A program made the translations under genes and the position numbers. DNA of 64,000 nucleotides from Schmidtea polychroa. Lineage: Eukaryota. Shown here one piece after another: positions 1 through 64,000 of the stretch. A model generated the notes under the pieces. The model made no database searches. It was not told the DNA's origin and saw nothing but the letters and a program-made list of their open reading frames with translations. The stretch lies in contig CM097885.1 in NCBI GenBank assembly GCA_044892525.1, forward strand, positions 194,246,001-194,310,000. The letters are read 5' to 3'. Numbering within the stretch: the stretch's first letter is position 1; each line of letters opens with the position of its first letter.

Positions 1-2029
1 TATAAATTTTTTATGGTTCAAATTATTATTTATATCAGTAAATATTTTTTGAAAACTTCATTAATACATTTCACTACTAAATGGAGTTCATAACTTCTAT
101 AAGACCTCAACTACTAAGTAAAACTCTTCATAAAATTTATGAAAAAAATAATTTCAATTTTTATACATGTTTTTCAAAAATCGCTATATTTTAAAGAGTT
201 TTATTCTTAACTGATATATTATATATTTTTAATTTTATTTAATTTAATTAGTGAATCTCAAATATTAACTTTTCGTTAACTTTTCGACGTCAAAATTAGT
301 GTTCATCAAAATCAAATATTATAGACGTTCTCCTTTTTCAAATCTATGGCAATTAACGCTAGTTGAAAATAAAATTGCAAATTCCATCTATCAACTTGCA
401 GTATGGATATCGAAATTAATCAAATCAGTCAAACTGAACCCTATTTTCTGCCAACGGAATCATCCTTTCTAACGTCAATGACTAATAACTAAATCATATC
501 ATCATTAAATACTGACAATGAAATTCTGTGTGTAACATAATTACTAACTATTCTCACTATAACAATCTTTCTCATTCTCATCATCATTGTGTTAATTGAA
601 TTTCGAACAATACCCAAATCTTCTACGAATCGATTCGAGATTGCGAGACCTTGATGAAGTAGTAGTAGTATAGTACTAATAATTTAAAGATATAATCAAT
701 ATTTTATTTCATTTTATTTTTTTGTGAATCTGCACTTTTCAATGTGAAAAGAAAGCATCAATTTGATTGGTTATTTAAGAGGGAGAGAAAATGGTTGAGG
801 AAAATTTCATAAGGGTATTGTTGGGGTTAAACAGGAGAGGCACAAAAATGAGGTGAAAATCGATATAAATCGATAAATTCAAAATAAAAATTTAAAGTAC
901 AAAATATTAATTAAAAATCAAAAGAATTTTAAAAATGAATAATTTCCGGGGGAAACTAGTATGGGCGAATGCTAAATGATGAGACGAGTTGAACTATAAT
1001 AAAATAAAATCAATGGGGGGTCCCTAAAATGAATAAATTACAAAAAACAAAAAATTAATTAAAAATTAATTAACTAATGAGAAACCCGAGTTAATAGAGA
1101 ACCCGAGATAATGGGAAACCCGAGACAATGGAAAATCTGAGTGATTTGAGAAAACCTGAATTAGCAATCCAATTTAGGGAAGGCAATTAAATTAGCTGAA
1201 TAAAGTAAAAGTGACGCGAGCTGTCAAAGAAAAATAGGCAATTTCCTTAAATTGAATTAGAGCTACAAGAGAAAGCCCGGGGGGAAGTTAGATCCAAACT
1301 AATTTGTGAAAATAAAGTCAATTACCAAGTGGATATAAAAACAACTGGCAAGAAAACAAAACTTCCAGTTAGTCGAAGAAAAGAAAATAGAAGTTTGACG
1401 AGAGCGAAAAAGGAAACATTAAAGTTAGTAGAAAATGAATAATTTAAAAATCGAACGTAACAGGAAGGGACATTACCCGTTTGAAGATCTATCCCTGCGT
1501 GAGATTTGTTGGCAAATTGAAAAGTGCAGACAAAACCTGATTGTAACTGCATCAGTGTTAAATAAAGATTTTGTGTTGGGTCGTTTATTTATTTTGAAAA
1601 GAACACAAAGGAGTCAGATCGTAGTACCGACTTACATTAAAAACCCAACCTATTTGGTGAGCTCGACGTGATCAAAAGTCGGTGAAAATTTGTTGAAATT
1701 TTAATATTATTTGATTGATATATCGAAAATTACCGAAGGGATAAAAATATCGGTGAAAATTTGTTGAGATTGGTAAAGTATTGAAAAATTGGAAAAAGAT
1801 AACAATTAATTAAATAAATAAATATTGAAGTGAAAAGTTTATTTGAAAGTGGTGAACATTATCGGAGAATTATTAAAGTGGTGATTTTATTATTGAAGCA
1901 AAGTGAAAAATTTGTGGAAATTGATTGTTGTCAAAATTGGTTGTTGTCAAGTCAAAATTAAAACGAAAGGTAAATTTTGTAATTGTAACACTTTAAATTT
2001 TAGACGAGTGAAACCTGTGTTGACCCGAT

Positions 2030-3290
2030 CATTTTATAAATTGAGAAGCCAAAAACTAGTAGAGAATATAATTAGTACCCAAAGACTAACCAATAATACA
2101 AATAACAATGACGAAACACCTGTGTCCACGGTGGCAACGGCAAGGAAGGCAATGATTATGAGAGTTGACAAAAACTACCTGTAGATCAGTACGGTGGAGA
2201 TCCGCTGGAATTTGTCGACTTTATGGCAGATTATTATATGTATGCGACAGCCTATGGATGGAGCCAATCGATAATGGTGCAAAGATTACTACTATACCTG
2301 AAAGGAGCAGCCAGAGAGGCGTGGCAACAAATTGATAAAAGATTAGTAGCAAATGACTGGACTAAGTTGAAAGATGCACTAGCCACGAAATTAATAGGAG
2401 GAGATATAAAACGGATAATGCGGCAGAAATTCTATAACCGCATACAAAAACCAGAAAAATCGGTTTGCTTATCATTTATCAACTCTTGCAGAGAAAGCAT
2501 TCGATGTGAAACCAGAACAGGCAGAGATGGCAAAGCAGGTAAAAAAAAACTATTGCGAGATCAATTTTTGTCAGGAGTAAAGAAAGAAATTAAAAAAACT
2601 TTATGTTATGTTGATTTTAATGACTTTAATGAATTGATTAAAAAGGCTATGAAAATTGAGCTAAATTTAAAAAGCACACAGTCGAAATCAGAATCGTTTG
2701 TAGTCATTTCAGGCTCAAGCGAAAGATCAATAACTCCAATTAGAAACAATCGTTTTCAACAAACAAGTAGTCCTTCACAAAAATTTAAATCCAAATTTGA
2801 TTCGAACAAGTCGACAGATATTCAAATAGATGGAAAGGAAGGTCCTTTCCAATGTAGTCATTGCCAAAGGATTGGACACCATGTTAACCAATGCTGGTTT
2901 AAAAATAGAGTACAAAGAATCCCAATTCCGATTCAATGTGATAATTTCCAAAAAATGGGACATGGCAGCAATTAATGTTGGTCCAAAAATAACGTACAAT
3001 GTAGTCCAAGGCAAATGTGGCCCGATTGATTAAAAGGAAATGGTGGGAAAAGTTTCACTAAAGCGAACATTAATGATCAGAGAACTAATGATAACTTACA
3101 ATGCTATAATTGCGGAAGAAAAGGGCATTTGTCACGAAATTGTTTTGCCAGGTCAAGATCAACATCAAGATCACCATCCCCGCAGGGAGATAAAGTAAAT
3201 CTACAAGGACAAATTCAATGCCATTCATGCAGAGGTTATGGACGCATGGCCAGATCATGTCCAAGAAATATGGATAAATTTCAAAGGCCA
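2030..3290 (+). pseudogene. gag: Retrotransposon Gag (capsid-like N-terminus plus four CCHC-type zinc knuckles), frameshifted
   Basis: YKLRS-like start; LPVDQYGGDPLEFVDFMADY..YGWS..RLLLYLKGAAREAW capsid-like segment; knuckles CSHCQRIGHHVNQC, degenerate CDNFQKMGHGSN*C, CYNCGRKGHLSRNC, degenerate CHSCRGYGRMARSC; split across frames near 2184-2223 and 2975-3100. Confidence 0.8.
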
Positions 3291-4881
3291 ATATTAAAAA
3301 AGTCGATTAGGTTTCAGAGTGACAAACCGCAGATGGATAATTTAGCTTTTATTCAGCCAGATAATTTTAATGAAAGAATTGAAAGCGAAGTGCGAGAAAT
3401 GAATCGACATTTGGATCGATTGATGTCAAAGTTTGAATCAGAAGAGGACTACAATAATCACATGATGTATGAGTCGCAAGAAGAATTAAATGAAAAAGAG
3501 TCGAAAAGGAGAGTTATAAAAGATGATTTAGAAAATGAAAAAGCAACAATGGTAATGACAAGAATTGAAAAATTAATTGGAAATAATGAAAAAGAGTCGG
3601 TTAAAATAATTAAATCGTTAAGAGAATTAAGTCAAATATCTTTGAGTATGAGAAAGATAAAAATTGTAATTAGCTTGTGCGTTAACTATTATAATATGAA
3701 TCCAAAGTATAAAAACGAAATTAAAGAATTAATGAAAATATTTGGAAAACTTTGAGAGAGAAAACAGGTTAGATTTTATTTTTGTGGAAGTAGTAAATGA
3801 GATTGATAAAAGTGTATTCTGTAAATGATTTAAAGAATAAATTAAAAGAAAAAAAGGAAGGATGCATGATAGAGGTGAGATTTAATGAGAGATTGTTAGA
3901 AAATAACGAATTTTTGGTAGATTGCGAATTTATACCAGGAAGTAGAAATGAATTAAAAATGGAAAATGTAGTTAGTAGTGATGAAATTAGCATGAGTATT
4001 GAAATAATAGACAAAAGGAATTCAAGGGAGATATTAGAGGAATTAAATGATGCGTTATATATTGGAGATGAAGACGAAATCAATGAGAAGTTACAGATTA
4101 TTGAGAAATTAGAAATGGAGGAAAACAATAAACTAGAAATAGTGAATGCAATACGACCATATTTACAAGTGAAAACCAGATATGCTAAATTGTTACGAAG
4201 TTTATTGCAAAGATTGTGCAAGGAGCTCAGAAAGGCAAGAGTACAGTTAAAGCCATTTTTGATAGTATTAGATTATGAGGGATATGGAAAAACGGAATAT
4301 GTAGATGAACATTGGTGTGCAAAGGTCCGAAAACTTCGCAAGAGAGCTGCTGAAACGATGGCGAAAGATGGAATTATTATAGTAATGTACAAAGGTGAAG
4401 AACTTGACGATGATGAATAATTATATGATTGTGAATGTGTACCACAAGAGCTGGATGAAAATGGATATTGAGTCTAACAAGCCTGACACAGAGGAACAAG
4501 GTGAAGAAGTTAATGGAAATAAAAGAAATTGATGAAATCGTTAGTGATGATGAGCAGAAAGATCTTGATAACAAAGATCAGTCCACAGAAACTGACGTAC
4601 AAGGAGAGCCACTTGTACCTGAAGGCAAAATAAATGGTGAAATCAAAAATAAGAAAGTTAGAACTTTATATGAAATAAAGAAATATTTAGTGAGGCTAGA
4701 ACAAGATGTCGACGAAACTAAGCAAATGTTGAAACATCTCGTCAAAACAGTATATCCAATGTTCGAAATAGAAATAGAGGTAGAGGATGAACTGAAAGAA
4801 GTAGTTAAAGAGATGAAGAATAGGCTTCCTGAAGTGATACAGAAATTTGGCGAAGAGAATACATTTGTGAGAGATCAGTAA
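3291..4881 (+). pseudogene. Unknown acidic/coiled-coil ORF segments between gag and env (rest of 3129-3755, 3797-4420, 4468-4881)
   Basis: Three consecutive E/K-rich open frames of 137-208 aa; no protease, RT or integrase motif recognised. Confidence 0.45.
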
Positions 4882-5110
4882 TTGAAAATTTGACAAAAAA
4901 TGAAATTAATAAGGAAGTTATAATAATAGCTTTAACTTATGTTGTTTTAGAAATTGGAACGCATGCGTTTGCCAAGTCAGACAAGTTAGAAAATTTGATA
5001 GACATCGCTACCCGGCTAGTAAACTAATATCTAATGAACTGGGTAAAGGAAAAGGTAGTTGGAAAACACTGTGTTCATCTCTAACTGAAAAGAAAAATGA
5101 GAAGCAAGAA

Positions 5111-6817
5111 ATGAGTCCACCACAAAGACGAGTAAATGAAAGACTTAGGCCAGAACTAAGAAAAACTATGATATTTTCATGGGCGATGTTTATGGTAATT
5201 ACGTTTTGTATAGTAATTACACAGACATCATCTTTAGTTGCGTACGATTGTTCCCAAACTGAAATGAGGAAAATTTATTCAGTGGTAGATATGTCGGAAT
5301 GCCCAGGTGCGTATTCATGTGTATAATGAGTCTGATTTGCGAAGAATCCAAGTGAGAGAGCGTATTGTCAAACTTACAACATTTGTATTCTATTGTGGCA
5401 AATGGAGCCATACGTCACTCATAAAAATGCATGCGATACCTAGGCCAGTCGAGGTGCTTCCAGAAAACTGTCTAGCAGTATTTCAAACAGGAAAATTAAA
5501 AATAAGTCCAGAAATTCGTTTAAAGGCAAATTGAACCATAGAATAAGAGACAAATAATTGTAAAGGAAGTTATGAAAGCAAATGACGATTGCGAAAGTGA
5601 ACCATATAAAATGAATGGTAATATTGTTCAGCGAACGGTTGTGCTGGAAAAATATCTCACGGAGTTGAGAGAGTTCGAAGGAGCTTTCGATAATGATACG
5701 GGAAAATTACAAACTCATCCATTCTGTAATATGAAACAAACACATTGTCAAACAGGGAATCGATTCTTGTTTATAATGTCGAAACAAATAAGTGTAAGTT
5801 AGCGCACTTAAAAACTATGAACTTTAAAAAACTAGTAGGAGAACATTTTAGAGATAAACCAGATAATTCCAATGTGAATTATAGACCAAATAATACCATT
5901 AAATCAACCCCAGTATGGACAAAACAAATGGGAACAATTTTAATGTCTACGTTACCAGCAGATGGAATGCGATTTATAAAAAAGGAAATCACAAATAAAT
6001 GTGGTTGAATGGTATATGCAACAAATTATAAAGGTGTTTACGTGTCTAGAAATGTTGTGGAAGAAGCAAAAATTAAAATTCATAAAGATGACATTAAACT
6101 TACTCATTATTTTAATAATAAAATTGATTATTTGTTTCATTTTAGTCTAAACATCATGGAAAATGTATATAGAGAAATGATTCTGAACGATTGCAAGTTA
6201 AATAAATAGATTCTCCGAAATCGGATGGCGATGGCAATTACAAATCCAAATTTAGTAGCACCTATGTTAATATCAGAAAATGGAGTGTTTGCGAGAATAT
6301 TTGGAGAAGCGTTATACAGTTACAAATCCAAAGAAGTCACAGTGAAAATTGCTAAATACGAAAAATGTACGAACGAATTACTACTAAGCCTTAGGGGAAA
6401 AGTACGATTTATGGAACAGATAACTAGAATCTTGCTTGATGAACGAATTAAACCAAAGATTTTGCAATGCAATCGATTATTAGCCCCTTTATACCGATTA
6501 GCTACAGATTCATGGATAGCCTTAACAGATTATCGTGGGGTCAAGACTTCAGACAAACTAGAATTAACAAATTTAGAATACCTGATAAATTTCACATCAC
6601 TAAACAAAATGGCACAAATGGATTTGTATGCGAGCGAAGATATCAAAGAAGCTCAAAGGAATTTGTTTTTCCATCCAAGAACGAACGGATAATTTCAGAA
6701 ATGATTGACACGGTATTACCGAATGGAGAAGGTACAGTAAATTATGAAAATTTGCTAACACCTGATCATTTCAAACGAGCCACATACAAAACGATGGAAA
6801 AATGTTGGAGACGGTAA
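5111..6817 (+). pseudogene. env: Chuvirus/gB-type (class III) envelope glycoprotein, disrupted and truncated before its TM helix
   Basis: Signal-peptide-like FSWAMFMVITFCIVITQTSS followed by AYDC; shared with env at 53184-54992: YFNNKIDY, NDCKLN, TNP.L.AP, KCTNEL, ITRIL, LELT.LE; several stops and frameshifts. Confidence 0.8.
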
Positions 6818-8008
6818 CCACCGAAGGGCTAATATATGAGCGGGAAGAAACAATAATTCAGTATCGACATGGAACCAAACAATTGGAAATAAAAATGAAT
6901 TAAATTATATATATATTATATTTATAAAAAATAAATAATATTGAACTCGCGTTGTCTCATTTATTAATTAGTAGCTCATCAGTAAAACCCCAAATGGAAA
7001 AATGGTTAAAAAAATAAAATAAATAAATAAATGGGTAAACAATTAAATAAAACTTCATTAACATATCATTAATAATAAATAACAACAAACACATTCCTAA
7101 TTGTCGGAGTTTGGCTACCCTGGATAACAATTGGAAATGTGCGGTTGTCAGTAGCCACAGTGTGGTGTTAATTATAAAATAGTTAAATAAATAATAGCTT
7201 TTCATCCGACATTAATAGAATTTTTATAAAAAACAATAGATTGTAAGAGGTGTGAACTGCCTGTATCGTCCATGTCAGGGGTCGGCTTTGTTGGACTTCC
7301 GTCACAAAATCATGCCACTGCGATGAAATAGTTTAGGAAAAGCTCTTTTAGAAATTTAATTTCAATAAAATTTTGTTCTTGTGAACAGCAAAAATTAAAT
7401 AATGAATACGAAATAAATATTGACGTATTAGATATATATCGGAAATCTTTAAATATAACGTTTAAAAATACAAAGTATCAAAAAATAATAATATAAAATT
7501 TTCTAACATTTAAATATTTTAAATCGATTTAATTAATATATTATTAAAATATATAGATAAATATTTATCAGCTAATAATTATGGATAAATTTAAATAATT
7601 ATATGTTCAGTAAAAGTACTAACTTCATAATTATTTTTAATAATTTAATGTTGAAAAAAAAATAAATACAAAATTCAAATTGCTATGAACGTACTAATTA
7701 TGTCTTTATAATTTATAATTTAAAGAGACTCAACTAATAAAATGAATTAGAACTGTCAAAAAAGATAAATTATTCAGTTAAATAATACTACAAATAATGA
7801 AAGCAGATATTAAAAGTAATCTTACCTTTTGTAATTTAAGAGTTGAGTAATTTTGATTAGAATGCCGTCTAAGATATTTTGAACAAAAAGTCCTGGTCGT
7901 TCAAAAACACGAATCCAAACAAATATTACTATCGAATCAGTGATAAGTCAGTGATGAAGTCTTTGTTATCATCATCTTTGAGACAGATTGCATTTTATTT
8001 TACAACAT

Positions 8009-10107
8009 TAGTAGTAAGATGTGAGGACTCCAACGCATTTTCAAGGTCATCCCAATGTCTAGATTAAATATAAGTCAATTTTTATTTATTTATTTTTTAT
8101 TTTATTTATTTATTTTAATTTTTTTTTCTAATTTAATTTTTAATTAATTATTTAATTATTTATCTATTTATTTATTTTTTTTTAAATTAATTTTTAATTA
8201 ATTATTTAATTATTTATTTTTTATTTTATTTTTTTTTTAAATTAATTTTTAATTAATTATTTATTTATTTTTTTATTTTTTATTTTTTAATAAATAATAA
8301 TACTAAAATAATTTACCGTTCTTTCCTGCCAACATGGCGCGTAAAATTTGATTTTGTTCTGTGTCCATTTTGAAAATTAGCGATTTGAAAATTTGATTTT
8401 GTAAAAATATTTTTTAAAAGTGACAAATTTGAAAATTCTAAAGGCTTATATAGAAAATGAATATTTTCCTGTCAAATCAAAATCAAGGAAGGAATAGGAA
8501 AATAATAAATATATTACGTTGCTGTATTTTAAAACTTCAATATATTTTAAAAACACATTTTGACGCTAAAGTTATTTAACAAAGACATAATAAAACTAAA
8601 ATTATTAGATTAAAGATTCAATGGCTAAAACAAAATATATGAGATAGGGAATACATTAGATATTTGATAGTCAAATCTTCTAGAAATTATAACTATTCAT
8701 TGATGTATTTATCAACAAAACATTAAAATAGATTAAAAACATCAAAATTTAAAACAAAACGAGTGGGCAGATAAAATTATATTCAGACTAATTGTTAGAA
8801 AATTAAATTTTATATATTAATGATTATACTAAAAATTCTTTAAAACTATGAAAAATTGATGAAAAATTCAAATTTACGATAAAAAAATAATATATGACAT
8901 ATACCAATTCTAATCAAATAATTTATTTTTAAATAAAGTTGTAACATGTGAATAAAATATTCTAAAAAGATATTTTAACTATAAAATAACAATTTATCAT
9001 ACAAAACATACGTGTAACACATAAAAACACGAATCAATCCATTAAAATTAAATTTTAACTATACATTATGTAAATATAAACTTTAAAAGTTACTTTAACC
9101 ATGTAAAAAAAACAAATTTTTCGTAAAATTATGTGTGTATTACACACAAAACAAGATACATAATTTTTAATCAATTCATTTTATCTACATTATACATGAA
9201 TAAAATCGCAAGAAAAATACGCCAACCCTATGAAAAATACAAATTTATCGTAAAAGCATGTGTGCATTACACAAAAAGCAACAAACTGAAATTATAATTC
9301 CAGCTGCTTGTAGAGAATTAAATTCTGACTATACATGGTTACACTTAAATCCCGATCGAACCTGTGAAAAGGGTCAAAAAAGAGAAAAAAACAGTTTAGT
9401 ATATTTAAAATATTTAAACAAATACATTAAAACAAAGATATTTAAACAAAGACATTTAAACAAATATTTAAACCAAGACATTTAAACAAAAACATATAGA
9501 CAATGACACATCGTTTAAAGGGGGGTACTTCTTTTTTTTGCAAACCTTGTGTATGACTCATCGATGACTCATCCTTTTAGAACAGAGACCAATCATTTAT
9601 TTTACACGATTCATCATCTACTTTTAAGAACAAAGACTTCTTCTTTAGTAAACCAAAAATAAATANNNNNNNNNNNNNNNNNNNNNNNNNNNNNNNNNNN
9701 NNNNNNNNNNNNNNNNNNNNNNNNNNNNNNNNNNNNNNNNNNNNNNNNNNNNNNNNNNNNNNNNNNNNNNNNNNNNNNNNNNNNNNNNNNNNNNNNNNNN
9801 NNNNNNNNNNNNNNNNNNNNNNNNNNNNNNNNAATTAATAAATAATTAAATAATTTATTAAAAATTAATTTAGAAAATAAAAATTAAATAAAATAAAAAA
9901 AATTTTTTTTTATAAAATAGATAAATAACTAAACAAAAATTGAATAAAAAATTTTTAAAAAAATTAAAAAAAACAAATTAATTAAATAATTAATAAATAA
10001 AATAAAAAATTATATAAAAAAAATAAATAAATAAAAATTGACTTATATTTAATTTAGACTTTGGGATGACCTTGAAAGTGCGTTGGAGTTCTCACATCAT
10101 ACTACTA
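8009..10107. mobile_element. Foldback/MITE-like element with ~280-bp imperfect terminal inverted repeats, spanning gap 1
   Basis: 8009-~8300 (TAGTAGTAAGATGTGAGGACTCCAACGCATTTTCAAGGTCATCCCAA...) matches the reverse complement of 9833-10107; both ends carry TA. Confidence 0.6.
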
Positions 10108-10521
10108 TTAATATTTCACATTATTAAAACGATCACTCTTGCAGTGCATCCAACCAAAGTCAAACATCGCAGCTGACTCGGGCCGAGCGAACAAAGAAAC
10201 GCAAGATATTGCAAGCCGAGCGAGAGGCAAAAATGATCGCTGATAACGTTTAGACGGCTGTACAAGCTTAATCTGTAGCGTCAACTGTGCCAGCATGTCA
10301 ATTTCGTGTCGTGTCACCTTTAAGCACACCTTGGGAGGAGAACGCTACCGATTTCTTCAGTCTTGAAGAACTATTTGCCGAAAAGACATTATCTACCATA
10401 TGAATAGCTAATACGCGCATCACTATGTTAATGTCTAAACTGAGGAAATCATTTCATGTAGTTCTTTCATTTCTGTTTATATTTTTGTCTGAATTTAGCT
10501 GTAAAATTTCATCTGTTATAC

Positions 10522-11186
10522 CAGTGGTGGATGAAGATTTTGGTGCGTGGGGGCGAGGAAAATTTTCAGGGGGCGCCACAAATTATGAGAATGTACTACT
10601 TATTTTCGCGAGTATTGAGTGAATACTAATATTATTAAAAAGCATTATATTCAGTAAATTTATTCTAGTAAATTTATTGATGTAACAAACATACAAGTTT
10701 ATTTATTATTTAAATTGCTTTCTGCGTGATTTCATTGAAGCAAAACGATTTACAGTCGATTCAAAGTCAATGTTCTCAGCCAGTTCGCGTTCTATTGAAA
10801 TTAATGCTAATTGTTGTCATTGTTGATCGCAAATAATTTTTGAGGATTTTCAGTCTACTGAAACTTCTTTCAGCAGTAGCAGATGTAACAGGAAGAATCA
10901 AGTATATTTTATAGAGAATTGCCAAATTGGGAAGTCCTGGCGCCATCTGTTTTTCAACCAAGAAAGGCAGCACCTCTTTAAGTTGTAGTTCACAAGATAG
11001 TAATGGGCGTATTGATGCATACACGTATTTGAAAGTATCATATTCTAGGATTGTTTTTTCAATATTAATATCGTTTTTGTAAATGTCGCATAAATTTTGA
11101 CTGGAGAATAAAGCAACAGTGTTATGAAAATCATTAAAACGTTAACGACTCGCCCCCCCCCACGCCTATAGCTAAATCCGCCACTG
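10522..11186 (-). mobile_element. Non-autonomous hAT element retaining the C-terminal dimerisation-domain coding sequence
   Basis: TIRs CAGTGG(T/C)GGAT; perfect 8-bp TSD TGTTATAC (10514-10521, 11187-11194); LPVTSATAERSFSRLKILKNYLRSTM. Confidence 0.9.
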
Positions 11187-11573
11187 TGTTATACCTATGT
11201 GTTATATACAATAATATGGTCTTACTTGGAATTTGAGTTGACTTCAATGTTTATGTAATACCTTTTTTGTTGATTAATTGTCGATTCTCGCGTCTGTGTG
11301 CGCTTTGTAATTGGTTTTGGAGGTTTTTTGTGTGCGCACACAGACGCGGAGAATTGTGAATATGATTATGATTTATTTTGAGTTTTGATTGGATGAAATG
11401 TTTTGTGTGTTCTCTGCTGGATTCGAATTTTCTGGATTGTATCGGTTTTAGATTGTTAGAGTGAGTTTGGAATCTTGAGTTGTTTTCGAATTTTTGAATT
11501 CCTGTGTTTTTGCAAAATATATGATTAAAATCGAGTTTTTGGGACTTCTTCTATGGATTTAATTACTAATCGA

Positions 11574-12066
11574 ATGACCATGCTGGTCAATGCAACAGGG
11601 ACGTTCACATATCTCAGGATGGTAAATGTGTGACGTGCACGGATGGATTTATTGAAAGACTTGAATCTGATAACTCAATGGAAAATAATGATGATGCCTT
11701 GAATGTTTCTCATATTATTCGTCATATTCCTGTTGGAAATACTACAAATGAAACTCATGGTTCCTTTTGTATGACTCCAAGAGATCCTGATAACTTTAAT
11801 AGTGTTTTTGGACAACTAATATCAAATTTATTTGGTGGATTGCTGCCGCAGGATTTTAGATCCAATTCGTCAGATTACATGTTTTCAGATCAAAGTTTTG
11901 ACAAGTGTGTAACGAGTATTAAGAATCAATTTGAACAAAATGGTCCTCCACTAGCAAATGAGGCAGATATTGAGAAATTACAAGTCAAGAAAATCACCGC
12001 AGCTAATGATACAGGTTTCAGTTGTCTGTCAGATTATGTGGTGGCCGATGAAGTGTACAAGTTGCT
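11574..12066 (+). pseudogene. RNF126: RNF115/RNF126-like E3 ligase copy, intronless, with the RING-H2 domain truncated
   Basis: N-terminal zinc ribbon CNRDVHISQDGKCVTCTDGFIERL; DYMFS..FD..VTSIKNQFEQNGPPLANEADIEKLQ resembles the pre-RING segment; similarity stops at DEVYKLL before the expected LPCxHxFH. Confidence 0.7.
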
Positions 12067-12617
12067 CCGTCGAGAAACGCGGACGATTACTAAGACGATA
12101 CTAAGAACCAAGTTGGAAACCCTTAGGGAGAGAGGAGTTAAGGCCTAAGCTTTAATGAACAAGACGAGACGTAAGTCTTTCTATAGGCCGTCAGAAAAGG
12201 GGTAAGTCGAAATATGGTAAAAGAGTAGTCCTAAAGCAGGGACTAACCTGTTTCAACATATTTCGCCGTCATGACACAATAGCAACATGATGCGGATCAT
12301 GTGTGTCATGACATGAGAACGATCGTGTGGGTTTCAACTAGTGATCGACAACCGAAATTAGTATTCTGAGTAAACGACCTTCATCCCCTGGAAAAGCGAA
12401 TAGAAATTGAGTCGACCTATTAGTGCCCCAACAAGCATTAGAAAATAATATCTGGAATTCTTGAATGTTACATAGAAATATTTGTATTAATTAATTAGAG
12501 AAAGCTTAAGAGAATTTTTATTCGAAAAATTAATCAAAACTACTGATAAACATAAAAGATAGTAACATCTAAAGATAGCAATTGTTGATCATAAAATTTG
12601 TAATGAAAAATAAAAAA

Positions 12618-15600
12618 TTAAGCATAAGTCTCTTGACAATGAGATTCTTCAAAAGAACCAATGATATTATTTTCTATGAGAGCAGGGACAATAATCTCTG
12701 CATTTCCATTAGGAATTGTAGGGAACACCTTATCCTTAACCAAATCAATAAAAATGTCATCTAAAGAAGTTTGATATACGGTAAAATCAATAATTAAACC
12801 ATCATTTTTCATCTTATGGAAAAAATTAAAAATAACAGATAATTTAGTAAAAGATAATTCGAACCTATAAAGAAGTGTTAAAAAATTTTCATCTTTTAAA
12901 CTTATTCCACGTTGGAAGCTATTTTCGATCATTGACTTTACTTCTAACCGATCACTTAATTGACATTTGTTTGAATACAATCGTATTTTGACGTAATAAT
13001 CGTCACCGAATTTCGATTTCAAATGTTGGACGCTGCCCAGACATTTCATTTCTCCATTCACCATTATTGACACCCTGTTACATAGAAATTCACATTCTTC
13101 CATGTTGTGAGACGTCAAAATTACTGCGATTTTATATTCATTCGTCATTTTCTGTATCACATTCCATAAAAACCGCCGGGATTCTGCATCCATACCGCTC
13201 GTTGGTTCGTCTAGAAATATCACTTTAGGATTTCCAATTAAGGCTATCGCAGTTGACAATTTCCGTTTATTCCCTCCTGACAGATTTTGAGTCATTTTAT
13301 TTGCATACGGAGTAAGGCTAAGATTTTTCAAACTTGTATTGACAACTGATTTAATTTTATCAGACTCAATTCCACGAATTCGACAATAAAAAGTTAATTG
13401 TTCTTCACAAGTTAATAGAGCATGCAAGGCATCGAATTGAGGACAAAATCCCATATTCCTATGAGCACCAATCATGTCACTAATTATTGACTGGCCATTT
13501 ATGAATGCATTTCCATAAGTTATTTCTTCTTCCCCGGTTAGCATTTTAAAAGTCGTTGTTTTGCCAGCACCATTCACGCCAAGCAATCCGAAACATTCGC
13601 CTTCTCGAACACCGAAACACAGATTATTAACAGCAATTTCACGGCCTTTATTCTCAATATAGTTATCATTTACTTTTTTACCACATTTATCTTTTAACTT
13701 CAAATACACATTATAAATTTTAGTTAAATTGAGAACTCTTAACACATCATCAGATTGATTATTTGAACTCATTCTTTCTCTTTCTAAATTAACGTCATCA
13801 TCTTCTGTATTTCTGATTTCAATTCTTTCCAAATACAAATTTTTCATCTTACCACAAAGAATTCGATTTATAATCCCACTTTCAATGATTATTAAAACAA
13901 TCCACCAGCCAATAGACGACATTAAAAGAGAAAAAAGTTTCTCCCCGGCAATATTCCACTGAAAAGCATTGTATTCATATCTGCCCATTGAATTATTATT
14001 GTAAAAGTAATTCAAAAATAAATCCATCATTCCCCTACCAAGATTGAACTGGGGAAATATTAAGAACACATTTTTTAAAATGTCATTAACCTCTTTTAAA
14101 TTTTTATATTTCTTTTGTAAAATATCTAAAATAAACGTGGAATTCGTTGTGATTGTTCCTACTAACAAGTTGTATGCGTAAACAATAGCAAATGCGGTGC
14201 TTGGTGTAGAAATAAAGAAACTAAATGGATACATAAGAGGTATAATAGCTAATCCATAGAAAAATAAAAGAAGAATAAAAGCTGCGGCATTTTTACTACC
14301 AATATATGATTGATAATCAAAGGCAATAAAGATTATGATGATAATGATGATGGGAATAATGTATTTCGTCATATCCCATAAGAAGTTGGACAACCAATAT
14401 ACGTAGGGATTAACTCCCGATACGAATTGCTGCCGCTTGGAGCCGCTAACTCTTTCTTCAATTAAAAAAATCACAAAACTAGCCGGAATGAAAGATAATC
14501 CAAGTATTACAAAAATAGCCAATGACATTTCGAGTAACATCTGATTGGTGAGTTCCACCGCTACATTCGATTGTGTTATAATCGGGTAGTTTGACACTGA
14601 AATTCCATAATCTGAAGTCTTTGCTGTCGATTTATTTAATCGGGATCTCAACAGTAAATTGCTGAAAATATTTGCATATGCCGGCATTGACACGTAGCCC
14701 TTGGAATTGGTCCATATTCGAGTGAATGTGGTCTTGATTCCGTATAGTTTAAAGGTTTTTTGAAGGTAATCTATAAATTTCAATGATTTCAAATCCGCTT
14801 CACTGTGATTATTCTGGGAAACATTCACAAATTTGCGCAATTCCTCCCAGAATGGAGAGTCTCCTATCAGTTTCGTTGACCACCCAAAAGTACTTGGTAA
14901 CAATAATTGAAACCCGCCATATAATTTTCGTGATAGCTTGCGGAAATTTTTCAATAAATAATCCGATATATTATATCCAGTTAAATTGTTCAGTTTATCA
15001 GAACTGGTCATTATTCGGTATGAATTCGGTGGACCGCCACTGAGAGTATCATTGCAGATCTGATAACCGGTTGTATTGCAATCACATCCCGGGGTAATTA
15101 ATGGAATATTTCCATTAGGAATCGGTGTCCATTTATTGTTTCTATTTTCAGGGAAACATCGATAATTGGCTAATCGATAAATCGATGGATTCATGCATCT
15201 GATTCCCGATTCACCGAGATCCGATCGATATTCCATTTCCAATTGATCCATCAATAAATTTATTTGATTTTCCTTCCTACGAAATTCATCATTATTGATT
15301 TCATATTCATTTTCCAATCGATTTGTCAAAAAATTTATTTGATTTTCTTTCCGATAAAATGTATTTAAATTTATCGATCTTGCTTTTGGAATCATCAACC
15401 AGGGGCTGATTTCCATTGCCGGTTCACTTTCAAGGGGTTTTGCCAATTTCAATAAAACAATATTTAGCGTAATCATTAAAATGGGTAATATCAATTCAGC
15501 GAAAATCCCTTTTTTGTTTCGTTTCATGTAATGGAATCTTTTAATTTGTAGTCCAATTATTTGCTGTTTTAAAAGGGAAAATCCACTCAATAATTTATTC

Positions 15601-18600
15601 GTTATATCGTAATTTGATGAAATCAACAATTCGTTCATTGAATGTGTATTGATAACATCGAGATATAAAAGCGGTTCCTGGTTATCAATGTCACCACAAA
15701 CAGCGATTTTATTCAAGTTTTCGGAAATCAGATCATTTTTTGTTTCCTCGCTTCTTTTTGATGGATCATCGGCTACCTTAATAAACACTTCCTCAAGAGA
15801 TGTATCCGACAATCCATATGACAACGCATTAAAATTTACAAGTTCTCCATCAAGATCTGCAAATAGACTAGAGAATTTGCAACTATTGATATCATTTTGA
15901 GGTAAAACAACGCTCCATTGAGTCGTGGTTTCGTTTCTCATTTTCGCGTCTGAAATATGGGATTTGATAAAGTTCAGTATCTTCTCTCCGGAACTGGAAA
16001 TTCCTTTGCTGAAATCTTCTTTTTGAGCCTTTAAATTCTTCACAAGGGTCAAATAATATCCATCACCAAATTTCCGTTTTAAAAACACTGATGAACCGCA
16101 ACATTGGAGCTTTCCTTGGGAAATTATAGCAATCCTGTCACTGAGATAATCTGCTTCGTCCATTTGATGGGTTGTCAGGATTATCGTTCTCTCTTTGCTC
16201 CGATATTTGATCAATAGATCCCATATTCCCCTCCTAGCAAATGGATCAACTCCTGCAGTCGGTTCATCGAGAAATACAATATCGGGATTCCCTATAAAGG
16301 CTAACGCTAAAGAAAGTTTTCTTTTCATTCCACCGGAAAGTTTTTTCGAAAACGTATTTATTTTTGCTGTTAAACCGACATCTTCGATAATTATCGGTAT
16401 GAGTTTTTGTATTTCTTCTATTTTCATCCCTTTCAGGAACCCATAGAAATATATATGGTCCCCTACGGTCAAGTTGTCAAATAAGACATTATATTGGGGA
16501 CATAGTCCTATTTTCTTTCTAATACTCTCCATATTAGTCCTGATATCTTCGTTTAAAATAAAAGCCGTTCCGGATGTGGGAGAAAAGATTCCGGCCAATA
16601 TGGAAATCGTTGTCGTTTTCCCGGCTCCATTGTGACCGAGAAATGCCGTGATTTGTGACTGATAGAAATTCAAGTTCAAATCATCAACAGCTCTGGATTT
16701 AGCTCCCGGATATGTTTTCACTAGGTTTCTAATCGATATTCCTATTTGTAAATTTGTATATTCGTTTTCAAAATTACTCTCATTATCACAATCGATAATT
16801 AACAGTGCATTATTGTTAATTTCATGAGTAAGGCGGATATTTCCGTTGGGCCGCCAATAATGCCGGGTGAACAGAAAGTACCAGGGCTTACCGACTCCGT
16901 ATTGCCCCGGAAACACCGATTCCAGGTACCAGGCCGCTGACAAATATAATACGCTATCTACTATCAGCATCACCATGCAATGGCCGACCCCAAATTTCAA
17001 ATCAATAATTGCCCCGTCGAATAAATTCCCAAAATGGGCTCCCTCAGTCGACTGTTCCCAATAACCAATGAAATTAATCGCATTACAAAAAGCCACTTGC
17101 GCCGACAATCCTCCGAAATAATAGAATCCAACTGACAAATCGCTCTGCATCCGGATAAACACAACAAACGGCACATAGAGAACCACATAGATTACACTCC
17201 CGGTTACCGAGGCTATGTTGGCCTTATCGAAGAACAGACTGATCATAAACACCTGACAAATGAAAGAAACAACATAGAGAAGTAAAACGAGAAAAACGAC
17301 TCCTGGCGAAGAGAAGGACAGAATCGAAGAATATGTCAACAGCAATGTCATGATAGTAATCGGGAAAACCAATACGGTAATTGTCGATAGAAACCAACCA
17401 ATCCAATGGACGGAATTTCCTAACCCCATTACTCGCATGAATTCTTTCAGGCGTCTTTCTTTTTCATAGACAATGCTCTTCATCAGCTCGGTAAACGAGT
17501 GAAGCCAGGCGATCATCAGCATCAGTGGCATCATATTGGTGAGTAATCTGATAAACACGTCATCAACGTAACACGGGTACGGCATAATTTGCATGCTCGA
17601 GCCGACCTCAATTGATAGATTATTCGTAACAATCTCGATAAATGCCTGATCGATTGCCTCCTGCAATAACAAAAACCCGCTTGTGTAGTATTTAAAATCC
17701 TGTAAAGTGTTTCGACGGGGTTTAGCGGTCCAGAATTCATCGGTAACTTTAAAGTGTTTCGTAGAGTCGATTCGATTTGATGGGATTCGGATTTGATAGT
17801 TGAGAAAAGTTGCATTTGATGGTGTCAGGTAACGAAATGCATCATTTATGACGATAATGGCGAAAACGTTTTTCATTGGTTGTTTGACGAAATTCTCTAT
17901 AGCGATCGATTCATTTATTGGTACAAATTTATTCAATTCTGTACAATTTAATGCCTTTTCTAGTAACGAAAATATGGAGGAGATTTTATTTATAATAGAT
18001 TGAATATCTTGAAAATTCAATATAGTATTTATTTTTTCACAGAGATTTTGATCGAAATAAAAATACGAAGATTTGCAGGATTTTAGTTCATTAATTAATT
18101 CACTGTTATTTACAACTTTAATAATCCAATCCCTGAAATGCAATCGCCATTCAACAGATGCTAACCTGATGTAGTCTAAAGTTTCAAATGTTATGTTTGC
18201 TCTTCGCATAATTTCCCTGGTTAACGGAGAATTAGGAGAGAAATAAATTTTACCAAATACCCACGGAGAAATGGTCTTAATTATGATATTGGAATTCACA
18301 TTTCCAAAGAATTTTTCAAAGTTTGTCCCGCACGTTACGCTTGATTCATTCATAAATTGACCACTAACATTACTTTGGTTAGACATATTTTTTATCGATA
18401 TGAACAAAAACTTATAAAATTCTGTAAAATCATTCTCGTGTGATCCACAAAAAAAATTAAAAATTTGTGTTATAATTGGTTCAGACATTGTTAAATTTCC
18501 CATATTCGTTTCTTTAAAATTTGCTATCAATGGTGAAAGCAATTTACTAATAGGTATTGTATAGCTTATCAATTGATCAATTTCAAATTTATGAATAGTT

Positions 18601-18986
18601 GCCCATTTAATTAAGGAATTAACTGTTAACTTTTCTTTTGGTAAAGTTTGATAGACATTGTATAGGTTTTTCATAAACATTTCAAAAATATAAATATTAC
18701 TATAATTCTCATTCCAATTGATTTGGGTTTTATTGTAGCAGGTTGTATTAAATGTACAAAAGAAATCTAAAAGAAATGGTATAAACCCCATAGAAGCCAT
18801 ATTTTTTTCTTTAAATTCACAGTGATCAATTTTTAATTTAAAAATCGAATTACGCACTGGCACTATAATGACGATAATTAAAAGAGGTACCAAAATTTCT
18901 GAAATCAAAGTTATAGGTTTCCGTTTTTTCATTGTAAAGTTTTTCCAAAGCAACACTTTCAACTGCCTTATAAATATTGAATTCAT
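12618..18986 (-). CDS. ABCA1: Full-length ABCA subfamily lipid transporter (ABCA1/4/7-like), single exon, 2122 aa
   Basis: LLWKNFT N-terminus; MASMGFIPF..FFC....C exocytoplasmic motif; two TMDs; NBD1 GHNGAGKTTT/LSGGMKRKLS/LDEPTAGVDP; NBD2 GVNGAGKTTT/LSGGNKRKLS/LDEPTSGMD; exact orthology not determinable by eye. Confidence 0.95.
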   Translation of the reverse strand: MNSIFIRQLKVLLWKNFTMKKRKPITLISEILVPLLIIVIIVPVRNSIFKLKIDHCEFKEKNMASMGFIPFLLDFFCTFNTTCYNKTQINWNENYSNIYIFEMFMKNLYNVYQTLPKEKLTVNSLIKWATIHKFEIDQLISYTIPISKLLSPLIANFKETNMGNLTMSEPIITQIFNFFCGSHENDFTEFYKFLFISIKNMSNQSNVSGQFMNESSVTCGTNFEKFFGNVNSNIIIKTISPWVFGKIYFSPNSPLTREIMRRANITFETLDYIRLASVEWRLHFRDWIIKVVNNSELINELKSCKSSYFYFDQNLCEKINTILNFQDIQSIINKISSIFSLLEKALNCTELNKFVPINESIAIENFVKQPMKNVFAIIVINDAFRYLTPSNATFLNYQIRIPSNRIDSTKHFKVTDEFWTAKPRRNTLQDFKYYTSGFLLLQEAIDQAFIEIVTNNLSIEVGSSMQIMPYPCYVDDVFIRLLTNMMPLMLMIAWLHSFTELMKSIVYEKERRLKEFMRVMGLGNSVHWIGWFLSTITVLVFPITIMTLLLTYSSILSFSSPGVVFLVLLLYVVSFICQVFMISLFFDKANIASVTGSVIYVVLYVPFVVFIRMQSDLSVGFYYFGGLSAQVAFCNAINFIGYWEQSTEGAHFGNLFDGAIIDLKFGVGHCMVMLIVDSVLYLSAAWYLESVFPGQYGVGKPWYFLFTRHYWRPNGNIRLTHEINNNALLIIDCDNESNFENEYTNLQIGISIRNLVKTYPGAKSRAVDDLNLNFYQSQITAFLGHNGAGKTTTISILAGIFSPTSGTAFILNEDIRTNMESIRKKIGLCPQYNVLFDNLTVGDHIYFYGFLKGMKIEEIQKLIPIIIEDVGLTAKINTFSKKLSGGMKRKLSLALAFIGNPDIVFLDEPTAGVDPFARRGIWDLLIKYRSKERTIILTTHQMDEADYLSDRIAIISQGKLQCCGSSVFLKRKFGDGYYLTLVKNLKAQKEDFSKGISSSGEKILNFIKSHISDAKMRNETTTQWSVVLPQNDINSCKFSSLFADLDGELVNFNALSYGLSDTSLEEVFIKVADDPSKRSEETKNDLISENLNKIAVCGDIDNQEPLLYLDVINTHSMNELLISSNYDITNKLLSGFSLLKQQIIGLQIKRFHYMKRNKKGIFAELILPILMITLNIVLLKLAKPLESEPAMEISPWLMIPKARSINLNTFYRKENQINFLTNRLENEYEINNDEFRRKENQINLLMDQLEMEYRSDLGESGIRCMNPSIYRLANYRCFPENRNNKWTPIPNGNIPLITPGCDCNTTGYQICNDTLSGGPPNSYRIMTSSDKLNNLTGYNISDYLLKNFRKLSRKLYGGFQLLLPSTFGWSTKLIGDSPFWEELRKFVNVSQNNHSEADLKSLKFIDYLQKTFKLYGIKTTFTRIWTNSKGYVSMPAYANIFSNLLLRSRLNKSTAKTSDYGISVSNYPIITQSNVAVELTNQMLLEMSLAIFVILGLSFIPASFVIFLIEERVSGSKRQQFVSGVNPYVYWLSNFLWDMTKYIIPIIIIIIIFIAFDYQSYIGSKNAAAFILLLFFYGLAIIPLMYPFSFFISTPSTAFAIVYAYNLLVGTITTNSTFILDILQKKYKNLKEVNDILKNVFLIFPQFNLGRGMMDLFLNYFYNNNSMGRYEYNAFQWNIAGEKLFSLLMSSIGWWIVLIIIESGIINRILCGKMKNLYLERIEIRNTEDDDVNLERERMSSNNQSDDVLRVLNLTKIYNVYLKLKDKCGKKVNDNYIENKGREIAVNNLCFGVREGECFGLLGVNGAGKTTTFKMLTGEEEITYGNAFINGQSIISDMIGAHRNMGFCPQFDALHALLTCEEQLTFYCRIRGIESDKIKSVVNTSLKNLSLTPYANKMTQNLSGGNKRKLSTAIALIGNPKVIFLDEPTSGMDAESRRFLWNVIQKMTNEYKIAVILTSHNMEECEFLCNRVSIMVNGEMKCLGSVQHLKSKFGDDYYVKIRLYSNKCQLSDRLEVKSMIENSFQRGISLKDENFLTLLYRFELSFTKLSVIFNFFHKMKNDGLIIDFTVYQTSLDDIFIDLVKDKVFPTIPNGNAEIIVPALIENNIIGSFEESHCQETYA

Positions 18987-19279
18987 GATTGCTGAAAAGA
19001 ATAATTTAACAAAAAAATTAATCTTAAAAATATAATAATTAAATATCTGCTATAAAATAGATTGTATTACACAAATTGACATGATTAAATTCATAGTTTT
19101 AAACAATAATTATGCAAAATTCAATAAAAAGTGCAAAAATTTATTATCGACCGTTCTCATCTACTATCACATCAAATTATCAGTAAATCATGACGCAAGA
19201 GACAAAAATTTATCCTCGATGGAAATAACGGTCATATTCTATTTTCGGCCCTCTTCATCTGTTGATTTCTGTTATAAAC

Positions 19280-19652
19280 TGTTGGGAAATTTGTTGTCGA
19301 TATTAGTTAGGGCTAAATTGCTAATAATTATTAATTGACGCTCCAGGTTAATGAGTTTTTATCTCGGTAACCAATAGACAAAAATCATGTAAATCTTTTA
19401 CTGGAGTCGATGGCACTCCTTAATTAATAGTGACGTCTTTTTACTTCATCATTATGCCACAAAATCTTCATTAAAATATTTATGCTAATATTGCTAGTCA
19501 CCACTCATTTTGCTTAAATTTCCTTTGTCATTTCAGCCGTACATGTGTTAGATGACGAGGGCAGGCCCATCACTACATTTACCTTAGATAAGTATTACAG
19601 AACGGGGCTAAGCAAATATAGGGTTAATGTGTTCGCCGAAGAGCGGAATTAG
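19280..19652 (+). pseudogene. Relic of the C-terminal domain of the retroelement 511-aa accessory ORF
   Basis: 19542-19652 reads HVLDDEGRPITTFTLDKYYRTGLSKYRVNVFAEERN* versus GVLDDRGRRIEEFELTHYYRTGSNKFRVNIYVEPRQ in the 511-aa ORF; upstream extent uncertain. Confidence 0.75.
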
Positions 19653-19759
19653 ACAAAACTTCTCCATATCTTTAAAGCTTCACCATAACTATCCAATCCA
19701 ATACAATTTAAAAAACAATAATTATCCTTTGTGATCTAATTAACAATGTATATATTTAC

Positions 19760-20868
19760 CTGGCCCGACAAGAGGGGGGGGGGGTTGACGGGGAAAAAAT
19801 CTATCATGATTTAAATCACTTGATTTTTTTATGAAAAATCATGATTTCAATTTGTAGGAACTATGTAGCATTTCTTTACCGGTGCTGGAGTGCTGGAGTC
19901 TAATTTTCGATTAATTATAATTAGCAGTCAATGGGAGACCGCCATCGATTCCGATATTCGCGACGTGGATATTTTGCACAAAATAAACTTTCAGTCCGTG
20001 CAAGTCAACGCGGCGCAGCTGCCCACTAAGGGACCGCCGCGCCGACGACTCACGCGGCGTGGAATCAAATGCAATGCTCTCCCTTCTAAATAATTCCCAA
20101 AACACTTTTTTCTTTTTTTTAAGATTGTATTATTGGAAATATTGCAAGAAGATTTAATGCGGCTAAAGAAATTGATTCATTATTCAATGTATTATGGTTA
20201 TTTCATAACCTTAATGATGAAGAAATACAAAAGAAGTCCAAAATATTACAAAAAGTATATGAAAATTATATTGACCATAATCTTGGTGAAGAAATACTCC
20301 ATTTAAAATCAATTTATGATGCCAATATACAAAACAAATCTCTCTCGCCCATTGAGTTACTAAACATCATTAAAAAATGAAACTGGATGTATTGTTTCCC
20401 AACATAATAATAGCAATAAGATTAATTTGTACGATCCCTGTAACCGTTGCTGAAGCAGAACGATCCTTTAGTGTTTTAAAAAGGATAAAAGATGTTTTGA
20501 GATCCACAATGTCACAACACCGATTGAATGATTTAGGAATGTTGTCGATTGAATCTGAAATGGCTAAGAAAATTGATTTTCAAGACGTAATTAATTTGTT
20601 TGCTAGGCGCAAGGTTCGGAAAGCAACATTCTAAAAAATAATTTGTTTTTTGTACTTTTTTTTGTAATTTTAGTTGTAAACGTTTTCATTTTTGTAAGAG
20701 AATTATTGATGAATACATTGTTCCAATAACAATTAGAATATTTTTCGGTTTCCCGCTTCATTTATAAGTATCCCAAAGTCCGAGGGTAAAATTTATTTTT
20801 CACGCTCTTGGCAGGGGCCCCCACAAGAAGTATATCCCCGGGCCTCAAAAGTCCTCTCGGCAGCCCTG
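19760..20868 (+). mobile_element. Internally deleted hAT element
   Basis: Perfect 8-bp TSD ATATTTAC (19752-19759, 20869-20876); imperfect TIRs; IPVTVAEAERSFSVLKRIKDVLRSTMSQHRLNDLGMLSIE dimerisation domain. Confidence 0.9.
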
Positions 20869-21747
20869 ATATTTACTGTGTATGACATTCTTTTATATTA
20901 TTATTGACTATTCGCTATGATCCTGAATGATTGTAAATATTTTATTATGGATATACTATGTTATATTTTATTCTAATTTGATTATTCCTTTTAATCGGTG
21001 TATATATGTGATAATACATTTAATATATAAATACAAGAGAAATAAATTAATATAAATTGTTATATATAAATTAATATAAATTTTAGAGCTTTAATTTTCT
21101 TAGGAAAATATAAATCTGTAATTAAATATTTTAGAGTTTCAATTTTCTTAGGAAAATATAAATCTGTAATTAAATATAACCACGCAAATTAACAAATAGA
21201 TTAATATAAAGTTTTTAATTAAATTCTTTTTATAAACACGCAAGGCAAATAATGGAAGAATAATTTTTAATTATTATTATAGAAAGTAAATATAATAAAT
21301 ATAATATAATATTCCGTGCGTATATGCCGGAAATTAAAATATTTTATTTTACCGTCACTTAAAAATAGTATATATACCACACCAAAATTCAGTAAATCCG
21401 CCCAAAATTTCTTGAATTATTCCTGAATCTTGAAGAGGCAATCTCTACGAGATTTCAAAATAAGACTGTATAGGAAGTCTAACATATTAAGTCTGCAATT
21501 ATAATATAACACGCACGATATACATAATAACAGTATATAACACGCATCGTTGAATAGTGAATTTCTGGAAGACTTAAAAGATAAAGTTTGTAATTAAAAG
21601 GTGAATTTTATTTATTAATAAATTTTGTTCAACAGACTTGTTTTTATTCAAATAATTAAATAAGAACCAGTAAGTTGGGGTTTTAATAAAAGTGAGACCT
21701 CAACACATGCAACTTTCTCGTTCCCCCCGAATTTATCTACTACATTA

Positions 21748-23997
21748 CACCTAATTCCAGATGTTAAAAGTCTCTACACCTAACCGCGAAAGTTAACATT
21801 GTCTATAATATACGTTGGTGTGCACACCACCTGAGGTGAGTCACCAATTATATGACAATGTTAACTTAATTTCATTTATTCTATTTTTCAAAAATCATTT
21901 TAAGGTAAGTTTTTGAATTGAAGTAATTTTTAGGACTTGAATTTTGATTTTATATAATTATGAGATCATTATTCAAGTTCTTAAATATTACTGTTAGTCA
22001 TCATTTATAATTTATCATTTATATTAATAATTAAATTTCAGGTGTTTTTTAGGAAATTTATGATATTTTATGCATTAATATGGAATTATTTCGCTAAAAT
22101 GTAAGTTAAATATTTTTATATTTATAAATAAATAAAGTAATCACCATACACATTTATTTTTTTAATACATTTAGGGAAAAATCGGCGTACATGAACGAAA
22201 TAGTTTTTTAAATTTTTATAATCTTCTTTCTGCAGCTCATTGGCTTCGACAAAATCCAACAAATTATTTCCCTGTTCTTCTGAAATAATTTGTTTTCTGC
22301 CACTTCTTTTTCCTTTTGTAATTTCGGCATATTTCTTATATTTGTAAATTATTGAAATAATTGAATTTTTGGGGATTCCGAGCAATTTTCCAAATTCTTT
22401 ATAATTGTCCCCATTTTCAAATGCATTAATAAGCCGAATTTTGTCTATTTTTGTAATTCTTTGAAAATATTAATTTGTTAAAATAATTTATTAAAATTTA
22501 CGATTTGCGATTTTTTTTCTGCAAATTCGAAGTTGTCGAAGGACCTTCTTCAATATTTGAAATGGTACCTTCACGCAAAGAAATATCTGTTATACTGTAA
22601 AATATTTTAATATTTTATATTTTAATGAATAAATCTTACATTGTCAGATCTTCAACTTCGCAAAAAGCCACTGTGTCCTGTGAAATATCTGTAAATCTAA
22701 AGAAATTTTATATTCCAAATTATTTTATAATTAAATCTTACGATGTATCTTCTTTTTTTCCCTAAAGCTCAACGTAGAGCAGTCGGAATCTGATTCAAAA
22801 GTTTTTTTGTACATAATTTTTTAAATAATTTAAAAATATTGATATGTTAATTATATGTTAATCAATCTGAATTTCGCATGAAAACACTTTACTTAATTTT
22901 GTATGTATTTTTCATTATGTGTGCTGTGCTTGTATGCTTAATTATTTTCTCTCACTTTTTAGATTCCTATAATAAATATGTTAAATTTCGCGGCATTAAA
23001 TTTCTACACACAGGTAAGTTTGTGTGTTCCTATAATATATATTTATTGATTTTTTTTTAGATTATAGATAATGTTATATTTCGCGGTTAGGTGTATAATA
23101 CATGTTGGTGTGTTCATCAGTTGATGACTCACCATTTATGAGAATGTGAAGTTATTTACTTCATTTCATTTATTCAATTTTACAAGTAAGTTTTTTTAAT
23201 TTAAGTAACTTTTAAGGTTTGAATTTTGATTTTATAAAATTATGAGATCACTATTCAAGCTTTTAAATGTTACTTGTAGTAAATATTTTGATTATAAATT
23301 ATTTTTAATTAATTTTCAGGTTTTTTAGGATTTTTATAACTATGAATTTATTTGGAATTATTTCGATAAAATGTAAGTTAGATTAATATTTTTAACTATG
23401 AATAAATAAAGAAATCACCAAAAACATTTATTTTTTTAAGACATTTAAGAAAGAAGCGGAGTAGTTTTTTAAGTTTTTTCCAGCTCATTTATATGGCGAA
23501 TTTTGTCATTTTATTTAATTCTATGAAATTATTATTTTTTTATACAAGTTATAAAAATTTACGATTTTCAAATTTTTTTCCAGAAAAATATCTAAAAATC
23601 TAAAGAAATAATAACTTCAAAAATATTTTATAAATAAATTTTACGATGTTTTGTCGTCCTTTTATTGAAAACTCAAAGTAGAGTTGTCCGATTGAAAATC
23701 CAAAATTTTTTCTGCCATGAATTTTAATATATTAAAAATAATGATATGTTAACAATATGTTAATGACTTTCTACTTTCGGAATAAAAAAAGCTATATTAA
23801 ATTTACGTGTATTTTATATTATGTGTGCTGTGTTTGTATGTAAAATTATTTTTCTGTCACTTTCTCAATTCCTATAATAAAACTTTTAACATTCGGAACA
23901 ATAAAGTTTTGCACACAGGTAAGTTTGTGTGTTGCTATAGTATAATTTTATCGATTTTTTTTAGATTATAGAAACTTTTATATTCTGGATTTAGGTG
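21748..23997 (-). mobile_element. Tc1/mariner-IS630-like non-autonomous element (outer) interrupted by a related element
   Basis: TIRs CACCTAA(T/A)TCCAGA flanked by TA (21746-21747, 23998-23999); 23096-23997 resembles the inner element internally. Confidence 0.75.
21777..23093 (-). mobile_element. Tc1/mariner-IS630-like element (inner) with an N-terminal HTH remnant
   Basis: Identical 15-nt TIR core CACCTAACCGCGAAA; TA on both sides; LGIPKNSIISIIYKYKK..KRSGRKQIISEEQ at 22122-22385. Confidence 0.8.
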
Positions 23998-24029
23998 TAT
24001 CATTCCTAGTGTGTGTGTGTGTGTGTCGT

Positions 24030-25950
24030 GGTGGTGTATGGTAGTGCCAATTCACTGCATTTCAGTGGTTCTATTATGTTATGCAAAGTTGTTGTTGTAG
24101 CGCAAGATTTTCTACTATTCATCACGAGTAATAGAATTCCTATTGATCTTACGTCATCCTAGTATCTCTAATTGATGGACATTTTCTTTAATCACTAGAA
24201 TCTGTGGAAATTTATTTGGAAAAGAAATTTTATGCTTTCTACTCGCATCAGTCTAGATAAACGTGGATTTTTTGTAATAATTGTGGTCGACTCATATACT
24301 TCAGACCGTGATATTGTTATAATCATTGAAAATTGTATAGGTTCATATCGGTCTCGAAAATTGCTTTACACTGGCCAGTTCTCGATTTAATTCATGTGAC
24401 TGCTAATAGGAATATTTTCTAATGTTTATCATGATGTGTAAGCATTTCCTAAACTGGCGATCAAAGGTTTATGAAATCTCGTAATATCGGAAAAATCATC
24501 GTGGCATTTCATAGACATTATGCTTGCTCATGCTTATGGGCAATATCAGAAAATTCCTTTCTAATTACTCATCATTCGGGTAACTACCGTGTATCATAAA
24601 GTTGCTGATTTTCTGGAAAATTTTACATGGTCATCTCATTCACTGTGGATTCATTTTTCTTGGTTTCAATCAGAGAAGTATCAGTATTGTCATTGCTCTC
24701 TACATCCCAATCGAACTATTCTCCTTATCAAAACACTTTTTCTTCATAAAAATAATAGTATCCGATGGTTCGACTGATTAACAGTCTGCTGATTATCAGT
24801 CTCTTCGACCAATACTGGCAGACGTATCCCAAGCTGAAGGACGTCAGACAAAACAAAATCAATAAATACTAAGCGAATTTCATAATAAAAATAAATTGTA
24901 AAAATTTTGATTATCCTGTTATTATTATATATAAATTAATTTAATTTAGAGGAAGAGAAAACTCGTTTTATAAAATATTTAATTTTGACCATAATGTTGA
25001 GGATACCTAAATGAAAAATAACATAATAAATAAATAAATTACCTGGAAGAAGATCGTCATGACAAAGTGGACGATCTATGGGAACTCAGAAAAGAAAACA
25101 GAAGTAAAAAGAAATTAAAAATGATAAAGATAAATCAAATAAAAGAAAACAAACAAGAAATTAAAACAAAGGTCATTGTTAATTAAGAAGCACAAATGAA
25201 GGTGGAATTTCAAATTCCAGAAAAACAAAATAAAGAAAAAAGTCGTATCTTGACAGCCTGTCAAAGATAGCGAAATTGTCGGGAGAAGGCGGCTTAACAG
25301 AAAAGGAAAATGGGAAAATATCTTGACATCTGTCAGAGATAAGGCTGATGTAGAGGAACAGGAAAATGATAAACAGAATCTTTCGCCAGTGCCACAAACC
25401 AAACAACTATATAAAGGAAAACTGGTGGACGAGAAATCAGAACAAATTGAGAGCAAATTTAGAACAAATTTAGAACAGATTTAGAACAAAATTAGAACGA
25501 AAAGTAGAACGGAAACAGAAAGAAGTCGAGAGCAAAACGAAACGAAATTAGAGACAAAAAGTAGAGTAAAATTAGAGACGACACAGTAAAAAGGGGAATC
25601 AAAACAGAGTGAAAAGAGAAGTGACAAGAATCTTTTATAAAATTGAATATAAAGTAAAAGTGGAGTAAATAAATTGTGGGGTTAAAGCAAATGGAACAAT
25701 CGATCAACATATTCTGTAATTGAGTAGTTGACGGCTAGTGATTATTGTTGTGGTTACAGAAAGGGCTATTCTTCACGTAATGTCGAAATAAGCTCTGTGT
25801 GATAAATTGGTTTATAGTTAATTGGTTGTAATTGAAATTTGTACTATTACGTGTGGATATTAATAAAGCTTATTGTGTTCGAGAGTGTTGAATTGCGAAT
25901 TAATAAACACACATTGGAGCCAGATTAAAGGTTTGAATTTATAAATATTG
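24030..25950. mobile_element. Degenerate retroelement-like relic with an LTR-like right portion
   Basis: 24770-24975 shares motifs with 45215-45410; 25510-25930 shares motifs with 37480-37783; ~11-bp tandem repeat near 25441-25498; no recognisable protein motif. Confidence 0.35.
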
Positions 25951-28729
25951 TCACCAACTCAATAACCCAACAATAATATTACAATACAAATACTATAAAT
26001 AATTACCAGAAATAGCAAGCATACAAATAAAATTACATTATGTTCTAAATATCTGTTGCACCGGCTATGACTATGAGAGATTCGGGTGGTGCAGATAGCG
26101 TTTCCTCACTTATTGATTCATTTTGATCTGCTTCATCATTTAAACATGATTTTTTAACAATAAAAGTTTCGAAATTGTATTTTATCTTTTCATTTTGCTA
26201 GGCTATACGAACAATTAAAAAAACATTATTAACAAGTTAGATATTTAAACTTAAAGTTCCTTTTAAGCTTTAAATATTATATTATTAATTATTTTGTATG
26301 TAAGTAAAGCTCAATCGACAATTTTTATAATTAAATTTAAGCTCTACGCATCATTCATATCTTATTATCAAATAATACTTTCATTTGTTTTTATTATTTG
26401 AGGTTATTGGATATTGCATAGGGTATTTTAAATGAATAAAAAAAATTTGAATAAAGTTTAACAACCGGCTCGCAAACTTATAATATAATTAACAACCGGT
26501 TCGTGCGAGCCGGATCTAGCCGCCTTCAGCTCATCACTAATTACAAATATAAGTTGAGTGCTCTTTATCTAATTGTTTTACAGAACATGTGCAGTCAGAA
26601 ACACCAACGTTAATAATTATCTAAATAACAACTTAACATTACTATAAACATTAAAATTATCTACATTATTATAGCCAATATTGTCATCAATTTCAAAATT
26701 ACCTAATAAATAGCTTTAATCATTGCCTCCAACGATCGAACTTGGTCGTTTGAGTATTGTATATCTTCATATGTATAGTCCATTCACTTGCATAGTTTAA
26801 GGAGCCGCTGTCATTATTAATTTCGATTACTGCTACTTCTTTCCTATTGTTCTCTTTGCGTTGTTGAAACCTATTTGTTTTATTAAGATAAAAAACATTT
26901 TTGCCTTCGGTCGACCTCGTTTATTTTTTTCGTCTTTCGAAATTAGTGCAACACTCAGCTTCTTTGTGTCTACATATATTGCATCTTCTGCACGGTATGT
27001 TTGGACAATCTCTTCGTATGTATCCATAAACTCCACACCCAACACTCCCGGCTTATATGGCCTGTTTTTAAACATGACCAACATTCTATTTTCCTTTTAG
27101 AAATATCCCAAAGTCTTTATATCTGATTTCTTTGAATTTATGGAGCTTTTCAAACGGCATCACTGTAACTTTTATTAGGATTGATGTATACTGTTGCTCT
27201 TATTACATTGATGTGTCCATGACTTTATTTACTTTTTAACTTTTTTGATTATTGATTTTATTTCTTCTGAAGTTTTTAATTATTTCATTTCTATTTCTTT
27301 TTTAACTTCCTTATATCGTGATTCATTCATAAATAGACATTTTTTACTTCTTTATTCCATTTGTGAGCTAATTAGTTCTTTGTAAATTTTTCTACTTTTT
27401 CTATGAAACGATCAACAGAGTCTGAACCTTGTTCATAACTTAATACTTCTTTCAAATCTTCAAACAAGGATTTGAGTTTTTCAAAAGCATATCTAAGCTT
27501 TTCTTCAAATGTTTTCCCACCTGGATGTTTGTAATCTTCTTATACAGATTTATTAAACAGTATGGTTACTAAAATTAACTGCATTTTAAATGGCGTTTTT
27601 GTAAACAGAATAAATTCAGGCATTTTTTTATGAAGTCTTCAATATCATCGCCTTTGTGAAATCTTTCTGGAATCATTCTTCCTGTCAATAAACTAGTAAG
27701 CGTGGTCCCGATGTTAGCATCGCCGTACTATCGGAACTACAACAAGTGCAATCGCAGTGGGCCCCAAATATTAAATACAATAGAAAAACTTCTCCAATAG
27801 CATAAAAATATCACAAATAGAAAGATAAAAACAAAGATGAAAATTTAAAATTCGTTTAATTTTCAAACAAATCTAGTTGAAAATGAAACAGTCAGAACAA
27901 TTGATTCCAATGATATAATTTATGAGTAATTATTAATTAATTAATTAATATTGAAGCTATTCAAGCTATAGATAGACGGGTGGAATCGACCTGGTTTTGT
28001 CCGGATTACTTAAAGCTACACCAAAAAAAGATTTAACAGCACTAAAAACTGTTGGCGGAAGACAAATGGATGATGTTTTTGTGTTCTTTATTAATTGTTA
28101 TAATTGTATAATATTATTACCATAAAAATTAATCAATACCAGACTTTTAACCAAAGCAGAAACGACAAAAACAGTGTTTTTTAAGTACATGTAGTGGGCA
28201 TAGGCGACATGTGTTTCGAAACGACATAGCCTATTGAACTATAACTATATACAATGTTATCACACGTTATTGTGTTTATAACTAACAGAACTGAGATATT
28301 TTTATATTTCAATAATAGATTTCTGTCGCTGGGCTGAAACAATACATAAAAATAATTTCACATTGTGGTATAGAATCATAGACAGTAGGTGCGATTCGCA
28401 TCTCCCTCCCATTGAAGCAAATGATTCTAACCAATAATTACCAACCCAGACTGCAAATTTTACCAAGTAATTCTTTCAGTAAAATCTTTTTCACAATTAC
28501 TCGACGATTTTCAATAATTTTTCGCGTCACTTTCATAAAACTAAAAATCAATAAATTGAAACTTTTAAAAAATTATTGATTTTATGAAAAATTTAGTATA
28601 AAAATAACAAATCAAAAAATAAAAAGTCAAATGAATGAAATATATTACCAAAAAATTTAATTGCATTTGTCAATCTTAGGATAATGAAACAGCTGAAATA
28701 ATTGGAAAATTTTTAATTATTTAATTTTA

Positions 28730-31700
28730 TTATGAAGCATATTTCAAAGGCATCATCTTTTCCAGTTGGATTTCCAAGGAAATTCGCTGCTGTTGAAGTT
28801 GCTTTAAATTCCGGCTCATTTCCTGATTTAATGCCCCTAGTGAATCGCATTGCATTTTTGTGGTACTAATTAAATAATTATAGGCTTCTTTACGGTCATC
28901 GCTGGAAATAGTTTTTATTGAAACCAAATATACAAAACTACATCACTGACCTATCCAAAATAGAATTCAAAGACATAACTATGGCAACAGGTGATTGCTG
29001 AAAATATAAACATTTTGTATTTTTATTAAAAAAAAACTTCAGTTCGAGTGAATTCAGGCCAAATGCAAACCTATTTATATTTGTGACTTCAAAGATTCAT
29101 ATAAAAACAAATATTAAGCAATATAAAATATAACTTCTCAGTAAACGCAGAATTCTGTTGTGAAATGCTTCCATGAAATAGTCTGAGAAGTCTATTCTTA
29201 CATTTTTAAAACATTTTTGTATTTTTGCCCATTAAAATATTCTGGGATTTAGAATTTGGCCGCCCTTATCGCCATCTTGATAGAGCTATGTATGACTAAA
29301 CTAATCCCTTAAAGGTTCCCCTCATGGGCGTCCGTAAGAGGGGGCACTTTTTTTCCAAAACCATTCTATTTTTCGATTAATTTAAAAATAAAAAATTAAA
29401 TTTAAAGAGGCTTTTTGTTTGTTTCTAATGTTAAACACTGTTTTTTATTTATTTCACTCAAATATTGATTTATAAATTCTATTTTCGATTAATTTAAGAA
29501 AAAAAATTAATAAAAAAATTTAATTTAAAGAGGCTTTTTGTTTGTTTCTAATGTTAAACACTGTTTTTTATTTATTTCACACAAATATTGATTTATAAAT
29601 TCTATTTTCGATTAATTTAAGGGAAAAAAATTAATAAAAAAATTTAATTTAAAGAGGCTTTTTGTTTGTTTCTAATGTTAAACACTGTTTTTTATTTATT
29701 TCACTCAAATATTGATTTATAAATTCTATTTTCGATTAATTTACGAAAAAAAATTAATAAAAAAATTTAATTTAAAGAGGCTTTTTGTTTGTTTCTAATG
29801 TTAAACACTGTTTTTTCATTTATTTCACTCAAATATTGATTTATAAATACATTGATTAATAATAAAATAAATTATTAAAATTAGTTATTAATTTATATTT
29901 TAATTTGTTGTTTTATTTAAGTAATCTATATCTATACTTTGTAATTTAAATCAAGTTTAATCAGTGTTTCGATAGAAGTTAGTTTATCATTAGTTTATTT
30001 TATATTAATTATAAAATGAGCGAAGTCTATAATTATAATTTTGATTTCAAGGATGTAAATGATTTTTAATTAATAAATGAAATTTTCGATTGATATAATA
30101 TCTATTATAACGATCTTTTTAAATTGTTAAAATTCCTCTTTACACCGGGAAGTGTTAATATGGCACTAAAAATTTGTATCCGATTTCGTTTTGCTGATAA
30201 ATGGTTAAGATTTTTGAGGTTTTATGAAATCTTGCGTTGTCCATTATTAAAACTTTGTTTGCATTACATGTGAATTATGGAACAAGATGATTTAAAATAA
30301 ATTCTTTAAATGAAGTAGAATTATACGCGCCCAACTTATATTCTTAATATATTAAACCATCAATTTCAATTGCACAAATTAGACTATTGTTTATTCCCTT
30401 ATTTGCAGGTATGATTTACTGGTGAATATACCTTCTTTGAGTATGTAAACTAAATCCAGTTTCATCAAGGCAAATCAAATTGCCATCAGAAATTCTGGAA
30501 ACTTCGTTTGTATATATTGCTCTTGCATTAATATTAGCTAAAGAGTTACGCTCAATCGGAATTAAGGAAAGCCTTTTTCTTGTCCATGATTGTTTTTTAA
30601 GTTTTCTAGACACTCGAGACTGAGAAATTTGAATGTTACAATTTTCATTGACCGCTTGTATTAATTCTCGTTGGTTAATTGCATTGTTACATGATATTTT
30701 ATTAAATATAACCTGCTCAATTTCAGTATTTATAGAATTACGAATTCTACATGAGTTCTTCCTTTTTTCTCCAGCATCTTCAAAATTTACTCCGTTTTGC
30801 TTGCTTTTTAATATTTCATTACGTTCTGACTGTGTAACTGCATTGTTTCAGAATTTTTTTTATTGTACAATGTTCGTCTTCGGCCATTTTTAACACAATA
30901 TTGTAAATTTCTCTTGTAATGTTTGTAATGAAATCCATGTGTTAAAGGTTTTTCAGTTTTACATAAAAGTTATTGTTCTCAATATAAATCTTTTTCCATA
31001 TAGATGTTGAGGTAATAAAAGAATCAAATAAATTAATAGAAATTATATTTATTAGAATTGAATTGTTTTTATAATTAAATGGAGAGATGTGAAAATTTGG
31101 TTAGGGATAGAATCGATTGGGTAAAGAAATAAAAAAAGAACAGGTGTGAGAAAGTGTATTATAATAGGTGAAAAGTACAAAAAAAAATTTTATTTTTGTT
31201 ATATTGTCAAATCAAAACATAATTATAATTTTGTTTCTTACCTTTTTAGAAATGGATATACGAAAGTATTTAAAAAGGCAACAAACTGAAGACACGACGA
31301 CAGAATTAGATTTACCTGTTACTAAGAAAAGCAAAATTGAAGACAATTCAAGCAAAATTGAGGACAACTTGCAGGATCAATCTCCAATAAAGACAAATAT
31401 TTGCCCAAATACAAATGAAACAAGGCTCTGTTCACAAGAAAATGATATCGGTGTATACATTAATTTATCAAATAATATTAAAAATGATCTCAAATTCAAC
31501 CTCCTGACAGTCGATACAAAAATACCAACAGAAAGCTATGATTTCAAAAAAGATTCAAAAGGAAAGCGTTGTTTCCGCTATGCTTGGTTAAGTTATTCAG
31601 TTAGTTTAAAAGGAGCAGTTTGCACATTTTGCATACTTTTTCCCCAGCCAGTAAATCGTGGTTTTCAAGGTGCATTCATCACAGGACCTTTTACAAAATT

Positions 31701-34700
31701 CAAAGATTTTCATGAAAGTGCCAAAGTCATCAATCAAGTGCATGGCATAAAAATCCATTGGCTTGTGCTGCAAAGTTCTTACAATTAAGGGAAAAGCCAG
31801 AATTGAACATTGTTGGTCTAAAGCGCCAAGTAGATAATAGAAAAAATTTGGATCCGATTTTATCAACTGACTTAGCACTTAGAGGGAAAACAAGTGCGAG
31901 TGCAAATGTGCAAAGCCTCTACGATTTCAGGATTGAAGCTGGAGGTGAAGTACTCAATAATCATTTGGTAACTTCACCAGCCAATGCAAGCATGCAGCCA
32001 ATCTGTGCGCATAGAACATGAGCTAATTAAGTTGACTGAAAAAGCCATAATGGAAGAAATTGTTTCAATGACCAATAAATCCACTGGATTTTCAATCATT
32101 GGAAATGAGAGTGCTGACATCTGGAAAGGAACAAATTTCCATAGGAGTTCGTTTTGTGAATTCTAGCAGCACAGAAACTGTTCTAAGAATTCCTTAGATT
32201 TGTAAAACTGGATCATTTTGATAAAATCATTGATCAGTGCTTAAGATTTAAATTAAACCTTGACAAAATGTATGGTCAAGGCTATGATGGCTGCTCTACA
32301 ATGGCTGGCAAAGAAGGTGACGTTCTGCCAAAAATTAGGAGCAAATGTCCTAAAGCTGTTTTGTGCATTGTGCATCACATCGACTTAATCTTGTGATCAA
32401 TGATCTCAATGTACCAGATGTTAGGAATGCAATCGGAACAATTAAGAACATTATTAGATTTTGTCGAGAAAGCCCAAAGAGAAGAAGTCTGATTCCAACT
32501 GTTCCCTTGCTTTGCAAAACACGTTGGTTTGAAAAAAAAAGTATCAGAATTTTTGTTGCAAGTTTTGAAGACATTTTTGATCAGCTGAGTTCACTGGCCA
32601 TCGAAGCAAATGGTAAAACACGACAGAATGCCCACCAGTTACAGTGTGCTTCAAGTACAAGTTTTCTAATTTGTCTTCAAATCATCACTTACTACTCCTC
32701 AAAATTAGAGTCAGTAGCACAAGCCCTACAATCAACACAATTAGACATTCTGAAAGTTTTTGACCACGTCCAAGAGCTCCTAAAAATCTTCCACACTCAT
32801 AGACAAAATGCCGAAGAGTTTTTTAAGACAATTATTTCTCAAAGTGAGAAATTGGCAGAACAATGTAAAAGGCAAACACACCGTTCAAATAATGGTGGTT
32901 CAACTGTTGAAGAATACTTTCGAAGATCTGTCTTTATACCATACTTGGATTCAATCATCTCATCGCTGGAGAGCAGATTCAATGACAATAACAAAATCAA
33001 TTTTAGTCTATTTTCACTTCACCCAGTGGAAATGTTGAAACTTTCAAAAGATGAATTCAAAACTCACACAGAAAACATCATAATGGAGTATCAAATTGAA
33101 AACTTTGATGCTGAGGCAAGCACTTGGTTTGAAATGTGGTCAAATAAAAAGTCGGATTTTGAAATCAAAAGTTGCAATGGAATGATGGATTTATTACAAT
33201 TCACAGACCTTTGAAAGCAGTTCTTATTGCTTTAACATTGCCAAGATCATTTAGCACACTGAGAAGAGTCAAAACGTGGCTAAGGTCAACAATGTGTGAA
33301 AATAGACTTTGTGGACTTTGAATGAAGAGTGTTCATCGTGACAGAATCAATGACAATAAAAAAAAGCTAAAAGTAATGGACAAAGTGATCAATAAATTTG
33401 TCAAGATCACAGACGTTTGCAGTTTCTTTTCAAAAAATAATATTTATGAAAAAGTTTGTAATTTTGTTTTATAATTGAATAAATATTTATGGAAAATATA
33501 CGAAAAAGAAGTTTTTTATGTTTTTTAACTCTGTTTATTCCTAAAACCACATTAATGTTTCAATTATAAAAATGACTTTAATTGATGTACTATTATTAAT
33601 CTGATTATATATAGGAACAATTTTTTTTCGTAAATGAGCATAACAAGAATAACAAGGACATGTTCTTTCAATACCCGGCTCTTTCAATATCCAAGATTGC
33701 TTATTTACTTATTTTTAGGCTAATCTCAGTAAACTTCCTCATATTGAATAAGGACATGTTCTAATGTTCTTTCAATACCCGACTCTTTCAATATCCAAGG
33801 CTCTTTTAATGTCAAGATTGCTTATTTACTTATTTTAGGCTAATCTCAGTAAACTTCCTCATATTGAATAAGGACATGTTCTAATGTTCTTTCAATATCC
33901 AAGGCTCTTTCAATATCCAAGGCTCTTTCAATATCCAAGGCTCTTTCAATATCCAAGGCTCTTTCAATATCCAAGATTGAAACTTCTCATATTGAATAAG
34001 GAATGTTCTAATGTTCTTTCAATATTCAAGATCTTTATCTGCTGTTTCCAACACATTGATAACTCATCACAAATTACCTTAACCTTCCTAAGGAAGACCA
34101 CTTAGGGTAAATTTGTACCCCAATGCTTGTTCACTGTGATATTGCTAGTTTAAAGGTTTTAAATAATTTTAACGTATAAAAATAAAATAAAAATATGACA
34201 GAAACAAGTGTTTACAAAATGGACATCACTTATATTCCTGCATATAGTAACACATTACTAATCACAAGTTTTACATATTATAATGCTAGTGGAATGTTCT
34301 GTACACACAAACACTGAACTCGTTGAATAAAGGAATAAAGTACTAGAGAAATTAGTAAGAAGTAAAGAATTCAAACGCCAATCTGAAATGTGAAATAATC
34401 GTAAGAGAAATGATGAGGAGTCAATTGAAACTGTAAGAAACAAAAACTAGGGTAAATATCAAAATAATGAAGAAATGAATTTATTAGTTTCCTTTGTACT
34501 TTACTAGTTTATTTCAGCTCTATTAATCTCCTTTGTATCCAATTAACGTATATTACCAAATAGTATCACTACACCTAATAGTATCATTAATACTACACCA
34601 TAACTAAATTCATTTATATTTAGTGATACTATTTAAATAATATCACCATATTAAAACATTGAAATAAATGAATGGAAGAATTCAGAGTCTGTTGAGTATG

Positions 34701-36623
34701 CAAGAAATGGGAATCCAAAACCACCAACATTTTCATTGGTCAATTCGTGGGTTAGGGAATCTTGGGATGATATGAAAATCGAAACTCTTAAAAATTCAAT
34801 AACAGCAGCAGGTTTTAGCGAAAATTATGAGGATTGGCATATTGCCAAACACGATGTATATGGAGTGGAGTTCTGTAAGGCGTGGATTTCTTCAAACACC
34901 GAATCCCGATTAAATAACGAGTCTATACTTGATGAAAATGATTATTATGAGGACGTTGAGTATTTGGATGATGATGATGAATAAATTTTTGATAATTATC
35001 TAAACTTATTTTTTATTAAAATGACCAAAGCAGTGAATAATATCACTATACTAACTCTAATATCTAATATATTTTTTTTTGATGATATTATTTTTATAGT
35101 ATCACTGATACTATTCGGTGATATCCGTTAGTTTCCCTCAATCTTTATTGGTTTTACTGTTTAACCTTGCACCTTATCCAGCAATTTCCAGCATGTCATT
35201 CATATTATGAAATAAATTTCCCTAATCACTTTGCTAACCACTGAATCGCACAGTGCGAGATTAGCAATTAATGCGCCGAATTCCATCGAATGAATTATAT
35301 AATCGATTATATAACAATAAATTACCGAGAAATCTATACCAAATGCGGATTTATTGATATGATAAGTTTTGTCCAACAGCGGCTCATTTGGCGGCGCGTC
35401 CTCCTCGAATGCTGAATAGGAATCTAGAATGCTTTGTCGGTGAGAGATCAACTCATGGAAATTACTCACTGGAATTCTCAATCGGTTTTAGTGACCATCG
35501 ATGTCTTGGTGGTACTGGTGGCGTTTGCATAACTATATCCGGTTCTATATTAATTATTATTGGCATTTCTATTGGATGACAATGAGTCTACCGAGTTTTG
35601 TGTCGATATTTCCGTCCGGATTATCCGATTGATGAGTCACTTCCATATTCGATGATTCGCCTTCAATTATCAATTTCTTCGGGCCCTCTGGTTTAGCAAT
35701 TACTGATAAGACGTTTTCATTGCTGTGGATGGCAGGTTTAAAAGGCACGGGGTATGTGATCTATTCCACGCATTAATTCATTACATTCACCACTTAAAAC
35801 TAGCTTTATCTCCTTCAGGAGGTTTACTGTCAAATGCTGTCATGCCTTCCGTTAATGATAGCGCATCACTCTTTAAGCTAGAATCCGATGGCAATCTTCT
35901 CAACAATTTCGAATGGCCGGACTTTTTTAAAGTGGAATTTTGTTTTTCATCTTTTTGAATTGAATTCACAAATTCAACTTCTTCAATCAATTGAAAATAA
36001 TTTATTAATTTATATGAAATTATTAACGAACCATTAAATGAAACTAAATTCATATAAGGAATTAACTCTGGTGGTAAAACTCTTGGGATTATTAAACCGT
36101 TTTTTTTCAAAACCACTAAATGCATTGCGACACAAAATTCTCCCAATTTTAAACACCCATCTTTATCTTGATCAGCCAATTCCCTGAAAATTTTAAGTAA
36201 CGATGATATCAATTAACTTATTTATTAATACAGTAAGTTTGTTAATTAAGTCAATATTTTTTAAATTATTTTTCAACAAACCATATATTTCTCAAATCTT
36301 CAATGCTAAGTTTAGATAATTCAAAAAATTCTTTTGCAACTGAACCAGGTAATTTATAACAATTTGGAGGAATAATTTTTTTGAATTGTTGAACATAATA
36401 ACACTTCTGCTCATTAGTCATCTGCCAATTAATACTCGCACTATCCATATCATAGTATTCTGTAATGTTTTCCTATGGAGATAAATTTTTGCTTTTAAAA
36501 TAGATTAAACAAAAAGTCAAACTTTGTATCTTTCATCTAAAAGTAATAAAATAAAAAAGTTACAATAAAATCTGTAATATTTAGTTTACCTTCTTGATTA
36601 GTAAATATAGTCCAATTATTCAT
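28730..36623 (-). CDS. REPS1: RalBP1-associated EH-domain protein (REPS1/2-like), multi-exon; central exons only partly resolved
   Basis: Predicted exons 36623-36590, 36459-36282, 36183-~35805, 35760 onward, 28997-28951, 28901-28730 with GT-AG introns of 130, 98 and 49 nt; EH domain [57 protein letters not shown] motif; C-terminal QRISLEIQLEKMMP matches the REPS coiled-coil end. Confidence 0.85.
29363..29847. repeat. Tandem array of four ~123-bp units
   Basis: TAAAGAGGCTTTTTGTTTG recurs at 29403, 29526, 29650, 29773. Confidence 0.9.
30300..30890 (-). pseudogene. IS630/Tc1-like transposase fragment (HTH through first catalytic Asp)
   Basis: SRKLKKQSWTRKRLSLIPIERN..LICLDETGF. Confidence 0.75.
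31252..33440 (+). pseudogene. hAT transposase (ZMYM1/PRKRIR-like), multiply frameshifted, inside a REPS intron
   Basis: YSVSLKGAVCTFCILF zinc finger; SIIGNESAD; GQGYDGCSTMAG; HCASHRLNLVI; LCKTRW; degenerate RSFSTLRRVKTWLRSTM. Confidence 0.85.
33654..34030. repeat. Compound tandem repeat: ~96-128-bp units containing variable numbers of an 18-bp subunit
   Basis: AAGGACATGTTCT at 33654, 33750, 33870; five consecutive TCTTTCAATATCCAAG(G/A) subunits from ~33886. Confidence 0.9.
34560..35125 (+). mobile_element. pogo-like non-autonomous relic (C-terminal DDE-region remnant)
   Basis: PKPPTFSLVNSWVRESWDDMKIETLKNSITAAGF; repeated TAGTATCA(C/T)T motifs at both ends, including the palindrome ATAGTATCA-C-TGATACTAT near 35096. 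Confidence 0.55.
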
Positions 36624-37469
36624 TAAATTTTATTAAAGTTTTAAAAAATAATAATTAATTTGAAAATAATAATTTTAAATTTTTAAACACTAAACAATAT
36701 ATTTAATAGGAAGCAATATTAAAACAATTTTAAAAATGAACTGAAAATTAACAATGATTAGTTACAATTTTTAATTTTTAACTCTAGTGTATTCATTTAA
36801 ATCTAGTGTTATTCTCGTCGATGTAAATAACTTGAGATAGCCCGACGTATCGAGATTTGATATGAATTGTGTCTCAAGTTTGAACACATACATATTTGCA
36901 TGAACAGATCGAAGGAATTATATCTTATTTGGTAGTTGTAAATTCTAAAGGCTCGAATAAGGAACCTATAGCTTCAAAAAAAAGTGTTATATATTGAATT
37001 TATTGTATTTCACTAACTATAAAAGGTATGTATATTGTTAGCGCTTATGGAGCGTGTTTTTGAATTTTCTATAATCACTATTTAATTTATCACCAACTCT
37101 TTTCTAAGCGTCTTCATGATCCTTGGCAACTATCATATTGACAATGTATACAGTGACTAAAATTCATTAAGCAGTTGAGGTCCATTACTAGAACTGCTTT
37201 TAATTGCATTTTAACTTTTGGAATCATGACTAATTTTAATCCCTTTAGACCTATTTTTTATTAATGCAGATAAATAAAATACTGTAAATCAAATTTTGGA
37301 TTGACGACCCATAGTCAAGTCAAATAACTTGGACAATAAATTTGATTAAAATTATTAAAATTGATTAAATGATATTCCTGCAGTTTCCTATAATAAAAGT
37401 AAAATATAATGTATTATGTAAAATACCCTATTACTTTTACCCTACGAGAAAATAATTAGTCATTTTGAT

Positions 37470-37783
37470 ATACAGCGTTACAGAAACAGAAAGCAAAGAG
37501 AAATTAAAGGAACTCGCCGAGTGATATAAATAAATCGAGTGAGTTCGTTTAAACGAGTAGTTTGGCAGTTATTGATTTGATTACTACCCACGGTGTATTG
37601 TAATAAGTTAGGAGCTAGAATCTTGAGTGGTGAATCCTTTGTGGATTTGTGTCAGAAGAAATAAAATCGATTGTAATTGTGATATTCATTAAATATTGAT
37701 AATACAGGGTTTTGATTCTTGTTCATATTTGGAGTCACACTTGGAGTCAGATTAGAAGTTATTTATTTCAAATTTCACTGACA
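37470..37783. mobile_element. Possible solo-LTR remnant
   Basis: Ends in TGACA; shares GAAACAGAAAG and TTGGAG(T/C)CAGATTA with 25510-25930; TSD not found. Confidence 0.3.
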
Positions 37784-38199
37784 ATATCCCAACAGATTGT
37801 TCAAACATGATTAATTTGTCAGTTAATCTGGCACAAATTTTGGTATTCCCTCTATTTACTAAACAACAGTAATCGATAGATATTCCACTATTCAGTTAAA
37901 TGGGATTTTAAATTATGTGTAATTATTAATTATTTTTATTTATTATTAATTTTCTTTTTTATTATTATTTTATATATTTTTTAATATTCATAACACATAC
38001 ATAATTATATACCACAATTATTATTTAAAACTAGAGCAATAGCAACAACAAAACCAATATATGAGTATGTATTTATTAACTCAATTTGACAACATCAATA
38101 ATAATCACAAGTATGTCAATGATTTGATGAACAGTTGGATTATTATTCTATAAATTTACCACAATCCTCTTTCATTTAATAACTATATGCCAGACTTTC

Positions 38200-38750
38200 A
38201 TTTTTTCTAGCCCGAATCATTTTATTAATATTATTTGTAAGCACGACTTTAATATTTTGAAAGCTACACAACTGATGATTGCTGGTACTTATTCTAAATT
38301 GGAACACCCAAGGTATTTCCAATCCATTGTAACAATTCAGATAAAACTGGTATTTAATATCTATCTTTCAATGTTACACCTTTGTTTTTGTCTTCTTCGT
38401 TAAATCTAATAAACTATAACATTTTTATCGCATATTACCTGTAGTTTTTTATCGTATCTTCAAATATGGATTAAATAAATTCCTTAATTAGAATTTATCA
38501 TGTATCCCAATTAGTGGTGAAAAGTTCGTATCACTTATGATATATGTTTGTGGGCTTAAAATACGGTTTATTGATTCCTACTAGTTTGTAAATGATTCAA
38601 TAGCTAAATCGGCCAAGACATTAACAGTTTACTTCTGACAAGATCGGTATTCAATGGAAGTTTATATTGAGCAAATACTAATGTTTGGATAGAGCCAAAA
38701 TTTGAGAACTTGTTTTAATGAGTCGGAAGTACATTTTGGTGCGCCTATTT
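38200..38750 (-). pseudogene. Possible Penelope-like RT relic
   Basis: Scattered minus-strand peptides VLADLAIESF and YFKPT resemble Penelope RT motifs; heavily decayed. Confidence 0.35.
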
Positions 38751-38884
38751 ATACAAAAATTATTTACTTATAAAGAAATTATTATTATTTCCGTCTTATG
38801 GTAGATTTAATTTAATCTTATTTTTTATATTATATCAATTATAATAATTTTAATCAAAATAATTTTATTTTTTTATTTTTTTTA

Positions 38885-39685
38885 TACTCGTTTAACACGT
38901 TTCGATCTTACACGGTTTCTAAATAAATTTTTTCCCCGAAAATGGTTAATTTTACCTCATGCGAATTTATATCTGCTTAATTATAATAAGTTTTACACAT
39001 ATTATTATCACTTAAAAATGTGTACTATTGATAAAAATACAAAAAATTGGAATTCTTCTTTTAAAATTCAAATTTTGTCATTAATTACACACATTTTAAA
39101 CTCTAATTTTCATAATTAACTCATACGTAAAGTTATTCTAAGTAAATAAGAATTTATCGTGTAACATATTTTGATTTTTTTTAAAGTTTTAGTTTTACCG
39201 TAGAAAAAGAAAAAATTATCAAAACAGAGATGAAGAGAAAAGTTATATCTTTAGAAACGAAAATTGAAATTTTGGACCGTCTACGTAATAAAGAAAGAAT
39301 AGTAGATGTTGCCAAATTTTATTCTATGAATAAAGCTACAATAGGAACAATAAGAAAAAACGAAAACTCGATTAGAAAAAGTGTAGCAGCCGGAATATCT
39401 ACGAGTATGAGCACAACTTCACACATAAGAAATGTTGATATGGAAAATATGGAGAAGGATTTAGTATTATGGATAAAAGACCAAAGTCAAAAACGGATTC
39501 CAATTGATACCAATTCCATAAAGCACAAAGCCTTGAAAATTTAAGAACAATTCAGAATCAGTTGCCGTCTACTTCTGCGAATAAGACGCTTTTTCATGCA
39601 AGTCATGGTTGGTTCGAACGGTTTAAGCGAAGACATTCTTTGTATAATCTAAAATTAAAAGGTGAACAAGCATCTGCTAATATCA
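38885..39685 (+). mobile_element. Tigger/pogo transposon 5' fragment (HTH-psq plus CENP-B HTH), truncated
   Basis: MKRKVISLETKIEILDRL; MEKDLVLWIKDQ; after a frameshift FHASHGWFERFKRRHSLYNLKLKGEQASA; Tigger-like left end near 38885. Confidence 0.85.
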
Positions 39686-41499
39686 GGGACTGAAACCGAA
39701 CCGAACCATGTTGAACCCAGAAACTCATGCAGGTTCAGGTTCATAAATTTTAAAAATTTATTCTATGATTTTTTTTAGAAAAATAAAGAGGACAAAAAAG
39801 TAGTAAAGTTTTCATATTCTTTAATGTCGCCTAGTTTATTTTCTTAAAGTAGCATACTACGATACAAAATACAAATAGAAATATTTCTCGTGTTCATTAA
39901 TGTTTACTAAAGATTGTGTTTTTATTAGCTAAACATTACAAGCTTTGTGATAACCAGTGCAAATCCCAATAGTATACTAATTTCGAGCTTTAGGCTATCA
40001 TCAGTATTATGCAGAAGATGCGAAGAGACACCGTCATACACAGAAACTGTTTACAAGTGCATCCGTAATTGACGATAAATACTGTATACTATGGCTTGAG
40101 GGGCCTTCTGGTGCTCAGTTGGTGAATATACGGCATCTTCAATTACGCAGCTGATTTTGGGCCGTAATGTAAAGGCTTCTCCACAAGTTCGTTGCAGCAA
40201 AAGGTTTAGCGGAACATAGGTTAGAATTAGAAATACAGGCAGATCCCTGCTCAAAACCTTTAAAGAATAATATGAATATTATGGAAAGTATGAAGCAACA
40301 TTTATTAACTTGGAAATAAGGGCGGATCCCTGCGCAAAAAATTTGAAGATAACATTAGAAAACATCCAGAAATGAGGACCACAGTTAAATGAAGACATGA
40401 CGATAATCTAACACTAGAATAGATAATGAATAATGACATAAGACCTTCTATCGGCAGTCCAGAACCCGAAAATGAATATATCATGAGGAGTAGTTGTGAA
40501 GTTACTAAAAGGAGATACCAATAAAGGTAATAACTGTTGTGGTAGATAGCATATCAAATTATCTTACAAGCATTTCTGACTGTCTTGCTAGTTGGAATAA
40601 ATTTACAGAGGTTTTAATTTAGGAAACGTCAGATCACCCTTGATCTAATCGATAGCGAAAAATTTGGGAAACTCCCTCCATCTTTATCCAAGCTTTATTG
40701 CACAGTGCTGAGGGCAATTAGACCCAGCATTTATTACTTAAATCTGAGGACAGTTATATAACTGATTTCTTTACTTCATAGAATCAGTAGAATCTTTTGA
40801 GTCAGATATATCATTCTGTGTTAGGAAATATCTTAGTCCACAGATCAAAACCTAACAGTAGCTTAGAGGTATTTTCAAAGGTGAGGAAGTTTAACAGAAT
40901 ATTAGTTGTTTTTCGGCTGATATTCTTCAAACATTTTCAATGTGTATATTTGATTACAATTGTACGATGTTTACTAATTGCTGGTTTTGGTTTATCAATT
41001 TCCCTCGTGCGCCTTTCTCTGAAATGTCAATCGTTTCATAGTCAGAATATATTTTTAAATTACACTCCACTCTAAGTTTTCTTTTCTAATTCTCGTTATT
41101 CATCATTAAAAATATGAAACCGATGTTTGAACCAAAATTCATCAACCAGGTCAGTACTAACCCTTTGCTTCGAGCTTCTTTGAACCCCACAATATTCAGC
41201 CATGAATTTTGTGTTCTCCTTAAATAAAATAAAACGCGTTGGCAAATTTTCAAAAAACAATAAAACAAGGTTGGTTAACTTAAACTGGAAGCTCAGTTAA
41301 GCCCCGAATCAACAGCAAACTGCACTGTGGCCTTCTCATTGAAAATAATATATACTTTATATAAAATGGTTATGTAGTTATTTCAATGTATTTTTTTTAC
41401 AAACTTACCAAAAATTATTTAAAATGTTGAATTTAGCTGCAGTTTGATGGTTAGAGCATTGAGTAAGAAATGATATAACTGTGAATTTTTCGATTATGC

Positions 41500-42130
41500 A
41501 GTATTGGCGCCTAGGGGTGTGTCATTCTCAAAATGGTAGTAGGGGTAGCTGCGGTTAACTCAACCTGACTCCTTTCTAGACGCCAAGGTGACTGTTGTCT
41601 TTAACTACCCATGTGCCCATGGCGACGACCGTGTTGGTACTACACATAGTAGCTGAGGATCCATGAACAGATGAGCTTCTATGTTGAAACTACTCTTCAT
41701 GGTTTCCATATTTACGGGTCCTGGAATGCCGATAGAAGGGCTTACATCCTTGTGAACGAAACAACGATAAGAGGTTCATTCGGAAAACCCTGGTCCAAGG
41801 GGTACTGTCATTCGTAACTGTCACACACGCATTCCTTCCGTCGATAGTACCGCACATAACTCAAAAAATAGAAGATCATTTAAAACACCAAAACATTTAT
41901 TTTATCGCCATCACATAAACTAGGTACCCTCCAGAAGATTTATTCGTTTCTTCAGGGACCCTATTTCCACCTGTCCCTGCTTGATAGCGACATTCTTATC
42001 CGAGCATAAGAAGCACGGTTTGATGCCAGATTTTGGCACATTCGGCTCGGAAATTTTCTAGAATGAGATGGATTTAACTAGAGAGAAACCTTACGAACAA
42101 TTTCGTCAAGAGAGTCGGTCCGCTCGGAAC
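41500..42130 (+). mobile_element. Non-LTR retrotransposon (LINE) 5' relic: structured leader plus APE N-terminus
   Basis: LSFVTV..IEDHLKHQNIYFIAIT*TRYP resembles the APE N-terminal motif, with TAA (41916-41918) at the expected Glu. Confidence 0.5.
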
Positions 42131-42249
42131 TCATCATCATCACGCATCATTCATTCATTTTTGCATTCAGATTAGGGGCGAGGTGAATGACAAAACTGGA
42201 ACCCGACTGATGGATGACGATGGAAATACGCCATTACAATTTATTACAA

Positions 42250-44041
42250 ACATAATTGTTATTCCGATTTCTGCTTTTAGGTTGTGGTCATTGTCAATAC
42301 TATTAATACTATTCTTATTCCCCCCATTTTCACTATGGTAACCACGATGTCGGTGAAGTTGACTGATAACGCTACTGACACTGCTACTCCGTCCTTGTTA
42401 GTTCTACTACGTTGTCATTATCATTGTGCTCCTATTGGCCTCATCGTTAGTTTCCTTATTTCTAAAATTATTATTATCCTCATCTTTGCCAACACTATCG
42501 CATTACCATCCACGTCCATAAAATCATTACTATCCTCATCATTATAAATAGGACTGTTATGGTAGTGATTTCAGTATTGTCGCAGTTATATTTATTTCCA
42601 TTACAATTACAATCCTCGTTATAGTTATTATTATTATCATTATGAATGTAACTATTGACGTCGGTGGGTTGTTCTCAACCTCCCCATTTTTATTTTTTAT
42701 CAGGTATCTAATTATCATCACCATTGTTACGATTATTGTTGTCACTGATATAATAATTATTGTTAATATCTTGGTAAATATCCTGATTTTTATTATCATC
42801 GGTATGGTTGGATTTTCAGTTAGTTTAAATCGGTAACTTCTGACTCCTCGTGTCCTTTAAATCAAAACACTAACTAGCCAACGTATATTAGAATAACAAA
42901 TTTTACAATCTTTTCTCAACACTTTACAATCAATAATCAAAGTTACGTTTGACCGATTCTCAGCACGGCGTTGATGCTTCGACAAAAGATAATATTCACC
43001 TTTTATTTCCTTAGGTTCTCTTGACCAACGTTTTCCTTTTGTTTCTTTGATTTGATCCTTTTTCACTCTTTTTATTCTTATTCTATCTCTTCTTTTTCCC
43101 TAATCTCCTAAATTCGTTTTTACCTATTCCTTAGCTCGATTTCTTCTAACCCTAGCTGAGGCAAAATGCCGATTTGCTCTGATTTTCCCCTTCCTTATAT
43201 ATACTCTTCGAAATCGGGATGACAAATGGTTATTGCCGAGCCAATCTCTCACTTGACATTTGCTTCGGCTGTCACCCATAATGGTCCAACGAACAATGAT
43301 AATTAATGGCCCGTCCCGCCTTTCTACACGCACTATCTTCTCCTTGCTCTTTTCCAATTAATCATTGTGACAAGCTAATGGGCCCAAATCTTCCTTCTGT
43401 TTACTTTTCTTCTTGTTTGTCCAGCTCGGATTTCCTTCATATCTCGGGTTCTCCATTGGCTCGGGTTTCCCATTAGCTCGGGTTTTCTATTAGCCAATTA
43501 ATTAATTAATTAATGTTTTCTGTTTTTACACATTTGAATGCTTTTCGACCCTTCCTAACCATTTTCAGATAAATCCCTAATCATCATCTTGTTGACCATT
43601 AGCTAATCTATACCTGTCCCGTTTTCCCAATTCGATTTCGATGATTTTACAATTTATTGATTTTTCTTGGATTTCCGGATTCTTGCCTTTCGTAATTGCT
43701 TTTGCCATTTCCTAATACTGCTTCCATCGTACTTTCCTTCACTATCAATTCTGTACATGATCACGCTTTTATTTTTCTTTTTTCTTCACTTACTTTTTAT
43801 TTAAATTACCAACCTAAATTTCATTTAAATTTTATTTTAATTTATAGACCTCAACAGTATTATCATGAGTGTCATAATTATTATATTTATTGTTGTTCTT
43901 ATAATTACAGCTATTGCTACCTTCATTATTATGCTTATTACAGTTATCATATTTGTTGTTGCTATTATAATCATTATTATTATTATCATTACCATTACAA
44001 CTATCGTAATTATTGCACTTATTATTGTTATAATAATAATA

Positions 44042-44077
<36 letters not shown>

Positions 44078-45620
44078 ATCATAATTTTTATTTTTATTAT
44101 TGTTATTATAAATGTTAATATTATTTTCATTATTATTAGAATCAACATGATTATAGGCATCGTTGTCATTTCTACATTGGCGGCTATCTTTGACAACGAA
44201 ATATCGTCATTTAACACTATCACAATTAATGTTTATTTTATTATCGTGGTAATGATCAATCATCATATCTGATTGTAGATAAATTATTCCCCTTACTGTT
44301 TTTTGAGACGACTTCAAAATCTTGTAGACAGATGTTTATTTGCCCCACTTGTCAAAGATAACCCGAAGCATCAGATCTAATCATCTTAGTCCGATAGTGT
44401 TGTGAGGCACAGACAAAATTCGTATCAGATGAATTTTGTTCGACTACACACTCGTATGGAACTGTCTCTGAACGTGAATCACATCGTGTCGCTAAATCTG
44501 ACTTGTTGATATGTGTGAGGATGGTTATTAAATAGATGGCAGATTATCACTTGTCGAACCCCTGTTTATCGGATAATTGCAATCTATCCGCTTGTCTGAT
44601 AATACGGTCTAGACTTGGGGCTATTCTGATACGGCATGAAAGAAATCCGAGTCACGTGTGGAATTTTCGTCTGATGACCTTATCTAATGGCGAATCTAAT
44701 ATCCCGTCATTGAATACAATTTATCGAATGGTAATAACGATGTCAATTATGTCGTGATTCTCTGTAGGCATTACTCATCGATCGCTATTATCGATGTGTA
44801 CAATCTGTCAAAGATTCTAAACTCTGCGTTTACCGAGGATTATATCAGTGGAAGGTACTAATTCATCTTTGAAGCGAAAATCGAAGAGGACCTTATATTA
44901 AGATGAAGGATTTTCTGGTACATACTGTTGAAACAATGGTTGGAAACCTTATTCATCACTCTAATCGCCGTGGACTTCGAAAAAATCATCAAATGCTTCT
45001 TACATTGCCATCGTTTCACTCATCAGTGCAATGTTATATCGTTCTCATTAACACTCGTTGGGCGACCTCAATCACTGTGAACGTCTTTCTATTACTACCA
45101 TATTATTTATAAAATAGACGACTACATTTCGTTTCTTACTACATTCGGATTCATATTACAAACTTCCTTACTTTCCTGATTGTCGACACAGTTATTTATC
45201 AATTGATGTTCGAAACTGGTCAACCGTCTGCTGTCTATCAGTTATTCGGCCAATTCAGAAACGTATCCCAAGCTGGAGAGCATCCAAAAATCATACCAAA
45301 TGAATACATAAAAGTAAATTGTTGTAAATAAATTCTGGTTTATTATCATTTACTAAACATTCTTAAAATAATTACGGATGAGAGGAAGAGAAAACAATTC
45401 GATTATGAAACATTTTAATTGTTATCAAGAAAAGTACAATAAATTAATATTATGTTATATAAGCATTAACCATAAAATTAAAATTACATTTTTTTTCTTT
45501 TTTTTCCAATGATTTATCCTCGGCTGTTAAAATGGTTGTTTAGTTATTGAAATTAGAATTGGATTCCTAGAATTCCGCGATTGTAATTATGAAGATTTCC
45601 TGTAGTCCCTGATATTCGAG
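42250..45620 (-). mobile_element. Highly decayed retroelement-like region related to other relics in the window
   Basis: 43430-43520 (reverse complement) carries the GAAACCCGAG repeats seen at 1075-1140; 45215-45410 matches 24770-24975. Confidence 0.4.
43865..44120. repeat. Degenerate (ATT)n microsatellite
   Basis: Near-pure ATT run at 44041-44080 within degenerate triplet flanks. Confidence 0.9.
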
Positions 45621-46673
45621 AAAGTACCTGTTGTTTTTTGAAAATAACAATGANNNNNNNNNNNNNNNNNNNNNNNNNNNNNNNNNNNNNNNNNNNNNNN
45701 NNNNNNNNNNNNNNNNNNNNNNNNNNNNNNNNNNNNNNNNNNNNNNNNNNNNNNNNNNNNNNNNNNNNNNNNNNNNNNNNNNNNNNNNNNAACACTCAAC
45801 TTACTGGTTCTTATATATGTACAAATATATCAAAAGACAAAGTGATTTATAAAACTTTTATTATAAAGAAAAATTTACCAATATGAATTTGTTGCTAGAT
45901 TACAAAAATCCAAAAATCCTTCAAATATCCAACCGAATATGCTTGTATGTACTGTGTGAATGTTATGTATTCTCTTGCTGTGTTGCGTGTAGGCTTTTGA
46001 ACGTTTCTGTTTGTCTGTTCGAGTTTTAGCACTAATAAGGATTAACCTTTTTAGTATGTTAACGCGGTTAAAATTTTGGGGCGAAAAAAATGAATTTTGA
46101 CTCGCTATTTATACTTTTTCTTTTAAGAGAAAATGATTAAGAATTTAATTAATATATTTTAAGTATTCTTAAGTATGCTTAAAAAATGAATTTAATATAT
46201 TTTAGCAGATGTTTTTCCTTAATACTCTAACAGATATTATTTAACCAGATGTTTTTTTTTTATAATTAATTTAGTACTCTAACAGATATTATTTAACCAG
46301 ATGTTTTTCTTACTCTATTATTTAATAATTACAATTATTTTTCCTTACAACTTGCGTGCATTATTTTAACAAAATTTAGATTTCTAATTATTTTATAGTA
46401 TTATTATTATTTCATTATATTATTTATCTCTACTTATAAAACTAATTATTAATGATTTAATTTACCCTTTTATAAAAATATTAAATGTATACGGAAAGAT
46501 ATATTAAATAAAAATTAACAGCTACTCAAAAAATATGTACAAACTTCTATAGAATAAAAATAATTAATATATACACCAATAATATCATAAAGAAATAAAA
46601 TAAGTAAAATAAAGAATAGTCCAAATGACACAGCATGAATAAAGTAAATAATGAATTTAGTTAACCATAATTG

Positions 46674-48209
46674 TCAATATTTTGAATTGTCCGGCTTTGG
46701 TTGTCTGGGTTCCACGTAGATATTGACTCTGAACTTGTTGCTGCCCGTTCTATAGTAGTGTGTTAGTTCAAACTCTTCAATTCTTCTTCCTCTGTCATCC
46801 AACACTCCTCCTAGGGCCGATAAAGTAATGTCCTCATTACCTTTATCGCTAAGGACCAATTCGATTCCGCAACCGTTTATATACATTGTTGCTCTTTGGA
46901 ATCCTTTCTTCAATGCCAATTTTAACACATCACCATCAATAATTCGTCTGCCGAAGTGTTGATGTATTTCTTTTTCCGAGATAGTGGATCTTCCCTCTTT
47001 GATGATGAACATTGGCTCCTCCAACTCGACATTTGGCTCTGGTCCTAGTTCGTCATCTATCTGCATTGCTTCGCTCGGTGAGAAATATTCTTCATCCGAG
47101 TCTAAATCACATTGTGGGTCAGCATAGTTGTAACTACTTGATGTCTGAGGTTCTTCCTTTATTTTGATTGCTTGTGGTTTTTTGTCCTCTTTGACGAATA
47201 TGATGTCATCATCGCTGTCCATTAGTTCATCTTCAAAGGTACGTCTGCTCCCATCTTTATTGAATTTCAATTCTCTTTGTGAGGGTTCGATATATATATC
47301 TTCCTCAAATTCCTCTGGCTCATCGCTGTTTTCTTCTATTGGACTGAGTTGATGGCCATTATTTTTCTTTTGGAATGCTGTCATGTCCCACCTTATGACT
47401 TCTTCCCACTGCTTTTCGACCAAGAGGTAAATGACTTTTGCGATTAGTGTTGTATCTTCTGCTGAGAACGGTTCGGGCTTTTTGAGGATGTTGTTGATTG
47501 CTTTGTCTTTCTTCCATTTTGGGTGTGTTGCGATTACTTTGTATGCGAGATTCGATAGTTTGATTCTGTGTGGTGCTACATTTTTGACGAATGAACACAT
47601 GAACACATCTTCAGCTAACTCTCTGACTCCCATGACATTGTACAGATCTAATGTCAGCGTCTTGAGTTTCTTTATTATTTCGTATCCCACAATGATTTTT
47701 CCGAGTAGCAGCTTCTGTATGTCGATCAGCGCTTGGTATTCGTCTTCATTTCCTCTTATTGAATCCCTGTCTGCTCTTGTCTTCTCCGGGTAATAATGTT
47801 GGATTTTGGTGCGTGGAGTCACCTTTTTATTGTATACGATTTCTCCTCTAAAATTTCTGATGCATATCTCTACTGGTCTGAGATTGTTATTGATGTCGCA
47901 TACTTCTTTGACATCGACGAACATGATTGCCCTTTGTCGTTCGGGGATTGACAACTGTTGATGTGTGAATGACATCCGTTTCGAGATGAAATCCTGATGT
48001 ATCACGATTTCCGACTGTATCATCTCTAATTCTCTGAAAGGATTGGGTATGGTTGGGACATATAGAATTTCGATAGCCATCACACAGGGTAAATTGTTCA
48101 TTTGGATGACCAAATTGTTGAAATCGTTTGGCACGCTTCGATTTGGTTCATCGTCTTGATCACCACCGTGCAGTTGCTTGTTGTTATAATAGGGATTCGT
48201 TGTTGGCAA
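46674..48209 (-). CDS. Retroelement accessory ORF, 511 aa from a TTG start (first in-frame ATG later): degenerate REX4/ISG20-like DEDDh fold, acidic linker, unknown C-terminal domain
   Basis: FVDVKEV..VEICIRNFRGEIVYNKKVTP..IQKLLLGKIIVGYEIIKKLKTL..VRELA..KLSNLAYKVI..FSAEDT..IYLLVEKQWE parallels REX4 motifs I-III. Confidence 0.7.
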   Translation of the reverse strand: MPTTNPYYNNKQLHGGDQDDEPNRSVPNDFNNLVIQMNNLPCVMAIEILYVPTIPNPFRELEMIQSEIVIHQDFISKRMSFTHQQLSIPERQRAIMFVDVKEVCDINNNLRPVEICIRNFRGEIVYNKKVTPRTKIQHYYPEKTRADRDSIRGNEDEYQALIDIQKLLLGKIIVGYEIIKKLKTLTLDLYNVMGVRELAEDVFMCSFVKNVAPHRIKLSNLAYKVIATHPKWKKDKAINNILKKPEPFSAEDTTLIAKVIYLLVEKQWEEVIRWDMTAFQKKNNGHQLSPIEENSDEPEEFEEDIYIEPSQRELKFNKDGSRRTFEDELMDSDDDIIFVKEDKKPQAIKIKEEPQTSSSYNYADPQCDLDSDEEYFSPSEAMQIDDELGPEPNVELEEPMFIIKEGRSTISEKEIHQHFGRRIIDGDVLKLALKKGFQRATMYINGCGIELVLSDKGNEDITLSALGGVLDDRGRRIEEFELTHYYRTGSNKFRVNIYVEPRQPKPDNSKY

Positions 48210-48223
48210 ATTGAGACCTCCGT

Positions 48224-48622
48224 TCAGGTCATATGGAATAGTATTCTATGTGGGACTTTTCTTCCTTCATTTGCTGCGATATCTGCATTTTTGAACATAT
48301 CATAGGTGCCTATTATATCTCTCAGCTTTATCCTTCGGGCTTCATTAAATTTAACTAAGTGCATTTCTCTTTCTTCGATTTCGCACTTCATTTCATTGGG
48401 TATGCAGACCTGGTTAGGGAAACTTCTGATGGTGATTGGTGAGCCGTCTGAGGTGATTTTATTTTGCAAATTTTTGTAGAAACTGTGGTATAGTTTTTGA
48501 ATGGAGCAGCTGTATTGTTGGACTGGACGTTGTATGGGATTGAATGGTTTGGGATTGACTCTGATATTGTTGGATTGCATTTTTCTAAAAAAACAATATA
48601 AACATACATATTTACAGCGCAT
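48224..48622 (-). CDS. Small unknown ORF (132 aa from ATG) between pol and the exonuclease-like ORF
   Basis: Open frame, present in both arms; no family recognised. Confidence 0.4.
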   Translation of the reverse strand: MRCKYVCLYCFFRKMQSNNIRVNPKPFNPIQRPVQQYSCSIQKLYHSFYKNLQNKITSDGSPITIRSFPNQVCIPNEMKCEIEEREMHLVKFNEARRIKLRDIIGTYDMFKNADIAANEGRKVPHRILFHMT

Positions 48623-48725
48623 TTGAGGCTTTACCTTATACGCTTCAATATAAATAAAAATATAAATATATGTGAGTTTAAATATTATCATTGACCAATA
48701 GGAATTGAAATTATCTATATTATTT

Positions 48726-49550
48726 TTAAACCAATGAGGACATTGTGTATTGTCCTGGCCTATACTTATCCAAATGAAAATGCCCTGGTACATTTTTGAC
48801 CAGTCGGTGCCGATACCGCTGCCTTTTCCATTTGTATTTTTTGTACACTTGAACACTGGTGATAATAGCTAAAAAACTCAATGCTAAAATGCTTGATGAG
48901 ATTACATAGAAAGGCCATCGTGGTTTAGCAGGTTTTACTTGAAATGCTCTGAGTTCATCCCAGTTATTTATGATTATGGGTTTTCCCGTAGGTAATTTTA
49001 TCAGTTTCCTATCAAACTGTCTTTGATTTTTTATTATTAATTTTTTATATACTTGTCTAGTTACTTTAAATGTCGTTTCTCTGTCTGTGTTTGTTATCGT
49101 TTGTAATGACTGTTGGGTGGATGCCGAATTTGTGGTAGTTATTGTTATGGTGGTTGTTGGCATGCTATTATCTATGGGCTTATATATGTTTGTGATAGTG
49201 GTTCTTATTCTTTTGCACCTTACTTGTGATGTGTCAACTAAGGTATTCCATTGTGCACAGAGTGTGTAATTAGTGTTAGGCTGTAGATTAATGAATTCAA
49301 CATTATCTCCTCTTTCAAATTCATTAGTTGATCTATTCTCAATATTTTTCATAAGCTTGGATGTATCGTCCCCAGTTTCTAGATATAAGTCTCTTATGGG
49401 TGATTTATTCAAGTTATATACTTTAATCTTATACGGTGAAATGTTGATTAAAATATCTTCCTCCATGTATTTTACTGAGTGTATGCTCTCATTTTCTACT
49501 TCAGTTGATTTACATAGCCCTATAATTGTTAAAAAGATCGCTGCCATCAT
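48726..49550 (-). CDS. Type I membrane protein module in frame with integrase: signal peptide, FN3-like domain, Thr-rich stalk, TM helix, basic tail (274 aa from ATG)
   Basis: MMAAIFLTIIGLCKS; NLQPNTNYTLCAQW..CKRIRT; PTTTITITTTNSAST; WPFYVISSSILALSFLAIITSVQVY then KKYKWKRQRYRHR. Confidence 0.7.
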   Translation of the reverse strand: MMAAIFLTIIGLCKSTEVENESIHSVKYMEEDILINISPYKIKVYNLNKSPIRDLYLETGDDTSKLMKNIENRSTNEFERGDNVEFINLQPNTNYTLCAQWNTLVDTSQVRCKRIRTTITNIYKPIDNSMPTTTITITTTNSASTQQSLQTITNTDRETTFKVTRQVYKKLIIKNQRQFDRKLIKLPTGKPIIINNWDELRAFQVKPAKPRWPFYVISSSILALSFLAIITSVQVYKKYKWKRQRYRHRLVKNVPGHFHLDKYRPGQYTMSSLV

Positions 49551-52500
49551 CAGTGCTTTTTGTGATCGTAATCCATATTTGTGAGGTGGTTTTTCTATTA
49601 ACTCTGTTTCTGCTAGTTTGCATCTATTAACTTGTACTATTATCGGATCCTCATTTTTATGTTTTTGTAAATGCAGGTTTTCATGTACTACTTTTACTAC
49701 TTCGTATGGTCCTTTAAATGGTCTTGCTAATTTAGTTGTTTTGCCTTTACCTACTTGTGGAGACATAAGTCTAACCTTATCTCCCACTTTAAAATTATGA
49801 GGTTTACTATTTTTATCGTAATCTGCCTTATATTGTTCTTGTCTAAATCTAACTTTTAAGTTTGCAACTTTATATACCTCTTGTAATCTCTCTTGCATTA
49901 ATGTTACATAATCTGGCGCATCTAAATATTGTGATACTCGAGGTTCAAAAATTGTATCAATCGGTGTCGCAGGCTCTCTTAAGAACATTAGAAAATATGG
50001 TGAATATCCCGTTGTCTCATTTGGTGTGATATTATGGATGTATGTGCATTGATTAACGTATTCATCCCAATCATTTTGGTTTCTTCCCACAAACACAGCT
50101 AATCTACTTAGCAATGTCCCATTGAATCTCTCTACTAAACCATCGGTCTGAGGGTGGTATGCTGTTGTGTTGATTTTATGCATGTTAAATATGTTAGCTA
50201 CTCTTTTTATAGTTTCACTCATGAAATTTTTCCCTTTATCTGTTAATAGTTTTCTCGGTGTACCGATTTTAAAGATTATTTTTTCTAAAAGTAATTTAGC
50301 TACGGTTTCTGCTGTTTCATCTTTAGTAGGAAATGCCTCTGCCCATTTTGTAAAATAATCGCTAAAAACTAGTATGTGTTTATTCCCGTTAATTGTTGTG
50401 GGTAGTTTACACAAAAAATCCATTGCGCACAGTTCCATTGGTGATGTTGTAGCTGGGATTGGATGTAAAGGTGCTTTAGTTTTTGTTCCTGTATTTTTTC
50501 TAGTTGCGCATATTGTGCATGCATTACACCATCTCTTGACATCCTTTTTCAAATCGTCCCAATAATATTTTTGCATCAATCTGCTTGCTGTTTTCCTACT
50601 TGATAAATGACCTCCTAGAGCACCATCGTGATATTGTAATAGAAGAATTTGTCTTAATCTTTGTGGTACTACTATTAATTGTTTACCGCTAAAATCCTCA
50701 ATAACAATTAACTTCTTACAGATTTTATACTTTTGGTTAGTTCCCTTTTTTATTTCTTCTCTTATCTTGAAGAGTTCTGGATCTTTCATTTGTTCCTCAT
50801 ATATTTCTATTGGTTTTTCAGTTACTAATGCAAAAACTTCTAGTGCTCCTAACTCTGGAATTCGTGATAATGCATCTGCATTCCTGTTTATTCTACCTGG
50901 TTTGTATGCAATCTTTATGTGCATGTCTTGTATTTTCATTGCCCATTTTAACAGTCTACTGGATGTATCTTTATGTTTCCATAACCCTTCTAATGGCTTA
51001 TGGTCTGTTCTAATTACTACTTCAGTTCCATATATGTATGGTTTAAATTGTTTTAATGCAAAAACTATAGCATAACATTCTTTCTCAATTGTTGAGTACC
51101 TAATCTGTGCTCCTTTTAATGTTTTGCTTGCATAAGCTATTACATAATCTTTACCCTTTTCCTCTTCTTGTCCTAAGACTGCCCATACGGCCTTCCCGCT
51201 GGCGTCTGTCATGACAATGAACTATTTTTTAAAGTCTGGGTATCTTAATATCGGTGCTGTTATTAATTTTTCTTTTAGTTGATCAAAAGCTTTTTGGTGT
51301 TCATCTTTCCATTTCTTTTGTGGCTTGTTAATTTTATCGTTAATCTCTTGTACTATTAACACTCCTTTACTCTCTCCCTTTGTTTTGACTCCTTTTGTTA
51401 ACTCAATTAGTGGTGCTGCTATTTTTGCATAATCTTGTATGAATTTACGATAATATCCTGTGAGACCTAAAAATCCCTGTACTTGTTGTAATGTTTTTGG
51501 AACTGGGAATTTTTTAACTACTTCAATTTTATCGGGATTAGGTATTATACCATCTACTGTAACTATATGTCCTAAGAATAATGCTGAAGGTTCTGCCCAT
51601 TTACACTTAGGGGGTTTTATTTTGATTTTTGCTTTTCTTAATCTTTCTAGTACGTTAGCTATATCTTTTAGATGTTCCTCAAATGTTTTTGATGAAATTA
51701 ATATATCATCTATATATACTGCGCAACGTTGTACGTCTACTAATACTGTATTCATTAAACGTTGAAATGTTGCTGGCGCATTAGTTAACCCAAAAGGTAA
51801 TCTTGTATATTCATATAAACCGTCTTCTATCACAAAAGCTGTCTTTTCCGCATCCCCCTCTTACATTTGAATTTGCATGTAGCCTTTATTTGCATCTATT
51901 ACTGTGAAATATTTAGTATCTCTAAGTTTATCATATTGTTCTTGTGCTTTTGGGAATGGGTATGAGTCTTTTACTGTTACATCATTTAATTTACGATAAT
52001 CAATGCACATTCGAATTTCCCCGTCTTTCTTTCTAACTGGTACGATAGGTGATGCCCATTGTGAAAAACTTTGTTTTATTACGCCTGCCTCTTTTAATTC
52101 TTTAATTTGTCGTTTTATTTCCTCCCTCAGTTTATATGGTACACTATAGGGTCTCTGTTTTATTGGTCTAGCATTCCCTGTATCGATTACATGTTTGATA
52201 ATGTCAGTATCTCCTAAATCAAATTCGTGTTTTGCAAAAACATCACTGTATTCGTCAAGTAATATTTGTAGTTGTAGTTGTTGTGTTTCATTTAGATAAT
52301 TATTATTTATTTTAATTTTATCATAAAATTCGATATTATTCGCTCTACTCTGTTCGACCATTCTTTCACTGACATCCTTCGTCATCGACATCTCACATAC
52401 TTCAAATGTTTGCTCTAATTCACCTTTGAACAACTTTCCCAATTTTGTACCTTTATGAATTTTTACTTTATTTCTTTCGTAATTCGCGATTCTTATTGGA

Positions 52501-53183
52501 ATTATCCCATTATTTGGAATTACACACTCGTCTGTTAACATTACATTATGATTTCGTGATATTGCCGTTTCAGGCTCAAAAATGAAAGTGTCCTCACTTT
52601 TAACATTAACTTTTACTGGAATTATATGATCACTTTGATACTCTAGTTCAAATGTCTCTAATGCAATTACCTCAGTAAATCTTGCGTCTTGATATATTGC
52701 CTTCCGTTTGACTGTACTATCCGTTAAATCGATTACACAGTTTTTTAACTTTTTGAGTATGTCCATCCCAAGGACACATACGCATTTACATTCTGCTACT
52801 ACCTTGAAGACATGTTCAACCACTTGATCCGAAAAGTGGACTGTTAATTCGATATCTCCTTTTAATGGTATGTAATGTGACGATAATGAAATTACTCTAT
52901 CTCTTGTGCTCACGATATTTTTCTTTTGGTTTCCGGTTAACTGATCTTCACGAATCATAGAAGCTGCTGCTCCTGTGTCACATAATGCCTTTATTATCGT
53001 ATCATTTATCACTATTTGTAATTTAGGCCTTGCTTCATTTAACCCTTCTAATATATCGTCAAGTTCTAACCCGTAACATCCATAAGTTTTTCTTGAAACA
53101 CAATGACAATTACCATTTTCACCTGGGATTCTAATTTCAATATTATTTCTCAATTCTGTCAATTGTTCTCTTTGATTATCATA
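48726..53183 (-). pseudogene. pol: Ty3/gypsy pol (PR-RT-RNaseH-IN) continuing into an FN3-like/TM extension; one reading frame broken only by two in-frame stops
   Basis: PR ALCDTGAAAS; RT WASPIVPVRKKDG, LPFGLTNAPATFQR, YIDD; RH TDAS, EKECYAIV, TDHKPL; IN HHCC zinc finger, MDF..SDYFTK..TDKG..PQTDGLVERFN, GPY; stops TAA 51861-51863 and TAG 51222-51224 with no frameshift. Confidence 0.95.
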
Positions 53184-54992
53184 TTACCCAACATGTGGTT
53201 GCTCAATATTTTCTGATCTGTTTGTGTCGTCCTCTTTCTCATTGGTGATCATTATTTCACCCTCTTCCCTTCGACTTTTCATCCGTTTGATTTCCTTATC
53301 GTGCCTCGCAGTGATCAAATATTTGGCTATGAATGGACATAAACATGCTATCATTTTATATGAATTACCAAAAACTTGTCTCAGTTGTCTTAACGAAACT
53401 AATGATGAGCAAATCATTTTCAATAGTGCTACTGTATAATATATACCCAATATAGTGGAAAACGTATTTCCGAGAATCGCAAAATATCCCCATATGCTGT
53501 ATAATACTCTATACACAACTTTCTTGAAGTGCTCTTTTGATAATAATACATCAAAGTTGTAATTTCCTCCATAACTATTTTCGATGATTTTGTTTACCAT
53601 GATAGAAAGAACTTTTTCTTTTTCATGAGGAAATAACATATGTTTTCTGGCGCTCTCTATCGCCTCTCTCGTATACATCCCATTGTTATCCATTTCGTTG
53701 ACTTCCTGAAATTCTAACTTTTTCTCAAGTTCAGTTAGTTCTAGTTTTTGTGGTTTAGTCGCTTCTTTTCTATCTGACATTGTAATCCACATATCATCAT
53801 TTATTTTGTATAATGGATCTAATAGATTAGTACATTTATCAATTTTTCTCGGAACATAGTCTTTATCTGTTAATATCCTTGTTATTGGTTGGAGGTATAC
53901 AGTTTCTCCTTTATACACTACTGGCAATTCGTTTGTGCACTTATTATTCGTTGCTAACGATACGCTAACCGGTTTACATTGAAATGTTTGTATCACTTCA
54001 CCGACAACTCTTGCAAATGTCCCTTTTTCTGCAAATAAAATTGGTGCCATTAAATCTGGGTTTGTGACTGCAACCGCCATCTTTGCCCTTAATATTTCTC
54101 TATTAAGTTTACAATCGTTTGCGATAGTTGCTTGGTACACCTTGTCCAATTGTACTAACTGATGATGATAGAAATAGTCAATTTTATTATTAAAATATGA
54201 TGCTAGCTTGACGTCGAATTTATCTATTCTCGATTTTGCCTCTTTAATTTCACTTCCGCTGATATAAATTCCCTCATAATTTGTTTGTACGACTGCCTTG
54301 CCACATTTTATGCTTTCACCTTTTCCTACAAATCTCATCGCCTCTGTTTCAGAATCTGACATGTATATTGTTGGGGTATCTCTCTCTTGAATTATCGTTG
54401 CTCGTCGTTTTTGGTCTTTGATGTTCTTGGATTCTACATCCGTAAACTGTTTACCTCCTATCGTTCTGAATTTCAGTGTCTTTAATTTAGTTAGATGACA
54501 TTCGTATTTATTCACTCTGTATATGATCATTGACTCGCCTGTATCACAGCTTGTCTCATCTAATGTGCAGAACTTATGTGTCATCATTTTCTTTGATGCA
54601 CTATCAAATGACGCTTTGAATTTCCTTAATTCAATATAATACTGCCGTCTCACTACAATATTGTCTGCCACATGCCCCCATATTTTATACTTTCCTCCTT
54701 CACAATATCCTCCTGTTGATGACCATCCCACGACATTTACTAATTGTCTTACTCGTGCTCCTACCTGAGCATCTAACTCAAATCCATCCGGCGTTTTTAT
54801 CTTTTTTGTTTTAAATGCATTTTCGCATTCAACTGGCGTTATTATTATTGCTTCTGGTGCCCATGTTGGGGTTAATATTGTTCTTGCCACCTTGTTACAC
54901 ACAAAACTTTCCTCTGAATATTTGACTATACATTCTCCTGCTTCTGTGTGAATGAAATCAGATTCCTGATATATATGGAAAATCTTGGGGTC
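53184..54992 (-). CDS. env: Chuvirus/gB-type (class III) envelope glycoprotein, N-terminally truncated at the inversion junction
   Basis: Cys-rich ectodomain with CEGGKY, CTLDETSCDTG, CKLNREIL, CTNELPVVYKGETVYLQPITRIL; C-terminal hydrophobic segment IWGYFAILGNTFSTILGIYYTVALL; frame open from 54992. Confidence 0.8.
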   Translation of the reverse strand, partial: DPKIFHIYQESDFIHTEAGECIVKYSEESFVCNKVARTILTPTWAPEAIIITPVECENAFKTKKIKTPDGFELDAQVGARVRQLVNVVGWSSTGGYCEGGKYKIWGHVADNIVVRRQYYIELRKFKASFDSASKKMMTHKFCTLDETSCDTGESMIIYRVNKYECHLTKLKTLKFRTIGGKQFTDVESKNIKDQKRRATIIQERDTPTIYMSDSETEAMRFVGKGESIKCGKAVVQTNYEGIYISGSEIKEAKSRIDKFDVKLASYFNNKIDYFYHHQLVQLDKVYQATIANDCKLNREILRAKMAVAVTNPDLMAPILFAEKGTFARVVGEVIQTFQCKPVSVSLATNNKCTNELPVVYKGETVYLQPITRILTDKDYVPRKIDKCTNLLDPLYKINDDMWITMSDRKEATKPQKLELTELEKKLEFQEVNEMDNNGMYTREAIESARKHMLFPHEKEKVLSIMVNKIIENSYGGNYNFDVLLSKEHFKKVVYRVLYSIWGYFAILGNTFSTILGIYYTVALLKMICSSLVSLRQLRQVFGNSYKMIACLCPFIAKYLITARHDKEIKRMKSRREEGEIMITNEKEDDTNRSENIEQPHVG

Positions 54993-55350
54993 TTAATAAT
55001 CATAAATAACTGGGATGAACTCAGAGCATTTCAAGTAAAACCTGCTAAACCACGATGGCCTTTCTATGTAATCTCATCAAGCATTTTAGCATTGAGTTTT
55101 TTAGCTATTATCACCAGTGTTCAAGTGTATAAAAAATACAAATGGAAAAGGCAGCGGTATCGGCACCGACTGGTCAAAAATGTACCAGGGCATTTTCATT
55201 TGGATAAGTATAGGCCAGGACAATACACAATGTCCTCATTGGTTTAAAAATAATATAGATAATTTCAATTCCTATTGGTCAATGATAATATTTAAACTCA
55301 CATATATTTATATTTTTATTTATATTGAAGCGTATAAGGTAAAGCCTCAA

Positions 55351-55749
55351 ATGCGCTGTAAATATGTATGTTTATATTGTTTTTTTAGAAAAATGCAATC
55401 CAACAATACCAGAGTCAATCCCAAACCATTCAATCCCATACAACGTCCAGTCCAACAATACAGCTGCTCCATTCAAAAACTATACCACAGTTTCTACAAA
55501 AATTTGCAAAATAAAATCACCTCAGACGGCTCACCAATCACCATCAGAAGTTTCCCTAACCAGGTCTGCATACCCAATGAAATGAAGTGCGAAATCGAAG
55601 AAAGAGAAATGCACTTAGTTAAATTTAATGAAGCCCGAAGGATAAAGCTGAGAGATATAATAGGCACCTATGATATGTTCAAAAATGCAGATATCGCAGC
55701 AAATGAAGGAAGAAAAGTCCCACATAGAATACTATTCCATATGACCTGA
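55351..55749 (+). CDS. Second copy of the 132-aa small ORF
   Basis: One amino-acid difference seen (NNTRV versus NNIRV). Confidence 0.4.
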   Translation: MRCKYVCLYCFFRKMQSNNTRVNPKPFNPIQRPVQQYSCSIQKLYHSFYKNLQNKITSDGSPITIRSFPNQVCIPNEMKCEIEEREMHLVKFNEARRIKLRDIIGTYDMFKNADIAANEGRKVPHRILFHMT

Positions 55750-55763
55750 ACGGAGGTCTCAAT

Positions 55764-57299
55764 TTGCCAACAACGAATCCCTATTATAACAACAAGCAAC
55801 TGCACGGTGGTGATCAAGACGATGAACCAAATCGAAGCGTGCCAAACGATTTCAACAATTTGGTCATCCAAATGAACAATTTACCCTGTGTGATGGCTAT
55901 CGAAATTCTATATGTCCCAACCATACCCAATCCTTTCAGAGAATTAGAGATGATACAGTCGGAAATCGTGATACATCAGGATTTCATCTCGAAACGGATG
56001 TCATTCACACATCAACAGTTGTCAATCCCCGAACGACAAAGGGCAATCATGTTCGTCGATGTCAAAGAAGTATGCGACATCAATAACAATCTCAGACCAG
56101 TAGAGATATGCATCAGAAATTTTAGAGGAGAAATCGTATACAATAAAAAGGTGACTCCACGCACCAAAATCCAACATTATTACCCGGAGAAGACAAGAGC
56201 AGACAGGGATTCAATAAGAGGAAATGAAGACGAATACCAAGCGCTGATCGACATACAGAAGCTGCTACTCGGAAAAATCATTGTGGGATACGAAATAATA
56301 AAGAAACTCAAGACGCTGACATTAGATCTGTACAATGTCATGGGAGTCAGAGAGTTAGCTGAAGATGTGTTCATGTGTTCATTCGTCAAAAATGTAGCAC
56401 CACACAGAATCAAACTATCGAATCTCGCATACAAAGTAATCGCAACACACCCAAAATGGAAGAAAGACAAAGCAATCAACAACATCCTCAAAAAGCCCGA
56501 ACCGTTCTCAGCAGAAGATACAACACTAATCGCAAAAGTCATTTACCTCTTGGTCGAAAAGCAGTGGGAAGAAGTCATAAGGTGGGACATGACAGCATTC
56601 CAAAAGAAAAATAATGGCCATCAACTCAGTCCAATAGAAGAAAACAGCGATGAGCCAGAGGAATTTGAGGAAGATATATATATCGAACCCTCACAAAGAG
56701 AATTGAAATTCAATAAAGATGGGAGCAGACGTACCTTTGAAGATGAACTAATGGACAGCGATGATGACATCATATTCGTCAAAGAGGACAAAAAACCACA
56801 AGCAATCAAAATAAAGGAAGAACCTCAGACATCAAGTAGTTACAACTATGCTGACCCACAATGTGATTTAGACTCGGATGAAGAATATTTCTCACCGAGC
56901 GAAGCAATGCAGATAGATGACGAACTAGGACCAGAGCCAAATGTCGAGTTGGAGGAGCCAATGTTCATCATCAAAGAGGGAAGATCCACTATCTCGGAAA
57001 AAGAAATACATCAACACTTCGGCAGACGAATTATTGATGGTGATGTGTTAAAATTGGCATTGAAGAAAGGATTCCAAAGAGCAACAATGTATATAAACGG
57101 TTGCGGAATCGAATTGGTCCTTAGCGATAAAGGTAATGAGGACATTACTTTATCGGCCCTAGGAGGAGTGTTGGATGACAGAGGAAGAAGAATTGAAGAG
57201 TTTGAACTAACACACTACTATAGAACGGGCAGCAACAAGTTCAGAGTCAATATCTACGTGGAACCCAGACAACCAAAGCCGGACAATTCAAGATATTGA
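55764..57299 (+). CDS. Second copy of the 511-aa exonuclease-like accessory ORF
   Basis: Same translation as 46674-48209 except terminal SRY versus SKY. Confidence 0.7.
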   Translation: MPTTNPYYNNKQLHGGDQDDEPNRSVPNDFNNLVIQMNNLPCVMAIEILYVPTIPNPFRELEMIQSEIVIHQDFISKRMSFTHQQLSIPERQRAIMFVDVKEVCDINNNLRPVEICIRNFRGEIVYNKKVTPRTKIQHYYPEKTRADRDSIRGNEDEYQALIDIQKLLLGKIIVGYEIIKKLKTLTLDLYNVMGVRELAEDVFMCSFVKNVAPHRIKLSNLAYKVIATHPKWKKDKAINNILKKPEPFSAEDTTLIAKVIYLLVEKQWEEVIRWDMTAFQKKNNGHQLSPIEENSDEPEEFEEDIYIEPSQRELKFNKDGSRRTFEDELMDSDDDIIFVKEDKKPQAIKIKEEPQTSSSYNYADPQCDLDSDEEYFSPSEAMQIDDELGPEPNVELEEPMFIIKEGRSTISEKEIHQHFGRRIIDGDVLKLALKKGFQRATMYINGCGIELVLSDKGNEDITLSALGGVLDDRGRRIEEFELTHYYRTGSNKFRVNIYVEPRQPKPDNSRY

Positions 57300-59149
57300 C
57301 AATTATGGTTAACTAAATTCATTATTTACTTTATTCATGCTGTGTCATTTGGACTATTCTTTATTTTACTTATTTTATTTCTTTATGATATTATTGGTGT
57401 ATATATTAATTATTTTTATTCTATAGAAGTTTGTACATATTTTTTGAGTAGCTGTTAATTTTTATTTAATATATCTTTCCGTATACATTTAATATTTTTA
57501 TAAAAGGGTAAATTAAATCATTAATAATTAGTTTTATAAGTAGAGATAAATAATATAATGAAATAATAATAATACTATAAAATAATTAGAAATCTAAATT
57601 TTGTTAAAATAATGCACGCAAGTTGTAAGGAAAAATAATTGTAATTATTAAATAATAGAGTAAGAAAAACATCTGGTTAAATAATATCTGTTAGAGTACT
57701 AAATTAATTATAAAAAAAACATCTGGTTAAATAATATCTGTTAGAGTATTAAGGAAAAACATCTGCTAAAATATATTAAATTCATTTTTTAAGCATACTT
57801 AAGAATACTTAAAATATATTAATTAAATTCTTAATCATTTTCTCTTAAAAGAAAAAGTATAAATAGCGAGTCAAAATTCATTTTTTTCGCCCCAAAATTT
57901 TAACCGCGTTAACATACTAAAAAGGTTAATCCTTATTAGTGCTAAAACTCGAACAGACAAACAGAAACGTTCAAAAGCCTACACGCAACACAGCAAGAGA
58001 ATACATAACATTCACACAGTACATACAAGCATATTCGGTTGGATATTTGAAGGATTTTTGGATTTTTGTAATCTAGCAACAAATTCATATTGGTAAATTT
58101 TTCTTTATAATAAAAGTTTTATAAATCACTTTGTCTTTTGATATATTTGTACATATATAAGAACCAGTAAGTTGAGTGTTNNNNNNNNNNNNNNNNNNNN
58201 NNNNNNNNNNNNNNNNNNNNNNNNNNNNNNNNNNNNNNNNNNNNNNNNNNNNNNNNNNNNNNNNNNNNNNNNNNNNNNNNNNNNNNNNNNNNNNNNNNNN
58301 NNNNNNNNNNNNNNNNNNNNNNNNNNNNNNNNNTCCAATCAGGATTAAGTGGTGTTGTATTTTGTCTCCTTTTTCATTTTATTTAGTTTTTCTATTGTTA
58401 TTTTCTTAATTGTAATGATTTTCTGCTTTATTTACTTTCTTTTATTTTTTCAAAAACGTTTTTATTTTAATGCTGATGGATGCTCTATTTTTTGTGTCTT
58501 TTCTTATTTTTATTGATTATTAGTTTTCCATTTATTTATTTCTTTTTTTAATTATTATTTCTAACTTTTCCATCATCTGATCACTCTTCAATGTTACAAT
58601 CCTTACTTATGAAAATAGGAAATCTTATTCTCAAAGAAGGAGTGAAAATAAGGGAAAATTACCATTTTCGAATCAATATATATAATTTGTGAATTTTCAT
58701 AAGCGTGTTTCTGTTAGCCCAACTACAGCTTTCCTGGGGAAAATTTGCATGGGCCCCTTAAAATACTTGTTGACTCCACACACAAAAAACTATTTCTATT
58801 TATCAAATTGTAAAAGTGAATTTCAAGCGCATGTTTAACAAATGAGCTATTTTGCCAAACAAAATTTATTAAAAACTAAATAAAGCAGAAATGTTAAAAA
58901 TTTATAATAATTTAAAATCAGAAAAAATGCAAAACAATATTTTACATTATTTTAAAATGAGAGGAGGAACATCAAATGTATATAAAACTAATGATTAATA
59001 TCAAAGTCAAAATTATTTTGCTATTTATTAAATTTCTATTTGTTTAATTAATTCTTAATCAATTTTAAAACGTCGCAAATTTTGAAACTTTTCTTATATT
59101 ATTATTTATAATAAAATTAAAATATTGTTTAATAAATATTTAAAATAAA

Positions 59150-59406
59150 ATGGAATCAGAATCAGGTTATGTAGTTGGTATAGATGTTGGTAGCTCAATT
59201 CTTAAATGCCAAATATTTGATAAATTAGGGAATATTAAATCAGATTCTTCTAAAGAGGTGCTTTTTGTTTATAATTTTTGAATTTAACGTTGCTATTTAT
59301 TTTTATATTAAGATTGAAATAAACATTCCAGCTGATGGCCATTATGAATTGGATCCTTTGAAGTTATGGGTTGATTTTCAAGAAGTTTTTAAAGATTGCA
59401 TCACAA
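59150..59406 (+). CDS. GK5: FGGY-family carbohydrate kinase, glycerol kinase 5-like, exons 1-2 only
   Basis: Exon 1 59150-59257 YVVGIDVGSSILKCQIFD; 55-nt GT-AG intron; exon 2 59313-59406 GHYELDPLKLWVDF. Confidence 0.75.
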
Positions 59407-61045
59407 GTATGATAATATTTTTTAAAAATTTTAAGTATTTTTAAATCTAAAATAAAATATTACAAATTAATCTGTGGTAAGTTTCAAGTTATTTTTAATT
59501 TTCAAAACATCTAAAGTAATGTTTTTATATATAATCCTATGTTTACATTTTCCTACTTTTTTGTTATAAAACATGAAAAAGGAATTGTTTATTTTTTATT
59601 CCAATATTTACACTTCTTTTATATCGTCTTTTAAATTTTCCATGATAATAAGATTCAATTCTAAGTCATAATTAGCTCTGGCCAGAATACGTATTCAGCC
59701 ACGTAATGCCGCATCGAATAATTTCGTTAAATTCCGTCTCGAATTTTTTGTCAATTATAATATATTATACAATGTAATGCGTGACGCTTCATGAGAATGT
59801 TCCAGCGTGCACATAATAAATTAGACAATATATTCTGGTTACATCGATGCACGAATTTATCCCCATTTATCTATATAACTATTTATAATGAAAAAAAGAA
59901 ATAAATTTGTCGTATTTACAACAAATAAGTTATTTTTATTGTTTTTATCTAAAATCTTTAAAAAATATTTCAAAAGAGTCATCTAAAAACCGTCGCTTTC
60001 AAAAAATAGTCCGAAGTACTTCAGAGGGCTTAACATCAGTCCTCTTTCATACAGCGGATTCTCTGAAAAGTGACCACGTTTTCGGATATGATCACATACT
60101 TTTTAGTGTTCAGTTGCGTATTGTTTTAGCTTATAAGCCATTTCATAAAAATTATCTTTATTATGATTTTAGAACCTTTCATCGGGCTCAAAATTATTAA
60201 TCTACTCATTGTTGCATTTTAGGAGATCATAAATAGCAATTTTTTAACCCATTACCTCCCAAATTTTTAATATTAATATTTTTAAACTTTCACAGTACAA
60301 AAACCACGTGTCCAAGTGACTGTGCCTGGAAACTGGTGTTAGGTTATGTTGCTATCAACTGCAAGTGTCCAGTGGTGCCAACTTTTAAAATTAGAACTGT
60401 AAAATATACTAACCGTCATTTGGGGATTACAGCAGCTAATAGGTTGTTTAAGTTGACTCTTAATCACTTACTCATTTTACGCAATAAGCTATATTTCTAA
60501 ATTATATACCAAACATATTCGCTTATTTATTTTGTTCATTGCTTTTGCTAACCTTCGACAACTTTAATTACAATAAAATATTTCCAAATTCAACACCATT
60601 TCAATAGATGTTCTATTTTAATATTAATGATAAACCTATCCTTTATCTACTATTGTCTTTCTTAAATAACATTACTGCTCATAAAATCAGCACTCGCTTT
60701 CATAACACCGTCTTACAGGTCCATATTTGTCGATCTTTAATCGCTTATGTTTCTCTAAATTCTCACTTTGTGATACTTCCAAATTTGGAATGAAATGTTA
60801 CTTACTTTAGTGACACTCAGACCTTACTGCACTCAAAAAACACTGTAAATAAGAAATTGTAGAGGAAAATAATTAACTAATTTTAATTTTAATTTAACCA
60901 AAATTATATTTTACTCATTATTATGTCTTTAATATTTTAACTTTGACTGTCATCATTATGCGATTTCATGATAGTCGTGTGAAAATAACCTTTGCCATTC
61001 ACTTTGTTACAATTTTTCAGCAAAAATGTCATAGATGCATTTATT

Positions 61046-61770
61046 TAAGGTTGCCAGATTTTCTGGCAACCCTAAAAAATTGAAATTTTCTTTTTGCCAT
61101 TTTAAATTAGGGTAACTATATAAAAAATTAAAATAATAAACCAAGTATAAATATAAAAATCAATAAACTCACACATTTTTAAATAATTTAATAGCTTTAA
61201 ATACTGTAAATAAAAATGTAACTTTCCCACGATGGCCACAGATTAAATTAAACAAAAACAAAACTTAACCATCTGTCATTCATAACAAAAACAAACTACC
61301 CAACAGGAAAAGTTTCATATTAACCCTACACTGCATGACTTTTTATATTTGTTAGGAAAAAATGTTTTTTAAACTGTAAGACGTTTTAAAAATTGATTTG
61401 GTAATACAAAACTATTGAGAATTACATTACGGTTTTTTTGTATTATATTGCAAATATAGCCAATACAATGTAATATGAGAGAACATTTACCGAGAACAAG
61501 AGCGAGACAGTTTTTATTCTAATAAGATAATTGTGTATCACCAGTGATACAATATGCAGTGTAGGGTTAAAACACATCGAACAAGAAAGCTAATTCGAAA
61601 AATAGAAAAGTGTGATAAATAAACGAAACTTTGGAGGCAGTTGTCCTCCAAAATTTTTAATTTTGTTTACAATATTGCAATGCAAAAAAACCGGGACAAT
61701 TGAGCGTCCCGAAGACATCTTTCGGGACACCGGGACAATGATCTCAAAACCGGGACGTCTGGCAACCCTA
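61046..61770. mobile_element. MITE-like element with TA(A/G)GGTTGCCAGA termini and CCGGGAC subterminal repeats
   Basis: Left TAAGGTTGCCAGA, right TCTGGCAACCCTA; three CCGGGAC copies near the right end; TSD imperfect. Confidence 0.5.
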
Positions 61771-62819
61771 ATTTATCTTGTGTTCGAAGTGAATAAACGT
61801 CATGTCCTTGAATTTACTACGCACAATGCCTGTTACTTTTGAAATAAAACTACACGTTTCACAAGTTAACCATTAAATTATATGAATATATTGTGTGTCT
61901 AAACAACTTATAAATTTTAAGTCTAAATTATTTTTCATTATTACTTTTCAATTTCCTTGTAATAGGGCAAATGATTTTCAACCTGTTATTTATTACGGAC
62001 GTGCTTATAATAAAAACAATTAAGTATTTACACTATTTTAATATTGATATTCCTCAAATTATGTTGTTGAAAAGGGATTGAAAAGGGAAAGTTTAGAATA
62101 ACTTGTTTCATTTACTGAAATTTTCAAGTTACTTTTTCATTAGATTTTTATGCAAATCTTTTATTTTCTTACCACATTGACGATTTTTCCCCAGAACGTA
62201 TTTTATATTTTACATTTATTTTACATTATTTTCATTCTATAAAAATATTTACAAAGAGAAGATTGTCGCAAGCAATGTAAAATTCCCTAAACAGATTGTC
62301 AGTAACATATCAATTTCTTTATAAAATCATTCAATATATATTCTCATTTAGAATTTTAGTTAAATTAAAATCAATTTAAGTAATTAAAAATTAACAATAC
62401 ACTTTTTTCATGTCATTGACATTTAACCAATTGTCAAAATAAATGTTTTAGTAAATAAGATTTGCATTTCGCCAAAAAAACATTGAAAAATATGACAAAA
62501 TTTAGATTAAATTTATTTTATCAAAATGCAGTCTTTTATAATATTATTTCTGAAATATAATGAGTTTTGAAACGAAATGCTATGTGATTCAATTACTAGT
62601 AATCAGAATTTTAAATTATAATCATAACCCCCCCCTGCTGAGGAAAAATTATTAAGCTAAAAAAGTAGGTCAGCCAGTATTTTTATGTAGGTCATGGGAT
62701 TTTTTGGTTTTATGCGTAATTTTTATGTTTTTCATTGATTTTTTATGTATTTCACGTCACATTAATCAAATTTTAAGTAGGTTAAGTCGAATTTAAAACA
62801 GTCCCGACAGGCACAGAAA

Positions 62820-63180
62820 ATAAAATAAGAAGGTCACAGACACACATACTCGTAAAAAATAGTCCCTGCTGGCATAATATATACTTTATAGACCATCAAC
62901 AAATAAATAAGTAGGTCGTATAGATTTAATAAATAAATAAGTAGACCACAGACACACACATACACTCGTAAAAAACATAGTCCTCACTGGTACCATATAT
63001 AGTATATAGATTTAATAAATAAATAAGTTGTTCATAGACACACACACTCATAAAAATAAAATAATATTAATAGCATACTCGTAAAAAACATAGTCCCCGC
63101 TGGCACAATATATATTATATAAATTTAATAAATAAATAAGTAGATAACAGACACACACATACTCGTAAAAACATAGTACC
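62820..63180. repeat. Degenerate ~110-bp tandem repeat
   Basis: Recurrent ACAGACACACACATACTCGTAAAAA(AC)ATAGTCC and ATAGATTTAATAAATAAATAAG. Confidence 0.75.
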
Positions 63181-63373
63181 TCTATTTTCAGTAGTGGTGG
63201 GCCGACTTTTGATTTGGAAATCGGAATTGACCGGATTCCTATTTTTGCCGATTAATCGCCATCCGGTACGGGCAGGCCTACCAATTCAAATAGTGTTAAA
63301 ACCTGTTAATATAATAAATCATAAAATTATAAATAACTATTGAGCGTTAAATACGTTTATAATACCTTCTTTT

Positions 63374-63681
63374 CGGTGGCATAGCTAAAAATTTTGGGCC
63401 CCTATGCAATGAGTCATAGATGGGCCCCCTATACTGCATACACAAGTGAAATAGGTGCGGTGCACCATAGCGCCGCAGGAAAAAAAAACTTTTGGCCCCC
63501 TTTATAAGCACAATTGAATTCCACCAGGGTTACTCATTTGGAGGTCCCTGTTGACTGGTGCCAACTTTGCCGTTGTTTGACATTGTTTTCTGAAGAAAAT
63601 TAAGGAAACTTGGAAAAAGGCCCCCTGTCTTGTGGGCCCCTATGCATTGCTTACTCTTGCTATATGGTAGCTACGTCACTG
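63374..63681. mobile_element. hAT-type MITE
   Basis: TIRs CGGTGGCATAGCTA and CAGTGACGTAGCTA; near-perfect 8-bp TSD CTTCTTTT/CTTCTTTC; internal GGGCCCC repeats. Confidence 0.8.
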
Positions 63682-64000
63682 CTTCTTTCATGTATCCCGT
63701 TACATTATCATGTCTAATAAAAATATTAAACGAAAAATTGACTAATAAAAATATTAAACAACAAATAAAATTGATCAAAACAAACACATCTTTATTATTA
63801 TATATTCAATTAAATAAAAATTTCCATAAATAAATCTCGCTCTCGTAAGATCTCCGACTATTACAATAAACGGTCTGTTTGTTATTTGAAACCGAGCCGC
63901 ACTAACCGAGGCTTGTAATAAATATTGTTCCAGAGCAGCATGTCTGGCTGTACATGAAGCAGATATCGAATTACTATGAGCTTTTAATAAAAAAATGCTT

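What the first reader, a model, noticed from the sequence alone, without database searches (positions are those of the whole stretch)
46674..48209. Retroelement-borne REX4/ISG20-like pseudo-exonuclease
Seen: ~47400-47930 aligns by eye with REX4/ISG20 DEDDh nucleases in motif order. The apparent equivalents are motif I DxE -> DVK, motif II GHxxxxD -> GYEIIKK and motif III HxSVED -> PFSAED, followed by YLLVEKQWE. Only two of the five catalytic positions appear retained. An acidic linker and an unknown ~110-aa C-terminal domain follow. Established: ISG20 is an antiviral RNase, and inactive DEDD folds (e.g. Maelstrom) act as RNA-binding proteins in small-RNA pathways. Inference: a captured host nuclease kept as an RNA-binding decoy or silencing suppressor. 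I do not know of such cargo in a gypsy element.
Basis: partly seen in the sequence, partly recalled or inferred. Interest (0 to 1): 0.8.

Follow-up and report, generated by a model that had tools for sequence, protein, structure and literature searches.

The report
Retroelement's conserved dead REX4-like nuclease
A retrovirus-like jumping element carries an extra gene whose protein is predicted to fold like the RNA-trimming enzyme ISG20 but lacks most of its cutting residues; it is strongly conserved and swapped between element lineages, related elements keep an intact-looking version, and it likely binds and shields the element's RNA rather than cutting it.

Summary
46674-48245(-) is the 3' part of ORF2 of a 13.4-kb Ty3/gypsy LTR element with gag-env-pol in one frame. 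The window's copy is frameshifted, 5'-truncated and duplicated in inverted orientation; unbroken copies exist elsewhere. Only the first Asp of the five catalytic sites is kept in all six lineages compared; two acids became Lys. Purifying selection is strong (dN/dS 0.035). ORF2 plus U3 differs by about 35% between subfamilies whose gag-env-pol are 93-99% identical. Sister gypsy families keep all five sites, and two metagenome contigs carry dead and intact paralogs in tandem. This is an old retroelement-borne lineage, not a recent capture from this host. DEDD cargo in gypsy elements is known (rotifer DEDDy); I did not find this DEDDh two-domain form in print. The RNA-shield function is inferred.

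The parts
46674..48245 (-). 523-codon open frame: the 3' part of ORF2, downstream of a frameshift
48146..48580 (-). 5' part of ORF2 in another frame; likely start codon at 48580; frameshift near 48,145
   Evidence: natural copies run 626 codons from this ATG
48072..48508 (-). N-terminal double-stranded beta-helix domain (2OG-Fe(II) dioxygenase-like fold, no HxD...H triad), split by the frameshift in this copy
   Evidence: (Z 11.3, rmsd 3.5, 153 aligned, to 2jij)
47397..48071 (-). connector plus REX4/ISG20-type DEDDh pseudo-nuclease; D1 at 47915, Lys at 47909 and 47669 in place of acids, motif III from 47471
47040..47396 (-). acidic linker (35 D/E in 119 residues)
46704..47039 (-). C-terminal domain of about 110 residues, fold unknown, conserved (dN/dS 0.08); runs through the polypurine tract into the LTR
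46805..46812 (-). polypurine tract, inside ORF2
   Evidence: sequence directly
45791..46804 (-). 3' LTR (visible part); its middle is a U3 variant unlike the compared subfamily-A copy
48585..48644 (-). conserved non-coding hairpin (48614-48644) and a pyrimidine-AG splice-acceptor-like site just before ORF2
   Evidence: use as an acceptor not shown
48726..53183 (-). pol (PR-RT-RNase H-integrase) with a membrane-protein-like tail; in-frame stops near 51863 and 51224
53184..54992 (-). class III (Monjiviricetes/gB-type) fusion glycoprotein, 5'-truncated; stop near 53186
   Evidence: (PF24664, E 2.3e-82)
54996..58180 (+). inverted duplicate of the element's 3' 3.2 kb, with a second ORF2 frame at 55728-57299
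   Evidence: (3 substitutions and 2 gap columns in about 3,187 nt)

Best explanation
This is the accessory ORF2 of an envelope-bearing Ty3/gypsy LTR element; its protein is predicted to join a beta-helix domain to a REX4/ISG20-type nuclease fold, lacks four of the five catalytic residues in most lineages, is under strong purifying selection, and likely works as a non-cutting RNA-binding shield for the element's own RNA. Shown: element anatomy, loss of the catalytic residues, purifying selection, exchange of the ORF2-U3 block between subfamilies, and intact-looking relatives on sister elements. Predicted: the two folds. Inferred: an ancestral element captured a REX4-like 3'-5' exoribonuclease long ago and fused it to the beta-helix domain. 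Many descendants still cut RNA. In this lineage two metal-binding acids became lysines, which would let the pocket hold an RNA 3' end without metal and without cleavage. The protein would be made from a separate subgenomic RNA through the acceptor before ORF2, and would cap element RNA ends or occupy sites used by host trimming, decay or small-RNA factors. The copy in the window itself is broken and probably makes no whole protein.
For: Fold. Sites D-K-K in 6 of 6 lineages, with synonymous codon changes at both Lys; 27 of the 29 close copies parsed (of 30) show D, K, K and PFSAEDT. Selection: subfamily B against B70 dN/dS 0.035 in the nuclease domain and 0.052 in the beta-helix domain; between A, g78, B and g55 synonymous sites are saturated (pS 0.76-0.90) while pN is 0.13-0.26. 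Cassette exchange: A against B DNA 93-99% over element positions 1001-9500, 62-70% over ORF2 and most of the LTR. Relatives: 36 of 53 complete rows keep all five sites, counting D or E at the third; family C has D, E, E, H, D in 27 of 29 parsed copies. Dead and intact paralogs lie in tandem behind pol on contigs L103 and L104. The nuclease domain is net basic (35 K/R against 30 D/E) where an intact family-C domain is 28 against 31. Precedent: inactive DEDD folds that keep RNA binding (Maelstrom, EXD1) as stated in PMC5408684; Exuperantia appears among the fold matches.
Against: No binding, expression or activity data. The model was built from an alignment dominated by intact relatives and could not be inspected atom by atom, so the shape of the pocket is unchecked; the single-sequence model failed (pLDDT 37.5). 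The charge difference is small. Conservation shows a function but not which one. The linkage of ORF2 to its own U3 and the acidic linker fit a transcriptional activator as well. No positive selection was tested or seen, so an arms race is not shown. The genomic context is known for only a few of the 70 rows in the element-type branch.
Confidence: 0.45

Rival explanations
1. ORF2 is a transcriptional activator of the element's own LTR or internal promoter, in the manner of foamy-virus Tas (recalled); the dead folds serve as a nucleic-acid or protein docking module and the acidic linker as the activation region.
For: ORF2 always travels with its own U3/R variant while gag-env-pol is shared; acidic linker with conserved short motifs; CCAAT- and TATA-like words upstream of ORF2 in families A and C (read by eye).
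Against: ORF2 overlaps U3, so physical linkage alone explains the joint inheritance. The tail is not conserved across the wider family. No DNA-binding fold was found.
Confidence: 0.2
2. The dead form is a partner or inhibitor of an active paralog or of host REX4-type nucleases, acting by protein contact.
For: Dead and intact paralogs in tandem on 2 contigs (L103, L104; a third, L105, overlaps L104). Intact families C, D, E and F and an intact host REX4 share this genome.
Against: The window's element carries no intact paralog. No interaction was tested.
Confidence: 0.15
3. The protein is still an enzyme with a changed active site, either in the nuclease fold or in the beta-helix domain with its conserved His and Glu.
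For: D1 is invariant in the family; His (47 of 51 rows) and Glu (41 of 51) are conserved in the beta-helix domain.
Against: The two-metal set is gone, with Lys at two acid positions; no HxD...H triad in the beta-helix domain.
Confidence: 0.12
4. ORF2 is decaying neutral cargo or a flanking host gene.
For: The window copy is frameshifted; 11 of 30 close copies carry an indel or are partial.
Against: dN/dS 0.035; it lies between pol and the 3' LTR in full-length copies with 99.7-100% identical LTRs; the host REX4 is a separate intron-split gene.
Confidence: 0.03

Closest known systems
REX4/ISG20/ISG20L2 DEDDh 3'-5' exoribonucleases (PDB 1wlj, 7yw5; Pfam PF00929)
   Same: Fold (Z 18.4 and 18.2), motif order, closing Y...W helix; best profile and structure matches.
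   Different: Catalytic set lost in this family; fused to a beta-helix domain; element-borne; separate branch from the 25 cellular-type rows sampled.
DEDDy exonuclease ORF3 of bdelloid rotifer Juno and Vesta LTR retrotransposons and Terminons (PMC5408684)
   Same: A DEDD nuclease as extra ORF after pol in gypsy-like elements; function unknown; the authors raise RNA-end processing and silencing.
   Different: Theirs is RNase D-like DEDDy with intact residues in elements that mostly lack env; this is REX4-like DEDDh with His, two-domain, with dead and intact forms, in elements with env. I did not align the rotifer proteins.
GAG-ENV-POL errantiviruses with HSV/gB-type envelope of flatworms, nematodes and bryozoans (PMC13524379); Burro elements (PMC6431247)
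   Same: Gene order gag-env-pol, class III fusion protein; env in frame between gag and pol as described for Burro.
   Different: 13.4 kb with 1.1-kb LTRs, not 30 kb; the eLife main text has 0 occurrences of 'exonuclease' or 'DEDD' (supplements not read).
AlkB-domain ORF of orchid Ty3/gypsy elements (PMC9289625, abstract)
   Same: A 2OG-dioxygenase-type fold carried as extra cargo by a gypsy element.
   Different: The orchid protein is a recent capture with demethylase activity; here only the fold remains, with no Pfam or sequence match and no triad, and it is fused to a nuclease fold.
Inactive DEDD proteins Maelstrom, EXD1, Exuperantia; arenavirus NP exonuclease (PMC7968707)
   Same: Models for what it may work like: RNA binding without the DEDD set, or a viral DEDDh used against host defence.
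   Different: Different DEDD subfamilies; no ECHC zinc motif noticed here; analogy only.

Membership tests
REX4/ISG20 DEDDh exonucleases | DnaQ-like fold closest to ISG20/ISG20L2 | tested here: met
   Z 18.4, rmsd 2.7, 162 aligned; next family Z 14.8
REX4/ISG20 DEDDh exonucleases | significant sequence or profile similarity | tested here: met
   family profile E 6.5e-32; sister ORF alone E 3.4e-11; 29 of 54 proteins scanned hit PF00929 at E<=0.01. The window protein alone is not significant.
REX4/ISG20 DEDDh exonucleases | catalytic D-E-D-H-D set | tested here: not met
   D, K, K, F (or P), T (or D, by register); only D1 is kept in 6 of 6 lineages
REX4/ISG20 DEDDh exonucleases | nested among cellular REX4 orthologs | tested here: not met
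   separate side of a 100/100 branch; the cellular sample was 25 rows and held no vertebrate ISG20, AEN or REXO1
REX4/ISG20 DEDDh exonucleases | 3'-5' exoribonuclease activity | not testable with these tools
   needs an assay
2OG-Fe(II) dioxygenases (AlkB, prolyl-4-hydroxylase) | double-stranded beta-helix fold with flanking elements | tested here: met
   2jij Z 11.3 (153 aligned), Ofd2 9.8, ALKBH6 9.6, ALKBH5 9.1; plain cupin 8.9 (98 aligned); the domain was not folded alone
2OG-Fe(II) dioxygenases (AlkB, prolyl-4-hydroxylase) | HxD/E...H iron triad | tested here: not met
   one conserved His, no conserved acid two residues on, no second His among columns conserved in at least 45% of 51 rows
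2OG-Fe(II) dioxygenases (AlkB, prolyl-4-hydroxylase) | assignment to the AlkB rather than another branch | tested here: inconclusive
   Z values of several branches lie within about 2; no sequence match
Ty3/gypsy LTR elements with gB-type env (errantiviruses) | PR-RT-RNase H-IN order | tested here: met
Ty3/gypsy LTR elements with gB-type env (errantiviruses) | LTRs with TG...CA ends, primer site, polypurine tract, target duplication | tested here: met
   two full-length copies elsewhere show TG...CA, a TGG-led primer site and 4-bp duplications; not checkable at the window copy's outer ends, which read N
Ty3/gypsy LTR elements with gB-type env (errantiviruses) | class III fusion glycoprotein, GAG-ENV-POL order | tested here: met
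   PF24664 E 2.3e-82; 3053-3056-codon single frame in 2 of 5 full-length copies
Rotifer DEDDy ORF3 pool | DEDDy (RNase D-like) type | tested here: not met
   intact relatives have the DEDDh His and match PF00929/ISG20; direct alignment to the rotifer proteins not done

The most novel reading that the evidence does not exclude
A large, undescribed branch of envelope-bearing gypsy elements carries its own two-domain RNA-surveillance countermeasure, a beta-helix domain fused to a REX4-like nuclease. It exists as cutting and dead paralogs, sometimes side by side on one element; the dead form shields element RNA from host trimming and small-RNA silencing, and old, deeply diverged versions are kept and swapped together with the LTR promoter as an exchangeable counter-defence cassette.
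Probability: 0.3. Interest if true: 0.85.

Novelty: new variant of a known kind. Interest (0 to 1): 0.62.

Why it matters
Few accessory proteins of invertebrate LTR elements have a known fold or role, and suppressors of silencing encoded by animal retroelements are rare (own knowledge). This family offers a natural comparison: intact and dead versions of one enzyme in the same genome and on the same element, each under selection, with hundreds of recent copies in what looks like a planarian, an animal where knock-down and small-RNA work are routine. It would make testable whether retroelements use captured RNA-decay enzymes against host surveillance, and how an enzyme becomes a pseudo-enzyme on a selfish element.

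Tried and rejected
Single-sequence fold: unusable (pLDDT 37.5). Protein Atlas: no usable hit for the N-terminal or C-terminal domain, so the C-terminal fold is unknown; it was not folded with an alignment. Viral contigs: no relative with P0018 or alignment A3; alignment A1 was too diverse for that search; P0018 found nothing in metagenome contigs. Expression: no listed holder is on record as RNA. Four contig runs were laid on 10 kb from the 5' LTR end to the start of ORF2; none of the 9 joints listed reaches the acceptor-like site, and run X1 (RNA by guess) covers 30 of 30 bins. This is no evidence for or against splicing or expression. The complex predictor was not available, so dimer formation was not examined. 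A second locus that looked like another inverted duplicate is two different elements, so the inversion is not shown to recur. The phycobilisome-linker hits were treated as chance. L079 is an ERI1-like host gene, not REX4 (name recalled from its motifs). The quick tree grouped all dead element-type rows; the careful tree left this open and the AU test did not reject one origin (p 0.48, group named after seeing the first tree), so the number of inactivation events is unresolved. Tree rows: 95 of 103 kept, 8 dropped as shorter than 135 residues. Literature searches listed no paper on a REX4/ISG20-type or two-domain ORF in gypsy elements; most subscription papers and Repbase entries are not in the library, and no supplements were read, where element annotations could mention it.

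Full report
1. What the sequence shows. Upstream on the same strand lie integrase, RNase H, RT, protease and a class III fusion glycoprotein (PF24664, E 2.3e-82). The 3' 3.2 kb, with the ORF, is repeated in inverted orientation at 54996-58180; the arms differ by 3 substitutions and 2 gap columns.

2. The element. Of six neighbourhoods fetched, five hold a full-length element with LTRs of 1.07-1.11 kb that are 99.7-100% identical. Two of the five have one 3053-3056-codon gag-env-PR-RT-RH-IN frame; all five have ORF2 (722 or 777 codons stop to stop) between pol and the 3' LTR. Two copies show TG...CA ends, a primer site and 4-bp target duplications. ORF2 runs through the polypurine tract into U3. 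The window copy starts inside env, has three in-frame stops in the polyprotein and a frameshift in ORF2 near 48,145; that frameshift occurs in 2 of 30 close copies, the window's two arms, and 19 of 30 have no indel. Its outer ends read N, so a target duplication could not be checked. Genome size, low GC and the gene order suggest a planarian; this is inference, helped by an unchecked note of the scan on a Burro element in this genome.

3. The fold. Alone the protein gives no Pfam hit and only E 0.35 to ISG20. A search of 1.84 billion representatives gave 63 relatives; of 54 proteins scanned (51 of these plus 3 own ORFs), 29 hit RNase_T at E<=0.01. A sister-family ORF in the own genome hits ISG20L2 at E 3.4e-11, and the 54-row profile at E 6.5e-32. 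The model of residues 20-405 of a natural copy has pLDDT 91.4 and pTM 0.89. Residues 199-377 match ISG20 (Z 18.4, rmsd 2.7, 162 aligned) and ISG20L2 (Z 18.2), ahead of Pan2 and SDN1 (14.8, 14.6). Residues 1-161 match 2OG-Fe(II) dioxygenase folds (prolyl-4-hydroxylase Z 11.3; Ofd2, ALKBH6, ALKBH7, ALKBH5 9.1-9.8) and, less fully, cupins. This domain is shared across the family (conserved Tyr, IPN, His, Glu) but has no HxD...H triad. The model leans on an alignment rich in intact relatives; the single-sequence model failed.

4. The active site. D1 and both Lys are kept in 6 of 6, with synonymous codon changes at each Lys. Among relatives, 36 of 53 complete rows (of 66) keep all five sites when D or E is accepted at the third.

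5. Selection and exchange. Between subfamilies synonymous sites are saturated (pS 0.76-0.90 in the nuclease domain) while pN is 0.13-0.26; between B and B70 dN/dS is 0.052 (beta-helix), 0.035 (nuclease), 0.20 (linker) and 0.081 (C-terminal) (pairwise Nei-Gojobori on single copies). A and B are 93-99% identical from the leader through integrase, 87-80% at the start of the pol tail and 62-70% over ORF2 and the LTR. An old, diverged 3' block therefore sits on a near-identical backbone, which points to recombination. Against an arms-race reading: I saw only purifying selection.

6. Relatives in context. Of 21 metagenome loci, two hold a full pol upstream (L103, L104), each followed by a dead and an intact paralog in tandem; one more has a protease upstream, four look like cellular REX4, and most others are too short to tell. 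The host REX4 is a separate, intron-split, intact gene. In the careful tree (95 of 103 rows, 193 columns) 70 element-type rows (45 intact, 18 dead, 7 unscored) stand apart from 25 cellular-type rows at 100/100, and the window's family forms a 6-row group at 99/93 inside a part that also holds intact rows. One origin of all dead forms is neither shown nor rejected. Context is unknown for most of the 70 rows.

7. Expression route. Before ORF2 lie a hairpin conserved in three subfamilies (z -2.8, -2.7, -1.8; one pair with a two-sided change among 19) and a pyrimidine-AG site in the same phase in A, B, g78 and g55. A subgenomic RNA is inferred, not shown.

8. Mechanism. Most likely (0.45) a non-cutting RNA-binding protein that protects element RNA or blocks host RNA-end factors; the acid-to-lysine changes would replace the metal's positive charge. 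Rivals: activator of its own LTR (0.2), partner or inhibitor of intact nucleases (0.15), altered enzyme (0.12), neutral cargo (0.03). That it is an element-borne, selected, REX4-type pseudo-nuclease is much surer, about 0.95.

9. Known work. PMC5408684 (passages) describes DEDDy exonuclease ORF3s with intact residues in rotifer gypsy-like elements. PMC6431247 (passages) describes planarian Burro elements with env in frame between gag and pol. PMC13524379 (passages and term counts of the main text) reports GAG-ENV-POL elements with gB-type env in flatworms and does not mention an exonuclease. PMC9289625 (abstract and outline) reports an active AlkB ORF in orchid gypsy elements. PMC7968707 (passages) covers viral DEDDh use against host defence. 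Seven searches listed nothing on this ORF; the scan's own index had no look-alike. Remarks on foamy-virus Tas and Exuperantia's role are recalled.

10. Verdict. Real, element-borne, conserved; a new variant of a known kind (nuclease cargo after pol), with three features not found in print here: REX4-type DEDDh fused to a beta-helix domain, dead and intact forms side by side, and exchange of the block with U3. Interest 0.62.

Noticed in passing
window 45791-58180: The element copy has two 3' ends facing outward (5'-truncated body plus inverted 3.2-kb duplicate, 99.8% alike, sharing the same frameshift). It may stem from a template switch at insertion, a later rearrangement or an assembly error; not seen to recur at one other locus checked.
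   Followed up: partly
window 48726-49616 (-): Pol continues after integrase into a hydrophobic stretch, a domain with a fibronectin-III-like motif (recalled; no Pfam hit), a Thr-rich stalk, a membrane segment and a basic tail: a second membrane protein in the polyprotein. It is exchanged together with ORF2.
   Followed up: partly
window 48614-48644 (-); L044, L115, L127, L111: Non-coding hairpin conserved between subfamilies whose flanking sequence is saturated.
   Followed up: partly
window 45795-45810 (-) and other copies' LTRs: A GTAAGT donor-like word lies in the short LTR end that subfamilies A and B share; use not shown.
   Followed up: partly
L103:1-6660, L104:3-7106: These pol frames continue after integrase with a second aspartyl protease and ankyrin repeats; L104 has a further short ORF after the two nuclease-like paralogs.
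   Followed up: no
window 254-7154: An internally deleted family-C element (gag, part of env, LTR pieces; no pol or nuclease domain) and remnants of another.
   Followed up: partly
window 12618-18986 (-): An uninterrupted 2122-codon ABCA-type transporter frame, unusual for an intron-rich animal genome.
   Followed up: no
window about 19545: A piece like the start of a B-type LTR, perhaps a solo LTR.
   Followed up: no
P0037: A dead-site relative of 870 residues with a C-terminal RING finger, on a 16-kb contig of unknown content.
   Followed up: no
L106, L107, P0062: Cellular-looking REX4-like proteins that also have D-x-K in motif I, a possible independent loss of the same acid.
   Followed up: no
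L125-L126 (g55): A diverged dead-site copy with no adjacent pol, no C-terminal domain match and no early ATG; it may be a fragment or another context.
   Followed up: partly
window 35787-36212 (-) and about 59150 onward (+): Host exons: an EH-domain-like protein and a carbohydrate-kinase-like gene (both recognised by eye, recalled motifs).
   Followed up: no

Follow-up and report, generated by a model that had tools for sequence, protein, structure and literature searches.

A compact gag-env-pol Ty3/gypsy family in Schmidtea polychroa with a predicted FN3-type membrane cassette behind integrase

An env gene placed in frame between gag and pol was described for the planarian element Burro, where it was stated to be the first such case (Arkhipova and Yushenova 2019; PMC6431247). 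According to that description, Burro/GYPSM1 exceeds 30 kb, encodes a single polyprotein (ORF1, 4,873-5,140 aa) with a BCL2-like motif before env, and carries an env similar to mononegavirus fusion glycoproteins. Errantiviruses of GAG-ENV-POL order with an HSV/gB-type env are reported from Nematoda, Bryozoa and Platyhelminthes by Chary and Hayashi (eLife; PMC13524379), who classed their own elements, including a close relative of the family described here, as Ty3/gypsy by GyDB profiles, and according to whom the GAG-ENV-POL elements are not monophyletic. Six Schmidtea mediterranea elements are listed in that study, with 32-64% mutual identity in the compared env region, and the Smed rows give no LTR or primer site. 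Its main text uses none of the words 'polyprotein', 'Bcl', 'exonuclease', 'single ORF' and 'in frame', and the one-ORF structure, Bcl-2-like domain, FN3 cassette and ORF2 treated below are therefore, as far as that main text extends, undiscussed there. The nematode non-canonical ERVs (Sacco et al. 2022, cited in PMC13524379), in which a metavirus has a flipped env/pol order, are alike by description in another host phylum. BURRO1 is reported to be expressed upon SMEDWI-2 loss, and Gypsy elements to be enriched at synteny breakpoints (PMC8532177; PMC11410931).

We analysed a 64,000-nt stretch of S. polychroa contig CM097885.1, here called the window. Pfam matches and frame reading bear out the initial annotation that its minus strand carries a glycoprotein frame (54992-53187, 602 aa) followed by protease, RT, RNase H and integrase in one frame down to 48726 with no frameshift. 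The glycoprotein matches PF24664 (Monjiviricetes_fusion) at E 2.3e-82, indicative of a class III (gB/chuvirus-type) env, and comparison with natural copies places a breakpoint at 54993 that truncates its 5' end; position 54992 is not a gene start. Relative to sister copies, the window env lacks ~36 residues of the ectodomain together with the internal signal segment, and a TM segment is predicted at 53397-53453 from hydropathy (a Kyte-Doolittle peak of 1.79 in a sister copy, mapped back). Only one TAA had been noted in the frame, at the env/pol junction (53184-53186); we found three stops, the others lying inside RT (51861-51863) and inside RNase H (51222-51224). The junction stop is followed by the aspartic protease, a spacer and the RT N-terminus (51861-53183; RVP E 7e-7, RVT_1), which end in the second stop, then by the RT core and RNase H start (51222-51860; RVT_1 E 2.8e-21), which end in the third, and by RNase H and integrase (49569-51221; profile matches, with H2C2 zinc finger and rve core). 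The frame does continue to 48726 as first annotated, but not as integrase; its last ~280 codons (48726-49568) form a separate membrane-protein cassette. An overlapping ORF2 (46674-48868) is broken by a 1-nt deletion near 48146 into frames of 214 and 523 aa, and the polypurine tract and visible part of the 3' LTR (45791-46815) also lie on the minus strand, with 99.2% identity to a sister LTR over 1,014 of 1,036 nt and the last ~22 nt and flank within an N run. No gag is present within the window upstream of 54993, where the 3'-terminal 3.2 kb of the element is repeated in inverted orientation instead. The 27 codon changes private to this copy comprise 10 synonymous changes, 14 non-synonymous changes and three stops, including that at the junction. 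The window copy is thus a decayed, 5'-truncated and partly duplicated member of a Ty3/gypsy family of errantivirus type.

Sister loci were recovered with a 601-nt probe across the junction, which gave 188 candidates in the 781-Mb genome; 40 were scored and the best 30, including the window, were fetched. From the 29 other loci, 25 were extended to longer copies, which are a subset of the same loci, and because a tandem triplicate (three loci) and some near-duplicates are among them, the independent count is somewhat lower than 29. Full-length sister copies span 12.9-13.7 kb (~13.5 kb) and are bounded by TG...CA LTRs of ~1.0-1.1 kb. LTR pairs were found in 17 of the 25 (15 of these pairs at least 99.2% identical), and 20 of the 25 have a primer-binding site. 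Both ends were located in 16 copies, 12 of which show a 4-bp target duplication. Three of the 25 retain an unbroken ORF1 of 3,057-3,090 codons (~3,060 aa), ordered as Gag/CCHC (knuckle at ~390), a Bcl-2-like domain (~810-900), env (951-1601), protease (from 1655), RT, RNase H, integrase and then ~280 more residues. The RVP, RVT_1, RT_RNaseH(_2), Integrase_H2C2 and rve profiles follow in gypsy-type order, and by domain order, LTRs, primer-binding site, polypurine tract and target duplication the element is a Ty3/gypsy (Metaviridae-type) LTR retrotransposon. The Gag capsid has no direct Pfam match in the window family, in which only zf-CCHC was detected (E 0.0014), and the capsid region resembles a neighbouring family's gag (E 3e-19, 34% similarity). 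The gag-X-env-pol lineage proposed initially is therefore upheld, X being Bcl-2-like at E 1e-4, below the curated cut-off.

The family has recently expanded and contains young copies. Between two natural copies of different subfamilies, dN/dS is 0.04 for Gag, 0.03 for the Env ectodomain, 0.06 for RT-RNase H, 0.05 for integrase and 0.27 for the post-integrase part, and 0.11 at the env/pol junction, the last value resting on three differences only. Every part of ORF1 is under purifying selection. The subfamilies are ~96% identical over gag-env-pol and ~70% identical over ORF2, which suggests from sequence identity that the 3' module has been exchanged between them.

The order of env before pol is not new: it is in print for Burro (PMC6431247) and for flatworm errantiviruses (PMC13524379). 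The features used by Chary and Hayashi to describe GAG-ENV-POL elements are found in the window family, in which gag lies upstream of env and env upstream of pol, with a class III env between hydrophobic segments. Its nearest described relative is Smed_errantivirus_3 (Platyhelminthes_Rhabditophora), which according to PMC13524379 has the same Ty3/gypsy Pol, HSV/gB-type env, GAG-ENV-POL order and multi-copy state; the two env sequences differ at ~39 of 245 positions (~84% identity, counted by eye), indicative of a sister lineage whose sequence is not identical to the window family. Burro/GYPSM1 shares the single-polyprotein design, in which env follows gag and precedes pol without a change of frame, the BCL2-like motif before env and an env resembling mononegavirus fusion glycoproteins. 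Burro-like ORFs are present near family copies in the genome, and the Pol of the window family is 40% identical to one of them. Together with the similarity to Schmidtea elements, these ORFs are in keeping with a planarian host. Identity with Burro/GYPSM1 was nevertheless rejected on size (~13.5 kb and ~3,060 aa) and cargo, the window family differing by its FN3-type tail and ISG20-like ORF2 and having no ankyrin, BIR or MATH/TRAF match in ORF1 or ORF2 at E 0.01, in a scan that found ankyrin in a nearby Burro-like ORF and MATH in the ORF next to it. In four database proteins of 1,582-2,855 aa (36-39% env identity), env and protease are likewise joined in a single chain, which in two cases also includes RT and integrase. 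BEL/Pao elements with a gB-like env are known (Tas, Anakin type); membership in this group was rejected on the lack of a Pfam match to a Pao-type protease or DUF1758/1759 and on the position of env 5' of the protease. The window family is a compact relative of Burro and a sister of Smed_errantivirus_3.

The env of a sister copy aligns with PF24664 at E 2e-88 over profile positions 4-636 of 653 and has hydrophobic segments on both sides. A phmmer search of env against the PDB gave no meaningful match. By its profile match and its likeness to the Smed_errantivirus_3 env, it is assigned to the class III gB/chuvirus type, in keeping with the initial annotation. The ectodomain has no N-glycosylation sequons against 3.5 expected (2,000 shuffles, p about 0.02), a lack that is surprising in a glycoprotein facing the lumen and that counts against the topology model given below.

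The cassette behind integrase comprises a signal-like segment (~49497-49553), a domain of predicted FN3 fold (49164-49508), a stalk in which 14 of 25 residues are S or T, a predicted TM segment (~48852-48908) and a basic tail, all on the minus strand. Its domain of ~100 aa carries the FN3 motif L-x-P-x-T-x-Y, and the cassette has five sequons, a number not above chance (p 0.16). Most of the top Foldseek rows for a six-sequence AlphaFold model of the domain (pLDDT 60, pTM 0.57) are FN3 domains, with a probability of about 0.99 and a best E of 0.011, and in VIA-align the best FN3 match had Z 7.7 (rmsd 3.2, 92 aligned), below the Z of 8 that this tool treats as distinctive. A PDB profile search returned the FN3 repeats of Tie2 at E 0.004, Pfam fn3 reached E 0.1 only, and the fn3 rows of Atlas scored 0.88-0.89, under its line of 0.9. 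These methods agree on a predicted FN3 fold, each with moderate strength. The distant relatives P0002 and P0004, at ~40% Pol identity, have a cassette of the same layout that carries the motif but is otherwise hardly similar, and the motif is missing in two of four distant tails (a Burro-like ORF and one other family). No homologue of the 280-aa cassette was detected at E 0.001 by phmmer among 1.84 billion representatives. The cassette may be a second surface protein as modelled, and our guess is that it would serve as an attachment protein or a receptor decoy.

Intact, ORF2 encodes 730-777 aa; it overlaps the end of ORF1. Atlas placed it with RNase_T clusters (score 0.93), and a two-sequence profile matched ISG20L2 and ISG20 at E 9e-4, with Lys opposite the Exo II Asp and with Exo I and Exo III outside the alignment. 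The single-sequence AlphaFold model has a pLDDT of 37.7, and Foldseek with this low-confidence model returned nothing at E 0.001. From the profile alignment, ORF2 is likely to be a catalytically altered domain of the ISG20/RNase T (DEDDh) type. The rotifer elements Juno/Vesta likewise have an extra DEDD-superfamily ORF downstream of pol, but their ORF3 is described as DEDDy with the DEED site kept (PMC5408684), whereas the window family ORF2 is nearest to the DEDDh proteins ISG20/ISG20L2 and has the Lys at the Exo II Asp. In the literature searched we found no published description of an FN3 tail behind integrase; Grohme 2018 and Sacco 2022, their supplements and Repbase entries may describe this tail or ORF2.

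We consider it probable, at about 0.8, that the single frame of ~3,060 codons (Gag, Bcl-2-like domain, class III env, protease, RT, RNase H, integrase and FN3 cassette) is expressed as one polyprotein with four predicted ER crossings. Kyte-Doolittle peaks fall at residues 947, 1516, 2816 and 3031 of a sister ORF. On this hydropathy pattern Gag and the Bcl-2-like domain would be cytosolic, the hydrophobic segment after the Bcl-2-like domain would act as an internal signal that places Env in the lumen, the Env anchor would return protease, RT, RNase H and integrase to the cytosol, and a second signal after integrase would bring the FN3 and stalk domain into the lumen. These predicted segments agree with the proposal in the initial annotation that Pol would start out at a membrane, on its cytoplasmic side. 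The four-pass topology is based on Kyte-Doolittle hydropathy only, which also gives a fifth peak (1.68) inside the protease and a weaker apolar stretch after the Env anchor, and a second pass at this point would flip the model. Release of the parts would fall to the signal peptidase of the host and to the protease that the element encodes, much as with the flavivirus polyprotein, so that Gag and Pol could start membrane-tethered next to Env, making a frameshift or readthrough unnecessary.

The stop in the window copy had left room for a programmed readthrough of the end of env, giving a minor Env-Pol fusion in the manner of gag-pol readthrough, and this copy's stop is all that speaks for it. 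Reading codon 53184-53186 across genomic copies, the check proposed initially, showed that all 29 other loci (those of the best 30 out of 40 scored and 188 candidates) have a sense codon there, and contigs over the same position carry another letter in all four public runs. The codon at the RT stop is likewise sense in 29 of 29, and that at the RNase H stop in all 22 longer copies that cover it, three of the 25 being without coverage there. As it is missing from all the other loci examined, the junction stop is a lesion of the window copy, which bears out the initial suggestion of one polyprotein with a decayed sense codon. With two further stops in this copy and no conserved in-frame stop at the junction (0/29), a retroelement of the readthrough type was rejected and programmed readthrough is very improbable. 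Rearrangement at the other end of the window copy could be taken to mean that the env-pol junction is itself misassembled or chimeric, joined from two elements; all 29 other loci, which are spread over four chromosomes and one contig, are collinear across the junction with about 96-99% identity, independent contigs bridge it (one of 872 nt spans the env TM and the junction), and we rejected this reading as having almost no chance of being correct. In 24 of the 25 longer copies a single open frame spans the env TM and the DTG motif of the protease, against the possibility raised at the outset that other copies might have env unlinked to pol or 3' of integrase. The sense codons in sister loci, the open env-protease frame and the bridging contigs thus remove both the readthrough and the chimera readings, and the order of env before pol is real and not due to chance. 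A further alternative takes the single DNA frame as given and has most Gag, Env or Pol made from spliced or internally started RNAs, with the full fusion rare and with neither a 1:1:1 output nor the four-pass topology corresponding to real products. In retroviruses and LTR elements Gag is usually produced in large excess over Pol, and ORF2 needs its own expression route in any case as it overlaps the end of ORF1; yet the unbroken copies have no frame break between domains, an in-frame hydrophobic segment stands directly before Env and before the FN3 cassette as a candidate internal signal, and the layout is kept in distant relatives. We regard expression mainly from separate RNAs as unlikely and favour the single polyprotein.

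How the 5' part of the window copy came to be replaced, as is likely, by an inverted duplication is a separate question. The stretch 54996-58180 on the plus strand (cassette end, ORF2, polypurine tract and LTR) mirrors 48977-45791, the two differing over 3,184 aligned nt by three mismatches and two small gaps, and the junction consists of two letters fitting neither side (54994-54995), with no microhomology. This junction occurs once in the assembly in a search allowing up to two mismatches, and none of the 25 sister copies has a comparable inversion. The 1-nt ORF2 deletion is present in both arms and in none of nine same-subfamily copies, and six of eight private substitutions in the arm are common to both; since the arms share these changes, most of the lesions are likely to be older than the duplication, unless the arms were later homogenised. 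A rearrangement in place after insertion has roughly even odds in our judgement. Doubtful, but still a serious candidate, is a snap-back cDNA, in which RT on a decayed template folds back on its own product and integrase inserts the resulting molecule, both of whose ends are the same right-hand LTR end. The structure is bounded on either side by an LTR 3' end, and as the flanks beyond the N runs are unrelated, the mirror extends no more than about 115-130 nt past these ends, all of which fits such an origin, as do the two untemplated letters; the shared lesions would however require a template that was already dead, or later homogenisation, the junction is single-copy with no such inversion in the sister copies, and both termini (last ~22 nt and flanks) lie under N, where a target duplication is unreadable. 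An assembly artefact is improbable and ranks below the snap-back origin; no contig bridging the inversion junction was seen among the 32 of 911 pieces listed for four runs, which possibly derive from other individuals and whose contigs drop rare variants, so that this result carries no weight for or against the junction.

Since the claim of env before pol is already in print, the locus adds a member to a known group of elements and no new principle. In this family the gag-env-pol polyprotein design comes in a compact 13.5-kb form, some copies are young and env is under strong purifying selection; for these reasons the processing and packaging of membrane-tethered Gag and Pol are easier to ask about here than in the 30-kb Burro. 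A fuller picture, to which we give less than even odds, is that of an enveloped retroelement with two glycoproteins and a flavivirus-like four-pass polyprotein, in which a captured FN3-mucin-TM protein would serve for attachment or as a decoy, Gag, by way of a tail-anchored Bcl-2-like domain, and Pol would sit on the budding membrane 1:1:1 with Env, and the altered ISG20-like ORF2 would bind RNA. The residual interest lies in the four-pass topology model and in the post-integrase FN3 cassette, which is retained in relatives with only ~40% identity in Pol and suggests that invertebrate retroelements may have a second surface protein.

The locus as a whole (window 45791-58180) consists of a 6-kb loop between two 3.2-kb inverted arms, both of which terminate in the 3' end of the LTR, and its inversion junction is single-copy with two untemplated letters. 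The Env ectodomain (window 53500-54992, minus strand; residues 966-1490 of the sister ORF) contains no N-glycosylation sequons where 3.5 are expected (p about 0.02), and sequons are likewise few in the env regions of two other families of the same genome.

A different family is represented on the plus strand at window ~800-6800 by a decayed second gag-env element, whose env is ~40% identical. In a related copy within L048, Retrotrans_gag, CCHC and a ubiquitin-like match are followed by env and protease in one frame. Elsewhere, an ORF resembling the gypsy-like Schmidtea element Burro (L035:3-9998; env, PR, RT, RH, IN and ankyrin) and the RING/TRAF-MATH ORF that comes after it (L036:985-2421) adjoin a copy of the family under study. 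Two tandem copies of this family share an LTR-sized overlap (L086-L089). At L010-L012, three matches at intervals of ~54 kb carry the same lesions and represent either a segmental triplicate or an assembly repeat. The window also holds an apparently intronless ABCA-type transporter (12618-19049, minus strand; a single open frame of 2,143 codons) and a broken hAT-like transposase remnant (31168-33214, plus strand), both named by eye, the former from its translation.

Fused behind integrase is a predicted signal-FN3-stalk-TM cassette (window 48726-49568, minus strand), and the same layout is predicted at the C-termini of two distant relatives, P0002 and P0004; the P0002 polyprotein includes three retropepsin-like domains, one of them after integrase. 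Sister copies L052-L091 form two subfamilies that are ~96% identical in gag-env-pol versus ~70% in ORF2, the ISG20/RNase T-like second ORF, where synonymous sites of the divergent stretch (corresponding to window 46800-48580) are saturated. This disparity suggests that the 3' accessory module has likely been swapped.
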